A DNA stretch of 63,297 bases, the filler included. It is 7 parts of 7 records of this genome, joined end to end, with 100 filler letters (N's around TTAATTAATTAA, not from the genome) between each part and the next. Parts side by side here need not be neighbours in the genome. Positions count along the whole stretch, not along the records: positions 41,843 to 44,118 come from SRR11831585_790; 6 more parts are not named here. One strand, written 5' to 3'. Numbering within the stretch: the first letter of the stretch is position 1; each line of letters opens with the position of its first letter. This document shows positions 1-63,297 of this stretch, one piece after another. A model generated the notes under the pieces. The model made no database searches and had not been told where the DNA came from. It worked only from the letters and a program-made list of their open reading frames with translations. The position numbers were made by a program, and so were the translations under genes.

Positions 1-29
1 TTTACTTTTTAAAGAGAACGGTATTATTT

Positions 30-410
30 TTAACTTTCAATAATTACCGTGGCACAAGCATAGTGCCGCTCATCTGCCAGCGTTACATGCATATTTGCAA
101 CGCCCAGCTTTTCCGCCAGTTTTAATGCCTCGCCCCATAGCCGTAGCCGTGGTTTGCCGAGCTCATCATTGAATACTTCAAATTGATTAAACGCCAGACC
201 ATTGCGGATCCCGGTGCCAAACGCTTTTGCTGCGGCTTCTTTCACAGCAAAACGCTTCGCCAGAAAACGCACCGGCTGGTGGTGCGTTTTCCAGATAGCC
301 CATTCGTTATCGCTTAATACGCGGCGTGCCAGGCGATCACCGGATCGGGCGATCACCGCTTCGATGCGAGCGATCTCCACAATATCCGTGCCTAAACCTA
401 ATATTGCCAT
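30..410 (-). CDS. acpS: holo-[acyl-carrier-protein] synthase
   Basis: 126 aa, GLGTDIVE and [11 protein letters not shown] motifs; directly downstream of pdxJ. Confidence 0.97.
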
Positions 411-1141
411 TAGCCACGCGCTTCCAGCATCAGACGCTTCATTTCTGCCACCGCATCTTTCAGTCCGGTCATCACTGCACGACCAATAATGGCATGACCG
501 ATATTCAGTTCATGCATCTCAGGGATGGCGGCAATGGCTTTCACGTTGTGATAGGTCAGACCGTGTCCGGCGTTAACTTTCAGACCGAGGCTTGCGGCAA
601 AGGTCGCGGCTTTGGCGATACGCGCCAGCTCTTGCGCCTGTTCGGCGTCAGTTTTGGCATCAGCATAGCAACCGGTGTGGATCTCGATAAACGGTGCGCC
701 AACCTCTGCCGCAGCTTTGATCTGCTCTTCATCGGCGTCAATAAACAGAGAAACCTGAATCCCGGCATCTGCCAGACGTTTGCAGGCATCGCGCATTTTG
801 TCACGCTGCCCTGCGACATCCAGGCCGCCTTCGGTTGTTACTTCCTGACGCTTTTCCGGTACCAGGCAGCAAAAATGTGGCTTCGTCTCAACGGCGATCG
901 CCAGCATCTCTTCGGTCACCGCCATCTCCAGATTCATGCGGGTATCCAGCGTCTGACGCAGGATGCGCACGTCGCGGTCAGTAATGTGACGGCGATCTTC
1001 ACGTAAATGCACGGTAATGCCGTCCGCTCCCGCCTGCTCGGCAATAAACGCGGCCTGCACCGGATCCGGGTAAGCGGTACCGCGCGCGTTGCGCAGCGTA
1101 GCGATATGGTCAATGTTGACGCCTAACAGTAATTCAGCCAT
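410..1141 (-). CDS. pdxJ: pyridoxine 5'-phosphate synthase
   Basis: [22 protein letters not shown]-terminus; start trimmed to ATG at 1141 (243 aa). Confidence 0.97.
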
Positions 1142-1152
1142 GACAATCCTCA

Positions 1153-1881
1153 TCATTCATAATGTGTTTTCACCGTTCGCTTAGGCATAAACTGCCGGAA
1201 CAGTTCCCTGCTCTTTAAAGGTTTACCGCCAAGATACGGCTTAAGCGCCATGCGGGTAAAGCGTTTCGCGGCGCGCAGTGTGTCTGCGTCAGGAAATTCC
1301 CGTGCGTTTAACGCTTTTAACTGCCTTCCGGTGAACGTTTTATTGTCGATAACGACGCTTGCGATAAACCCTTTTTCTTCGCGATAACGATACGTCATGG
1401 TGTCATCTACCGGCTCGCCGCTACCCGCACAATGGGTAAAATTGACGCCATAACCCAGATGCCCGAGCAGTGCCAGTTCAAAGCGGCGCAGCGCGGGTTC
1501 TGGCGTACCAGTGACCCCTGCAAGAGACTGAATGCAGTGCAAGTAATCGAAAAAAAGTTCAGAGAAGCGCGTCTCGTATTCCAGTACGCGGGAGAGAAGT
1601 TCGTTGATGTACAGACCGCTGTAAAGCGTGATACCGCTTAATGGCAGCGCCAGCGAGACGGCTTCAGCACTGCGCAGCGTTTTGACTTCGCCACGCCCGC
1701 CAAAACGTAGCAAGAGAGGGGTGAAAGGCTGTAATGCACCTTTCAGGGTAGAGCGTTTAGAGCGTGCGCCTTTGGCAACCAGACGCACGCGCCCCGATTC
1801 CTCCGTGAAGACGTCCAGCATCAGGCTGGTTTCGCTCCACGGGCGACTATGCAGGACAAATGCGCGCTGCCAGCCTTCCAT
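1153..1881 (-). CDS. recO: DNA repair protein RecO
   Basis: 242 aa [20 protein letters not shown]; rnc-era-recO-pdxJ-acpS synteny. Confidence 0.97.
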
Positions 1882-1892
1882 CGGAGTTACTC

Positions 1893-3505
<1,613 letters not shown>

Positions 3506-3508
3506 TCA

Positions 3509-3602
3509 GCACACGAAACAGACCTGATATACATGGTTCTGCTAACTGCTTCGCTGCAGTTTCAGTTTACCGGTATATGGGGACCAACGCTGTTTCGTGT
3601 GC
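3509..3602 (-). promoter_or_regulatory. rncO-type autoregulatory stem-loop in the rnc 5' UTR
   Basis: 13-bp inverted repeat GCACACGAAACAG (3509-3521) / CTGTTTCGTGTGC (3590-3602) just upstream of rnc; RNase III is known to autoregulate via a leader stem. Confidence 0.75.
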
Positions 3603-3701
3603 CGTGGCAACCTGGAGGTGCCAACCTTAAACTTCGGGGGAATATTCTATACACAACGACGGGGGATGTCGTTAGCCACGGGAGATTTATCTCATAAATA
3701 A

Positions 3702-3734
3702 TTCACGTTGTCGCCATAACGGCGACAACGTGAA
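3702..3734 (-). terminator. hairpin downstream of lepB, probable terminator
   Basis: perfect 14-bp stem TTCACGTTGTCGCC / GGCGACAACGTGAA with 5-nt loop, just past the lepB stop. Confidence 0.7.
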
Positions 3735-3746
3735 CGAAGATGGCTA

Positions 3747-4721
3747 TTAATGGATGCCGCCAATGCGACTTAAGCGCAGACCAGTCGGCCATTCGCCTTC
3801 TTGCTTATCGAAGCTCATCCAGATAGCCGTTGCCCGACCGACCAGATTCGCTTCCGGCACAAAGCCCCAGTAACGGCTGTCCGCGCTGTTGTCGCGGTTG
3901 TCGCCCATCATGAAGTATTGTCCCGGAGGAACAATCCAGGTTGCCAGTTGTTGCCCTGGCTGCTGGTAATACATCCCCACCTGATCCTGCGCAATCGGCA
4001 CTGTCAGAATGCGGTGCGTCACATCACCCAGTGTCTCTTTACGCTCGGAAAGACGAATTCCATTTTCTTTGGTTTCGTTTTTCGGCACTTCAAAGAATCC
4101 GCTGGTCGCTTCCCCACCATTACGGCGTGAGAAGGTCTGAACGAAATCGCTCGGTTCCACGTTTGAGTAGGTGACCGGCAGCGCGTTTTCACACGCCTGG
4201 CCGGAACTGCATCCCGGTTGAATCGTCAGCTCTTTTGAGACCGGATCGTAAGTGACTTTATCGCCCGGTAAACCCACCGCGCGCTTGATGTAATCAAGCT
4301 TTGGATCTTCCGGATATTTAAAGACCACGATATCGCCGCGTTTCGGATGACCGGTTTCGATCAGCGTTTTCTGGTAGATAGGATCTTTAATGCCATAAGC
4401 AAACTTCTCTACCAGAATAAAATCACCAATTAACAGAGTCGGCATCATCGAACCTGACGGGATCTGGAACGGTTCATAAATAAACGAACGCACAATCAAT
4501 ACGATAGCCAGTACCGGAAAAACAGAAGCACCGGTTTCCAGCCAGCCAGGCTTCGGCGCAACCTTTTTCAACGTTGCTTTATCCAGTGAGTCCCCGGCAG
4601 CCGCCTGCGCCGCTGCCTGACGTTCCCGCCGTTTAGGTGCGAAAAAGAATTTATCCACGCACCATAAAATGCCCGTCACCAGTGTGGCAATCACCAGAAT
4701 CAGGGCAAACATATTCGCCAT
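3747..4721 (-). CDS. lepB: signal peptidase I
   Basis: PSGSMMPTL catalytic Ser box, YIKRAVG Lys, GDNRDNSADSR. Confidence 0.98.
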   Translation of the reverse strand: MANMFALILVIATLVTGILWCVDKFFFAPKRRERQAAAQAAAGDSLDKATLKKVAPKPGWLETGASVFPVLAIVLIVRSFIYEPFQIPSGSMMPTLLIGDFILVEKFAYGIKDPIYQKTLIETGHPKRGDIVVFKYPEDPKLDYIKRAVGLPGDKVTYDPVSKELTIQPGCSSGQACENALPVTYSNVEPSDFVQTFSRRNGGEATSGFFEVPKNETKENGIRLSERKETLGDVTHRILTVPIAQDQVGMYYQQPGQQLATWIVPPGQYFMMGDNRDNSADSRYWGFVPEANLVGRATAIWMSFDKQEGEWPTGLRLSRIGGIH

Positions 4722-4736
4722 GCCAACTCCTAAGGG

Positions 4737-6536
<1,800 letters not shown>

Positions 6537-6733
6537 AAAGTATGATTATTGTGCCTTAATGCCCGGTTAACCAGGCTTTTAGAAGTCGCTGTTCTGAGCT
6601 TAACGTCTGTATTAATAGAAACGCCGCATTCTACACTACAACATTGAGGCGAGGAAATGTTCATACCGTATGGATTGTGGTATCTGGAAACGTCCTCGCA
6701 TTTGTTATGCAAAATGCAACAAAGCCAGTGAAA

Positions 6734-7213
6734 TCACTGGCTCGCGTCTTCCGAAGATGTTTCAAATCGCACAAGGCCAGGCGGCAATGCCACGCTTAAG
6801 ATGATCGGTTGCCATTCTGCCCGGGCAGCAAACTTACGCGAGTAGCCGCGCGCAATCAGGAACCCGCCAATACCACCGAGGATCGCACCACATAATGCTG
6901 CGACGTCAGAAGCAAAGAGTAGCTGAAATAGCGAAGCGATAAGGAATAATCCCACCAGCGGCGACATATAAACCAGTAATGCGGAGCTAAGCAGGCTGCC
7001 TTCGGCGATCCCCAATTCCACTTTTTGCCCCGGCACTAACGGCTCATCACAGGGTACGACAATGGTATGCGTGGTTTGCGGGCCAAGTTTATTTAACACG
7101 CGGCTACCGCAACCGGCGCGTGAAGCGCAGCTGCTGCATGAAGCTTTAACATCACAACTGACCAGCGCCTGCCCGTTTTGCCAGGAGACGACGGTAGCCC
7201 ACTCTTTGATCAT
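6734..7213 (-). CDS. rseC: RseC (SoxR reducing system protein)
   Basis: 159 aa, Cys cluster CSSCASRAGC, two TM segments; last gene of rpoE operon. Confidence 0.95.
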   Translation of the reverse strand: MIKEWATVVSWQNGQALVSCDVKASCSSCASRAGCGSRVLNKLGPQTTHTIVVPCDEPLVPGQKVELGIAEGSLLSSALLVYMSPLVGLFLIASLFQLLFASDVAALCGAILGGIGGFLIARGYSRKFAARAEWQPIILSVALPPGLVRFETSSEDASQ

Positions 7214-8166
7214 TGCGCTGCCCCGAACTTAATATTCTCGGCAATGCGTTTCGCCGTTTGCGGCGGCAGTTCACCGACAATGGTGATTTCGGCGTTATCA
7301 CGTACGCTTGTACTGACGGTTCTGCGTCCGGTGCGCAACATCTGATCGGTGCTCGATGGCGTAGCGCGGTTAACGTTTACCGAGAAGCTGAATAATCCGT
7401 CGGAATAGAGACGTGATTCGATAGGCATGTTGTCCATCGTCGGTAGCGGACGTCGACTACTGGAAACTTCGCTAAAACCCTGTGGCAACCAGGTTGGCGT
7501 CCAGCTGAATTTAGCTTTTTCACCTACAGGAACAGAAAGCAACGGCGGCAAATTTGCCTTCGCCAGCGTCTGCATACTGCTGCTGATATCCTGATTGACG
7601 TTAAAAGCAATCACGCGAAATTGTTCCAGCGTTTCACCATCGCGATCAAGGAGATCAACCCGCATCGGTAATTTCGATTCGGTGTCCATCCACACGATGT
7701 AGCTGTAGCGTGTACCATCTCGGGCAACCACGCGAATGACTTCGCAAAGACGATCAGCAATACGCGTGCGCCCGACGGAGATAAAGTCGTAGTAAGGAGA
7801 AAGGCGTTTGAAATCGGTATAGATAAGCGATGGCAGAGAATCAACAATGTAATCGCCATTAAGCGTGAACGGTTCAAGTCCCGGTTCAAAATAGCTGATT
7901 TCATTGCCGCGCTGTACCACTTCCCGGCGCGGGCCATCCATTTGCAACAATTGTGCAAGAGGACGGTTATCGAGGCGTGCATGTCGATAACGCAGAGACT
8001 CAACACCCTGTTTATTGATGCTGATGAATGACAGCTCGTAATTCAGTGACTGACTGGCCAGGTTCATCTGCTGTAATAACGCCCCGGACGCGGGAGTGGC
8101 CGAGGCGTTAGCAGAGAATAACAGGCTACCTGTCACTAATGACATGGCAAACCAAAGTTGCTTCAT
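7210..8166 (-). CDS. rseB: sigma-E regulator RseB (periplasmic)
   Basis: 318 aa with signal peptide; MucB/RseB-type sequence; synteny. Confidence 0.96.
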   Translation of the reverse strand: MKQLWFAMSLVTGSLLFSANASATPASGALLQQMNLASQSLNYELSFISINKQGVESLRYRHARLDNRPLAQLLQMDGPRREVVQRGNEISYFEPGLEPFTLNGDYIVDSLPSLIYTDFKRLSPYYDFISVGRTRIADRLCEVIRVVARDGTRYSYIVWMDTESKLPMRVDLLDRDGETLEQFRVIAFNVNQDISSSMQTLAKANLPPLLSVPVGEKAKFSWTPTWLPQGFSEVSSSRRPLPTMDNMPIESRLYSDGLFSFSVNVNRATPSSTDQMLRTGRRTVSTSVRDNAEITIVGELPPQTAKRIAENIKFGAAQ

Positions 8167-8816
8167 TACTGCGATTGCGTTCCTAAAGTTTGAATTCCTG
8201 GCACCTGTACAGCGGCTTGCTGGGTTTGCGCCTGCTCAAACTGAAGCTGTTCAGAGTGGAGTCGGCGTTGCAGTTCGTAATCCTGCAACATTGCATTAAT
8301 GCGACGACGCTGCTCCTGTACCTGCTGCTGTTGACCATTGTTTGCGGTCGCTTCAGAAGGTACTCCCAGGCTTACCGGGCTGGCTTTACCCATCATCGGC
8401 AGTGTATTAAATACCGGCGTTTCGGGCTGCTGGGACGTTTCAGATTGTCCATTATAGTGCTGGACGCCAACGATAACTGCAAGCGATACGCATGCGGCTA
8501 CGCCCATTTGGGTAAGCTGTGCCGCCCACGGACGTACTTTCTGCCAGAATGGCATTTTCTGCCATTGATGCGGCGCAGGCTGGGCTTCCGGGATCAATGT
8601 CGCCGGTTGACGTACTGGCTCTTCTTCAATGGCGGCCATCACGCGTGAAGAGATATCGAAATGGAGCACCTCGGGAGTATCACCCCGCATTGAGTCACGG
8701 ATTAAGTGATAGCTTTCCCAGGTTTTCTGCATTTCTGGGTTATGAGCCAGTTCGTTAAGCAGCTCACTATCCAGCGTTTCGCCATCCATTAAAGCGGAAA
8801 GTTGTTCTTTCTGCAT
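8166..8816 (-). CDS. rseA: anti-sigma-E factor RseA
   Basis: MQKEQLSALMDGE start (216 aa), single TM, Gln-rich periplasmic tail. Confidence 0.96.
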   Translation of the reverse strand: MQKEQLSALMDGETLDSELLNELAHNPEMQKTWESYHLIRDSMRGDTPEVLHFDISSRVMAAIEEEPVRQPATLIPEAQPAPHQWQKMPFWQKVRPWAAQLTQMGVAACVSLAVIVGVQHYNGQSETSQQPETPVFNTLPMMGKASPVSLGVPSEATANNGQQQQVQEQRRRINAMLQDYELQRRLHSEQLQFEQAQTQQAAVQVPGIQTLGTQSQ

Positions 8817-8848
8817 GCCTAATACCCTTATCCAGTATCCCGCTATCG

Positions 8849-9424
8849 TCAACGCCTGATAAGCGGTTGAACTTTGTTATCAATAGCTTCCCTCGCTCGG
8901 AAGATACGTGAACGCACCGTACCTACCGGACAATCCATGATAGCGGCTATCTCTTCATAGCTCAGGCCATCCAGCTCCCGCAAGGTTATTGCCATGCGTA
9001 AATCTTCCGGGAGGGACTCAATAGTTCGGAAAACTATCTGTCTCAGTTCTTCTGACAACATTAAGTTCTCAGGGTTCGAAATTTCTTTCAACGCGCCGCC
9101 ACTTTCGAAGTTTTCAGCTTCAATGGCATCCACATCACTGGAAGGTGGACGACGCCCCTGAGCAACCAGGTAATTTTTCGCTGTATTTACAGCAATCCGA
9201 TACAGCCATGTATAAAAAGCGCTATCTCCCCGGAACGAATCCAGCGCACGATAGGCTTTAATAAAAGCTTCTTGTACCACATCGGGAACATCACCCGACG
9301 GCACATAGCGGGAAACCAGACTCGCCACTTTATGCTGATAGCGCACTACCAGTAAGTTAAAGGCTTTCTGATCTCCCTTCTGGACCCGTTCAACCAGGAC
9401 CTGGTCCGTTAACTGCTCGCTCAT
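8849..9424 (-). CDS. rpoE: RNA polymerase sigma factor RpoE
   Basis: MSEQLTDQVLVERVQKGD start (191 aa); ECF sigma motifs FYTWLYRIA and GTVRSRIFRAR. Confidence 0.98.
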   Translation of the reverse strand: MSEQLTDQVLVERVQKGDQKAFNLLVVRYQHKVASLVSRYVPSGDVPDVVQEAFIKAYRALDSFRGDSAFYTWLYRIAVNTAKNYLVAQGRRPPSSDVDAIEAENFESGGALKEISNPENLMLSEELRQIVFRTIESLPEDLRMAITLRELDGLSYEEIAAIMDCPVGTVRSRIFRAREAIDNKVQPLIRR

Positions 9425-9576
9425 CCGAGGTAAAGTCTCCCCAAACCAAATTTCCACGCGCTATCGAAACGCCACTCCATTAGCTGCAATTTGAGCAAGC
9501 AAAGGGTTAGAGTGTCTCGTTTTTGTAAAGTTCCGTAACGCATCTGTTTTTGTTTGTCATGCTGTAGACGGATCAT
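9421..9576 (-). CDS. rseD: rpoE leader peptide RseD (51 aa)
   Basis: hand-translated ORF MIRLQHDKQKQMRYGTLQKR...GRLYLG; TGA overlaps the rpoE ATG; below ORF-track cutoff. Confidence 0.75.
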   Translation of the reverse strand: MIRLQHDKQKQMRYGTLQKRDTLTLCLLKLQLMEWRFDSAWKFGLGRLYLG

Positions 9577-9822
9577 TATCTATCATTATAAGTCTACAGA
9601 ATCTGAACATCGCATTATCTGTGTAGAAATGCCCATTTAACTGCCTGAAGAGTAACCCAACGGCCTTTTTATTTCACCACCTAATCCTCCACCAGCCAGT
9701 AACTTCTCTTTTTCTCGCCGCCCTGCGTCAGCGTGTTTAGCAACTGTAACAAATATTAAAATAGCAGGTGTTTATCCGCACAACATGATGCTATGCTGAC
9801 CAAACCATGTTTAGTAAATTAA

Positions 9823-12176
<2,354 letters not shown>

Positions 12177-12307
12177 GAAAATAAAACCTTGCAGGAAAAA
12201 CGGCGATAGCACCGGGTGAGAACAATACCCGAGAAGCGATATCCATACAAACAGATGAAGATTGCAGCCGTAACGTCTATAATCAGCGCCCCACACAGAG
12301 GTAGAAC

Positions 12308-13642
12308 ATGACTGTAACGACTTTTTCCGAACTTGAACTCGACGAAAGCCTGCTGGAAGCCCTCCAGGATAAAGGTTTCACTCGCCCGACCGCCATTCAG
12401 GCTGCCGCCATTCCGCCTGCGCTCGATGGCCGTGATGTACTCGGTTCTGCGCCGACAGGCACCGGTAAAACGGCGGCGTATCTGCTGCCAGCGTTGCAGC
12501 ACCTGCTCGATTTCCCGCGTAAGAAATCCGGTCCGCCGCGTATTTTGATCCTCACCCCAACTCGCGAGCTGGCGATGCAGGTGTCCGATCATGCCCGCGA
12601 ACTGGCGAAACATACGCATCTGGATATCGCCACCATCACCGGCGGCGTAGCCTATATGAACCACGCGGAAGTGTTCAGCGAAAATCAGGACATCGTGGTC
12701 GCCACGACCGGACGTCTGCTGCAATACATAAAAGAAGAGAACTTCGATTGCCGCGCGGTTGAAACGCTGATCCTCGACGAAGCAGACCGTATGCTGGATA
12801 TGGGCTTCGCTCAGGATATCGAACATATTGCTGGCGAAACGCGCTGGCGTAAACAGACCCTGCTCTTTTCGGCAACGCTGGAAGGCGATGCGATTCAGGA
12901 CTTTGCCGAGCGTCTGCTGGAAGATCCGGTGGAAGTTTCTGCCAATCCCTCCACCCGTGAGCGCAAAAAAATTCATCAGTGGTATTACCGCGCCGATGAT
13001 CTTGAGCATAAAACCGCGTTGCTGGTGCATCTGTTAAAACAGCCGGAAGCGACCCGCTCAATTGTGTTTGTGCGTAAGCGTGAGCGTGTGCATGAGCTGG
13101 CAAACTGGCTGCGCGAAGCGGGCATCAACAACTGCTATCTCGAAGGTGAGATGGTACAGGGCAAGCGTAACGAAGCGATCAAGCGTTTGACCGAAGGTCG
13201 CGTAAACGTACTGGTCGCAACCGATGTTGCCGCGCGCGGTATCGACATTCCTGACGTCAGCCACGTCTTTAACTTCGATATGCCGCGCAGTGGCGATACT
13301 TATTTGCACCGTATCGGACGTACCGCGCGCGCCGGTCGTAAAGGCACCGCAATTTCGCTGGTGGAAGCCCATGACCATCTGCTGCTGGGTAAAGTAGGCC
13401 GCTATATTGAAGAGCCAATTAAAGCTCGCGTTATTGATGAGTTACGCCCGAAAACGCGTGCGCCAAGCGAAAAGCAGACCGGCAAGCCATCGAAGAAAGT
13501 ACTGGCTAAACGTGCTGAGAAGAAAAAAGCTAAAGAGAAAGAGAAGCCGCGGGTGAAAAAACGCCATCGCGACACCAAAAATATTGGTAAGCGCCGTAAA
13601 CCAAGCGGAACGGGCGTGCCACCGCAAACGACAGAAGAGTAA
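12308..13642 (+). CDS. srmB: DEAD-box RNA helicase SrmB
   Basis: [29 protein letters not shown]; basic C-terminal tail. Confidence 0.97.
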
Positions 13643-13646
13643 TCTC

Positions 13647-13670
13647 AATGCCAGGTTTAAGCCTGGTATT
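13647..13670 (+). terminator. hairpin after srmB
   Basis: AATGCCAGG-tttaag-CCTGGTATT inverted repeat. Confidence 0.6.
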
Positions 13671-13693
13671 AAAAGTGCTGGCAAACGCAAAAC

Positions 13694-13709
13694 TGCCTGA
13701 TGCGCTACG
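13694..13709. repeat. truncated REP at contig end
   Basis: TGCCTGATGCGCTACG matches the REP consensus half. Confidence 0.75.
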
Positions 13710-13809
13710 NNNNNNNNNNNNNNNNNNNNNNNNNNNNNNNNNNNNNNNNNNNNTTAATTAATTAANNNNNNNNNNNNNNNNNNNNNNNNNNNNNNNNNNN
13801 NNNNNNNNN
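13710..13809. other. artificial contig linker 1
   Basis: N44-TTAATTAATTAA-N44; stops in all six frames. Confidence 0.99.
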
Positions 13810-13894
13810 CACCAGCGAGCGGGGCGGGCTTTCCATTCGCGCCTGGCTGCCAGTGCCGGTAACGCGGGCGCAGGGCACGACAAAAGAAGGGTAA
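13810..13894 (+). CDS. envZ: EnvZ sensor kinase, 3' fragment
   Basis: reads TSERGGLSIRAWLPVPVTRAQGTTKEG*; convergent with pck as in E. coli. Confidence 0.88.
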
Positions 13895-13896
13895 AT

Positions 13897-13925
13897 AAAC
13901 GGGAGGCGAAGGTGCCTCCCGTTTT
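13897..13925. terminator. probable bidirectional terminator between envZ and pck
   Basis: AAACGGGAGGC-gaaggt-GCCTCCCGTTTT. Confidence 0.8.
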
Positions 13926-13969
13926 GCTTTCTATAAGATACTGGATAGATATTCTCCAGCTTCAAATCA

Positions 13970-15592
13970 TTACAGTTTCGGACCAGCCGCTACCAGCGCG
14001 GCACCCGCAGGGGTGTCGGTGTATTTATCGAAGTTGTCGATAAACAGTTTCGCCAGGGTTTCGGCTTTTTCCTGCCACTGTTCCGGAGAAGCGTAGGTGT
14101 TACGCGGATCGAGAATCTTCGTGTCTACGCCCGGCAGTTCGGTTGGGATCGCCAGGTTAAACATCGGCAGAGTGAAGGTTTCTGCATTATCCAGCGAACC
14201 GTTGAGGATGGCGTCGATAATGGCGCGGGTATCTTTAATCGAGATACGTTTGCCAGTGCCGTTCCAGCCAGTGTTAACCAGATAAGCCTGCGCGCCCGCC
14301 GCCTGCATACGTTTCACCAGCACTTCTGCGTACTGAGTCGGGTGCAGCGACAGGAATGCCGCGCCGAAGCAAGCGGAGAAGGTTGGCGTCGGTTCGGTGA
14401 TGCCACGCTCAGTACCGGCCAGTTTGGCGGTGAAGCCAGAGAGGAAGTGATACTGGGTTTGATCGGCAGTCAGGCGAGAAACCGGCGGCAACACGCCGAA
14501 AGCATCAGCAGTCAGGAAGATAACCTTAGTCGCGTGGCCCGCTTTGGAAACCGGCTTAACAATGTTATCGATGTGATAGATCGGATAAGAAACGCGGGTG
14601 TTCTCGGTTTTTGAACCATCATCAAAGTCGATAGTGCCATCTTCACGCACGGTGACGTTTTCCAGCAACGCATCACGACGGATAGCGTTGTAGATTTCAG
14701 GTTCCGCTTCTTTCGACAGCTTGATAGTTTTTGCGTAGCAGCCGCCTTCGAAGTTAAACACGCCGTCATCGTCCCAGCCGTGTTCGTCATCGCCAATCAG
14801 GCGACGTTTCGGGTCGGTGGAAAGGGTGGTTTTACCGGTGCCGGAAAGGCCGAAGAACACCGCAACATCGCCTTTCTCACCAACGTTGGCGGAGCAGTGC
14901 ATAGAAGCGATACCTTTCAGCGGCAGCAGGTAGTTCATCATCGAGAACATCCCTTTCTTCATTTCGCCGCCGTACCAGGTGCCGCCAATCAGCTGCATGC
15001 GCTCGGTCAGGTTAAACGCCACGAAGTTTTCGGAGTTGAGACCCTGTTCTTTCCACTGCGGGTTAGTGCACTTCGCGCCGTTCATAACGATAAAGTCTGG
15101 TTTGAAACCTGCCAGTTCTTCATCGCTCGGGCGAATAAACATGTTTTTGACAAAATGCGCCTGCCAGGCCACTTCGGTGATGAAACGGACGGAAAGACGA
15201 GTATCCGGGTTCGCACCACAGAAAGCGTCGACAACGAACAGACGTTTGCCGGAAAGCTGCCTGGTCACCAGGCCTTTCAGATGCTGCCAGGTTTCCGGAG
15301 AGAGAGGTTTGTTGTCGTTCTTACCTTTGCCTTTGTCTGCCCACCAGAAAGTATCGCGAGTGGTATCGTCACGGACGATATACTTATCTTTTGGTGAACG
15401 ACCGGTGAAGATCCCGGTATCGACGGCAACGGCACCCAGATTAGTTAACACCCCGCGCTCATAACCTGTCAGGCTCGGATCGAGCTCTTCCTGATACAGC
15501 AGGTCGTAGCTTGGGTTGTAAACGATATCATGTACGTCACTGATACCATAAGCCTCGAGTTCTTGCGGGGTCAAACCATTGTTAACGCGCAT
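13970..15592 (-). CDS. pck: phosphoenolpyruvate carboxykinase (ATP)
   Basis: GLSGTGKTT and LIGDDEHGW motifs; start MRVNNGL (540 aa). Confidence 0.98.
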
Positions 15593-15970
15593 TTCACTGC
15601 TCCTTAGCCAATATGTATTGCCTGAATAGTAAAGTCTTTTTGGGGGTGTTAACCGCGACAAGGCTCATAGATTTACGTATCTGGAGAAATTCATATTTGA
15701 CAAAAAACTCCGTGATTCCTGTCACGAAACGGTTGCTATTATCGCAGAAATAGCATTTTAGGTGTGGAAAATGTTCTCAAAAGGTTAAATCTTGGTTTAT
15801 ATGGCGGGAATATTGTGAGTGGAATCGCATTCCTGAATGAAATTGATGCAAATTCAACCGGTAAAGTATCGATTCACCACGCTAACTTTTTTTGATTATT
15901 TTCTGAAAAAAGCAAAATACTACTGCCCGGATGCGATAATTAACCCACCTTTTGATTCTGGATAACCAAC

Positions 15971-17695
15971 ATGGATAACGTTGAACTTTCACCCGCAACA
16001 CGCTGGGGGATGATTGCTACCGGATTACTTCAGGGTCTGGTTTGCTACCTGCTGATCGCCTGGCTTTCCGGAAAAAATCACAGTTGGATTGTTTATGGCG
16101 TGCCTGCGACCGTCGCGTTTTCATCCGTTTTACTCTTCTCCGTGATCTCTTTTAAACAGAAGCGCCTTTGGGGATGGCTGGCGCTAGTGTTTATTGCCAC
16201 GCTGGGGATGAGCGGCTGGCTGAAGTGGCAAACTGATGGCATGAACCCCTGGAGAGCTGAAAAGGCGCTTTGGGATTTTGGTTGCTATCTGCTGTTGATG
16301 GCAATGTTGTTGCTACCGTGGATACAACAAAGCCTTCGCATCCGCAATGACAGTAGCCGCTATCGCTATTTTTACCAGTCAGTATGGCATAACGTACTTA
16401 TATTACTGGTGATTTTTCTCGCCAATGGCTTGACGTGGCTGGTGCTTTTACTGTGGAGTGAGTTGTTTAAACTTGTTGGCATCACGTTTTTCAATACGCT
16501 CTTTTTTGCAACCGACTGGTTTATTTATCTCACGTTAGGTCTGGTTACCGCGCTGGCGGTGATCCTCGCGCGAACACAGTCACGTTTAATCGACTCTATT
16601 CAAAAGTTGTTCACGTTAATCGCCACGGGGTTGCTGCCGTTAGTATCATTGCTAACCCTGATGTTTATCATCACCCTGCCGTTTACGGGCCTGAGCGCGA
16701 TTTCTCGCCACATCTCCGCCGCCGGGTTGCTGTTGACGCTGGCCTTTTTGCAATTGATCTTAATGGCTATTGTCCGCGATCCGCAAAAAGCGTCACTTCC
16801 CTGGACAGGGCCGTTGCGTTGCCTGATTAAAACCGCTTTGCTGGTTGCTCCGCTGTATGTGTTCGTCGCCGCCTGGGCGTTATGGCTGCGGGTCGCTCAG
16901 TACGGCTGGACTGTCGACCGCTTGCAGGGCGTGCTGGCGGTGCTGGTGTTACTGGTGTGGTCGCTGGGGTATTTTGTCAGCATCGTCTGGCGTAAAGGGC
17001 AAAATCCCGTTGTTCTTCAGGGCAAAGTGAACCTTGCGGTTTCGTTATTGGTGTTGGTGATACTGGTGCTTCTTAATTCGCCGGTGCTGGACAGTATGCG
17101 CATTAGCGTGAACAGCCATATGGCGCGTTATCAGAGCGGCAAAAACACGTCAGACCAGGTAACTATCTACATGCTCGAGCAGAGCGGTCGCTATGGACGT
17201 GCTGCGCTTGAGTCGCTGAAAAGCGATGCCGGGTTTATGAAAGACCCGAAACGCGCGCGGGATCTGCTGATGGCGTTAGATGGAGAGCAACATCTTCAGC
17301 AACAGGTATCGGAAAAAGTATTAGCCGATAATGTGTTAATTGCCCCTGGTTCTGTTAAACCTGATGCGACATTCTGGTCGGCCTTAATCCAGGATCGCTA
17401 TAACGTGATGACCTGTATTGAAAAAGACGCCTGCGTCCTGGTCGAGCAAGATCTGAATAGTGATGGTCAGGCGGAGCGGATCCTGTTTGCTTTTAATGAT
17501 GACAGAGTCATTGTCTATGGCTTTGACTCAGACAGAAAAGAATGGGACGCGCTTGATATGAGTTTACTTCCGAACGAAATAACGAAAGAAAAATTACTCA
17601 CAGCTGCGAAGGATGGAAAACTGGGGACGAAGCCTAAAGCGTGGCGCGATCTTGTAGTGGATGGTGAAAGGCTGAATGTGAATCTGAATGAGTGA
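15971..17695 (+). CDS. yhgE: DUF4153-type multi-pass inner membrane protein YhgE
   Basis: 574 aa, many TM segments, [12 protein letters not shown]; lies between pck and hslO. Confidence 0.88.
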
Positions 17696-17757
17696 CAAAG
17701 CGCATCAGGTGTATTAGTCGTAAAATCCGGCAGAGCCCTCTCTGCCGGACATACTCA

Positions 17758-18636
17758 TTAATGAACTTGCGGATCTGCCGGAGACGCGTTGTTGCGGATT
17801 TCAGCAATATCCATCGCATTGAACAGATAGTGGTTACCGCAGTAATCACAATGCATGTCAATTTCGCCATCTTCCGCCAGGATGCTATCAACTTCTTCAT
17901 CAGGCAGCGTTTTCAGCGCATCGGCGCAACGTTCACGCGAGCAGGTGCATTTGAACTCCACATCCTGCGGATCGTAAACCGTCACCTCTTCTTCGTGATA
18001 CAAACGCCACAACACTTCGTTTGCCGGTAAGGTCAGCAGTTCTTCGGTTTTGATGGTTTCGGTTAGCGTCGCCAGGTGGTCAAAGTCGTCCTGCTGGGCA
18101 TTTTGCGCAGGCATTACCTGCAACAACATACCGCCTGCAGCCGGTTTGCCGTCTACGTCGCCGGTGCGAATAAACAGGCGCGTCGGCAGCTGTTCAGAAC
18201 GCATAAAGTAATCTTCCAGGCAGGCCGCCAGGGTATCACCTTCCAGACCAACTACGCCCTGATAGCGTTCGCCTTCGCTCGGGGTAATGGTGATCACCAC
18301 GTAACCATTGCCGACCAGCGTTTTCAGGTCGGCATTTTCTGGAATTTCGCCCTGCACGCGCGCCACACCGCGCATCTGCTGGTTATTGTTACCGTTAATA
18401 ACCGCCAGATTCATCGGACCGTCGCCCTGCAGCTGTACGGTGATATCACCATCAAACTTCAGCGTAGCGGTTAACAGGCTGGTCGCAACCAGCAGTTCTG
18501 CCAGCACGTTTTTAACGGGCTGCGGATAATCGTGGTTCTCAAGGATCTGTTGCAGGGTTTCCGAAACGGTTACCAGTTCGCCGCGCACGGCAAAGTTTTC
18601 AAACAGATAGCGATGTAATTGGTCATGTTGCGGCAT
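17758..18636 (-). CDS. hslO: Hsp33 redox-regulated chaperone
   Basis: CTCS...CDYC zinc motif; RSEQLPT. Confidence 0.97.
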
Positions 18637-18660
18637 AATCATCTCTCTTGCAGGTGACAG

Positions 18661-19062
18661 TTATTCACTGTCGCCGTGTTTAAATCGTAACAGGTCGCGG
18701 CGCTCTTTTTTGTCCGGGCGTCGGTCCGGGTGCGGCATGGTTAAGGCATTAAGTTTACGTGCCAGCGCCATTTTTTCGCGTTTCTCTACACTTTCCGCAG
18801 TCTCTTCATACAGCAAGGCTGCCTCGCTGGCGGGGCGACGCTGTTCAGTAATCGCCTTTACAATCACCGTGCGTTCGTCATTTCCCTGGCGCAGAGTGAG
18901 CGTGGCATTCAGCTCGACGATTTTGCTCGGCTTGCTGCGCTGCCCGTTGTAATGCACCTTACCGCCTTCAATCATTTCACGGGCCAGCGCGCGGGTTTTA
19001 TAAAAACGGGCAGCCCATAGCCATTTATCCAGTCGAACCTCAACAGCAGGTTTCTCTTTCAT
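18661..19062 (-). CDS. hslR: ribosome-associated heat shock protein Hsp15
   Basis: S4 domain RLDKWLWAARFYKTR; RPDKKERR. Confidence 0.97.
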   Translation of the reverse strand: MKEKPAVEVRLDKWLWAARFYKTRALAREMIEGGKVHYNGQRSKPSKIVELNATLTLRQGNDERTVIVKAITEQRRPASEAALLYEETAESVEKREKMALARKLNALTMPHPDRRPDKKERRDLLRFKHGDSE

Positions 19063-19072
19063 GGCGTCTCCT

Positions 19073-19741
19073 TCACATTAGCGAGGGGATCAGGCGGCGG
19101 TAGTCATTCAGTGACGGATGGCGTTGATACTGTTTCTCGGCAATCCCGGAATCAGGATTAGTCACGCCGAGGCAGTAACGAATACCAAATTGCGCGGCAG
19201 CATCGAGAATCGCTTCGCTGTCATCAATAAACAGCGTTCTTTCAGCTTTCAGACCCGTAGCTTCGGCCACCGCATGCCATAACCGCTGATCCTCTTTCGG
19301 ATAACCAAATGTGTGGGTGGAAAGTAATAAATCAAGGTGTGCGTCCAGACCGGTATGCTCAAGTTTTACCGCCAGGTTGTGCGGATGCGCATTGGTGAGC
19401 AAAATTCGCTGCTTACCGCTGGCTTTCAGTGCCTCAAGAAACGGAATGGTATCTTCACGCAGTACGGCACGCGGTCCCATCTCGGTGGTCATCGCACAGA
19501 TATCCAGACCCAGTTGCTCACTCCAGTAATCAAGACAGTACCAGTTTAGCGTATGCTGTACGTCGTGATATTGCTGGCGCATATATTCCATCGCTTCCTG
19601 TGGCGTAACCCCGTTTTTCGCGCCCCATGTTTCAGGCACCAGCTTTTGCCAGAAATAGTTATCGAAGGCGAGGTCGAGCAACGTGCCGTCCATATCCAGC
19701 AGAACGGTATCTACGTCCTGCCAGGCAATGTTGATATGCAT
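19073..19741 (-). CDS. yrfG: GMP/IMP nucleotidase (HAD family)
   Basis: DMDGTLLD motif I, IDDS motif; start MHINIAW (222 aa). Confidence 0.93.
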   Translation of the reverse strand: MHINIAWQDVDTVLLDMDGTLLDLAFDNYFWQKLVPETWGAKNGVTPQEAMEYMRQQYHDVQHTLNWYCLDYWSEQLGLDICAMTTEMGPRAVLREDTIPFLEALKASGKQRILLTNAHPHNLAVKLEHTGLDAHLDLLLSTHTFGYPKEDQRLWHAVAEATGLKAERTLFIDDSEAILDAAAQFGIRYCLGVTNPDSGIAEKQYQRHPSLNDYRRLIPSLM

Positions 19742-19805
19742 GAGGGAAATCTCCAGAGTGAAGCAATTTGCGCGACAGGGTAGCATAACCTGCCGCGCAA
19801 ACGTG

Positions 19806-21941
19806 TTATTCGATAAGGCTTTCTGAAGGGGTGATCAGTTGCGGGTTCAGGCAGCTTTCATAATAGGCCTGAATCTCCATCATGCGAGTGCGATGACGCT
19901 GGTAACGACGCCAGGCCTGTACGCCATTGTAAATGGCGCTACCCAGCATCGTCAGTAGCAGCAATGTGGTGCTGAGATAGCGCCACAGGCCGGAACGATC
20001 CGGGATCGGATGAAGGCCAATATGCTGCGTACCATTGGCGTCAGTGAAGATTTTTGTGACGATACCCTCGGCGTTAAACGGCGTATGCATCAGCATTTGT
20101 GCCAGTTTCTGGAAAGCGTTCCACTGTTCTTGCGGCGGGTAGTCGTAAAGTGATGCCGAAGGCCAGGGCTGATCAACAAAATCGCTGCCTTCGTCGCTGA
20201 CAATCAGGAATCCGCCGGGGGCCGGACTGTTTAGTGATTGTGCCGCTCGCGCCGTTTCATGCGTGATAAACGGCGCGGTGGAGGTTGCCACCAGGTTATC
20301 CAGCGATTCCGCACTCACCGGGCGTAATAACACATTCACGCCATCGAGCTTCCCGGCGTTGGCGCGTTTTACCAGCGCGTCCCAGTCTTTACTGTTGCCG
20401 AGATTGACCAGCGCATTTTTCAGTCGCACACAGTCATCTTTGGCAGAACATAAATCCGCTGTCTTCAGTACAATGTCGCCAAAATCATCAAGCAATACCA
20501 TGCCGGATTTTTGAATTGCTGAACGTAATGAGGCACTGACGCGAGATTCATCTTCCGGTTTAGGGTGCAGCTGGCGATTAACTGCTTCAGTCAATGCCGT
20601 CGCTTTGTTGACCAGTTCAGATTCTGGTAATGGCAATGAGCGGGCGTCGTTCCAGATGATCTGCGAGCAGTCAAACGGTAAAAAAGGTGAATTGGTTTTC
20701 GCGCTCCAGGTTCCGGAAGTTCGAATATTACACATTCCCGTACCGCTAATACGCAATGTATCGCCTACCCGCACGCCAGCGTCAGCCAGTTGTTTTACGC
20801 TGGTGGCTTCAATGGTCTGCGCGCCTTTCATCCATGAGAGAGTGAATTTCAGCGGCATATCCAGCGGGATCCAGAATAACAGCATAAACAGCACCAGCAG
20901 CGAGCCCGCAGCGATAATCGTACTGCGCAGCCAGTGCTGTAACGGAAAGTTTTTTACTTCATCATGCAGCGAAAGATATCGTCCCTGACGCACTACATGG
21001 CGGTCGAGATAGATATCGATATCGGTTTGTTGACCGAGATCCTGAGCAATGTATGGCTGCCAGTGTGCGGGATAGACCAGGTCGATAATACCGAGTGAAA
21101 TATTGTTGATCTGTTCCTGATCGTTTTCGCCAAACAATCCCCAACGACGGGGTGTACCGCGCAGACAATGAATTTCCCGCAGGGAGGATTTTGCCGGGGG
21201 CGCGAATAGCCCCCACAGACCTGCGCCCAGCAGCAGTAACGCGCCGCCTGCCAGCCACGGAACAAATACATCCGGGGTAATCAGGCAGAAAAAGAACATC
21301 AGGAAGGAGGCGACGATCAGCAACGCTTCACGCAGCCCGCGCGGACGACTCAGCGCATATTCTTCATGCGTTTCTTTGCGAATATTGAGTAGCTCGATTT
21401 GCTCACTCTCTTCCCCGCGAATCGACGCCTGCGTTGACGGAACAGGTTGCAAGGCATAGCTGCGAGTTTCCTGCATGTACTCCTGCAGCGTATGACCGTT
21501 GAGTGAAATAACCAGCGGCAGCGAATCGGTATGAATCAGTTCAACGGTATTCTCATCGTTGATGTACTGTTCCCAGAAAGGGGGCAGGTGGACTTCTACC
21601 GAATCGAGGTAGTAACGCCATTTATTCGGATCGTCGGTAGAGATGCCGTAACGCGTGATAGCGTGTGTCAGCATCATGACGTTGTTGCTTTCGGCATTCA
21701 GCGCCAGAGAGATCGGTGCCGCGCTGGCTCCCGTTGGGCCAGGCACCTGTAATACCTGCGTCAGGCTCTCAAGATAATTTTCAACGGCGCTACGTTCTTC
21801 AGGTGTGAGTTTACGCGTTTGCGCATCCGCGAAGGCGTTGGTCCAGGGCAGCTGACGCCGTCTGGATCGCACTTTTATCAGCCATCCCGCAAGTAGTGAG
21901 CAGGCCAGCAAAGCAGCTAAAAAAATCACAATGGTGCTCAT
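19806..21941 (-). CDS. igaA: intracellular growth attenuator IgaA (YrfF), Rcs regulator
   Basis: 711 aa multi-TM protein with large periplasmic domain; synteny yrfG-igaA-nudE. Confidence 0.93.
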   Translation of the reverse strand: MSTIVIFLAALLACSLLAGWLIKVRSRRRQLPWTNAFADAQTRKLTPEERSAVENYLESLTQVLQVPGPTGASAAPISLALNAESNNVMMLTHAITRYGISTDDPNKWRYYLDSVEVHLPPFWEQYINDENTVELIHTDSLPLVISLNGHTLQEYMQETRSYALQPVPSTQASIRGEESEQIELLNIRKETHEEYALSRPRGLREALLIVASFLMFFFCLITPDVFVPWLAGGALLLLGAGLWGLFAPPAKSSLREIHCLRGTPRRWGLFGENDQEQINNISLGIIDLVYPAHWQPYIAQDLGQQTDIDIYLDRHVVRQGRYLSLHDEVKNFPLQHWLRSTIIAAGSLLVLFMLLFWIPLDMPLKFTLSWMKGAQTIEATSVKQLADAGVRVGDTLRISGTGMCNIRTSGTWSAKTNSPFLPFDCSQIIWNDARSLPLPESELVNKATALTEAVNRQLHPKPEDESRVSASLRSAIQKSGMVLLDDFGDIVLKTADLCSAKDDCVRLKNALVNLGNSKDWDALVKRANAGKLDGVNVLLRPVSAESLDNLVATSTAPFITHETARAAQSLNSPAPGGFLIVSDEGSDFVDQPWPSASLYDYPPQEQWNAFQKLAQMLMHTPFNAEGIVTKIFTDANGTQHIGLHPIPDRSGLWRYLSTTLLLLTMLGSAIYNGVQAWRRYQRHRTRMMEIQAYYESCLNPQLITPSESLIE

Positions 21942-22260
21942 GCTTTCCCCATCTTACTTAGTCTGTCAGGCGTGGTCAGTCGCACCGGACACAATACATG
22001 ATTCTGCGGTTGGCTATCGGCAAGCGTGGAGTTTAACTTGAGCATCATTAAGCACATCACAGTAACCGCTGATCATAGCAAACCCTCTGAAGGCGGAATA
22101 TCAGCAAATTCCTGGAGTTATTTCAACCTATTGACTTTTAATTTGATTTGAGGACGATTATTTATTAAGTTACATAAATGTAAATAACATGCAATTCACA
22201 TTGCCGAAAGCGTGTCCGATATCGCACAATAACCGCTGATTTCACAGCATAGATCCCACG

Positions 22261-22821
22261 ATGAGCAAATCATTACAAAAACCCACCATTCTGAATGTTG
22301 AAACTGTAGCCCGTTCCCGACTGTTTACCGTCGAGAGCGTGGATCTGGAGTTCAGCAATGGCGTGCGGCGTGTTTATGAACGAATGCGTCCAACCAACCG
22401 GGAAGCAGTGATGATTGTGCCGATTGTGGACGATCACCTGATCCTGATCCGCGAATACGCAGTGGGAACTGAATCCTACGAATTAGGTTTTTCGAAAGGA
22501 TTAATTGATCCGGGTGAAAGCGTCTACGAAGCCGCTAACCGCGAGCTAAAAGAAGAGGTTGGATTTGGAGCGAACGATCTGACTTTTTTGAAGAAGCTCA
22601 GCATGGCACCGTCTTACTTTTCCAGCAAAATGAATATCGTGGTAGCGCAAGATCTCTACCCGGAATCACTGGAAGGCGATGAGCCAGAGCCGCTACCACA
22701 GGTGCGCTGGCCGCTGGCGCATATGATGGATTTGCTGGAAGACCCTGACTTCAATGAAGCGCGCAATGTCAGTGCGCTGTTCCTCGTGCGCGAATGGTTG
22801 AAAGGGCAGGGGCGAGTGTAA
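22261..22821 (+). CDS. nudE: ADP compounds hydrolase NudE
   Basis: Nudix box GLIDPGESVYEAANRELKEEVG. Confidence 0.96.
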   Translation: MSKSLQKPTILNVETVARSRLFTVESVDLEFSNGVRRVYERMRPTNREAVMIVPIVDDHLILIREYAVGTESYELGFSKGLIDPGESVYEAANRELKEEVGFGANDLTFLKKLSMAPSYFSSKMNIVVAQDLYPESLEGDEPEPLPQVRWPLAHMMDLLEDPDFNEARNVSALFLVREWLKGQGRV

Positions 22822-22833
22822 ATGCGTGAAGTT

Positions 22834-22933
22834 TGCCTGATGCACAATGTTTATCAGGCTTATGGGGTTTCTGCAATTTATTGAGTTTTCACGATTTTGT
22901 TAGCCGGATAACGCGTTCACGCCGTATCCGGCA
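22834..22933. repeat. REP pair (BIME-like)
   Basis: TGCCTGATGCACAATGTTTATCAGGCTTA and GCCGGATAACGCGTTCACGCCGTATCCGGCA in opposite orientation. Confidence 0.85.
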
Positions 22934-22961
22934 TAAACAAGTGCACTTTGTCAGCAAACTG

Positions 22962-22985
22962 AAAAGGCGCCGAAGCGCCTTTTTA
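22962..22985. terminator. probable bidirectional terminator between nudE and mrcA
   Basis: AAAAGGCGC-cgaa-GCGCCTTTTT. Confidence 0.8.
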
Positions 22986-22986
22986 A

Positions 22987-25539
22987 TCAGAACAATTCCT
23001 GTGCCTCGCCATTATCGATAATGGTCGTTCCCACCTCGTGCACTGCCTGTTGTGTCGGCTGCGTACCTTCGATGAAATACTCTTCGCGGCTGTTGCCACC
23101 ATTAGCTAACTGCCCGGTGCTGCGATCGATATTCACCGTCACAATACCCGGTGGCGGCGTCAGCGGCTGCTCCGGCACACCTTCAAGAACGGCTTTCATA
23201 TAAGCGTCCCATGCAGGCTGGGCACTCTTGGCACCGCCTTCGTAACCTGAGATCTGATCTTTAATCGCTCCGGAAGCCGTTGTATGACCGAGATTACGAC
23301 GGTGATCATCAAAGCCAATCCAGACCGAGGTCACAACGCCCGGACCGTAACCCGAGAACCACGCATCTTTCGAACTGTTAGTGGTCCCGGTTTTCCCGCC
23401 GATATCGCGACGCTGCAAATCACGACCTGCACGCCAGCCAGTACCCTGCCAGCCTGGCTCACCAAAGATATTGGTGTTCAAAGCACTCTTAATCAGGAAT
23501 GCCAGCGGAGTGTTGATGACGTGCGGTGCGTACTCCTGCGCGCCAGTCTTCGCCACTAACGCCTGATTTGCCTGCTCCAGCTGCGGCATTGGTACAGAAA
23601 CATTCTGCTGCTCGCGGGAGATAGCGACATCTTCAACATCGTTATTTTCCAGCACGTTCGATTTCTGCGTATCACCGTAAATCACCGGAATATCGCATTC
23701 CGGGCAGGCTACTTTCGGTTTCGCTTCGAAAATCACGCCGCCCTGATCGTTTTCAATTTTGCTGATAAACCACGGGTCCACCAGGAAGCCGCCGTTCGCC
23801 ATGACCGCGTAGCCGCGCGCCACCTGCATTGGGGTGAAGGACGCTGAACCCAGCGCCAGCGATTCGGTGTGGACAATGTTTTGTGCCGGGAAGCCGAAGC
23901 GTTGCAGATATTCTGCAGCGTAGTCGACGCCCATCGCCCGCATTGCGCGTACCATCACCACGTTTTTCGACTGACCCAGCCCCTGACGTAAGCGAATTGG
24001 ACCAGCATACTGCGGTGGTGAGTTCTTCGGCTGCCAGTCAGAACCGGCACTTGCATCCCAGCGAGAAATTGGCACATCGTTCAACATACTTGCCAGCGTC
24101 AGACCTTTATCCATCGCCGCGGTGTAGAGGAACGGTTTGATGTTGGAACCCACCTGACGCAGTGCCTGGGTGGCGCGGTTAAACTTGCTCTGATTGAAAT
24201 CAAAGCCACCGACCAGCGCCATAACAGCACCGTTTTGCGGATTGATCGACACCAGCGCCGAGTTCACTTCCGGCACTTGTGCCAGCCACCATGCATCGCC
24301 AACCTGACGAACCCAGATTTGCTGACCCGTTTGCAGAACATCGGTCACTTTACGCGGCGTCGGTCCTTGCTGAGTATCCGAACGGTAAGGACGCGCCCAG
24401 CGAACGCCTTCCATACTCAATGCGACGGTCGACCCGTCCGCCAGCATCGCCGTCGCTTGCTGAGGATTGGCGCTGGTGACTGCGGCAGGCAGCAGCGGAC
24501 CATAGGTTGGCAGCGCCTTCAGCGTATCGGTAATCTTGTTGTTATCCCACGCCGACTCGCCCACTTTCCACAGCACATTTGCCGGGCCGCGATAGCCGTG
24601 GCGCATGTCGTAGTCCAGCACGTTATTACGTACCGCCTGCTGCGCGGCCTGCTGCACTTTGCGGGTGATGGTGGTGTAAATGCGATAACCGTCTTCATAG
24701 GCACTTTCGCCATAACGGTTATACATCTCCTGGCGCACCATTTCGCTCAGGTACGGCGCAGAGAAAGCAATCTCCGGCGCGTGATAGTTAGCGTTAATCG
24801 CCTCAGTGCGTGTCTGATCGAACTGTTGTTGGGTGATATACCCTTCATCCAGCATCCGCGACAGCACGACGTTACGCCGCGCGACGGCACGATCCATCGA
24901 GTAGAGCGGGTTGAAGGTGGAAGGCGCTTTCGGCAGCCCGGCTATCACCGCCATTTCGTTCAGCGTCAGTTGGTCGACCGTTTTTCCGAAATAGACTTGT
25001 GCCGCAGCACCGACACCATAGGCGCGGTAACCAAGGTAAATCTTGTTCAGATAAAGCTCGAGGATCTCGTCTTTCGTCAGCAGCTGTTCAATGCGAATCG
25101 CGAGGAAGACTTCCTTAATCTTACGCATCAGCGTGCGTTCTGGACTGAGGAAGAAGTTTCTCGCCAGCTGCTGGGTAATGGTACTTGCCCCTTGTGACGC
25201 GTGACCGGAGAACAGCGCCACGCTTGCTGCACGGAAGATCCCCACCGGGTCAACGCCGTGATGCTCGTAGAAGCGGCTGTCTTCTGTCGCGATAAAGGCT
25301 TTCACCATCTCCGGTGGGATTTGATCCAACGTAACCGGAATACGACGTTTCTCACCGTATTGAGCAATCAGCTCGCCATCGGCGCTGTAAATCTGCATCG
25401 GAATTTGCAGGCGAACATCTTTTAATGTCGCCACATCCGGCAGTTGTGGCTCGATGTAGCGGTATAGGCCATAAATCGAGCCTGCTCCCAGCAGAATGCA
25501 ACAGACTGCAAGGATCAAAAAATACTTTACGAACTTCAC
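22987..25539 (-). CDS. mrcA: penicillin-binding protein 1A
   Basis: EDSRFYEHHG and GASTITQQ transglycosylase motifs; SNIK, SKN and KTG transpeptidase motifs; GTG start (850 aa). Confidence 0.97.
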   Translation of the reverse strand: MKFVKYFLILAVCCILLGAGSIYGLYRYIEPQLPDVATLKDVRLQIPMQIYSADGELIAQYGEKRRIPVTLDQIPPEMVKAFIATEDSRFYEHHGVDPVGIFRAASVALFSGHASQGASTITQQLARNFFLSPERTLMRKIKEVFLAIRIEQLLTKDEILELYLNKIYLGYRAYGVGAAAQVYFGKTVDQLTLNEMAVIAGLPKAPSTFNPLYSMDRAVARRNVVLSRMLDEGYITQQQFDQTRTEAINANYHAPEIAFSAPYLSEMVRQEMYNRYGESAYEDGYRIYTTITRKVQQAAQQAVRNNVLDYDMRHGYRGPANVLWKVGESAWDNNKITDTLKALPTYGPLLPAAVTSANPQQATAMLADGSTVALSMEGVRWARPYRSDTQQGPTPRKVTDVLQTGQQIWVRQVGDAWWLAQVPEVNSALVSINPQNGAVMALVGGFDFNQSKFNRATQALRQVGSNIKPFLYTAAMDKGLTLASMLNDVPISRWDASAGSDWQPKNSPPQYAGPIRLRQGLGQSKNVVMVRAMRAMGVDYAAEYLQRFGFPAQNIVHTESLALGSASFTPMQVARGYAVMANGGFLVDPWFISKIENDQGGVIFEAKPKVACPECDIPVIYGDTQKSNVLENNDVEDVAISREQQNVSVPMPQLEQANQALVAKTGAQEYAPHVINTPLAFLIKSALNTNIFGEPGWQGTGWRAGRDLQRRDIGGKTGTTNSSKDAWFSGYGPGVVTSVWIGFDDHRRNLGHTTASGAIKDQISGYEGGAKSAQPAWDAYMKAVLEGVPEQPLTPPPGIVTVNIDRSTGQLANGGNSREEYFIEGTQPTQQAVHEVGTTIIDNGEAQELF

Positions 25540-25658
25540 TGGAAATTTCCCATTTAGTTTCATTTGGGCAGTTTATAAACAAACGCGCGGTAGTATAAAG
25601 GCAAGCCAGACGCATTGATATACCCGTCAGAGTGACGGGTGATAAGGAGATCATCACA

Positions 25659-26438
25659 ATGGCATTTAAGATCTGGCAAATTGGTTTGCATTTACAACAG
25701 CAAGAAGCGGTAGCGGTTGCGATCGTGCGGGGCGCAAAAGAATGCTTTTTGCAACGCTGGTGGCGGTTGCCGCTGGAGAACGACATTATCAAAGATGGGC
25801 GGATTGTTGATGCGCAGCAGCTGGCTAAAACGTTGTTACCGTGGAGTCGCGAACTGCCGCAGCGTCATCACATTATGTTGGCGTTTCCCGCCAGTCGCAC
25901 ATTACAGCGGTCATTTCCGCGCCCGTCGATGTCCCTTGGTGAGCGGGAGCAAACGGCCTGGCTGTCAGGGACGATGGCCCGCGAGCTGGATATGGATCCG
26001 GACTCCCTGCGCTTCGATTACAGCGAAGACTCACTCAGTCCCGCCTATAACGTGACTGCCGCGCAAAGCAAAGAGCTGGCAACGCTGCTTACTCTGGCAG
26101 AAAGGTTGCGTGTTCATGTGAGCGCGATCACCCCGGATGCCAGTGCATTACAGCGATTCCTGCCTTTTTTACCTTCTCATCAGCAATGTCTGGCCTGGCG
26201 TGATAACGAACAGTGGCTGTGGGCGACGCGCTATAGCTGGGGGCGCAAACTGGCGGTGGGGATGACTAGCGCGAAGGAGCTGGCGGCAGCGTTATCCGTT
26301 GATCCCGAAAGCGTCGCGATATGTGGCGAAGGCGGATTTGATCCCTGGGAGGCCGTTTCTGTTCGTCAGCCGCCGCTACCGCCGCCAGGTGGAGACTTTG
26401 CCATCGCGCTGGGGCTGGCGCTTGGGAAGGCGTACTGA
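25659..26438 (+). CDS. hofM: DNA utilization protein HofM (PilM-like)
   Basis: MAFKIWQIGLHL start; divergent from mrcA; first gene of hof operon. Confidence 0.92.
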   Translation: MAFKIWQIGLHLQQQEAVAVAIVRGAKECFLQRWWRLPLENDIIKDGRIVDAQQLAKTLLPWSRELPQRHHIMLAFPASRTLQRSFPRPSMSLGEREQTAWLSGTMARELDMDPDSLRFDYSEDSLSPAYNVTAAQSKELATLLTLAERLRVHVSAITPDASALQRFLPFLPSHQQCLAWRDNEQWLWATRYSWGRKLAVGMTSAKELAAALSVDPESVAICGEGGFDPWEAVSVRQPPLPPPGGDFAIALGLALGKAY

Positions 26439-26977
26439 TGAACCCGCCAATTAATTTTTTGCCCTGGCGACAGCAACGCCGGACCGCTTTTCTGCGTTTC
26501 TGGTTGCTGATGTTCGTTGCGCCTCTGCTGCTGGCCGTCGGGATAACGCTAATACTGCGTCTGACAGGCAGCGCCGAAGCGCGCATAGACGCAGTTTTGC
26601 TTCAGGCGGAACAACAACTCGCCCGCAGCTTACAGATAACGAAGCCACGTTTGCTGGAGCAACAGCAGTTACGCGAACAGCGTTCGCAACGGCAGCGCCA
26701 GCGACAATTTACCCGCGACTGGCAATCTGCGCTGGAAGCACTGGCGGCGCTTTTACCCGAGCACGCCTGGCTGACAACGATAAGCTGGCAGCAGGGAACG
26801 CTGGAGATCAAGGGGCTGACAACAAGCATTACCGCGTTAAACGCACTAGAAACGTCACTCCGCCAGGATGCATCTTTTCATCTCAATCAGCGGGGAGCCA
26901 CGCAGCAGGATGCGCAGGGACGCTGGCAATTTGAGTATCAGTTAACAAGGAAGGTTAGCGATGAACATGTTCTTTGA
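26438..26977 (+). CDS. hofN: DNA utilization protein HofN (PilN-like)
   Basis: INFLPWR PilN signature followed by TM segment. Confidence 0.93.
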   Translation: MNPPINFLPWRQQRRTAFLRFWLLMFVAPLLLAVGITLILRLTGSAEARIDAVLLQAEQQLARSLQITKPRLLEQQQLREQRSQRQRQRQFTRDWQSALEALAALLPEHAWLTTISWQQGTLEIKGLTTSITALNALETSLRQDASFHLNQRGATQQDAQGRWQFEYQLTRKVSDEHVL

Positions 26978-27401
26978 CTGGTGGTTCGCCACATCACCCC
27001 GCCTCCGCCAGCTTTGCTGGGCATTCTGGTTGCTGATGTTAGTTACGCTCATTTTTCTGTCATCGACACACCATGAAGAGCGCGACGCATTAATTCGACT
27101 ACGGGCAAGTCATCACCAGCAGTGGGCCGCACTGTATCGCCTGGTAGACACCGCTCCCTTCAGCGAGGAAAAAACGCTGCCCTTTTCGCCACTGGATTTT
27201 CAGTTATCCGGCGCGCAACTGGTTTCCTGGCATCCATCCGCGCAGGGAGGCGAGTTGGCGTTGAAAACGCTGTGGGAAGCAGTGCCGTCGGCATTTACAC
27301 GGCTGGCAGAGCGCAACGTCAGCGTGAGCCGTTTTTCGTTAAGCGTGGAAGGTGATGATCTTTTGTTCACGCTACAACTGGAGACGCCGCATGAGGGTTA
27401 A
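26961..27401 (+). CDS. hofO: DNA utilization protein HofO
   Basis: 146 aa with N-terminal TM; operon position. Confidence 0.9.
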   Translation: MNMFFDWWFATSPRLRQLCWAFWLLMLVTLIFLSSTHHEERDALIRLRASHHQQWAALYRLVDTAPFSEEKTLPFSPLDFQLSGAQLVSWHPSAQGGELALKTLWEAVPSAFTRLAERNVSVSRFSLSVEGDDLLFTLQLETPHEG

Positions 27402-27795
27402 ACGCTGGTTGTTGGCAGGTATTGCATTGTGCCTTTTAACCGGTATGCGTGACCCTTTTAAACCGCCGGAAGATCTATGCCGGATTAGCGAACTTAGCCA
27501 GTGGCGCTATCAGGGGATGGTAGGGCGAGGCGAGCGCATCATCGGTGTAATAAAAGACGGGCAAAAGAAATGGCGACGGGTGCAGCAAAACGATGTGCTG
27601 GAAAACGGCTGGACAATTTTACAGCTGACGCCAGACGTACTAACGCTGGGTACCGGGACAAACTGCGAACCGCCACAATGGTTGTGGCAACGGCAAGGAG
27701 ATACAAATGAAGCAATGGATAGCCGCACTACTGTTGATGCTGATACCCGGCGTACAGGCGGCAAAGCCGCAAAAAGTGACGCTGATGGTGGATGA
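27391..27795 (+). CDS. hofP: DNA utilization protein HofP
   Basis: RDPF motif (PilP-like); start MRVKRW (134 aa). Confidence 0.9.
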   Translation: MRVKRWLLAGIALCLLTGMRDPFKPPEDLCRISELSQWRYQGMVGRGERIIGVIKDGQKKWRRVQQNDVLENGWTILQLTPDVLTLGTGTNCEPPQWLWQRQGDTNEAMDSRTTVDADTRRTGGKAAKSDADGG

Positions 27796-27804
27796 CGTTC
27801 CGGT
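27707..27804 (+). CDS. hofQ: secretin HofQ, 5' fragment cut by contig end
   Basis: AAGGAG RBS then MKQWIAALLLMLIPGVQAAKPQKVTLMVDDVP. Confidence 0.87.
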
Positions 27805-27904
27805 NNNNNNNNNNNNNNNNNNNNNNNNNNNNNNNNNNNNNNNNNNNNTTAATTAATTAANNNNNNNNNNNNNNNNNNNNNNNNNNNNNNNNNNNNNNNN
27901 NNNN
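27805..27904. other. artificial contig linker 2
   Basis: N44-TTAATTAATTAA-N44. Confidence 0.99.
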
Positions 27905-28158
27905 TCATCCGCATCACGCAAACATTTCGCACAGTGCAGACATTTCGCCTCTCTGCGTACCGTCTGGATTTTGCCGGAGATCGACTCCGGATTAGCACAC
28001 CACGGGCAAAGATGCGGACAGCCTTTAAAAAAGACCACCGTACGAATGCCCTCGCCGTCATTCAGTGAATAACGCTGAATGTTGAAAATGCGCGCCACAT
28101 CATCGCGGCGCGTTTCCACAACGTTACAGCTGATGCGCTGTCCGGCGGATGATGTCAT
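27905..28158 (-). CDS. pflC: glycyl-radical activating enzyme PflC, 5' fragment
   Basis: [23 protein letters not shown] radical-SAM CxxxCxxC; cut by contig end. Confidence 0.92.
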
Positions 28159-30421
28159 CCTGGATCTCCTTCGACAGTTCGACAAAGAAGGCGCTGTATC
28201 CGGCAACGCGCACCACCAGCCCGGCATAATCTTGTGGGCGCTGTTGCGCTTCCCGCAACGTGTCGGCGTTCACCACGTTAAACTGAATATGTTGTAACTT
28301 AAGCTGGGTAAACGCCCGTAAGAAGTCGGCCAGTTTGCGTAATCCTGCTTCACCTTCCAGGGTCGCCGGAGTGAATTTCACGTTCAGCAACGTACCGTTA
28401 GACAGCAGCGTGTTATCGAGCTTACTGACTGACTTCAGTACCGCTGTTGGCCCTTGTGCGTCCTGGCCCAGCATGGGTGACAAGCCGCCGTCTGCCAGCT
28501 GTTCTCCGGCAAAACGACCGTCTGGCGTCGCGCCAACCACCGATCCCAACGGGACGTGAGCAGAAACGGTATACGATCCCGGCGTGAAGTAGCCGCCGCG
28601 CGGGTTCTGGTATTTTTCCACTTCTTTGCAGTAGTGGCGCAACAGTTCGGCGCTGATGTTATCCACCTCGTCGATATCGTTACCGTATTTCTCGAAGCGG
28701 TTAATTAAGCGAGCGCGGACTTTTTCGCCTTCTGGCGTTGCGAAGTTGGCTTTTAATACCGACAGCAATTCGTCAAAACTTAAACGCTGTTGCTCAAAAA
28801 CCATCCCTTTCAACGCATGGAGAGAATCGCTCAGGTTGGCGATACCGATCCCCTGTACGCCGGAGAAGTTATAACGCGCGCCGCCATCGGTAATATCGCG
28901 GCCTTTTTCCAGACAATCGCTGATAAACGATGAGAGCAGCGGTACAGGTGCCCAGTCGCGATGGCCGATATCACAAATATTGCTGCCCTCAACCATCAGG
29001 GTGATGTAGTGGCTGATCTTGGCGCGGATCTGCTCCAGTAAACCTTCATAAGTCAGCGCAGCATTGCCTTCATTTTCATGCAGGCAGATTTCCATCACTT
29101 TCAGCAGATTAAACATCGCGATGTCATGCAAGCCGTAGGTTCTGCCGGGAATAGATAATTCCACACAGCCCACTACGGAATAGTCGCGCGCATCTTCCAG
29201 CGAAACGCCACGGTTGAGGAACGCTGGCACCACCACTTCATCGTTAAAGATTTGCGGAATACCGGTACCGAAGCGAATGGTTTCGGCGGTTTTCATCAGG
29301 AACGGCGTGTCGATCAAGGCGTTAGTGCGCACGCCGAGGTTCGGTTGCGGTAATTGCACGCTTTGATAGGCGTCAAGGCAAAGGAACGAAAGCACGTTCA
29401 CCGCGCTACGTCCGTTCTCGGTTAACCCGCCGAGCAGTGCGGTATAGCCGGTCGGGAAACCGGCGAAATAACGCGCGCTACTGGTGGAGCGCAACAGCAC
29501 GATGTCGTTGCATTTCACCCATAAAGATTCGAGCAGTTCTTTCAGGAACGCCGCATCTTCGCCCTGGGTTAATGATGTCTGATAGAACGGCAACATATAC
29601 TGGTCGAAGCGCCCCAACGATAGCGAACTGGCGTTGGATTCGTATTGCAGAATGATGTTCATGTACCAGAATAACTGGCACGCCTGCCAGAACGTCTGCG
29701 GCTTATGTTGCGCGTTATGGCGGGAGATCTCTGCAATAGTCAGCAGCTCTTCGCGACGCTGGGCATCTGTGCAGTTTGCCGCCATCGTTTCCGCCAGTTC
29801 GGCGTAACGCAAAATGTGTTTCTGCGAGGCTTCCAGCAGTAACAACGCGGCCTGATAAAAGTGATTCTCCGGCTGTTGCTGACAATGTTGCTGCATCTGT
29901 GCCACCAGCTCACCCAGCCCGTGATTCAACAGGCGTGGGTAATCAATAATAATGTGCCCCTGGCCTTTATCCGTCTGGTTGATGCTGAAAATCTGCGTGT
30001 TGGTCGCGGCTTTTACTTCATCTGTCATCTGCCCGTTGATGAAATCTTTCATCGAACGTTTTTCCCAGTACGGGAACAACTCTTCACGGTAGATACGTTT
30101 ATCTTCTTCGCTGATAGCAAAGCGGTCCTGCGGACGCGTCGGGAATTGATCCAGCTCTTTCAGCAGCCAGTAAGGGTCCATTTCCGGCGACATAATCCCG
30201 GCGCGCGGTTTTACGGTGCGGTTACCGGCAATCAGTTCTTCATCACGAATCGAAATTTCAACATGTTCAAGGATATACGCTGTTGCTTTCGCCCGGCGCA
30301 ATATCACCGGTTCGCCTTCGGTTTGCCGATGGCTGGCGGTATAAAGCAGCGCCCGCTCCAGCGAGATTTCACGGGTATTGGCAAACAGTGCAGTTTTGAG
30401 GCGAGAGATACGATTCGTCAT
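28124..30421 (-). CDS. pflD: glycyl radical enzyme PflD (putative formate acetyltransferase 2)
   Basis: VVGCVE active-site Cys and RVAGYS glycyl radical loop; 765 aa. Confidence 0.95.
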
Positions 30422-30471
30422 GAGGAACTCCTGTGGGAAAGCGAACCCGCCCTTGCGAGCGGGAGAAGAAC

Positions 30472-30792
30472 TTAAGCGGTTTGCGCCAGGTGAGCTTCAA
30501 TTTTGCTCATAATGGCGTCAGCACGTTTTACTGCATCGCTGATGTTGACGCGCACGATGGTCTTGCCAGCAAAACGCTCTTCAAACTTGATGCCGATATC
30601 TTTGGTCAGAATCACCATATCAGCGCTCGCCACATCTTCCGCAGTCAGTTCATTTTCCAGACCAATTGACCCCTGGGTTTCTACTTTCACTTCCCAGCCT
30701 TTCGCTTTCGCGGCACTTTCCAGCGCCTCTGCTGCCATATAGGTATGGGCAACACCTGAAGGACATGCGGTTACTGCAATAATTTTCGTCAT
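30472..30792 (-). CDS. frwB: PTS fructose-like EIIB component
   Basis: ACPSGVAHT and VETQGS motifs. Confidence 0.94.
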   Translation of the reverse strand: MTKIIAVTACPSGVAHTYMAAEALESAAKAKGWEVKVETQGSIGLENELTAEDVASADMVILTKDIGIKFEERFAGKTIVRVNISDAVKRADAIMSKIEAHLAQTA

Positions 30793-30806
30793 GGCTCGTT
30801 CCTCAA

Positions 30807-31886
30807 TTAATTAATTTCAAAATCCAAATCCAGGTCGTCTTCTTTTTCATCAGTCGAAGACCCATTTTTACGCGCCAGACTTTTCAGCACGTTCACACAA
30901 ACAGCCGTCACCACTGCTCCGACAGCCACTGCTGCGATATAACCCAGCTTGCCTTCAACCACCGGCAGCACAATCAGACCACCCCAGCCTGCATAGCACT
31001 GCGCACCGACCAGCGCCGCAGTTACTGCACCACAAACTGAACCGACCATGATGGAAGGAATGACACGCAGCGGATCGGCAGCGGCGAAAGGAATCGCCCC
31101 TTCAGTAACGCCAACACAGCCCATCACCAGTGCCGCTTTGCCGGTTTCGCGCTCTTCTGCGGAGAAATTTTTACGACCAATCAGCGTCGCCAGCCCCATC
31201 CCCAGCGGCGGGATACAAATACCCACGGCAGCGATGGCCACCACGGTATAAACACCCTGAGCAACGCAAATCAGCATGAAGGCATAGGCCACTTTGTTAA
31301 CCGGACCGCCCATATCGAACGCCAGCATCAGACCCATGATCACCGCCAGCATAACAATGCTGCCCTGCTGCATCCCCTGAAGCCACTGAGTCAGGCTGTT
31401 GGTCAACGCCCCTACAGGCTCGCCCAAGCCCCACATCATGATGCCTGCGGTAATCAGTGTGCCGACGATAGGAATAATGAAGATAGGCATCACCGAGCGC
31501 AGAACTTTATGCACCGGAATTTTCTTCAGGTAATGCACCACGATGCCGCCGATAATCCCGGCGATCAGTGCACCAAAGAAGCCCGCACCAAAGCTGTTAC
31601 CAACCCAGGCACCGATAGCGCACGGAGCCAGCGCAGAACGCTCTGCAATGGAATAACCGATGTACGCTGCGAGGAAAGGCACCATCAGCGTCAAGCCCGC
31701 AACGCCGATATCAAACAGTTTTTTCAGATTTGGATCGGCTACGGCATCCGGCACTGCGCCTTTGCCATACAACATGACGGAAACCGCCAGCAAAATACCG
31801 CCCGATACCACGAAGGGAATCATGTGTGAAACGCCCGTCATTAAATGCTGACGGGTATTTTTCAGGATCTGCACCAACTCATTCAT
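30807..31886 (-). CDS. frwC: PTS fructose-like EIIC component
   Basis: HLMTGVSHMIP, FDMGGPVNK, TEGAIPF motifs. Confidence 0.94.
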   Translation of the reverse strand: MNELVQILKNTRQHLMTGVSHMIPFVVSGGILLAVSVMLYGKGAVPDAVADPNLKKLFDIGVAGLTLMVPFLAAYIGYSIAERSALAPCAIGAWVGNSFGAGFFGALIAGIIGGIVVHYLKKIPVHKVLRSVMPIFIIPIVGTLITAGIMMWGLGEPVGALTNSLTQWLQGMQQGSIVMLAVIMGLMLAFDMGGPVNKVAYAFMLICVAQGVYTVVAIAAVGICIPPLGMGLATLIGRKNFSAEERETGKAALVMGCVGVTEGAIPFAAADPLRVIPSIMVGSVCGAVTAALVGAQCYAGWGGLIVLPVVEGKLGYIAAVAVGAVVTAVCVNVLKSLARKNGSSTDEKEDDLDLDFEIN

Positions 31887-32194
31887 AAGCTGCTCCCGGG
31901 CTTGCGAAAGCCCATGTCCATATTTTTGATGGAGGAAACAATAGGCAATCGCAGGCGGAGCAAACAGTGGATAAAAAGGCCATTTACTGGACTTTTGTAA
32001 TATCAGTACAAAAATGCGATCCGCCTCATAACTTGCGATAAACCGGAAGCATGCCGCAAAACAGCGTCTTGTGAGACGCGTCGCAAATTGACGGTTACAT
32101 TACATTTGTCCAGCTTTTGGCAGATTTGTCACATGGCAGGCCGTTGCCGTGCGCTCTTATCCTGTAAACAGAAAACCGTACCGGGAGAGAGGCA

Positions 32195-34696
32195 ATGGCC
32201 CTGATTGTGGAATTTATTTGTGAGCTACCTAACGGCGTACATGCGCGTCCGGCAAGCCACGTTGAAACGCTGTGTAATACTTTTTCATCACAAATTGAGT
32301 GGCATAACCTGCGCACTGACCGCAAGGGCAACGCCAAAAGCGCCCTTGCGCTGATTGGCACCGATACGCTGGCGGGCGATAACTGCCAGTTACTGATTTC
32401 CGGGGCCGACGAACAGGAAGCGCACCAGCGTTTAAGCCAATGGCTGCGCGATGAATTCCCCCACTGCGATGCGCCGCTGGCGGAAGTTAAATCTGACGAA
32501 CTGGAACCACTGCCGGTTTCACTGACCAATCTGAATCCGCAAATTATCCGCGCCCGCACCGTGTGCAGCGGTAGTGCAGGCGGCATTCTGACGCCGATCT
32601 CTTCTTTAGATCTCAATGCGCTGGGTAATCTTCCCGCAGCCAAAGGCGTTGACGCCGAGCAATCCGCACTGGAAAACGGCCTGACGCTGGTACTGAAAAA
32701 CATTGAGTTTCGTCTGCTGGATAGCGACGGTGCTACCAGCGCGATTCTGGAAGCTCACCGATCCCTGGCTGGCGATACTTCCCTGCGCGAACATTTACTG
32801 GCAGGCGTCAGCGCCGGATTAAGCTGCGCCGAAGCAATTGTTGCCAGCGCGAATCACTTTTGCGAAGAGTTTTCCCGTTCCAGCAGCAGCTACCTGCAAG
32901 AACGTGCCCTGGACGTACGCGACGTCTGCTTCCAGTTACTCCAGCAAATCTACGGTGAGCAACGCTTCCCGGCACCGGGCAAACTGACGCAGCCCGCCAT
33001 TTGTATGGCTGATGAACTGACCCCCAGCCAGTTCCTCGAACTGGATAAAAATCACCTCAAAGGATTGTTGCTCAAAAGCGGCGGCACCACCTCACATACG
33101 GTGATCCTTGCCCGTTCGTTCAACATTCCAACGCTGGTTGGTGTGGATATTGATGCCCTTACTCCGTGGCAGCAACAAACGATTTATATCGACGGCAACG
33201 CCGGGGCGATTGTGGTTGAGCCAGGGGAAGCCGTAGCTCGTTATTATCAGCAAGAAGCCCGCGTACAGGACGCCCTGCGTGAGCAACAGCGTGTCTGGCT
33301 GACCCAACAAGCCCGTACCGCTGACGGTATCCGCATTGAAATTGCCGCTAACATCGCTCACTCCGTGGAAGCGCAGGCCGCATTCGGCAATGGTGCGGAA
33401 GGCGTTGGTTTGTTCCGCACTGAAATGCTCTATATGGATCGCACCAGCGCACCGGGCGAAAGCGAGTTGTACAACATTTTTTGTCAGGCGCTGGAATCCG
33501 CCAACGGACGCAGCATTATTGTGCGCACTATGGACATTGGCGGCGACAAACCCGTTGATTATCTGAACATTCCCGCAGAGGCAAACCCGTTCCTCGGTTA
33601 TCGCGCCGTGCGTATTTATGAAGAGTACGCGTCGTTGTTTACCACGCAGCTACGGTCGATCCTCCGCGCCTCCGCTCACGGCAGCCTGAAAATCATGATC
33701 CCGATGATCTCCTCAATGGAAGAGATCTTATGGGTGAAAGAAAAACTGGCGGAAGCCAAACAGCAACTACGTAACGAACACATTCCGTTTGATGAGAAAA
33801 TCCAGCTCGGCATCATGCTGGAAGTGCCGTCGGTGATGTTCATCATCGATCAATGCTGCGAAGAGATTGATTTCTTTAGTATTGGTAGTAATGACCTGAC
33901 GCAGTATCTGCTGGCGGTGGATCGCGATAACGCTAAGGTTACTCGTCACTACAACAGCCTGAATCCGGCATTCTTGCGGGCGCTCGATTACGCCGTGCAA
34001 GCGGTGCATCGCCAGGGCAAATGGATTGGTCTGTGCGGTGAGCTGGGAGCGAAAGGTTCCGTGCTGCCGTTGCTGGTCGGCTTAGGGCTGGATGAACTCA
34101 GCATGAGCGCACCATCAATTCCGGCGGCGAAAGCTCGGATGGCGCAACTTGATAGCCGTGAGTGCCGCAAGTTGCTCAACCAGGCAATGGCCTGCCGTAC
34201 TTCGCTGGAAGTAGAACACCTGCTGGCGCAATTCCGCATGACCCAACAAGACGCACCGCTGGTCACCGCCGAGTGCATCACACTGGAAAGCGACTGGCGC
34301 AGCAAAGAAGAAGTGCTCAAAGGCATGACCGATAACCTGCTGCTGGCGGGCCGCTGCCGCTATCCGCGTAAACTGGAAGCCGACTTGTGGGCGCGCGAGG
34401 CCGTTTTCTCTACCGGTCTGGGCTTTAGTTTTGCCATTCCACACAGCAAATCAGAACACATTGAGCAATCCACCATCAGCGTGGCGCGTCTGCAAGCGCC
34501 GGTGCGCTGGGGCGATGATGAAGCGCAATTCATCATTATGTTAACCCTGAACAAACACGCTGCGGGCGATCAGCATATGCGCATTTTCTCGCGCCTCGCT
34601 CGCCGCATCATGCACGAAGAATTCCGTAACGCGCTGGTTAACGCCGCCTCTGCCGACGCTATCGCCAGCCTGCTGCAACATGAACTGGAACTGTAA
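32195..34696 (+). CDS. ptsA: multiphosphoryl transfer protein HPr-EI-EIIA (PtsA/FrwA)
   Basis: GVHARPA (HPr), TSHTVILAR (EI His), AIPH (EIIA-Fru). Confidence 0.94.
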
Positions 34697-34707
34697 AAGG
34701 AAACATC

Positions 34708-35370
34708 ATGGAACTGTATCTGGACACCGCTAACGTCGCAGAAGTCGAACGTCTGGCACGCATATTCCCCATTGCCGGGGTGACAACTAACCCGAGCATT
34801 ATCGCTGCCAGCAAGGAGTCCATATGGGAAGTGCTGCCGCGTCTGCAAAAAGCGATTGGTGATGAGGGCATTCTGTTTGCTCAGACCATGAGCCGCGACG
34901 CGCAGGGGATGGTGGAAGAAGCGAAGCGCCTGCGCGACGCTATTCCGGGTATTGTGGTGAAAATCCCGGTGACTTCCGAAGGTCTGGCAGCAATTAAAAT
35001 ACTGAAAAAAGAGGGTATTACTACACTTGGCACTGCTGTATATAGCGCCGCACAAGGGTTATTAGCCGCACTGGCAGGGGCAAAATACGTTGCTCCGTAT
35101 GTTAACCGCGTAGATGCTCAGGGCGGAGACGGCATTCGTACGGTTCAGGAGCTGCAAACGCTGTTAGAAATGCACGCGCCAGAAAGCATGGTGCTGGCAG
35201 CCAGCTTTAAAACGCCGCGTCAGGCGCTGGACTGTTTACTGGCAGGATGTGAATCCATCACCCTGCCCTTAGATGTAGCGCAACAAATGCTCAACACCCC
35301 TGCGGTAGAGTCAGCTATAGAGAAGTTCGAACACGACTGGAATGCCGCATTTGGCACTACTCATCTCTAA
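34708..35370 (+). CDS. fsaB: fructose-6-phosphate aldolase 2
   Basis: GVTTNPS, VVKIP, APYVNR transaldolase-family motifs. Confidence 0.94.
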
Positions 35371-35380
35371 AGGAGCAATT

Positions 35381-36484
35381 ATGGACCGCATTATTCAATC
35401 ACCGGGTAAATACATCCAGGGCGCTGATGTGATTAATCGTCTGGGCGAATACCTGAAGCCGCTGGCAGAACGCTGGTTAGTGGTGGGTGACAAATTTGTT
35501 TTAGGTTTTGCTCAATCCACTGTCGAGAAAAGCTTTAAAGATGCTGGACTGGTAGTAGAAATTGCGCCGTTTGGCGGTGAATGTTCGCAAAATGAGATCG
35601 ACCGTCTGCGTGGCATCGCGGAGACTGCGCAGTGTGGCGCAATTCTCGGTATCGGTGGCGGAAAAACCCTCGATACTGCCAAAGCACTGGCACATTTCAT
35701 GGGTGTTCCGGTAGCGATCGCACCGACTATCGCCTCTACCGATGCACCGTGCAGCGCATTGTCTGTTATCTACACCGATGAGGGTGAGTTTGACCGCTAT
35801 CTGCTGTTGCCAAATAACCCGAATATGGTCATTGTCGACACCAAAATCGTCGCTGGCGCACCTGCACGTCTGTTAGCGGCGGGTATCGGCGATGCGCTGG
35901 CAACCTGGTTTGAAGCGCGTGCCTGCTCTCGTAGCGGCGCGACCACCATGGCGGGCGGCAAGTGCACCCAGGCTGCGCTGGCACTGGCTGAACTGTGCTA
36001 CAACACCCTGCTGGAAGAAGGCGAAAAAGCGATGCTTGCTGCCGAACAGCATGTAGTGACTCCGGCGCTGGAGCGCGTGATTGAAGCGAACACCTATTTG
36101 AGCGGTGTTGGTTTTGAAAGTGGTGGTCTGGCTGCGGCGCACGCAGTGCATAACGGCCTGACCGCTATCCCGGACGCGCATCACTATTATCACGGTGAAA
36201 AAGTGGCATTCGGTACGCTGACGCAGCTGGTTCTGGAAAATGCGCCGGTGGAGGAAATCGAAACCGTAGCTGCCCTTAGCCATGCGGTAGGTTTGCCAAT
36301 AACTCTCGCTCAACTGGATATTAAAGAAGATGTCCCGGCGAAAATGCGAATTGTGGCAGAAGCGGCATGTGCAGAAGGTGAAACCATTCACAACATGCCT
36401 GGCGGCGCGACGCCAGATCAGGTTTACGCCGCTCTGCTGGTAGCCGACCAGTACGGTCAGCGTTTCCTGCAAGAGTGGGAATAA
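35381..36484 (+). CDS. gldA: glycerol dehydrogenase
   Basis: [26 protein letters not shown]; start MDRIIQS (367 aa). Confidence 0.96.
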
Positions 36485-36491
36485 CCTACTC

Positions 36492-36518
36492 CAAACTCCC
36501 GGCTTGTCCGGGAGTTTG
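36492..36518 (+). terminator. hairpin after gldA
   Basis: CAAACTCCCGG-cttgt-CCGGGAGTTTG. Confidence 0.75.
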
Positions 36519-36528
36519 AACGCAAAAT

Positions 36529-36548
36529 TGCCTGATGCGCTACGCTTA
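36529..36548. repeat. truncated REP at contig end
   Basis: TGCCTGATGCGCTACGCTTA. Confidence 0.8.
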
Positions 36549-36648
36549 NNNNNNNNNNNNNNNNNNNNNNNNNNNNNNNNNNNNNNNNNNNNTTAATTAA
36601 TTAANNNNNNNNNNNNNNNNNNNNNNNNNNNNNNNNNNNNNNNNNNNN
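36549..36648. other. artificial contig linker 3
   Basis: N44-TTAATTAATTAA-N44. Confidence 0.99.
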
Positions 36649-37041
36649 TTTTTTTATGTGTCTGAATTTGCACTGTGTCACAATTCCAAATCTTTATTAA
36701 CAACTCACCTAAAACGACGCTGATCCAGCGTGAATACTGGTTTCCCTTATGTTCATCAGATTCATTTAAGCAAGGGTTTCTTCTTCATTCCTGATGAAAG
36801 TGCCATCTAAAAAGATGATCTTAATAAATCTATTAAGAATGAGATGGAGCACACTGGATATTTTACTTATGAAACTGTTTCACTCCTTTACTTAATTTAT
36901 AGAGTTACCTTCCGCTTTTTGAAAATACGCAACGGCCATTTTTTGCACTTAGATACAGATTTTCTGCGCTGTATTGCATTGATTTGATGCTAATCCTGTG
37001 GTTTGCACTAGCTTTAAGTGGTTGAGATCACATTTCCTTGC

Positions 37042-37083
37042 TCATCCCCGCAACTCCTCCCTGCCTAATCCCCCGCAGGATGA
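37042..37083 (+). promoter_or_regulatory. MalT boxes of the malPQ promoter
   Basis: GGA(G/T)GA cores: TCATCC 37042-37047 and TCCTCC 37055-37060 (reverse), GGATGA 37078-37083. Confidence 0.75.
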
Positions 37084-37130
37084 GGAAGGTCAACATCGAG
37101 CCTGGCAAACTAGCGATAACGTTGTGTTGA

Positions 37131-39548
<2,418 letters not shown>

Positions 39549-39557
39549 GGAAGCTCG

Positions 39558-41642
39558 ATGGAAAGCAAACGTCTGGATAATGCCGCGCTGGCGGCGGGGA
39601 TTAGCCCCAATTACATCAATGCCCACGGTAAACCGCAGTCGATTAGCGCCGAAACCAAACGGCGTTTGCTTGACGCGATGCATCAACGTACCGCCACGAA
39701 AGTGGCGGTAACGCCAGTCCCGAATGTCATGGTTTATACCAGCGGCAAAAAAATGCCGATGGTGGTGGAGGGCAGCGGCGAATATAGCTGGCTGCTGACC
39801 ACCGAAGAAGGAACGCAGTACAAAGGCCATGTAACGGGGGGCAAAGCGTTCAATCTACCGACGAAGCTGCCGGAAGGTTATCACACGCTGACACTCACCC
39901 AGGACGACCAGCGCGCGCATTGCCGGGTGATTGTCGCCCCGAAACGCTGTTACGAACCGCAGGCGTTGCTGAATAAACAAAAGCTGTGGGGTGCCTGCGT
40001 TCAGCTTTATACGCTGCGATCGGAAAAAAACTGGGGTATTGGGGATTTTGGCGATCTCAAAGCGATGCTGGTGGATGTGGCAAAACGTGGCGGGTCGTTC
40101 ATTGGCCTGAACCCGATTCATGCGCTCTATCCGGCAAATCCGGAGAGCGCCAGCCCATACAGCCCGTCTTCTCGCCGTTGGCTGAATGTGATTTATATCG
40201 ACGTTAACGCCGTTGAAGATTTCCATCTTAGCGAAGAGGCTCAGGCCTGGTGGCAGTTGCCGACCACGCAACAGACGCTGCAACAGGCGCGCGATGCCGA
40301 CTGGGTCGATTACTCCACGGTTACCGCCCTAAAAATGACAGCATTACGAATGGCGTGGAAAGGTTTCGCGCAACGTGATGATGAGCAGATGGCCGCGTTT
40401 CGCCAGTTTGTTGCAGAGCAGGGCGACAGCCTGTTCTGGCAGGCAGCCTTTGATGCGCTACATGCCCAGCAAGTGAAAGAGGACGAAATGCGCTGGGGCT
40501 GGCCTGCATGGCCAGAGATGTATCAGAACGTGGATTCACCAGAAGTGCGTCAGTTCTGCGAAGAACATCGTGATGACGTCGATTTTTATCTCTGGTTGCA
40601 GTGGCTGGCTTACAGCCAGTTTGCCGCCTGCTGGGAGATAAGCCAGGGCTATGAAATGCCGATTGGCTTGTATCGTGATCTGGCGGTTGGCGTAGCGGAA
40701 GGTGGGGCGGAAACCTGGTGTGACCGTGAACTATATTGCCTGAAAGCATCGGTTGGCGCGCCGCCGGATATCCTCGGCCCGTTGGGGCAGAACTGGGGAT
40801 TACCGCCAATGGACCCGCATATCATCACCGCGCGTGCCTATGAACCGTTTATCGAGCTGTTGCGTGCCAATATGCAAAACTGCGGCGCATTACGAATTGA
40901 CCATGTGATGTCGATGCTGCGTTTGTGGTGGATACCGTATGGCGAGACGGCAGATCAGGGCGCGTATGTTCACTATCCGGTGGATGATCTGCTCTCGATT
41001 CTGGCACTCGAAAGTAAACGTCATCGCTGTATGGTGATTGGTGAAGATCTCGGTACCGTACCGGTAGAGATTGTCGGTAAGCTGCGCAGCAGCGGTGTGT
41101 ACTCTTACAAAGTGCTCTATTTCGAAAACGACCACGAGAAGACGTTCCGTGCACCGAAAGCGTATCCGGAGCAGTCGATGGCGGTTGCGGCGACACATGA
41201 CCTGCCAACGCTGCGCGGTTACTGGGAGTGCGGGGATCTAACGCTGGGCAAAACCCTGGGGCTGTATCCGGATGAAGTGGTACTGCGCGGTCTGTATCAG
41301 GATCGCGAACTGGCGAAGCAAGGGCTGCTGGATGCACTGCATAAATATGGTTGTCTGCCGAAACGTGCCGGGCATAAGGCATCGTTGATGTCGATGACGC
41401 CGACGCTGAACCGTGGTTTGCAGCGCTACATTGCCGACAGTAACAGTGCTCTGTTAGGACTACAGCCGGAAGACTGGCTGGATATGGCCGAACCGGTGAA
41501 TATTCCTGGCACCAGTTACCAGTATAAAAACTGGCGACGCAAGCTTTCCGCAACGCTTGAGTCGATGTTTGCCGATGATGGCGTGAACAAGTTGCTGAAG
41601 GATTTGGACAGACGGCGCAGAGCTGCAGCGAAGAAGAAGTAG
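39558..41642 (+). CDS. malQ: 4-alpha-glucanotransferase (amylomaltase, GH77)
   Basis: GAPPD, RIDH, GEDLG, THD motifs. Confidence 0.98.
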   Translation: MESKRLDNAALAAGISPNYINAHGKPQSISAETKRRLLDAMHQRTATKVAVTPVPNVMVYTSGKKMPMVVEGSGEYSWLLTTEEGTQYKGHVTGGKAFNLPTKLPEGYHTLTLTQDDQRAHCRVIVAPKRCYEPQALLNKQKLWGACVQLYTLRSEKNWGIGDFGDLKAMLVDVAKRGGSFIGLNPIHALYPANPESASPYSPSSRRWLNVIYIDVNAVEDFHLSEEAQAWWQLPTTQQTLQQARDADWVDYSTVTALKMTALRMAWKGFAQRDDEQMAAFRQFVAEQGDSLFWQAAFDALHAQQVKEDEMRWGWPAWPEMYQNVDSPEVRQFCEEHRDDVDFYLWLQWLAYSQFAACWEISQGYEMPIGLYRDLAVGVAEGGAETWCDRELYCLKASVGAPPDILGPLGQNWGLPPMDPHIITARAYEPFIELLRANMQNCGALRIDHVMSMLRLWWIPYGETADQGAYVHYPVDDLLSILALESKRHRCMVIGEDLGTVPVEIVGKLRSSGVYSYKVLYFENDHEKTFRAPKAYPEQSMAVAATHDLPTLRGYWECGDLTLGKTLGLYPDEVVLRGLYQDRELAKQGLLDALHKYGCLPKRAGHKASLMSMTPTLNRGLQRYIADSNSALLGLQPEDWLDMAEPVNIPGTSYQYKNWRRKLSATLESMFADDGVNKLLKDLDRRRRAAAKKK

Positions 41643-41653
41643 AGTGCGGTTGA

Positions 41654-41742
41654 TGCCGGATGCGATGCTTGACGCGTCTTATCCGGCCTACTAATTCATC
41701 CCGAATCGTAGGCCGGATAAGGCGGTCACGCCGCATCCGGCA
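41654..41742. repeat. REP pair (BIME) at contig end
   Basis: TGCCGGATGCGATGCTTGACGCGTCTTATCCGGCCTAC and GTAGGCCGGATAAGGCGGTCACGCCGCATCCGGCA. Confidence 0.9.
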
Positions 41743-41842
41743 NNNNNNNNNNNNNNNNNNNNNNNNNNNNNNNNNNNNNNNNNNNNTTAATTAATTAANN
41801 NNNNNNNNNNNNNNNNNNNNNNNNNNNNNNNNNNNNNNNNNN
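41743..41842. other. artificial contig linker 4
   Basis: N44-TTAATTAATTAA-N44. Confidence 0.99.
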
Positions 41843-41942
41843 AAAAAAATGTGGATCAAATATATAATCCACTTGCGTTCGCTGTGCGCCGCACACCGCT
41901 GGGGGGCACTCATTTTCTGGCTACTTCGTACGTGCATTCACC

Positions 41943-42110
41943 ATGCAGATGAGCCTGGGCTTCAAAACGGGTGTGCAGGGGTTGGTGCTCGGAACCGCAT
42001 TAGCAATGGTCTGGCGCAAGTACATGATTGTGGACGCGAGGGAGCAGCGACGACAGTTCTACGATGCTCAGTTGAAGGAGAACATTAAGAAACTCGCCGA
42101 GGACGATTAA
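41943..42110 (+). CDS. 55-aa single-TM protein, possibly cytochrome c oxidase Cox9/COX6C-like
   Basis: MQMSLGFKTGVQGLVLGTALAMVWRKYMIVDAREQRRQFYDAQLKENIKKLAEDD*; ACC-ATG context; alternative ATG at 41949; TM then RRQFY resembles yeast Cox9 REKFY (from memory). Confidence 0.5.
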   Translation: MQMSLGFKTGVQGLVLGTALAMVWRKYMIVDAREQRRQFYDAQLKENIKKLAEDD

Positions 42111-42410
42111 GTATTTGGTGCGTTGGTTCGCCTTTTCCCAACGTGAATGTTTGCTCATAGTTGCTGTGTAGATTGGTGTCTGTTGACTGCAACCTGCCCC
42201 TAGAATTAGCACTAGTCAAGCTTCCAAGTTATCGTCGTCTATAATGAAGATTGAGTAGACTTAACTCGCATTCTTTGCGCAAGGTATGATCACACTCGGT
42301 TTACTGTTATCACAGACCCCGGAGTCCGAGCTCTCGCTACCTCGTTCTCTCTCAGGTTTCATCGTACTGTACACACAAAAGAAACAGCCCATCACAGCAA
42401 CGCGTCCACC

Positions 42411-42701
42411 TTAAGCGGCCATCTTGTGGGACTGCTTCTGAGAGGACCGCAGCTTCCGCGACTCCTCGAGCTTCTTGAGGAACTTGGTATCTGCCTCACG
42501 CACTTGGGTGCGCAGGCTCTTGCGAGAGGGGTCGTTCCATCGAAGGCGGAACAGCTTCTGCTCATACTGTAGGGCGACATTAAGTTTCAACTTACATTCA
42601 TGAAGAGTCAAAATCCCTCATACATCAAGCTTAGTGCCAAAGAGGTTGTTCAGTTCCTTGTGGATAGACTCCAGCTTCTGGCTGCTCTGATCTGCGGACA
42701 T
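42411..42701 (-). CDS. two-exon eukaryotic hypothetical protein, 77 aa (exons 42701-42624 and 42566-42411)
   Basis: 57-nt intron GTATGA...CTACAG with an in-frame stop; spliced product MSADQSSQKLESIHKELNNLFGTKLD|YEQKLFRLRWNDPSRK...HKMAA*; AAAATG context. Confidence 0.65.
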
Positions 42702-43623
42702 TTTGGGTTGAGGTGGTGAAGGTACTCGGTTTTAAAGTAGAATGAAACGATCACAGTTCAGTGCGACTTTATGTGCGAAGTACGACGCGATGAGGTCAGT
42801 GTCTGACGTTGGCGTGCGTTGACGTGGAAACGTCTACGAGATTGATATGTGACGGAAGGATGGGTCGCGTGACGTACATTCACACGACGTACGGGTGCGC
42901 GTTGACAGGATGATGGGCTGCGCTGTTTTGAGGTGACATGCATATGGGGTTGCGTCGTAACTTGAAAACTCGGTCCCAACCACCATCGTGGGCACTGGAA
43001 CGGGAGTTTCTGGACCACTCTCCATGAAACAGTTACACTGTGCAGTATGGTAATGTGTGCACACGTTTGGAAGTGTTAGTACGATGTGGTACTTCAACAC
43101 ATTTGGCGAAGATCGTACTATCTACAGCACCTGTCAAAGTGGGATTCTTGAGTAAAATTTCTGCTCCGTAATGCAGTGTCCATCAACCAATGTGCCGTCA
43201 CTTCGCATCCCACCCAAGTCGTCGAAGGTGTACGAGTGTGTAACTCTTACCGTTTGATTGCGTCGAAAACCCTGGATGGACAGGAAGTTATGAACTTGAA
43301 TTTTTTTAAAAGATTTTGACGGACAGACAGCGGTGGAACTTTTCCGAATCGGCTCCATGCACTTTTTATCGACCCTCTGCACTAGCTAAATAACATAGCT
43401 GAAACTATTTGTAACACGGGGTAAGGGCGGTCTCGAGCTCGTAACAACAACTGTAATTCATCGTATGGCTCTCGAACCGTATACTGTACACACACACGCG
43501 CCCACCGCCCACCGCCGCAGCTGCCGTCCCGTCTACCAAGCGCGGCACACCACTGCCACAGGGTCACACAGTCTCTCACACGCACACGCATAGGCCCACG
43601 CCCACTACGTGCTTCGCATCGTG

Positions 43624-44063
43624 TTAGAAGGGCGCCTCTCGTGAGCCCCCGCCCGCATAGCCCTCGGGAGTGGCCCAGGCCTCGTCGTCGTCGGCCATCT
43701 CACCGCCACCATCATCCTCCGCACTCAGACGATCGTACTCCACACGTGCAAACCGGTCCCAGTCCCTGCACGCACAGACAGAGGGAGGGAGATCAGACAG
43801 AGACGAGATAAATGGGAAGGAACACATGGATAGCAACACACTGCATACGTATCAAACTCATGGCACACTGCAAAACAGAGAGAGAAAGAGAGACGACGTA
43901 CGACTCGGCATCCTCGCCGCGCGACAGGAAGGGGTCCTTCTGCTCCATGGCGGTGAACTTGTTCAGGTTGAACAGCACATTGAAAAAGTTGCTGGCCATC
44001 TGACACCGTTTCAGGTCCCGAAGCGTTATCCGCTGCCGGTCGTTGGGCTTAATCATGTCCAGC
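43624..44063 (-). CDS. PP2A regulatory subunit B'' (PR72 family), last two exons (44063-43902 and 43765-43624)
   Basis: LDMIKP...ITLRDLKRC...FFNVLFNLNKF...EQKDPF...S|DWDRFARVEYDRLSAE...EAPF*; removing the 136-nt GTACGT...TGCAG intron restores frame. Confidence 0.85.
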
Positions 44064-44087
44064 CTGTGCGCGTGCCCGTGAGACCAT

Positions 44088-44118
44088 GCACACACGCACA
44101 CACACACACACACGCGCG
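44088..44118. repeat. (CA)n microsatellite in intron at contig end
   Basis: GCACACACGCACACACACACACACACGCGCG. Confidence 0.85.
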
Positions 44119-44218
44119 NNNNNNNNNNNNNNNNNNNNNNNNNNNNNNNNNNNNNNNNNNNNTTAATTAATTAANNNNNNNNNNNNNNNNNNNNNNNNNN
44201 NNNNNNNNNNNNNNNNNN
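44119..44218. other. artificial contig linker 5
   Basis: N44-TTAATTAATTAA-N44. Confidence 0.99.
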
Positions 44219-44246
44219 GCGGCGCGAGCGCCTTATCCGGCCTACG
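44219..44246. repeat. truncated REP at contig start
   Basis: GCGGCGCGAGCGCCTTATCCGGCCTACG. Confidence 0.85.
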
Positions 44247-44249
44247 GGC

Positions 44250-47200
44250 TTACTCGGCAGACATCTTATGCTCGGTAACCTGATTAATGGTTTCCGGTCC
44301 CTGTTCCGGTTTCGGCAGATCGAGTGACGCGAGCGTGTTGTAAGCCGACTGGCTCACACCGCCCTCGAAGCTCATCTCGCTCGCCCCCGGCAGCTGGTAA
44401 GCATTCGCGCCCGGATTCCATTTCTTAAAGAACTCCGAAAGATCCGTCTGGGCGACCCAGGAGGCACACAGCATCAGCGTGTCCGCTGCGTTACCGTTGG
44501 ATTCAGCACAGTAATTCTTGCCGCCAAACTTGTCATTGCTGACCTCATCGCCGCGTGCTTTACGATGCATCAACTGGAACAGGTTCCAGCCTTTCATCCC
44601 TTCACGCTCGCTGTAAAACTCTGGCAGAGGAGTGCCATCTGGATACCATTTCTTGATATCAAAGTTTTTCTCTGCCCATTCCTTCAGCTGTGCGTACATC
44701 AGCAGACGGTCACCCGCACCGCCGCGTGCCCATGCCTGGTTGTTGCTCTCCTCCAGATATTCCGGTGCGACGGTAATATCGTCAGCGACACGGTTCATCT
44801 TGCCGAGATAACGATCCTGCATGTACAGCGCCAGCACGTTGTTAGCGACTTCAGTTGCACCCGGTACAGTCAACGGCGTTTCTGCGGCGTTATGACCGAC
44901 TTCATGCCAGATCAGCCAGTCGTTCAGCGGCGTCGTCGGCAGCGTGGTGCTGTTCGGCGAGAAGCTGCTGTTCATTACCGGATAACCCGAATGCGCATCA
45001 CCGATGGAGATCTGCACATCGTTGGTGAAACGATGTTTGTGGCCCGGCAAGTTTTTATAGGTAAACATCCGGTGCTTACCGTCTTCGCTATCACGGCCGT
45101 AGAAGTCATTCATCGAGCTGGCAAAGGTATCCAGATCGTTAGCGAATTGCTCCAGTCCGCCAGTGTAATTGCTGGCATTCAGGTTCTTCTTCGGTGTGGT
45201 ATAGACGAAAGCGTCTGATTCCAGCTCACCCAGCGGAGCCGGTGAGTTCAGATCGTTTTTCCATGCGCCGTCTTTATAGAACGGTGCTTTTACCACGCCA
45301 GTAAAGGTGAAGCTGGCAGATTCATTGGTAGAGCTATTGCCCTTGATATAAATCAGGCCACCGTAAGGCACCTTGAACTTCACCGTACCGCTAGCGTCCA
45401 GAGAGTACGTTTTAGTCACTCTTGGCGGACGGTTCAGCGCAACTTCATGCTTCTCACGTCCGGTCAGGTCGTCAGCCAGCGCCACGGTGACGGTCACAGG
45501 AACGTTCGCATTGGACTTAATGGTGACCTCTTTCTGAGCCGGTGCCCACAGGCCAGTTGACTGCATGTTACCTGCAAACCATTTGGTCGGATTCGAGTAC
45601 AGGCTGATGGTTTCAGTAACGTTCTGTCCCTCTTCCGATACTGCTCCCGGATACTTCTCGACATCAACTTTGATGTTCAGATCCCACCAGGAACGGCCCA
45701 GCATCAGGCGTGTCAGCGGTTTTTCCATATAGTTGAGCGGGTAGCTCGGGTTCATCATGCCCGCTTTGCTGCTACCGTCACCGTAGATCATGTTGTTATC
45801 GACCAGCGATTTTTTCAGATCTGCAGAACACTTGGTGCCGCCTGCATAGGCATCATTGGCGTAGCAGTTCAGGAACTCGGTGAACGTTTTAAAGCCCAGC
45901 TCGTCATTTTTGCCTTCTTCATAACGATAGCTCGTATCGTTCCACAGCCAGACCGACATGTTCTGGTACAGACGTTCCAGATCGACGCTGCTCAGACGCT
46001 CACCTTTGCGACCATTGGTCCGGAAGTAGAGCTCATGCTGATACAGACGCTGAATGTTGGTGCCTAAATCCGCAGCCTGCACCATCGCTTTTGCAGTGTC
46101 GGCGTTAAGGCTTAGTTGCGTATACTGTGGAACATACATGCCACCAGTAACCGGAACCCCCGTGCCAGGACGATATTCCAGGCAGTTGACCTCATAGTGA
46201 TATGCCGGATTAGTACACTCTTTCAGCCCCGGGAACGCGGCGAAAATTTTCTCCTTCGCAGCCTTCAGAGAATCCTCTGTTTTATGATCGGCCTCATCAA
46301 TAAAGGCATAACGCGTTTCCTGTTTGCCATCTACATCTTCCAGCCAGCTGGCAACTTCCAGCTTCGGTTTGTCATCAGGTTTGTTTTCTACCTGATATTT
46401 CCACTTAACTTCCCCTGTCTTACTATCGATGGTGTACGGCAGCGCACCATCTACGGCAGGATAACGTTCATAGACCCAAATGCCCGTTGCGCGCTGCTGA
46501 CGAACGCGGTTCGGATACCCTTGCGGATCGTTATTTACTACCGACTTGTTCAGTGCCATCGACAGACCTGCGGCATCCAACAGACGCACAAAACCAGACG
46601 CGCTCTCTTCCTTAAGATTGCTCATCACGTTTTCCATGATCAGCACCGATCCACCTTTGTTCAGATAGGCGATCAGATCGGTCACATCCTGCTGAGTCAG
46701 CTTCGGTTTGCTGGTATCTGCACGCAGCGGGATTGCATAAGGATCGTTACCCACCTGAGTCACATATTCAAAGCCGTTAAGGATCAGCAGCGGCATTTCC
46801 TGCGGATCGAGATCGCCATAGCTACTTAAATGCTCAACAGAGATGCCCGCAAAATCCGGATGGAAGTCGAACGCAGCGCTGTTTCCTGTAACCTGACCAT
46901 GACGTTTAAAATAGACAGTATCCAGGTTGGTGCCTACGGTCATGCTGGCTTTCGCGTCCGGCTTCCATTTATCGTCGGACAGATAGCGCAGCACGTTCTC
47001 CATGAAGTTCTTCATGTCATCCGGGTCGCTGTTGAGCGTACACTGCCCATCTTTATTAACGCCCCCGTTCCAGCTGTAACCGTTCGGGCAACGCAAAATG
47101 CTGTTGTAGTGTGGGTTACCGATAACCATCAGTTTGCCCTCACCGACTTGCCCCAGCGAAATAAACGGCAGGTTAAAGGTGGCGGTATCGCGCGTAACGT

Positions 47201-48812
47201 TTTCCGGCTCAACAAGAGAAGGCGCTTCCGTAATGTACGCCAGCTCGTTTTTATCCCAGGCGCGTTTTTCGCCGAAGGCCAGCCAGTAGTTTTTATCATT
47301 ACGCGCCATCAGAATCGGGAAGGCCGCGTTGGAGATATTCACCACCGCCTGACCGCGCGCATTACCCGTGCTGCCATAGAAGTTGGTGGAGTCATGGAAT
47401 ACATGGAACTTGCTGACAGATTTGTAGTTCGTATCCACGCCCCACAGCTTGTTGATAACGCCCTGAATCTGGCCGTCATTAACATTGCGCGTCGTCAGCG
47501 AGAACCAGCGAGCCTCGTTACAACCATCGGTTTTCGCACAAATCGCGGTATCGATCTCTTTGGCCTGACCCGTATTAAACTGCTCAATAAATTCGTTAGG
47601 CAGATTAACGACTTGCTCACCTTCCCCCAGCGTCGCACCGTTGGATAACGAGAGATTGATAATCTCGTTGATCACGTTGGGATATTCGGCAAAGACCTTG
47701 CGTACATCGTCCGGAACAACACGGGTATTATTTTGCCCGGTCGTCGAATAGCGATGAATAAGCTGATCAATATTCGCCCCGCGAACTTCATCACCCAGTT
47801 CAGTCAGCGCAATGGTCGACTTATTGCCGCGCACTGAACCCAGTTCAAAGGTATCGATACCAAAGGAGATGGTTTCGCCCCAGCTAAAGGAAAATTCACC
47901 ATTTTCCCCTGTCACGCCACGGCCTGAATTGGTGTAGTAGTTGACGCCAGCAACACCATATCCCTGGCTATCGACCAGTCGACCTTCAGAGAGAATGATT
48001 TCAGTGGGTTGATACTGATAAAACTGTTCCGCGTTAGCCGACACGAAGGAAGCGTTCAGATCCGGTTTTGTTCCCGGCGTGGTGACGGGCACGACCGGTG
48101 AAGTATGAGTGGATGGCGCTTTATCGGTCGCAGCATTGTTTTCCACCTCTTCATTGACCAGCTTTTTGAACTCTTCCGGTGCCAGATCGATTTGCTTATA
48201 CAGCGAGTCGAAGCGTTTACTCTCGATCACCGAGGAGAACGTCAGACAAACCTGTTCTGTATTCGCCGGACAGCTGTTACTGGACGTTACCAGCGAAACC
48301 GCATTGCTTTTCTTGTCATCGGAGCCCGCCAGTTCTTGCGCGTCCTCAAGGCTAAACGACACTTTTTCAACCGCACGCAAGCTACGCGCAGCTTCTGACT
48401 GAGTGTTGAAGGTGGCAATTGTCGTGTTACCCGCCACGCAAGTAACGTCCTCGCCAGGTTTAAATGTAAAGCCATCGCTGGATTCACCATTACAGGTAGC
48501 ACCAGTTACCCGCTGGCTTCCGCCCAGGGTCAGATAACCCGTTTTCGTAGGAACAGGTTCTGGCTCCGGTTCTGGTGTTGGTTCAGGATCAGGTATCGGT
48601 TCTGGCGTAGGCTCTGGGTCCGGCGTTGGCTCAGGCGTCGGCTCCGGGTTTGGTGTTGGATCAGGTTTCACTTCCGGCAAAGACCCTGTTCCAGAATCTA
48701 CAGGCGGCGTATCGGAGGAAGATCCGGAACCACCGCCATCACAACCGGCTAACAGGGTTGCGCTCAAAATAGCCGCTAAAAGCGATTTCTTATATTTAAA
48801 TTTCTTATTCAT
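44250..48812 (-). CDS. yghJ: lipoprotein M60-like metalloprotease YghJ (SslE/AcfD)
   Basis: lipobox LLAGC, Pro-rich linker, HEVGH(x8)..E zinc motif; start MNKKFKY (1520 aa). Confidence 0.95.
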   Translation of the reverse strand: MNKKFKYKKSLLAAILSATLLAGCDGGGSGSSSDTPPVDSGTGSLPEVKPDPTPNPEPTPEPTPDPEPTPEPIPDPEPTPEPEPEPVPTKTGYLTLGGSQRVTGATCNGESSDGFTFKPGEDVTCVAGNTTIATFNTQSEAARSLRAVEKVSFSLEDAQELAGSDDKKSNAVSLVTSSNSCPANTEQVCLTFSSVIESKRFDSLYKQIDLAPEEFKKLVNEEVENNAATDKAPSTHTSPVVPVTTPGTKPDLNASFVSANAEQFYQYQPTEIILSEGRLVDSQGYGVAGVNYYTNSGRGVTGENGEFSFSWGETISFGIDTFELGSVRGNKSTIALTELGDEVRGANIDQLIHRYSTTGQNNTRVVPDDVRKVFAEYPNVINEIINLSLSNGATLGEGEQVVNLPNEFIEQFNTGQAKEIDTAICAKTDGCNEARWFSLTTRNVNDGQIQGVINKLWGVDTNYKSVSKFHVFHDSTNFYGSTGNARGQAVVNISNAAFPILMARNDKNYWLAFGEKRAWDKNELAYITEAPSLVEPENVTRDTATFNLPFISLGQVGEGKLMVIGNPHYNSILRCPNGYSWNGGVNKDGQCTLNSDPDDMKNFMENVLRYLSDDKWKPDAKASMTVGTNLDTVYFKRHGQVTGNSAAFDFHPDFAGISVEHLSSYGDLDPQEMPLLILNGFEYVTQVGNDPYAIPLRADTSKPKLTQQDVTDLIAYLNKGGSVLIMENVMSNLKEESASGFVRLLDAAGLSMALNKSVVNNDPQGYPNRVRQQRATGIWVYERYPAVDGALPYTIDSKTGEVKWKYQVENKPDDKPKLEVASWLEDVDGKQETRYAFIDEADHKTEDSLKAAKEKIFAAFPGLKECTNPAYHYEVNCLEYRPGTGVPVTGGMYVPQYTQLSLNADTAKAMVQAADLGTNIQRLYQHELYFRTNGRKGERLSSVDLERLYQNMSVWLWNDTSYRYEEGKNDELGFKTFTEFLNCYANDAYAGGTKCSADLKKSLVDNNMIYGDGSSKAGMMNPSYPLNYMEKPLTRLMLGRSWWDLNIKVDVEKYPGAVSEEGQNVTETISLYSNPTKWFAGNMQSTGLWAPAQKEVTIKSNANVPVTVTVALADDLTGREKHEVALNRPPRVTKTYSLDASGTVKFKVPYGGLIYIKGNSSTNESASFTFTGVVKAPFYKDGAWKNDLNSPAPLGELESDAFVYTTPKKNLNASNYTGGLEQFANDLDTFASSMNDFYGRDSEDGKHRMFTYKNLPGHKHRFTNDVQISIGDAHSGYPVMNSSFSPNSTTLPTTPLNDWLIWHEVGHNAAETPLTVPGATEVANNVLALYMQDRYLGKMNRVADDITVAPEYLEESNNQAWARGGAGDRLLMYAQLKEWAEKNFDIKKWYPDGTPLPEFYSEREGMKGWNLFQLMHRKARGDEVSNDKFGGKNYCAESNGNAADTLMLCASWVAQTDLSEFFKKWNPGANAYQLPGASEMSFEGGVSQSAYNTLASLDLPKPEQGPETINQVTEHKMSAE
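48552..48665 (-). repeat. coding tandem repeats (PEPTP/PDPEP) in the YghJ N-terminus
   Basis: translation PDPTPNPEPTPEPTPDPEPTPEPIPDPEPTPEPEPEPVP. Confidence 0.85.
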
Positions 48813-48955
48813 TAATAACGCAAGTGACAAAACAATGTTAAAAAATTCGTAACTGGGAGAAATAGTTTTATGCTTTATCTTCTCTAATAACTTCCTCCAT
48901 TCTTAAGAAAACGACATCATTGATAGAAAACAGGTGAAATTTATAAGAATAACCC

Positions 48956-49015
48956 CTATACGATGTCTATCTGGCTATTTTTACGAAATTTCAACAAACA
49001 AAAAATTAACAACAT
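48956..49015 (-). CDS. candidate 19-aa small protein upstream of yghJ
   Basis: MLLIFCLLKFRKNSQIDIV* in AT-rich yghJ leader; ORF presence only. Confidence 0.3.
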   Translation of the reverse strand: MLLIFCLLKFRKNSQIDIV

Positions 49016-49258
49016 TTCACAACGTAACTATATAAATTTGTTGGTAGTTTTAACGATTAAGATTGCAAAAGCAACAGATAGAACGGTGTTTGCTCATCAA
49101 GCGAACATAATTAATACAGACTTGTTTTGCGTGATAAAAAAATAGATGTTCTCACGCTCTTAATTATTTAGCAGGTTATCTGAACGCAAAACATTATTGC
49201 TGCATGGATAATAAAGCGAGAAATGATTTTCAATTAATAAGACAGAATAATGTAAATG

Positions 49259-49290
49259 AAGCCGGATGATATTAACGATCATCCGGCTTT
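49259..49290 (-). terminator. hairpin after glcA
   Basis: AAGCCGGATGAT-attaacg-ATCATCCGGCTT. Confidence 0.7.
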
Positions 49291-49296
49291 ATTGAT

Positions 49297-50979
49297 TTAC
49301 GAGACTAACATCCCGGTAAACACATACGCCTGCAGCAGGGTGATAATGCCGATAACGCTGGCAAAAATCAGACTGTGCTTCACGGTGTAGCGGAACAGTT
49401 CAGATTCTCGGCCCACCATGCCCGTCGCGGCGCAGGCCACGGCGATAGATTGCGGGGAGATCATCTTGCCAGTTACGCCGCCGCTGGTGTTTGCTGCCAC
49501 CAGCAGGGTGTCAGAGACGTTGATTTGCTGCGCCGTGGTCGATTGCAGTGAACCAAACAGGGCGTTAGAGGAGGTGTCCGAGCCGGTAAGGAATACGCCC
49601 AGCCAGCCGAGAAACGGTGAGAAGAACGGGAACATCACGCCTGTACCTGCCAGTACCAGCGCCAGCGTGGTGGACATGCCAGAATAGTTGGTGACGAAGG
49701 CGAACGCCAGCACCATGCCAATCGACAGTATCGGCCACTTCAAGCTAATTAGCGTTTCGGCAAAGACGCCAATACCTTTCTTGATCCCCACACCGAGGAT
49801 GAAGATAGAGATAATCGCCGCAATAAAAATAGCGGTGCCGCCAGCCGAGAGGGGGTCGAATTTAAACACCGCATCCATTGGCGTTGGTTGGGCGACAATG
49901 GGTGCCGCTTTCAACACTTGTTGATGCAAATGAGGGATCTGGAAATTAATCACCAGTGAATAAAACGCGCCGCCCGGAGCAAATAACGCTTTAAACGGCT
50001 TCATGGTCCAGATGGTGACCAGCACCGTTAAGATTAAAAACGGTGACCACGCTCGAATGATTTGCCCCAGACTATATTCTGAAGGCACGGGACCGCCAGA
50101 AGATGGCTTATTTACCACCATCGCACCTGCGGATTGTCCCATGCTGATTGCCGTTTCGGTATTTTTCGGCCGCCAGACTTTAAGGAATAAAGCGAGTGAG
50201 ACGATACTCACCAGCGCCGAAGTAATATCCGGCAGTTCCGGACCAATATAGTTAGAGGTAAAGAACTGAGTGACAGCGAAGCTTCCCCCAGCAACCAGCG
50301 CCGCTGGCCACGTCTCTTTCACCCCTTTCCAGCCGTCCATCATTGCTACCAGCCAGAACGGCACAAGAACCGACAGGAACGGTAACTGACGTCCCGCCAT
50401 TGCGCCAATGTGGAACGGATCGATTCCCGTTACCTGACCGGCGACCAGAATCGGCACGCCCAACGCACCAAACGCCACCGGCGCAATATTGGCAATCAGA
50501 CACAGCCCCGCCGCGTATAACGGTTTGAAGCCCAGGCCCACCAGCAGCGCACCGGTAATCGCCACCGGCGCACCAAAGCCAGCCGCTCCTTCCAGCAACG
50601 CACCAAAGGAGAAACCAATCAGTAACACCTGCAAACGCTGATCGTCGGTGATGGAGATAACCGAGCTGCGGATAATATCGAACTGCCCGCTGGCAACGGT
50701 TAATTTATACAGGAACACCGCCGCGACAATAACCCACGCTATTGGCCATAATCCATAAATAAAGCCATAGCCCGCAGCAGCAAATGCCATATCAATCGGC
50801 ATTTTAAAGGCGAATATTGCAATCAGGATAGATAATATAAGGGTTATTGCTCCAGCGACATGTCCTTTCAGACGTAATACCGCGAGTGCAACGAAGAAGA
50901 ATATTATCGGGATCAGGGCGACCAGAGCGGATAGCCCCAGTCCTCCCATCGGCATATACATTTGGGTCCAGGTAACCAT
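49297..50979 (-). CDS. glcA: glycolate/lactate permease
   Basis: 560 aa LctP family: [26 protein letters not shown]. Confidence 0.95.
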
Positions 50980-51293
50980 ATTGTTCAGTCTCTTATTATC
51001 TTTATATGCTTGATATACTTAAGGTTGTAATAAGCAAAAGAGGACTGAACTGTAAAATATAGGCGTTATACTTTACAGCAACAGTACGCCGCTAACGCAA
51101 TTGCTACCTCTGGCATAACAAGTATATCGGGTAAGGGTTTCTGTTCCGCACACGCAGACGCAGAGTATCGTTAAGATGTCCATATTGTTGTTTTAGGCCC
51201 GCTAGTAATGCGCTACGGGTATTTAATATTGTTAAACCCTGATAATCGCTCCGGTTATTTCCGGGATAAATGTACTACCGCAGTTACTATCAT

Positions 51294-51326
51294 AGCCCCG
51301 ACAATAAAACTTGCCGGGGCTTTTTT
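51294..51326. terminator. hairpin after glcB
   Basis: AGCCCCGACAA-taaaac-TTGCCGGGGCT followed by T-run. Confidence 0.6.
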
Positions 51327-51333
51327 GACGCTA

Positions 51334-53505
51334 TTAATGACTTTCTTTTTCGCGTAAACGCCAGGCGTGTAATAACGGTTCGGTATAGCCGTTTGGCTGT
51401 TTCACGCCGAGGAAGATTAAATCGCTGGCAGCTTTAAAAGCACACGAGTTAGCGAAATTCCCCGCCATCGGACGATAAGCCGGATCGCCAGCGTTTTGCT
51501 GATCAACCACTTTCGCCATATTCTCCAGCGACGCCTGCACCTGTTCTTTGGTCAGAATACCGTGACGTAACCAGTTGGCGATATGCTGGCTGGAGATACG
51601 CAGCGTTGCGCGGTCTTCCATCAACGCCACATTGTGAATATCCGGCACTTTTGAACAACCAATCCCCTGCTCCACCCAGCGCACCACGTACCCCAGAATC
51701 CCCTGCACGTTGTTATCCAGCTCTTGTTGGATCTCTTGCGCCGACCAGTTAGCGTTTTCAGCAACCGGAATAGTCAGCAGATCGTCCAGCAGCGGTTCAA
51801 ATTCAGCATTGAACTCGGTCTGGGCAATGTTGGCTTGTACGCTCTGTACGTTGGTTTGGTGGTAGTGCAGCGCATGGAGCGTAGCAGCGGTTGGTGACGG
51901 AACCCAGGCTGTGTTTGCCCCGGCACGCAGTTGGTCGCCCTTCTGGCTGTACATGTCTGCCATCAGGTCCGGCATTGCCCACATGCCTTTACCAATTTGC
52001 GCTTTACCGCGCAGCCCACAGAACAGACCGGAAAGCACGTTATTACGCTCGTAGGCTTTGATCCAAGGCGTCGATTTCATCTGATTTTTACGCAGCATCG
52101 GGCCAGCTTCCATCACCGAATGCATTTCATCGCCGGTACGGTCGAGGAAACCGGTATTGATGAACGCCACGCGGTTGCGCGCCTGAGCGATACAGCTACG
52201 CAAGTTCAGCGAGGTCCGACGTTCTTCATCCATAATGCCCATTTTCAGGGTATTCGGTGCCATACCGAGCATTGTCTCAATGCGGGTAAACAGTTTGTTG
52301 GCGAACGCCACTTCCTGCGGACCGTGCATTTTCGGTTTCACAATATAGACGCTGCCAGTGCGCGAGTTTTTCTGCACTTTTAAATCATAGAGGGCAATCG
52401 CGCCAGTCATGACGCCATCAAGAATGCCTTCCGGGATTTCATTGCCTTCGCTGTCCCAAATCACAGGAATGGTCATCAAATGACCCACGTTGCGGATAAA
52501 CAGCAGCGAGCGTCCGTGCAGAGAAATTTCAGAGCCATCGGCGGCGGTGTAATGACGATCGTCATTCAGTTTACGCACGATTTGCCGACCGTTTTTCTCC
52601 ATTTTCTCTTGCAGAGTCCCCTGCATCAGGCCCAGCAGGTTGCGGTACAGCAGGATTTTATCTTCCGCATCAACCGCCGCGACCGAATCTTCGCAGTCGA
52701 GAATGGTACTGATAGCAGCTTCGACGATAACATCGTTGATGTGCGCCGGATCGTCTTTGCCAATCCGCCCATTGGCATCGATTTGCAGCTCAATATGCAG
52801 GCCGTTATTTTTCAGCAAAATGCAGGTCGGCGCAGCGGCATCGCCACGGTAACCGACAAACTGTGCTGGAGTACGTAACGTGGTTTCTTTACCATTTTTC
52901 AACTGGATGCGTAATTGTTTATCAACCACCTTAAACGCCACCACATCCTGATAGCTGCCGTTTTCCAGCGGTAGAGATTCATCGAGGAAACGCCGAACCC
53001 AGGCGATAACCTGCTCACCGCGTTGCGGATCGTAGCCGCTGACCATCGCCCCTTCCTGCGGGATGATGTCGCTGCCGTATAACGCATCGTACAGTGAGCC
53101 CCAGCGAGCGTTCGCCGCGTTCAGCGCGTAGCGGGCGTTCATTGCCGGAACCACCAGCTGCGGCCCCGCCTGGCTGGTGATTTCGCTGTCAATGCCCGTG
53201 GTTTCCACCGTCACGCGCTCCGGTTGCGGCACCAGGTAGCCCAGTTCACGCAGGAAAGATTTATAGGCCGCTTTATCTTTTACCGGCCCCGGATTGCTGC
53301 GATGCCACTCATCAAGCGCTGCCTGAATGCGATCGCGTTCTGCCAGCAACTGACGATTTTCTGGTGCCAGATCATGAACGATCTCATCAAAATTGCGCCA
53401 GAACGCCGCAGCGTCCAGCCCTGTTCCCGGTAAAACTTCTTCATCCACAAAACGTTTAAAATTGGCGTCAATGCGTAAACGGCTCTGGGTTATGGTTTGA
53501 CTCAT
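51334..53505 (-). CDS. glcB: malate synthase G
   Basis: 723 aa; [36 protein letters not shown]. Confidence 0.98.
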
Positions 53506-53526
53506 TGTTTATCTCCTCGTTTTCGC

Positions 53527-53931
53527 TTATTTCGCCAACACCGCTGCTGCCGCTTTCGCGACCTGCGCATCCTGTGCTCCGGTTAAACCAGAAACGCCCA
53601 CGGCACCAATAATTTGCCCATCCACAACAACCGGTACGCCGCCTTCCAGCGACGTTAATAACGGCGCAGTCACGAACGCGGTACGTCCGTTGTTCACCAT
53701 CTCTTCATAGCCCTTAGTTTCACGACGCCCCAGCGCGGCGGTACGCGCTTTCTCCTGGGAGATATAAGCCGCAATCGGCGCGCAATCGTCCATGCGACTT
53801 AACGCCAGCAGATGACCGCCGTCATCGGCAACAGCAATGGAAACAGACCAGTTATTTTTCTGCGCCTCTTCCTGACCTGCGGCAATAATTGCACTCGCCA
53901 TTTGCTGGCTAAGAATGACTTTAGTTTTCAT
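53527..53931 (-). CDS. glcG: GlcG heme-binding family protein
   Basis: KARTAA and GGVP...GAVGVSG motifs; start MKTKVIL (134 aa). Confidence 0.94.
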   Translation of the reverse strand: MKTKVILSQQMASAIIAAGQEEAQKNNWSVSIAVADDGGHLLALSRMDDCAPIAAYISQEKARTAALGRRETKGYEEMVNNGRTAFVTAPLLTSLEGGVPVVVDGQIIGAVGVSGLTGAQDAQVAKAAAAVLAK

Positions 53932-53935
53932 TTTG

Positions 53936-55159
53936 TTATTCCTTTTCAAGGGCTTGTTCTACAATTTCAATCCAGTGACGCACAGAGGTACGACCGGCGC
54001 TCGCCAGATGCGTCTGGCAACCAATGTTGGCGGTGACGATCATTTCCGGTTTGCCGCTTTCCAGCGCATTCATTTTGTTATCCCGCAGCTGGCGTGCCAG
54101 ATCGGGATGCGTTAACGCATATGTTCCCGCTGAACCGCAGCACAGATGGCTGTCGGGAACGTCCGTTAAGGTAAATCCAAGACGAAGCAACACTTTTTCC
54201 ACTTCGCCGTTCAGCTTTTGCGCATGTTGTAGGGTACACGGACAGTGGAAGGCCAGCTTTTTATCGCCGCGAATTGCCAGTTTTTCCAGCGGTTCCTCGC
54301 GCAGAAGTTCGACTAAATCGACCGCCAGTTCACTGACCTGACGTGCTTTATCGGCATATAACGCATCGTTTTTCAGCATCTGCCCATACTCTTTGACAAA
54401 CGCGCCGCAGCCGCTGGCGGTTTGCAAAATTGCCTCGGCACCTGCTTCAATCGCGGGCCACCAGGCATCAATATTATTGCGCGCCCGTGCCAGCCCTTTC
54501 TCCTGCGCATTAAGATGATAGTCCACCGCGCCACAACAGCCTGCTTCGTTAGCTGGCATGACGCTGATCCCCAGACGATCCAGCACTCGCGCAGTTGCCG
54601 CGTTGGTGTTGGGCGAAAGCGTAGGCTGGGCGCAGCCTTCCAACATTAAAACCCGACGCTTATGGCGCAGCGGCGGACGCGGTTTAGCTTTCACCGTTTC
54701 AGCAGGCAGTTTTGCTCTGACCTGTTCCGGTAAAAACGGTCGCAGCACCAGCCCTACCTGCGTCAGCGCACGGAAGACCGCCGGACGCGGCACTACCTGG
54801 CGCAATCCTTCGCGCAGTATTCGCTCCGGCAGTGGGCGTTTCACTTTCTGCTCGACAATATCACGCCCGATATCCAGCAAATTGTGATAGCGCACACCAG
54901 AAGGACAGGTGGTTTCACAATTACGGCAAGTGAGGCAGCGATCGAGATGCTCCTGTGTTTTAAGCGTGACTTCGTTGCCTTCCAGCACCTGTTTAATCAG
55001 ATAGATGCGCCCGCGCGGCCCGTCCAGTTCATCGCCCAGAAGCTGATAGGTTGGGCAGGTTGCGGTACAAAATCCGCAGTGAACACAGGCGCGCAGGATG
55101 CTGTCGGCTTCCAGCGCGCGCGCGTTCTGCCGCATCTCTTCAGTTAATTGGGTTTGCAT
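53936..55159 (-). CDS. glcF: glycolate oxidase iron-sulfur subunit
   Basis: two CxxCxxCxxxCP and two CCG motifs; start MQTQLTE (407 aa). Confidence 0.96.
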   Translation of the reverse strand: MQTQLTEEMRQNARALEADSILRACVHCGFCTATCPTYQLLGDELDGPRGRIYLIKQVLEGNEVTLKTQEHLDRCLTCRNCETTCPSGVRYHNLLDIGRDIVEQKVKRPLPERILREGLRQVVPRPAVFRALTQVGLVLRPFLPEQVRAKLPAETVKAKPRPPLRHKRRVLMLEGCAQPTLSPNTNAATARVLDRLGISVMPANEAGCCGAVDYHLNAQEKGLARARNNIDAWWPAIEAGAEAILQTASGCGAFVKEYGQMLKNDALYADKARQVSELAVDLVELLREEPLEKLAIRGDKKLAFHCPCTLQHAQKLNGEVEKVLLRLGFTLTDVPDSHLCCGSAGTYALTHPDLARQLRDNKMNALESGKPEMIVTANIGCQTHLASAGRTSVRHWIEIVEQALEKE

Positions 55160-55169
55160 AGCCTGCTCC

Positions 55170-56222
55170 TCAAAGTTCCGCGTACATGCGACCGGGGTTA
55201 AACACGCCGCAAGGGTCGAGCTGCTGTTTAAGCTGCTGGTGATAGCGGAATAAAGGAGCCGATAGCGGGGCAAAGCCACCATCTCCGGCACTAAAGCGGG
55301 TCGCATGACCGCCAGCGTTGCGGGCGATGCGATGGATTTGATTGTCCTCGGCTGTCGATTTCAGCCAGCGTAACGCCCCGCCCCAGTCGATCAGTTGCTC
55401 GCCGGGTAAATCCATCATCGGCGCATCACTGGGTAATGAAATGCGCCATAAGGTACCTGGTAACGAGAAGAACGGCAGTTGTTGTTCACGCAATTGCTGC
55501 CAGAACTGACCGGCAACCTCTTCGCCACCCAGCAGTTCACGCGCTGCTTTTACCGATCCTTCGCCGCCCTCAAGGCGGATCCACAACGCATTGTCGAAGT
55601 AACATAAGCCACTAATGGGTAATGGCTGGAGTTGCCACTCGGCGATTTCACTCATGGCTTCTTGCAGGCTGATTTCCCGACGCAGGCTCAGGGAGGCGCG
55701 CGGTCGCGGTAACACTTTCATTGAGATTTCAGTGAGCACGCCAAGACAACCGTAGCTTCCGACCATTAACCGTGAGAGATCGTATCCGGCAACGTTTTTC
55801 ATCACTTCGCCACCAAAACGCAGATGTTTTCCAGCGCCGGTAATGATGCGCGTGCCGAGGACAAAATCGCGGACCGAACCGCTCCACGGGCGACGCGGCC
55901 CCGCCAGCCCGCAGGCGACCATCCCGCCCCAGGTGGCTTCTTCACCATAATGCGGCGGCTCACAGGGGAGCATTTGCCCCGCGCTTTCCAGCGCCGCTTC
56001 AATTGTCACCAGCGGCGTTCCGACACGCGCGGTTATCACCAGCTCGGTCGGGTCGTAATTAACAATGCCGCGATGACAACGAACATCCAGCGTTTGCCCG
56101 GTGACAGGGCGACCTAAAAAGGCTTTGCTATTGCTGCCCTGAATCACCAGCGGCGTTTTATCGCTAATCGCCTGATTCACCTGCTCCAGCAGCGCCTGGC
56201 TGTAATCACACTCGCGTAGCAT
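55170..56222 (-). CDS. glcE: glycolate oxidase FAD-binding subunit
   Basis: GGEVMKNVAGYDL and DPCGVFNPGR. Confidence 0.96.
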   Translation of the reverse strand: MLRECDYSQALLEQVNQAISDKTPLVIQGSNSKAFLGRPVTGQTLDVRCHRGIVNYDPTELVITARVGTPLVTIEAALESAGQMLPCEPPHYGEEATWGGMVACGLAGPRRPWSGSVRDFVLGTRIITGAGKHLRFGGEVMKNVAGYDLSRLMVGSYGCLGVLTEISMKVLPRPRASLSLRREISLQEAMSEIAEWQLQPLPISGLCYFDNALWIRLEGGEGSVKAARELLGGEEVAGQFWQQLREQQLPFFSLPGTLWRISLPSDAPMMDLPGEQLIDWGGALRWLKSTAEDNQIHRIARNAGGHATRFSAGDGGFAPLSAPLFRYHQQLKQQLDPCGVFNPGRMYAEL

Positions 56223-57722
56223 CAGAAACGCTCCAGTTCAGGGAAAGGTAAATGACCGTGATGCACATGCATGGCACCAAATTCAGCACAGCGGTGTAGC
56301 GTGGGAATGTTTTTCCCAGGGTTCAGCAAACCATCGGGGTCAAACGCCGCCTTGACCGCATGGAAGGTCGTGATTTCATCGCTGTTGAACTGGGCGCACA
56401 TTTGATTTGATTTTTTCTCGCCCGATGCCATGTTCGCCACTGATGCTGCCGCCAACTTCAACGCAGAGTTCGAGGATCTTCCCGCCCAGCTCTTCCGCGC
56501 GGGCAAATTCACCGGGTTCGTTGGCATCGAAAAGGATTAACGGGTGCATGTTGCCATCTCCGGCATGAAAGACGTTGGCAACACGTAAATCATATTGCTG
56601 CGATAAACGGGCAATGCCTTCCAGTACGCCAGGCAGGGCGCGACGCGGGATGGTGCCATCCATGCAGTAGTAATCCGGGGAGATACGTCCTACCGCCGGG
56701 AACGCATTTTTGCGACCGGCCCAGAAACGTACGCGCTCTGCTTCGTCCTGTGCCAGACGGACGTCAGTCGCGCCCGCTTTCAACAAGATGTCGTTAACCC
56801 GCTCGCAGTCTTCCTGTACGTCAGACTCCACGCCGTCCAGCTCGCATAACAAAATCGCTTCGGCGTCGACGGGATAACCGGCATGAATAAAATCTTCCGC
56901 CGCGCGGATCGACAGGTTATCCATCATCTCCAGCCCGCCGGGGATAATGCCATTGGCGATGATGTCACCAACCGCAAGTCCGGCTTTTTCTACCGAGTCA
57001 AAGCTGGCTAACAGAACCCGCGCCACGGGCGGCTTCGGCAGCAGTTTTACCGTCACTTCGGTGGTCACGCCGAGCATACCTTCCGATCCGGTGAACAGCG
57101 CCAGCAGGTCAAAACCAGGTGAATCCAGCGCGTCCGATCCAAGCGTCAGTGCCTCGCCGTCCAGCGTTTGCACTTCAATTTTCAGCAGGTTATGTACGGT
57201 CAGACCATATTTCAGGCAGTGGACGCCGCCGGCATTTTCAGCCACATTGCCGCCAATGGAACAGGCGATTTGTGAGGAAGGGTCCGGTGCGTAGTAGAGA
57301 TTATGCGGTGCAACGGCCTGGGAGATCGCCAGGTTACGCACGCCTGGCTGCACGCGCGCGCGGCGACCAACGGGGTTAATGTCGAGGATCTCTTTAAAGC
57401 GCGCCATCACCAACAACACACCTTTTTCCAGCGGCAGCGCGCCACCAGAAAGCCCGGTGCCTGCACCACGGGTCACCACCGGTACACGCAGGCGATGGCA
57501 GACAGCCAGAATCGCTGTCACCTGTTCCATTTGCTTAGGCAGAACAACCAGTAATGGACGCGTGCGATACGCGCTCAACCCGTCACACTCGTAAGGAATG
57601 ATCTCCTCATCGGTATGCAGGATCTCAAGTCCAGGGACATGCTCACGCAGTGCCATCAGTACCGATGTGCGGTCGACATCGAGTAAAGCGCCATCAAGAC
57701 GCTCTTCGTACAAGATGCTCAT
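56222..57722 (-). pseudogene. glcD: glycolate oxidase subunit GlcD, frameshifted near 56406 (probably sequencing error)
   Basis: N-terminal ORF reads to EHGIGREKI then shifts; NQMCAQF...LERF continues in another frame; total span 1501 nt. Confidence 0.85.
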
Positions 57723-57972
57723 GAGTAGGCTTCGCTTTGTTGTGTTGTGTGGCAGCTGATTTTTGCGCGCTGCTTCTGTGAACAGTTATTAAGCGGGCTT
57801 TTCGTTTTCGTCTATCTCTTTAGCTACCGGTCAGACCATTTTTTTTCCAGCTCTGTGACCTTGTCTTGGTTAACTCAATGTTAAATTGATGTAACATAAT
57901 CACTTACGTGATGTGCGTGTTTTGCGAGTTAAGAACAGAAAAATTGGTCCTACCTGTGCACGAGGTCCGGGA

Positions 57973-58737
57973 ATGAAAGATGAACGTCGCCCTATTTGCG
58001 AAGTGGTTGCAGAGAGTATCGAACGGTTAATTATCGACGGCGTACTGAAGGTCGGTCAGCCGCTTCCCTCGGAACGTCGACTGTGTGAAAAGCTCGGCTT
58101 CTCACGCTCCGCACTGCGTGAAGGGCTGACCGTGCTGCGCGGGCGCGGGATTATTGAAACGGCGCAGGGTCGCGATTCTCGTGTCGCACGGCTTAATCGG
58201 GTGCAGGACACCAGCCCGCTGATCCATCTGTTCAGTACGCAGCCGCGAACGCTGTACGATCTGCTCGACGTTCGCGCATTACTGGAGGGCGAATCGGCAA
58301 GGCTGGCGGCAACGCTGGGAACGCAGGCTGATTTTGTTGTGATAACCCGCTGTTATGAAAAAATGCTCGCCGCCAGTGAGAACAACAAAGAGATTTCGCT
58401 GATCGAACATGCGCAGTTGGATCACGCTTTCCATCTCGCCATTTGTCAGGCTTCTCACAATCAGGTGCTGGTGTTTACGCTGCAATCATTGACCGATCTG
58501 ATGTTTAATTCAGTGTTTGCCAGCGTAAATAATCTCTACCATCGACCACAGCAAAAAAAGCAGATCGATCGCCAGCATGCGCGGATCTACAACGCGGTGT
58601 TGCAGCGGCTGCCGCACGTCGCCCAGCGCGCAGCACGCGATCATGTGCGGACCGTGAAAAAGAATCTCCACGATATCGAGCTGGAAGGCCACCATTTGAT
58701 TCGCTCGGCGGTGCCGCTGGAGATGAACCTGAGTTAG
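57973..58737 (+). CDS. glcC: glc operon transcriptional activator (GntR/FadR family)
   Basis: LPSERRLCEKLGFSRSALREGL HTH; start MKDERR (254 aa); divergent from glcD. Confidence 0.96.
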   Translation: MKDERRPICEVVAESIERLIIDGVLKVGQPLPSERRLCEKLGFSRSALREGLTVLRGRGIIETAQGRDSRVARLNRVQDTSPLIHLFSTQPRTLYDLLDVRALLEGESARLAATLGTQADFVVITRCYEKMLAASENNKEISLIEHAQLDHAFHLAICQASHNQVLVFTLQSLTDLMFNSVFASVNNLYHRPQQKKQIDRQHARIYNAVLQRLPHVAQRAARDHVRTVKKNLHDIELEGHHLIRSAVPLEMNLS

Positions 58738-58743
58738 CTGGTA

Positions 58744-59763
58744 TTAAATCTGCTTTTCATACAATCGGTAACGCTTGTACGGCTCCGCCCCAATGCGTTC
58801 CAGCATGTTATTCATGCCTGTATTGGTTTCGAGGATCCATGACATCTCCAGCGCATCGATCTTCCGGCGGGCAAACGGATCGCGTAAGGCTTCAATCAAT
58901 AACAGCGCAATCACCGGGCCGATGCGGCTGAACTGATACTCGTCGCGCACGCCCATCAGCGGTACTCGCGCAGTTCGCACACCGCTGACTTTCAAACGCC
59001 ACAGCAATTTTGCCCAGCCGAAGGGAAAGAGCGATCCGTTCAGATCGGCAATCGCCTCGTTGATGTTCGGCAAGCCGACAATAAACGCGCAGGGTGCAGA
59101 ATCAATCTCAGCGATATAGATCATATCGTCCGGCACCAGATATTTAAGTTGATCGCCCATGGTCGCGAATTCATGTTCGGTAAACGGCACAAATCCCCAG
59201 TTGTGCTGCCAGCCAGAGTTGAAAATCTCACGCAGGATCTGCATCTCTTCGGCAAACCGCTGACGATTGATGCAGCGAATGGTCACCTTTTTGCGCACCT
59301 GATCCATCAGTTTTTTTAGCGCCGGAGAGAAAGTGAGATCGGTTCGCTGCATCCACCACGCCAGTAAATCAATGCCTTTGTGATAACCCAGTTGTTCAAT
59401 ATGCGCGGCATACCACGGTTTGCCGTGTGGCATCATCGCACAGGGTGGTGTGTCAAAACCTTCAATCAGTAATCCGCTTTCCTGATTGATATTCAGGCTG
59501 AAAGGACCGCTGATCTTACTTGCACCTTGTGACTTCAACCACGCTTCCGCTGCGCCAAACAACGCGGCAAAAACCTGCGGATCATCAATGGCGTCAATCA
59601 TGCCGAAATGACCGGTATCTTTGCCGTAACGCTCGCGGTGCAAGGTATCTATTTGCGCGGTAATACGCCCAACTATCTGCCCCGCTTTTTTTGCCACCCA
59701 CGCCTGCCAGATGATATGGTCCGTCCCCGGATTTTTCGCAGACAAATGCTCGTTGCGTTAGTC
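58744..59763 (-). CDS. yghO: YghO (GNAT-like), 5'-truncated by contig end
   Basis: open frame with GHFGMIDA and EMSWILETN; convergent with glcC as in E. coli. Confidence 0.82.
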
Positions 59764-59863
59764 NNNNNNNNNNNNNNNNNNNNNNNNNNNNNNNNNNNNN
59801 NNNNNNNTTAATTAATTAANNNNNNNNNNNNNNNNNNNNNNNNNNNNNNNNNNNNNNNNNNNN
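59764..59863. other. artificial contig linker 6
   Basis: N44-TTAATTAATTAA-N44. Confidence 0.99.
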
Positions 59864-60784
<921 letters not shown>

Positions 60785-60843
60785 GGCGTTGCCTCATAAT
60801 CATGTAATGGGATAACAGTTTACGAACCCGTTGTGGCTTTATA

Positions 60844-60910
60844 TGTGATCTGAATCTCATTAATTATGCAACGCGTGAAACATACATCAAAAATGCGCGA
60901 CGCATCGCAA
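60844..60910 (-). promoter_or_regulatory. cdd promoter with tandem CRP sites (CytR regulon architecture)
   Basis: TGTGA-N6-TCTCA at 60844-60859 and a weaker CRP-like site about 50 nt further upstream; cdd is a known CRP/CytR target. Confidence 0.65.
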
Positions 60911-60913
60911 ATT

Positions 60914-62039
<1,126 letters not shown>

Positions 62040-62241
62040 TTAATTCGTAAAACGTGCTACCGATCACATTAAGAAATCAGCGCTTATTTTTTCGCTCCCC
62101 GGCATTACGCAATGCGCAGCGAACTCAGGCATACATCAAGCATAGAGAGGGATTGCAGTTTGCAGCAATCCCTCTTTGCAGACCTTTAATCCGCTGACCA
62201 TAGGCGCTAACATAGCGCCTCATTTTTTTGCGGGTGATGAT

Positions 62242-63189
62242 ATGCGTGTGTTACTGGCACCGATGGAGGGAGTGCTTGACTCTCTGGTGCGTGAATTGCT
62301 GACCGAAGTTAACGACTACGATCTGTGCATCACCGAGTTTGTCCGCGTGGTGGATCAACTGCTGCCGGTAAAAGTCTTTCATCGCATTTGCCCTGAGCTA
62401 CAAAACGCCAGCCGGACACCATCTGGTACGCTGGTGCGCGTGCAGTTGTTAGGTCAGTTCCCACAATGGCTGGCAGAGAACGCCGCCCGTGCGGTGGAGT
62501 TAGGTTCCTGGGGCGTGGATCTCAATTGCGGCTGCCCGTCGAAAACGGTTAACGGTAGCGGCGGCGGGGCGACGTTACTCAAAGATCCTGAACTCATCTA
62601 CCAGGGTGCAAAAGCGATGCGTGAAGCTGTACCGGCGCATTTGCCCGTCAGCGTGAAAGTGCGTCTGGGCTGGGACAGCGGTGAGAAGAAATTTGAAATC
62701 GCCGATGCGGTTCAACAGGCTGGCGCTACGGAGCTGGTGGTGCATGGGCGGACGAAAGAGCAGGGTTACCGCGCGGAGCATATTGACTGGCAGGCGATTG
62801 GCGATATTCGCCAGCGGCTGAATATTCCGGTGATTGCCAACGGTGAAATCTGGGACTGGCAGAGCGCGCAACAATGCATGGCGATCAGCGGCTGCGACGC
62901 AGTGATGATTGGTCGCGGGGCGCTCAATATTCCCAACCTGAGCCGGGTGGTAAAATATAACGAACCGCGAATGCCGTGGCCGGAGGTGGTTGCTTTGCTG
63001 CAAAAATATACCCGTCTGGAAAAGCAGGGCGATACCGGGTTATATCACGTTGCGCGGATTAAACAGTGGTTGAGTTATTTGCGTAAAGAATACGATGAAG
63101 CAACGGAATTATTTCAGCATGTTCGGGTGTTGAATAATTCCCCTGATATTGCAAGGGCTATTCAGGCAATTGATATCGAGAAACTCTAA
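62242..63189 (+). CDS. dusC: tRNA-dihydrouridine synthase C
   Basis: LAPMEG, DLNCGCP, VHGRT, NGEI, MIGRG; start MRVLLA (315 aa). Confidence 0.96.
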
Positions 63190-63297
63190 AAAACCATAGT
63201 GATGTTTTTTGACAATGTGTTAGCTCTTTATCAATAGGCCGCACGGTTGTTTGGTGGCGTCAAAATTGCCGAGGCGTTCCCTGAAGGCCGGGGCAGC

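What the first reader, a model, noticed from the sequence alone, without database searches (positions are those of the whole stretch)
41843..44118. A eukaryotic contig sits among E. coli contigs
Seen: a 2276-nt contig with no bacterial-type genes, two complete GT-AG introns whose removal restores frames, a further acceptor site, and CA/GA microsatellites. Known: PP2A B'' subunits and spliceosomal introns are eukaryotic. Inference: the assembly mixes organisms, for example a microbial eukaryote sequenced with E. coli food or cloning host, or the reverse. Both ends abut artificial linkers, so there is no evidence of physical integration into E. coli.
Basis: partly seen in the sequence, partly recalled or inferred. 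Interest (0 to 1): 0.75.

Follow-up and report, generated by a model that had tools for sequence, protein, structure and literature searches.

The report
Protist DNA contig in E. coli assembly
One short piece of this draft Escherichia coli assembly is nuclear DNA from a single-celled eukaryote, with introns and a phosphatase-subunit gene, so it is sample or cloning contamination and not part of the bacterium's biology.

Summary
The window is seven separate contigs joined by N44-TTAATTAATTAA-N44 linkers. Six contigs are 100% identical to E. coli K-12 laboratory strains. The 2276-nt contig 41843-44118 matches nothing in 5,426 E. coli genomes, 72,556 plasmids or the nearest held genome.

Its minus strand holds the last two exons of a PP2A B'' regulatory subunit (solved PR72/PR70 chains, E 2.8e-10; 59 homologues, every named one eukaryotic). 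They are split by a 136-nt GT-AG intron. Removing it gives 100 residues with no stop that align end to end with the C-terminus of a transcript-derived protein of the malawimonad Gefionella okellyi.

Two small gene models (77 aa with a 57-nt intron; 55 aa) share the same codon bias, GC3 0.75-0.78 against 0.41-0.55 in control ORFs.

Two single-base differences place the E. coli among cloning-host K-12 strains, not MG1655.

Verdict: foreign protist DNA co-assembled with a laboratory E. coli. The route, loose contamination or co-culture versus a cloned insert, cannot be told without reads. There is no evidence of integration. This is ordinary and of low interest.

The parts
41743..41842 (.). Artificial linker (N44 + TTAATTAATTAA + N44) between the malPQ contig and the eukaryotic contig
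41843..44118 (.). Free-standing 2276-nt eukaryotic contig. The left end starts with an A7 run and the right end stops in a (CA)n array
41943..42110 (+). 55-aa single-exon ORF (stop 42108-42110) for a small protein with one hydrophobic stretch. It has one distant relative, P0060. Weak leads point to the Cox9/COX6C/COX5C type of small mitochondrial subunit
42411..42566 (-). Exon 2 (51 codons + TAA at 42413-42411) of the predicted 77-aa gene
   Evidence: no homologue found
42567..42623 (-). Predicted 57-nt GT-AG intron (GTATGA...CTACAG), phase 0, with an in-frame stop at the donor
   Evidence: predicted from signals only
42624..42701 (-). Exon 1 (ATG 42701-42699, 26 codons) of the predicted 77-aa gene
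43624..43765 (-). Last exon of the PP2A B'' gene (G + 46 codons + TAA at 43626-43624), with the conserved DWDRFA...EAPF C-terminus
43766..43901 (-). 136-nt spliceosomal-type intron (GTACGT...GTGCAG) splitting a TCG codon after its second base
   Evidence: The unnamed relatives P0001 and P0003 run into non-homologous sequence at the same point
43902..44063 (-). Penultimate exon of the PP2A B'' gene (LDMIKPND...GEDAES)
44064..44118 (-). 3' end of a further intron (acceptor GCACAG, AG at 44065-44064), cut by the contig end. It contains the (CA)12.5 array at 44089-44113
44119..44218 (.). Artificial linker before the sslE-glcA E. coli contig

Best explanation
The contig is a fragment of the nuclear genome of a microbial eukaryote. 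Its closest named relative for the one informative gene is the malawimonad flagellate Gefionella okellyi.

It carries three tightly packed genes:
- the 3' end of a PP2A B'' regulatory-subunit gene, with one whole intron and part of another;
- a predicted 77-aa gene with a 57-nt intron;
- a 55-aa membrane-protein gene.

It is not E. coli DNA and does nothing in E. coli. It sits in the assembly because the sequenced library held DNA of two organisms: a K-12 cloning-host-type E. coli and this protist. The assembler, or a binning step, kept a short protist contig whose G+C (0.52) is like that of E. coli.

Shown: eukaryotic origin, intron 1, foreign composition, no attached E. coli or vector sequence, and the laboratory lineage of the E. 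coli.

Inferred: that the two DNAs were merely mixed (bench, co-culture or sequencing-run contamination) and not joined in one molecule.
For: - PP2A B'' homology. Three of 3 PDB hits are B'' subunits, E 2.8e-10 to 3.1e-8. 59 of 61 candidates pass E<=1e-3, and every named one is eukaryotic.
- Intron 1. The spliced product is 100 aa with no stop. It aligns 1-100 to residues 480-582 of 582 of Gefionella P0002, 65% identity, E 2e-40. The two exons abut without a gap in the alignment.
- Phylogeny. The query is sister to Gefionella with support 96/87 in a 41-row tree.
- Codon bias. GC3 is 0.75-0.78 in the three gene models, against 0.41-0.55 in 7 control ORFs. Introns and intergenic DNA have GC 0.39-0.50.
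- Composition and gene density are unlike the six E. coli contigs.
- No match in 5,426 E. coli genomes, in G001 or in the plasmid collection, so no known backbone lies within the contig.
- The contig ends in a CA microsatellite, which is a typical assembly break.
- The six neighbours lie at scattered places in G001 and several end in multi-copy REP-like repeats. Contig order therefore says nothing about linkage.
Against: No reads, depths or mate pairs could be examined, and the whole assembly is not held. A physical link is therefore neither shown nor excluded.

The E. coli carries alleles of cloning hosts. That fits a cloned insert at least as well as loose contamination.

The left end (A7 run) is not an obvious repeat break.

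The malawimonad placement rests on 100 residues and on only those taxa that the word-indexed search returned.
Confidence: 0.6

Rival explanations
1. Cloned insert. The fragment is part of a piece of protist genomic DNA carried in a plasmid, fosmid or BAC inside the E. coli host that was sequenced. It would then be physically in the cell but not in the chromosome.
For: The E. coli shares two alleles with exactly the same 56 records, among them DH5alpha, NEB 5-alpha, DH1, JM109, XL1-Blue, XL10-Gold, TOP10, Stbl4 and S17-1. MG1655, C600 and ER1709 each show one mismatch. That these are cloning hosts is recalled knowledge. The DNA is genomic, since introns are present, as in a genomic library.
Against: No vector sequence lies within or at the ends of the contig ('distant' mode, no match). 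The right end is a CA microsatellite, not a cloning junction. No other contig of the window is a vector.
Confidence: 0.3
2. Real transfer: the eukaryotic fragment is integrated in the E. coli chromosome or in a natural plasmid.
For: None. It is simply not excluded, because both ends are linkers.
Against: The strain is a K-12 laboratory lineage identical to references over all six neighbouring contigs. 0 of 5,426 E. coli genomes hold the sequence. The genes are intron-bearing and truncated, and so unusable in a bacterium.
Confidence: 0.01
3. The contig is bacterial or phage DNA, and its resemblance to a eukaryotic gene is chance.
For: A frame-restoring GT..AG pair alone is not beyond chance.
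Against: E 1.6e-22 against 5.8 billion proteins. End-to-end alignment to a eukaryotic C-terminus after splicing. 0 of 8 ORFs hit NCBIfam. ORF coverage is 14%.
Confidence: 0.005

Closest known systems
PP2A regulatory subunit B'' (PR72/PR130/PR70 family; solved chains 4i5j, 4i5l, 4mew)
   Same: The exon 43902-44063 aligns with PR72 residues 241-285 (E 2.8e-10). The last exon carries the conserved DWDRFA...EAPF tail seen in protist, algal and plant B'' proteins.
   Different: Only the last 100 residues are on the contig. The EF-hand part that defines the family lies beyond the contig end. Identity to the closest named protein (Gefionella okellyi) is 65% over the 100 residues.
Foreign-organism contamination of draft bacterial assemblies (a general, well-known artefact; recalled, not taken from a call)
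   Same: A short contig of foreign composition, unlinked to the host contigs, in a fragmented short-read-type assembly.
   Different: The contaminant is not one of the usual sources such as human, PhiX or vector. It comes from a protist whose nearest named relative is a rarely sequenced malawimonad.
Small single-pass cytochrome c oxidase subunits (Cox9 / COX6C / plant COX5C)
   Same: The 55-aa protein has one hydrophobic stretch followed by a charged tail. Language-model features score 0.92 to Cox9 and 0.90 to COX6C clusters, all Eukaryota. The weakest-but-only PDB hits include COX5C (E 1.3 and 0.79).
   Different: No hit reaches significance. Pfam gives only COX14 at E 0.076, below its cut-off. 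Membership is not shown.

Membership tests
PP2A B'' regulatory subunit | Conserved C-terminal segment that follows the EF-hand pair (PR72 residues about 241-285) | tested here: met
   phmmer against PDB: 3 of 3 hits are B'' subunits, E 2.8e-10, 4.8e-9 and 3.1e-8. 59 homologues were found.
PP2A B'' regulatory subunit | EF-hand domains (Pfam EF-hand_13 PF17958, EF-hand_7 PF13499) | not testable with these tools
   That part of the gene lies upstream of the contig end at 44118. The full-length relative P0002 carries both domains (5.8e-31 and 5.8e-14), and many full-length hits list them.
Spliceosomal (GT-AG) intron | GT...AG borders, and removal gives a product collinear with a transcript-derived orthologue | tested here: met
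   Intron 43901-43766: borders; collinearity with the Gefionella transcript protein.
Spliceosomal (GT-AG) intron | Spliced RNA observed | not testable with these tools
   No sequencing run could be listed for the contig, so read laying could not be used.
Spliceosomal (GT-AG) intron (second intron, 42623-42567) | Removal gives a product supported by homology | tested here: inconclusive
   No homologue of the 77-aa product was found. Support comes only from GT-AG borders, the restored frame and GC3 of 0.77. Frame restoration alone is not beyond chance.
Malawimonadida (source organism) | Groups with a named malawimonad in a gene tree | tested here: inconclusive
   The query is sister to Gefionella okellyi with support 96/87 in a 41-row tree of about 100-130 C-terminal residues. 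19 short rows were left out. This is one short gene with limited taxon sampling and 67% identity.
E. coli K-12 cloning-host lineage (the six neighbouring contigs) | 100% identity to K-12 laboratory strains, with lineage alleles shared with DH1/DH5alpha-type strains | tested here: met
   Searches give 100% identity. Window 24226 is A against G in MG1655 CP032667. The same 56 records are perfect for both test stretches.
Cox9/COX6C/COX5C small oxidase subunit (55-aa ORF) | Significant sequence or profile match to the family | tested here: inconclusive
   Atlas feature scores are 0.92 and 0.90. PDB COX5C scores E 1.3 and 0.79. Pfam COX14 scores E 0.076, below its cut-off.

The most novel reading that the evidence does not exclude
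The contig is a stray genomic fragment of a malawimonad-related flagellate that is not represented, at species level, in the protein and contig collections searched here. The best unnamed relative is 90% identical over 52 residues, and the best named one, Gefionella, is 65% identical over 100. If so, a bacterial assembly has by accident preserved nuclear DNA, with intron positions and gene order, from a lineage that matters for placing the root of eukaryotes. The rest of that assembly or its reads may hold more of it.
Probability: 0.3. Interest if true: 0.3.

Novelty: already known. Interest (0 to 1): 0.1.

Why it matters
The main value is for data hygiene. The contig should be removed from, or flagged in, the E. 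coli assembly, so that a PP2A subunit with introns is never reported as an E. coli gene or as inter-domain gene transfer.

A minor second value is that the reads behind the assembly may hold more nuclear DNA of a rarely sequenced protist lineage.

Tried and rejected
- The look-up of sequencing runs on the whole contig: none was listed, and no RNA holder was listed.
- The whole assembly is not held, so depth, other contigs and vector content could not be checked.
- Genome contigs: 399 pattern matches, of which 0 were confirmed. An exact 40-mer gave 0 matches.
- Metagenome contigs: 41 loci at 56-68% identity. None is close, and they were not followed further.
- Word-indexed protein searches for the 51-aa exon and the 55-aa ORF found no candidates.
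- The Atlas gave no usable hit for the 51-aa exon.
- Pfam on the five exons and ORFs gave only sub-threshold hits: COX14 at E 0.076, and Orexin_rec2 at E 0.01, which is taken as spurious.
- PDB hits for the two small proteins were not significant. The geranyltranstransferase hit at E 0.06 lies in the N-terminal extension of P0060 and was discarded.
- Rfam and tRNA scans found nothing.
- Literature was read only as passages. Gefionella is kept with mixed unidentified bacteria (PMC5936906). Jakobids are fed Enterobacter aerogenes (PMC3590771). PMC8134430 mentions malawimonad genome data. None mentions E. coli as food for malawimonads, so the 'food bacterium' route has no direct support. Supplements were not seen.
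- The idea that contig order reflects chromosome order was rejected. The six E. coli contigs map to scattered places in G001.

Full report
**Layout.** The window is not one molecule. Twelve runs of exactly 44 N flank six TTAATTAATTAA words. This gives seven contigs: 1-13709, 13810-27804, 27905-36548, 36649-41742, 41843-44118, 44219-59763 and 59864-63297 (the sequence is seen). The finding is the fifth contig, 2276 nt, G+C 0.519. Its G+C is indistinguishable from its neighbours (0.522-0.538), so base composition alone would not flag it.

**The neighbours are laboratory E. coli.**
- The two flanking contigs (malP-malQ, and the first 6 kb of the sslE-glcA contig) are 100% identical to K-12 laboratory strains. 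So are the other four.
- All six align full-length to the nearest held genome G001 at 94-99%. They map to scattered positions (2.66, 3.47, 4.08, 3.50, 3.07 and 2.21 Mb), so the order of contigs carries no linkage information.
- Several contig ends match dozens of places in G001 over about 30-90 nt. These are REP-like repeats, and they show that the assembly breaks at very short repeats.
- Contig 2 differs from MG1655 (CP032667) at one base, window 24226 in mrcA, A against G. It is identical to DH5alpha (CP025520).
- A 3-kb query around that base is perfect in 56 records: DH5alpha, NEB 5-alpha, DH1 and derivatives, JM109, XL1-Blue, XL10-Gold, TOP10, Stbl4, S17-1, ST18, ER1821R, ER2683, a series of 'laboratory developed' TUM strains, USML2, and a few labelled K-12 or MG1655. 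The next four listed rows, ER1709 among them, score one mismatch lower.
- Contig 3 is perfect in exactly the same 56 records. MG1655, C600, ME8067 and one more score one mismatch lower.
- The bacterial part is therefore a K-12 strain of the cloning-host group. That these names are cloning hosts is my recalled knowledge.

**The contig is not E. coli.**
- It has no megablast match in 20,395 E. coli records covering 5,426 genomes.
- It has no match in G001 and no blastn match in 72,556 plasmid records.
- Its strand-symmetric tetranucleotide profile correlates 0.27 with the pooled E. coli contigs. Twenty-four E. coli chunks of the same length give 0.70-0.93.
- ORFs of at least 100 aa cover 14% of it, against 84-94% of each E. 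coli contig.
- CTAG, which E. coli avoids, occurs at 1.32 per kb against 0.15.
- None of its 8 longest stop-to-stop ORFs hits NCBIfam or Pfam at E<=0.01.
- No Rfam family and no tRNA were found.

**The PP2A B'' gene.**
- On the minus strand, the frame from 44062 to 43903 reads LDMIKPNDRQRITLRDLKRCQMASNFFNVLFNLNKFTAMEQKDPFLSRGEDAE.
- Against all PDB chains, the only three hits are PP2A B'' subunits: PR72 4i5j at E 2.8e-10, PR70 4i5l at 4.8e-9, and 4mew at 3.1e-8.
- Against 5.8 billion proteins, 59 of 61 candidates pass E<=1e-3, the best at 1.6e-22. Every hit that carries a name is eukaryotic: Chara, Micromonas, Gracilariopsis, Gracilaria, Agarophyton, Esox, a second fish, Adineta and Albugo. 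Many full-length hits carry the EF-hand_13 and EF-hand_7 domains.
- The cluster look-up names the best full-length hit, P0002 (77% over this exon), as Gefionella okellyi, and P0005 as Ancoracysta twista.

**Introns of the PP2A B'' gene.**
- Homology begins exactly after an AG at 44065-44064. The 55 nt upstream, which include the CA array, read as non-homologous CVCVCV.
- The exon ends at 43902, two bases into a TCG codon, followed by GTACGT.
- 136 nt later, GTGCAG is followed by G GAC TGG GAC ..., which completes the codon and reads DWDRFARVEYDRLSAEDD...SREAPF and then TAA at 43626-43624.
- Joined in a script, the two exons give 100 residues with no stop. They align 1-100 to residues 480-582 of the 582-residue Gefionella protein: 65% identity, three gap positions, E 2e-40 in the local set of 60 proteins.
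- In the multiple alignment the exons abut at the point where the transcript-derived proteins run on without interruption.
- Two unnamed genomic ORF predictions, P0001 (90%) and P0003 (72%), leave homology at exactly that point. P0001 regains it 66 residues later. Relatives therefore have an intron at the same site.
- This intron is as well supported as it can be without RNA.

**Two further gene models.**
- A 77-codon model lies on the minus strand: ATG at 42701, exon 1 to 42624, a 57-nt GTATGA...CTACAG intron, exon 2 from 42566 to 42414, and TAA at 42413-42411. No homologue was found.
- A 55-codon ORF lies on the plus strand at 41943-42107.
  - In an exhaustive HMMER scan of 1.84 billion representatives it has one relative, the unnamed P0060, at E 3.4e-5. 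Identity is 47% over 53 residues, and the two proteins are collinear from the internal Met of P0060 to its end.
  - Weak, concordant but non-significant leads point to Cox9/COX6C/COX5C-type small mitochondrial subunits. That these three names are one family is recalled.
- A control shows that a frame-restoring GT..AG is cheap. The real contig allows 25 such models of at least 77 codons, and 20 shuffles allow 9-27. The 57-nt intron is therefore not proven by its borders.
- What supports both small genes is codon bias. GC at codon positions 1/2/3 is 0.65/0.42/0.78 for B'', 0.55/0.35/0.77 for the 77-aa model and 0.56/0.31/0.75 for the 55-aa ORF. Seven other long ORFs of the contig have GC3 of 0.41-0.55. 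Introns and spacers have GC 0.39-0.50.
- I put the 55-aa gene at about 0.8 and the 77-aa model at about 0.6.

**Repeats.** TRF finds (CA)12.5 at 44089-44113 at the very end of the contig, a CACACG-type array at 43577-43605 and two short arrays. Perfect GA or TC runs reach only four units. By comparison, the 60,421 nt of E. coli contigs hold 2 perfect CA/TG/GA/TC runs of at least 4 units, and this 2276-nt contig holds 4.

**Source organism.**
- A maximum-likelihood tree of the C-terminal region was built from 41 rows. 19 short or intron-containing rows were left out, and they are listed.
- It places the window's protein as sister to Gefionella okellyi with support 96/87.
- This is one gene of about 100 residues, and only taxa returned by a word-indexed search were sampled. 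I rate a malawimonad or close relative at about 0.5.
- Metagenome contigs give nothing closer than 68%.
- Malawimonads eat bacteria and are kept in cultures with bacteria (passages of PMC5936906). Comparable flagellates are fed added live bacteria (passages of PMC3590771). Neither paper mentions E. coli as the food.

**How it got there.**
- What is shown: two organisms' DNA are in one assembly, with no sequence joining them.
- What is inferred: the route.
- Loose mixture (bench or run cross-contamination, or a protist culture fed a laboratory strain) fits the microsatellite break, the lack of any vector sequence and the very fragmented assembly.
- A cloned genomic insert fits the cloning-host genotype and the fact that the DNA is genomic.
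- I give 0.6 to mixture, 0.3 to a clone, about 0.01 to integration and less to a non-eukaryotic origin.
- Eukaryotic origin itself I rate at 0.97 or more.

**Comparison and novelty.** The gene is an ordinary member of the PP2A B'' family as far as the C-terminal 100 residues can show. The EF-hand part cannot be tested, because it is not on the contig. Contamination of draft bacterial assemblies is a known artefact (recalled). Nothing here is new in kind. The only mildly interesting point is the likely source lineage.

**Verdict.** Biological interest is low (0.1).

Noticed in passing
window 24226 (mrcA, contig 13810-27804) and contig 27905-36548: One base differs from MG1655 in each of the two contigs. 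The same 56 records, nearly all named cloning or donor strains (DH5alpha, DH1, JM109, XL1-Blue, TOP10, Stbl4, S17-1 and others), are the only perfect matches for both stretches.
   Followed up: yes
ends of the E. coli contigs, e.g. 13676-13709, 36519-36548, 41653-41742, 44219-44248, 59864-59894: The contig ends match tens of places in G001 over about 30-90 nt. These are REP-like repeats, so the assembly breaks at very short repeats. That suggests short reads, a small k or low depth.
   Followed up: partly
proteins P0001 and P0003 (unnamed records): Two unnamed genomic ORF calls, 90% and 72% identical to the B'' exon, run into non-homologous sequence at exactly the window's intron site. Close relatives of the source organism therefore exist in public read assemblies.
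   Followed up: partly
records NZ_CP174267.1 and NZ_CP011124.1: A record labelled MG1655 (4,597,530 bp) and strain USML2 (source Elaeis guineensis) carry both cloning-strain alleles. Their labels may not reflect their lineage.
   Followed up: no
window 42702-43623: A 922-nt spacer lies between the B'' stop and the start of the 77-aa gene. It has no recognisable gene, RNA family or tRNA, and presumably holds a 3' UTR and a promoter.
   Followed up: partly
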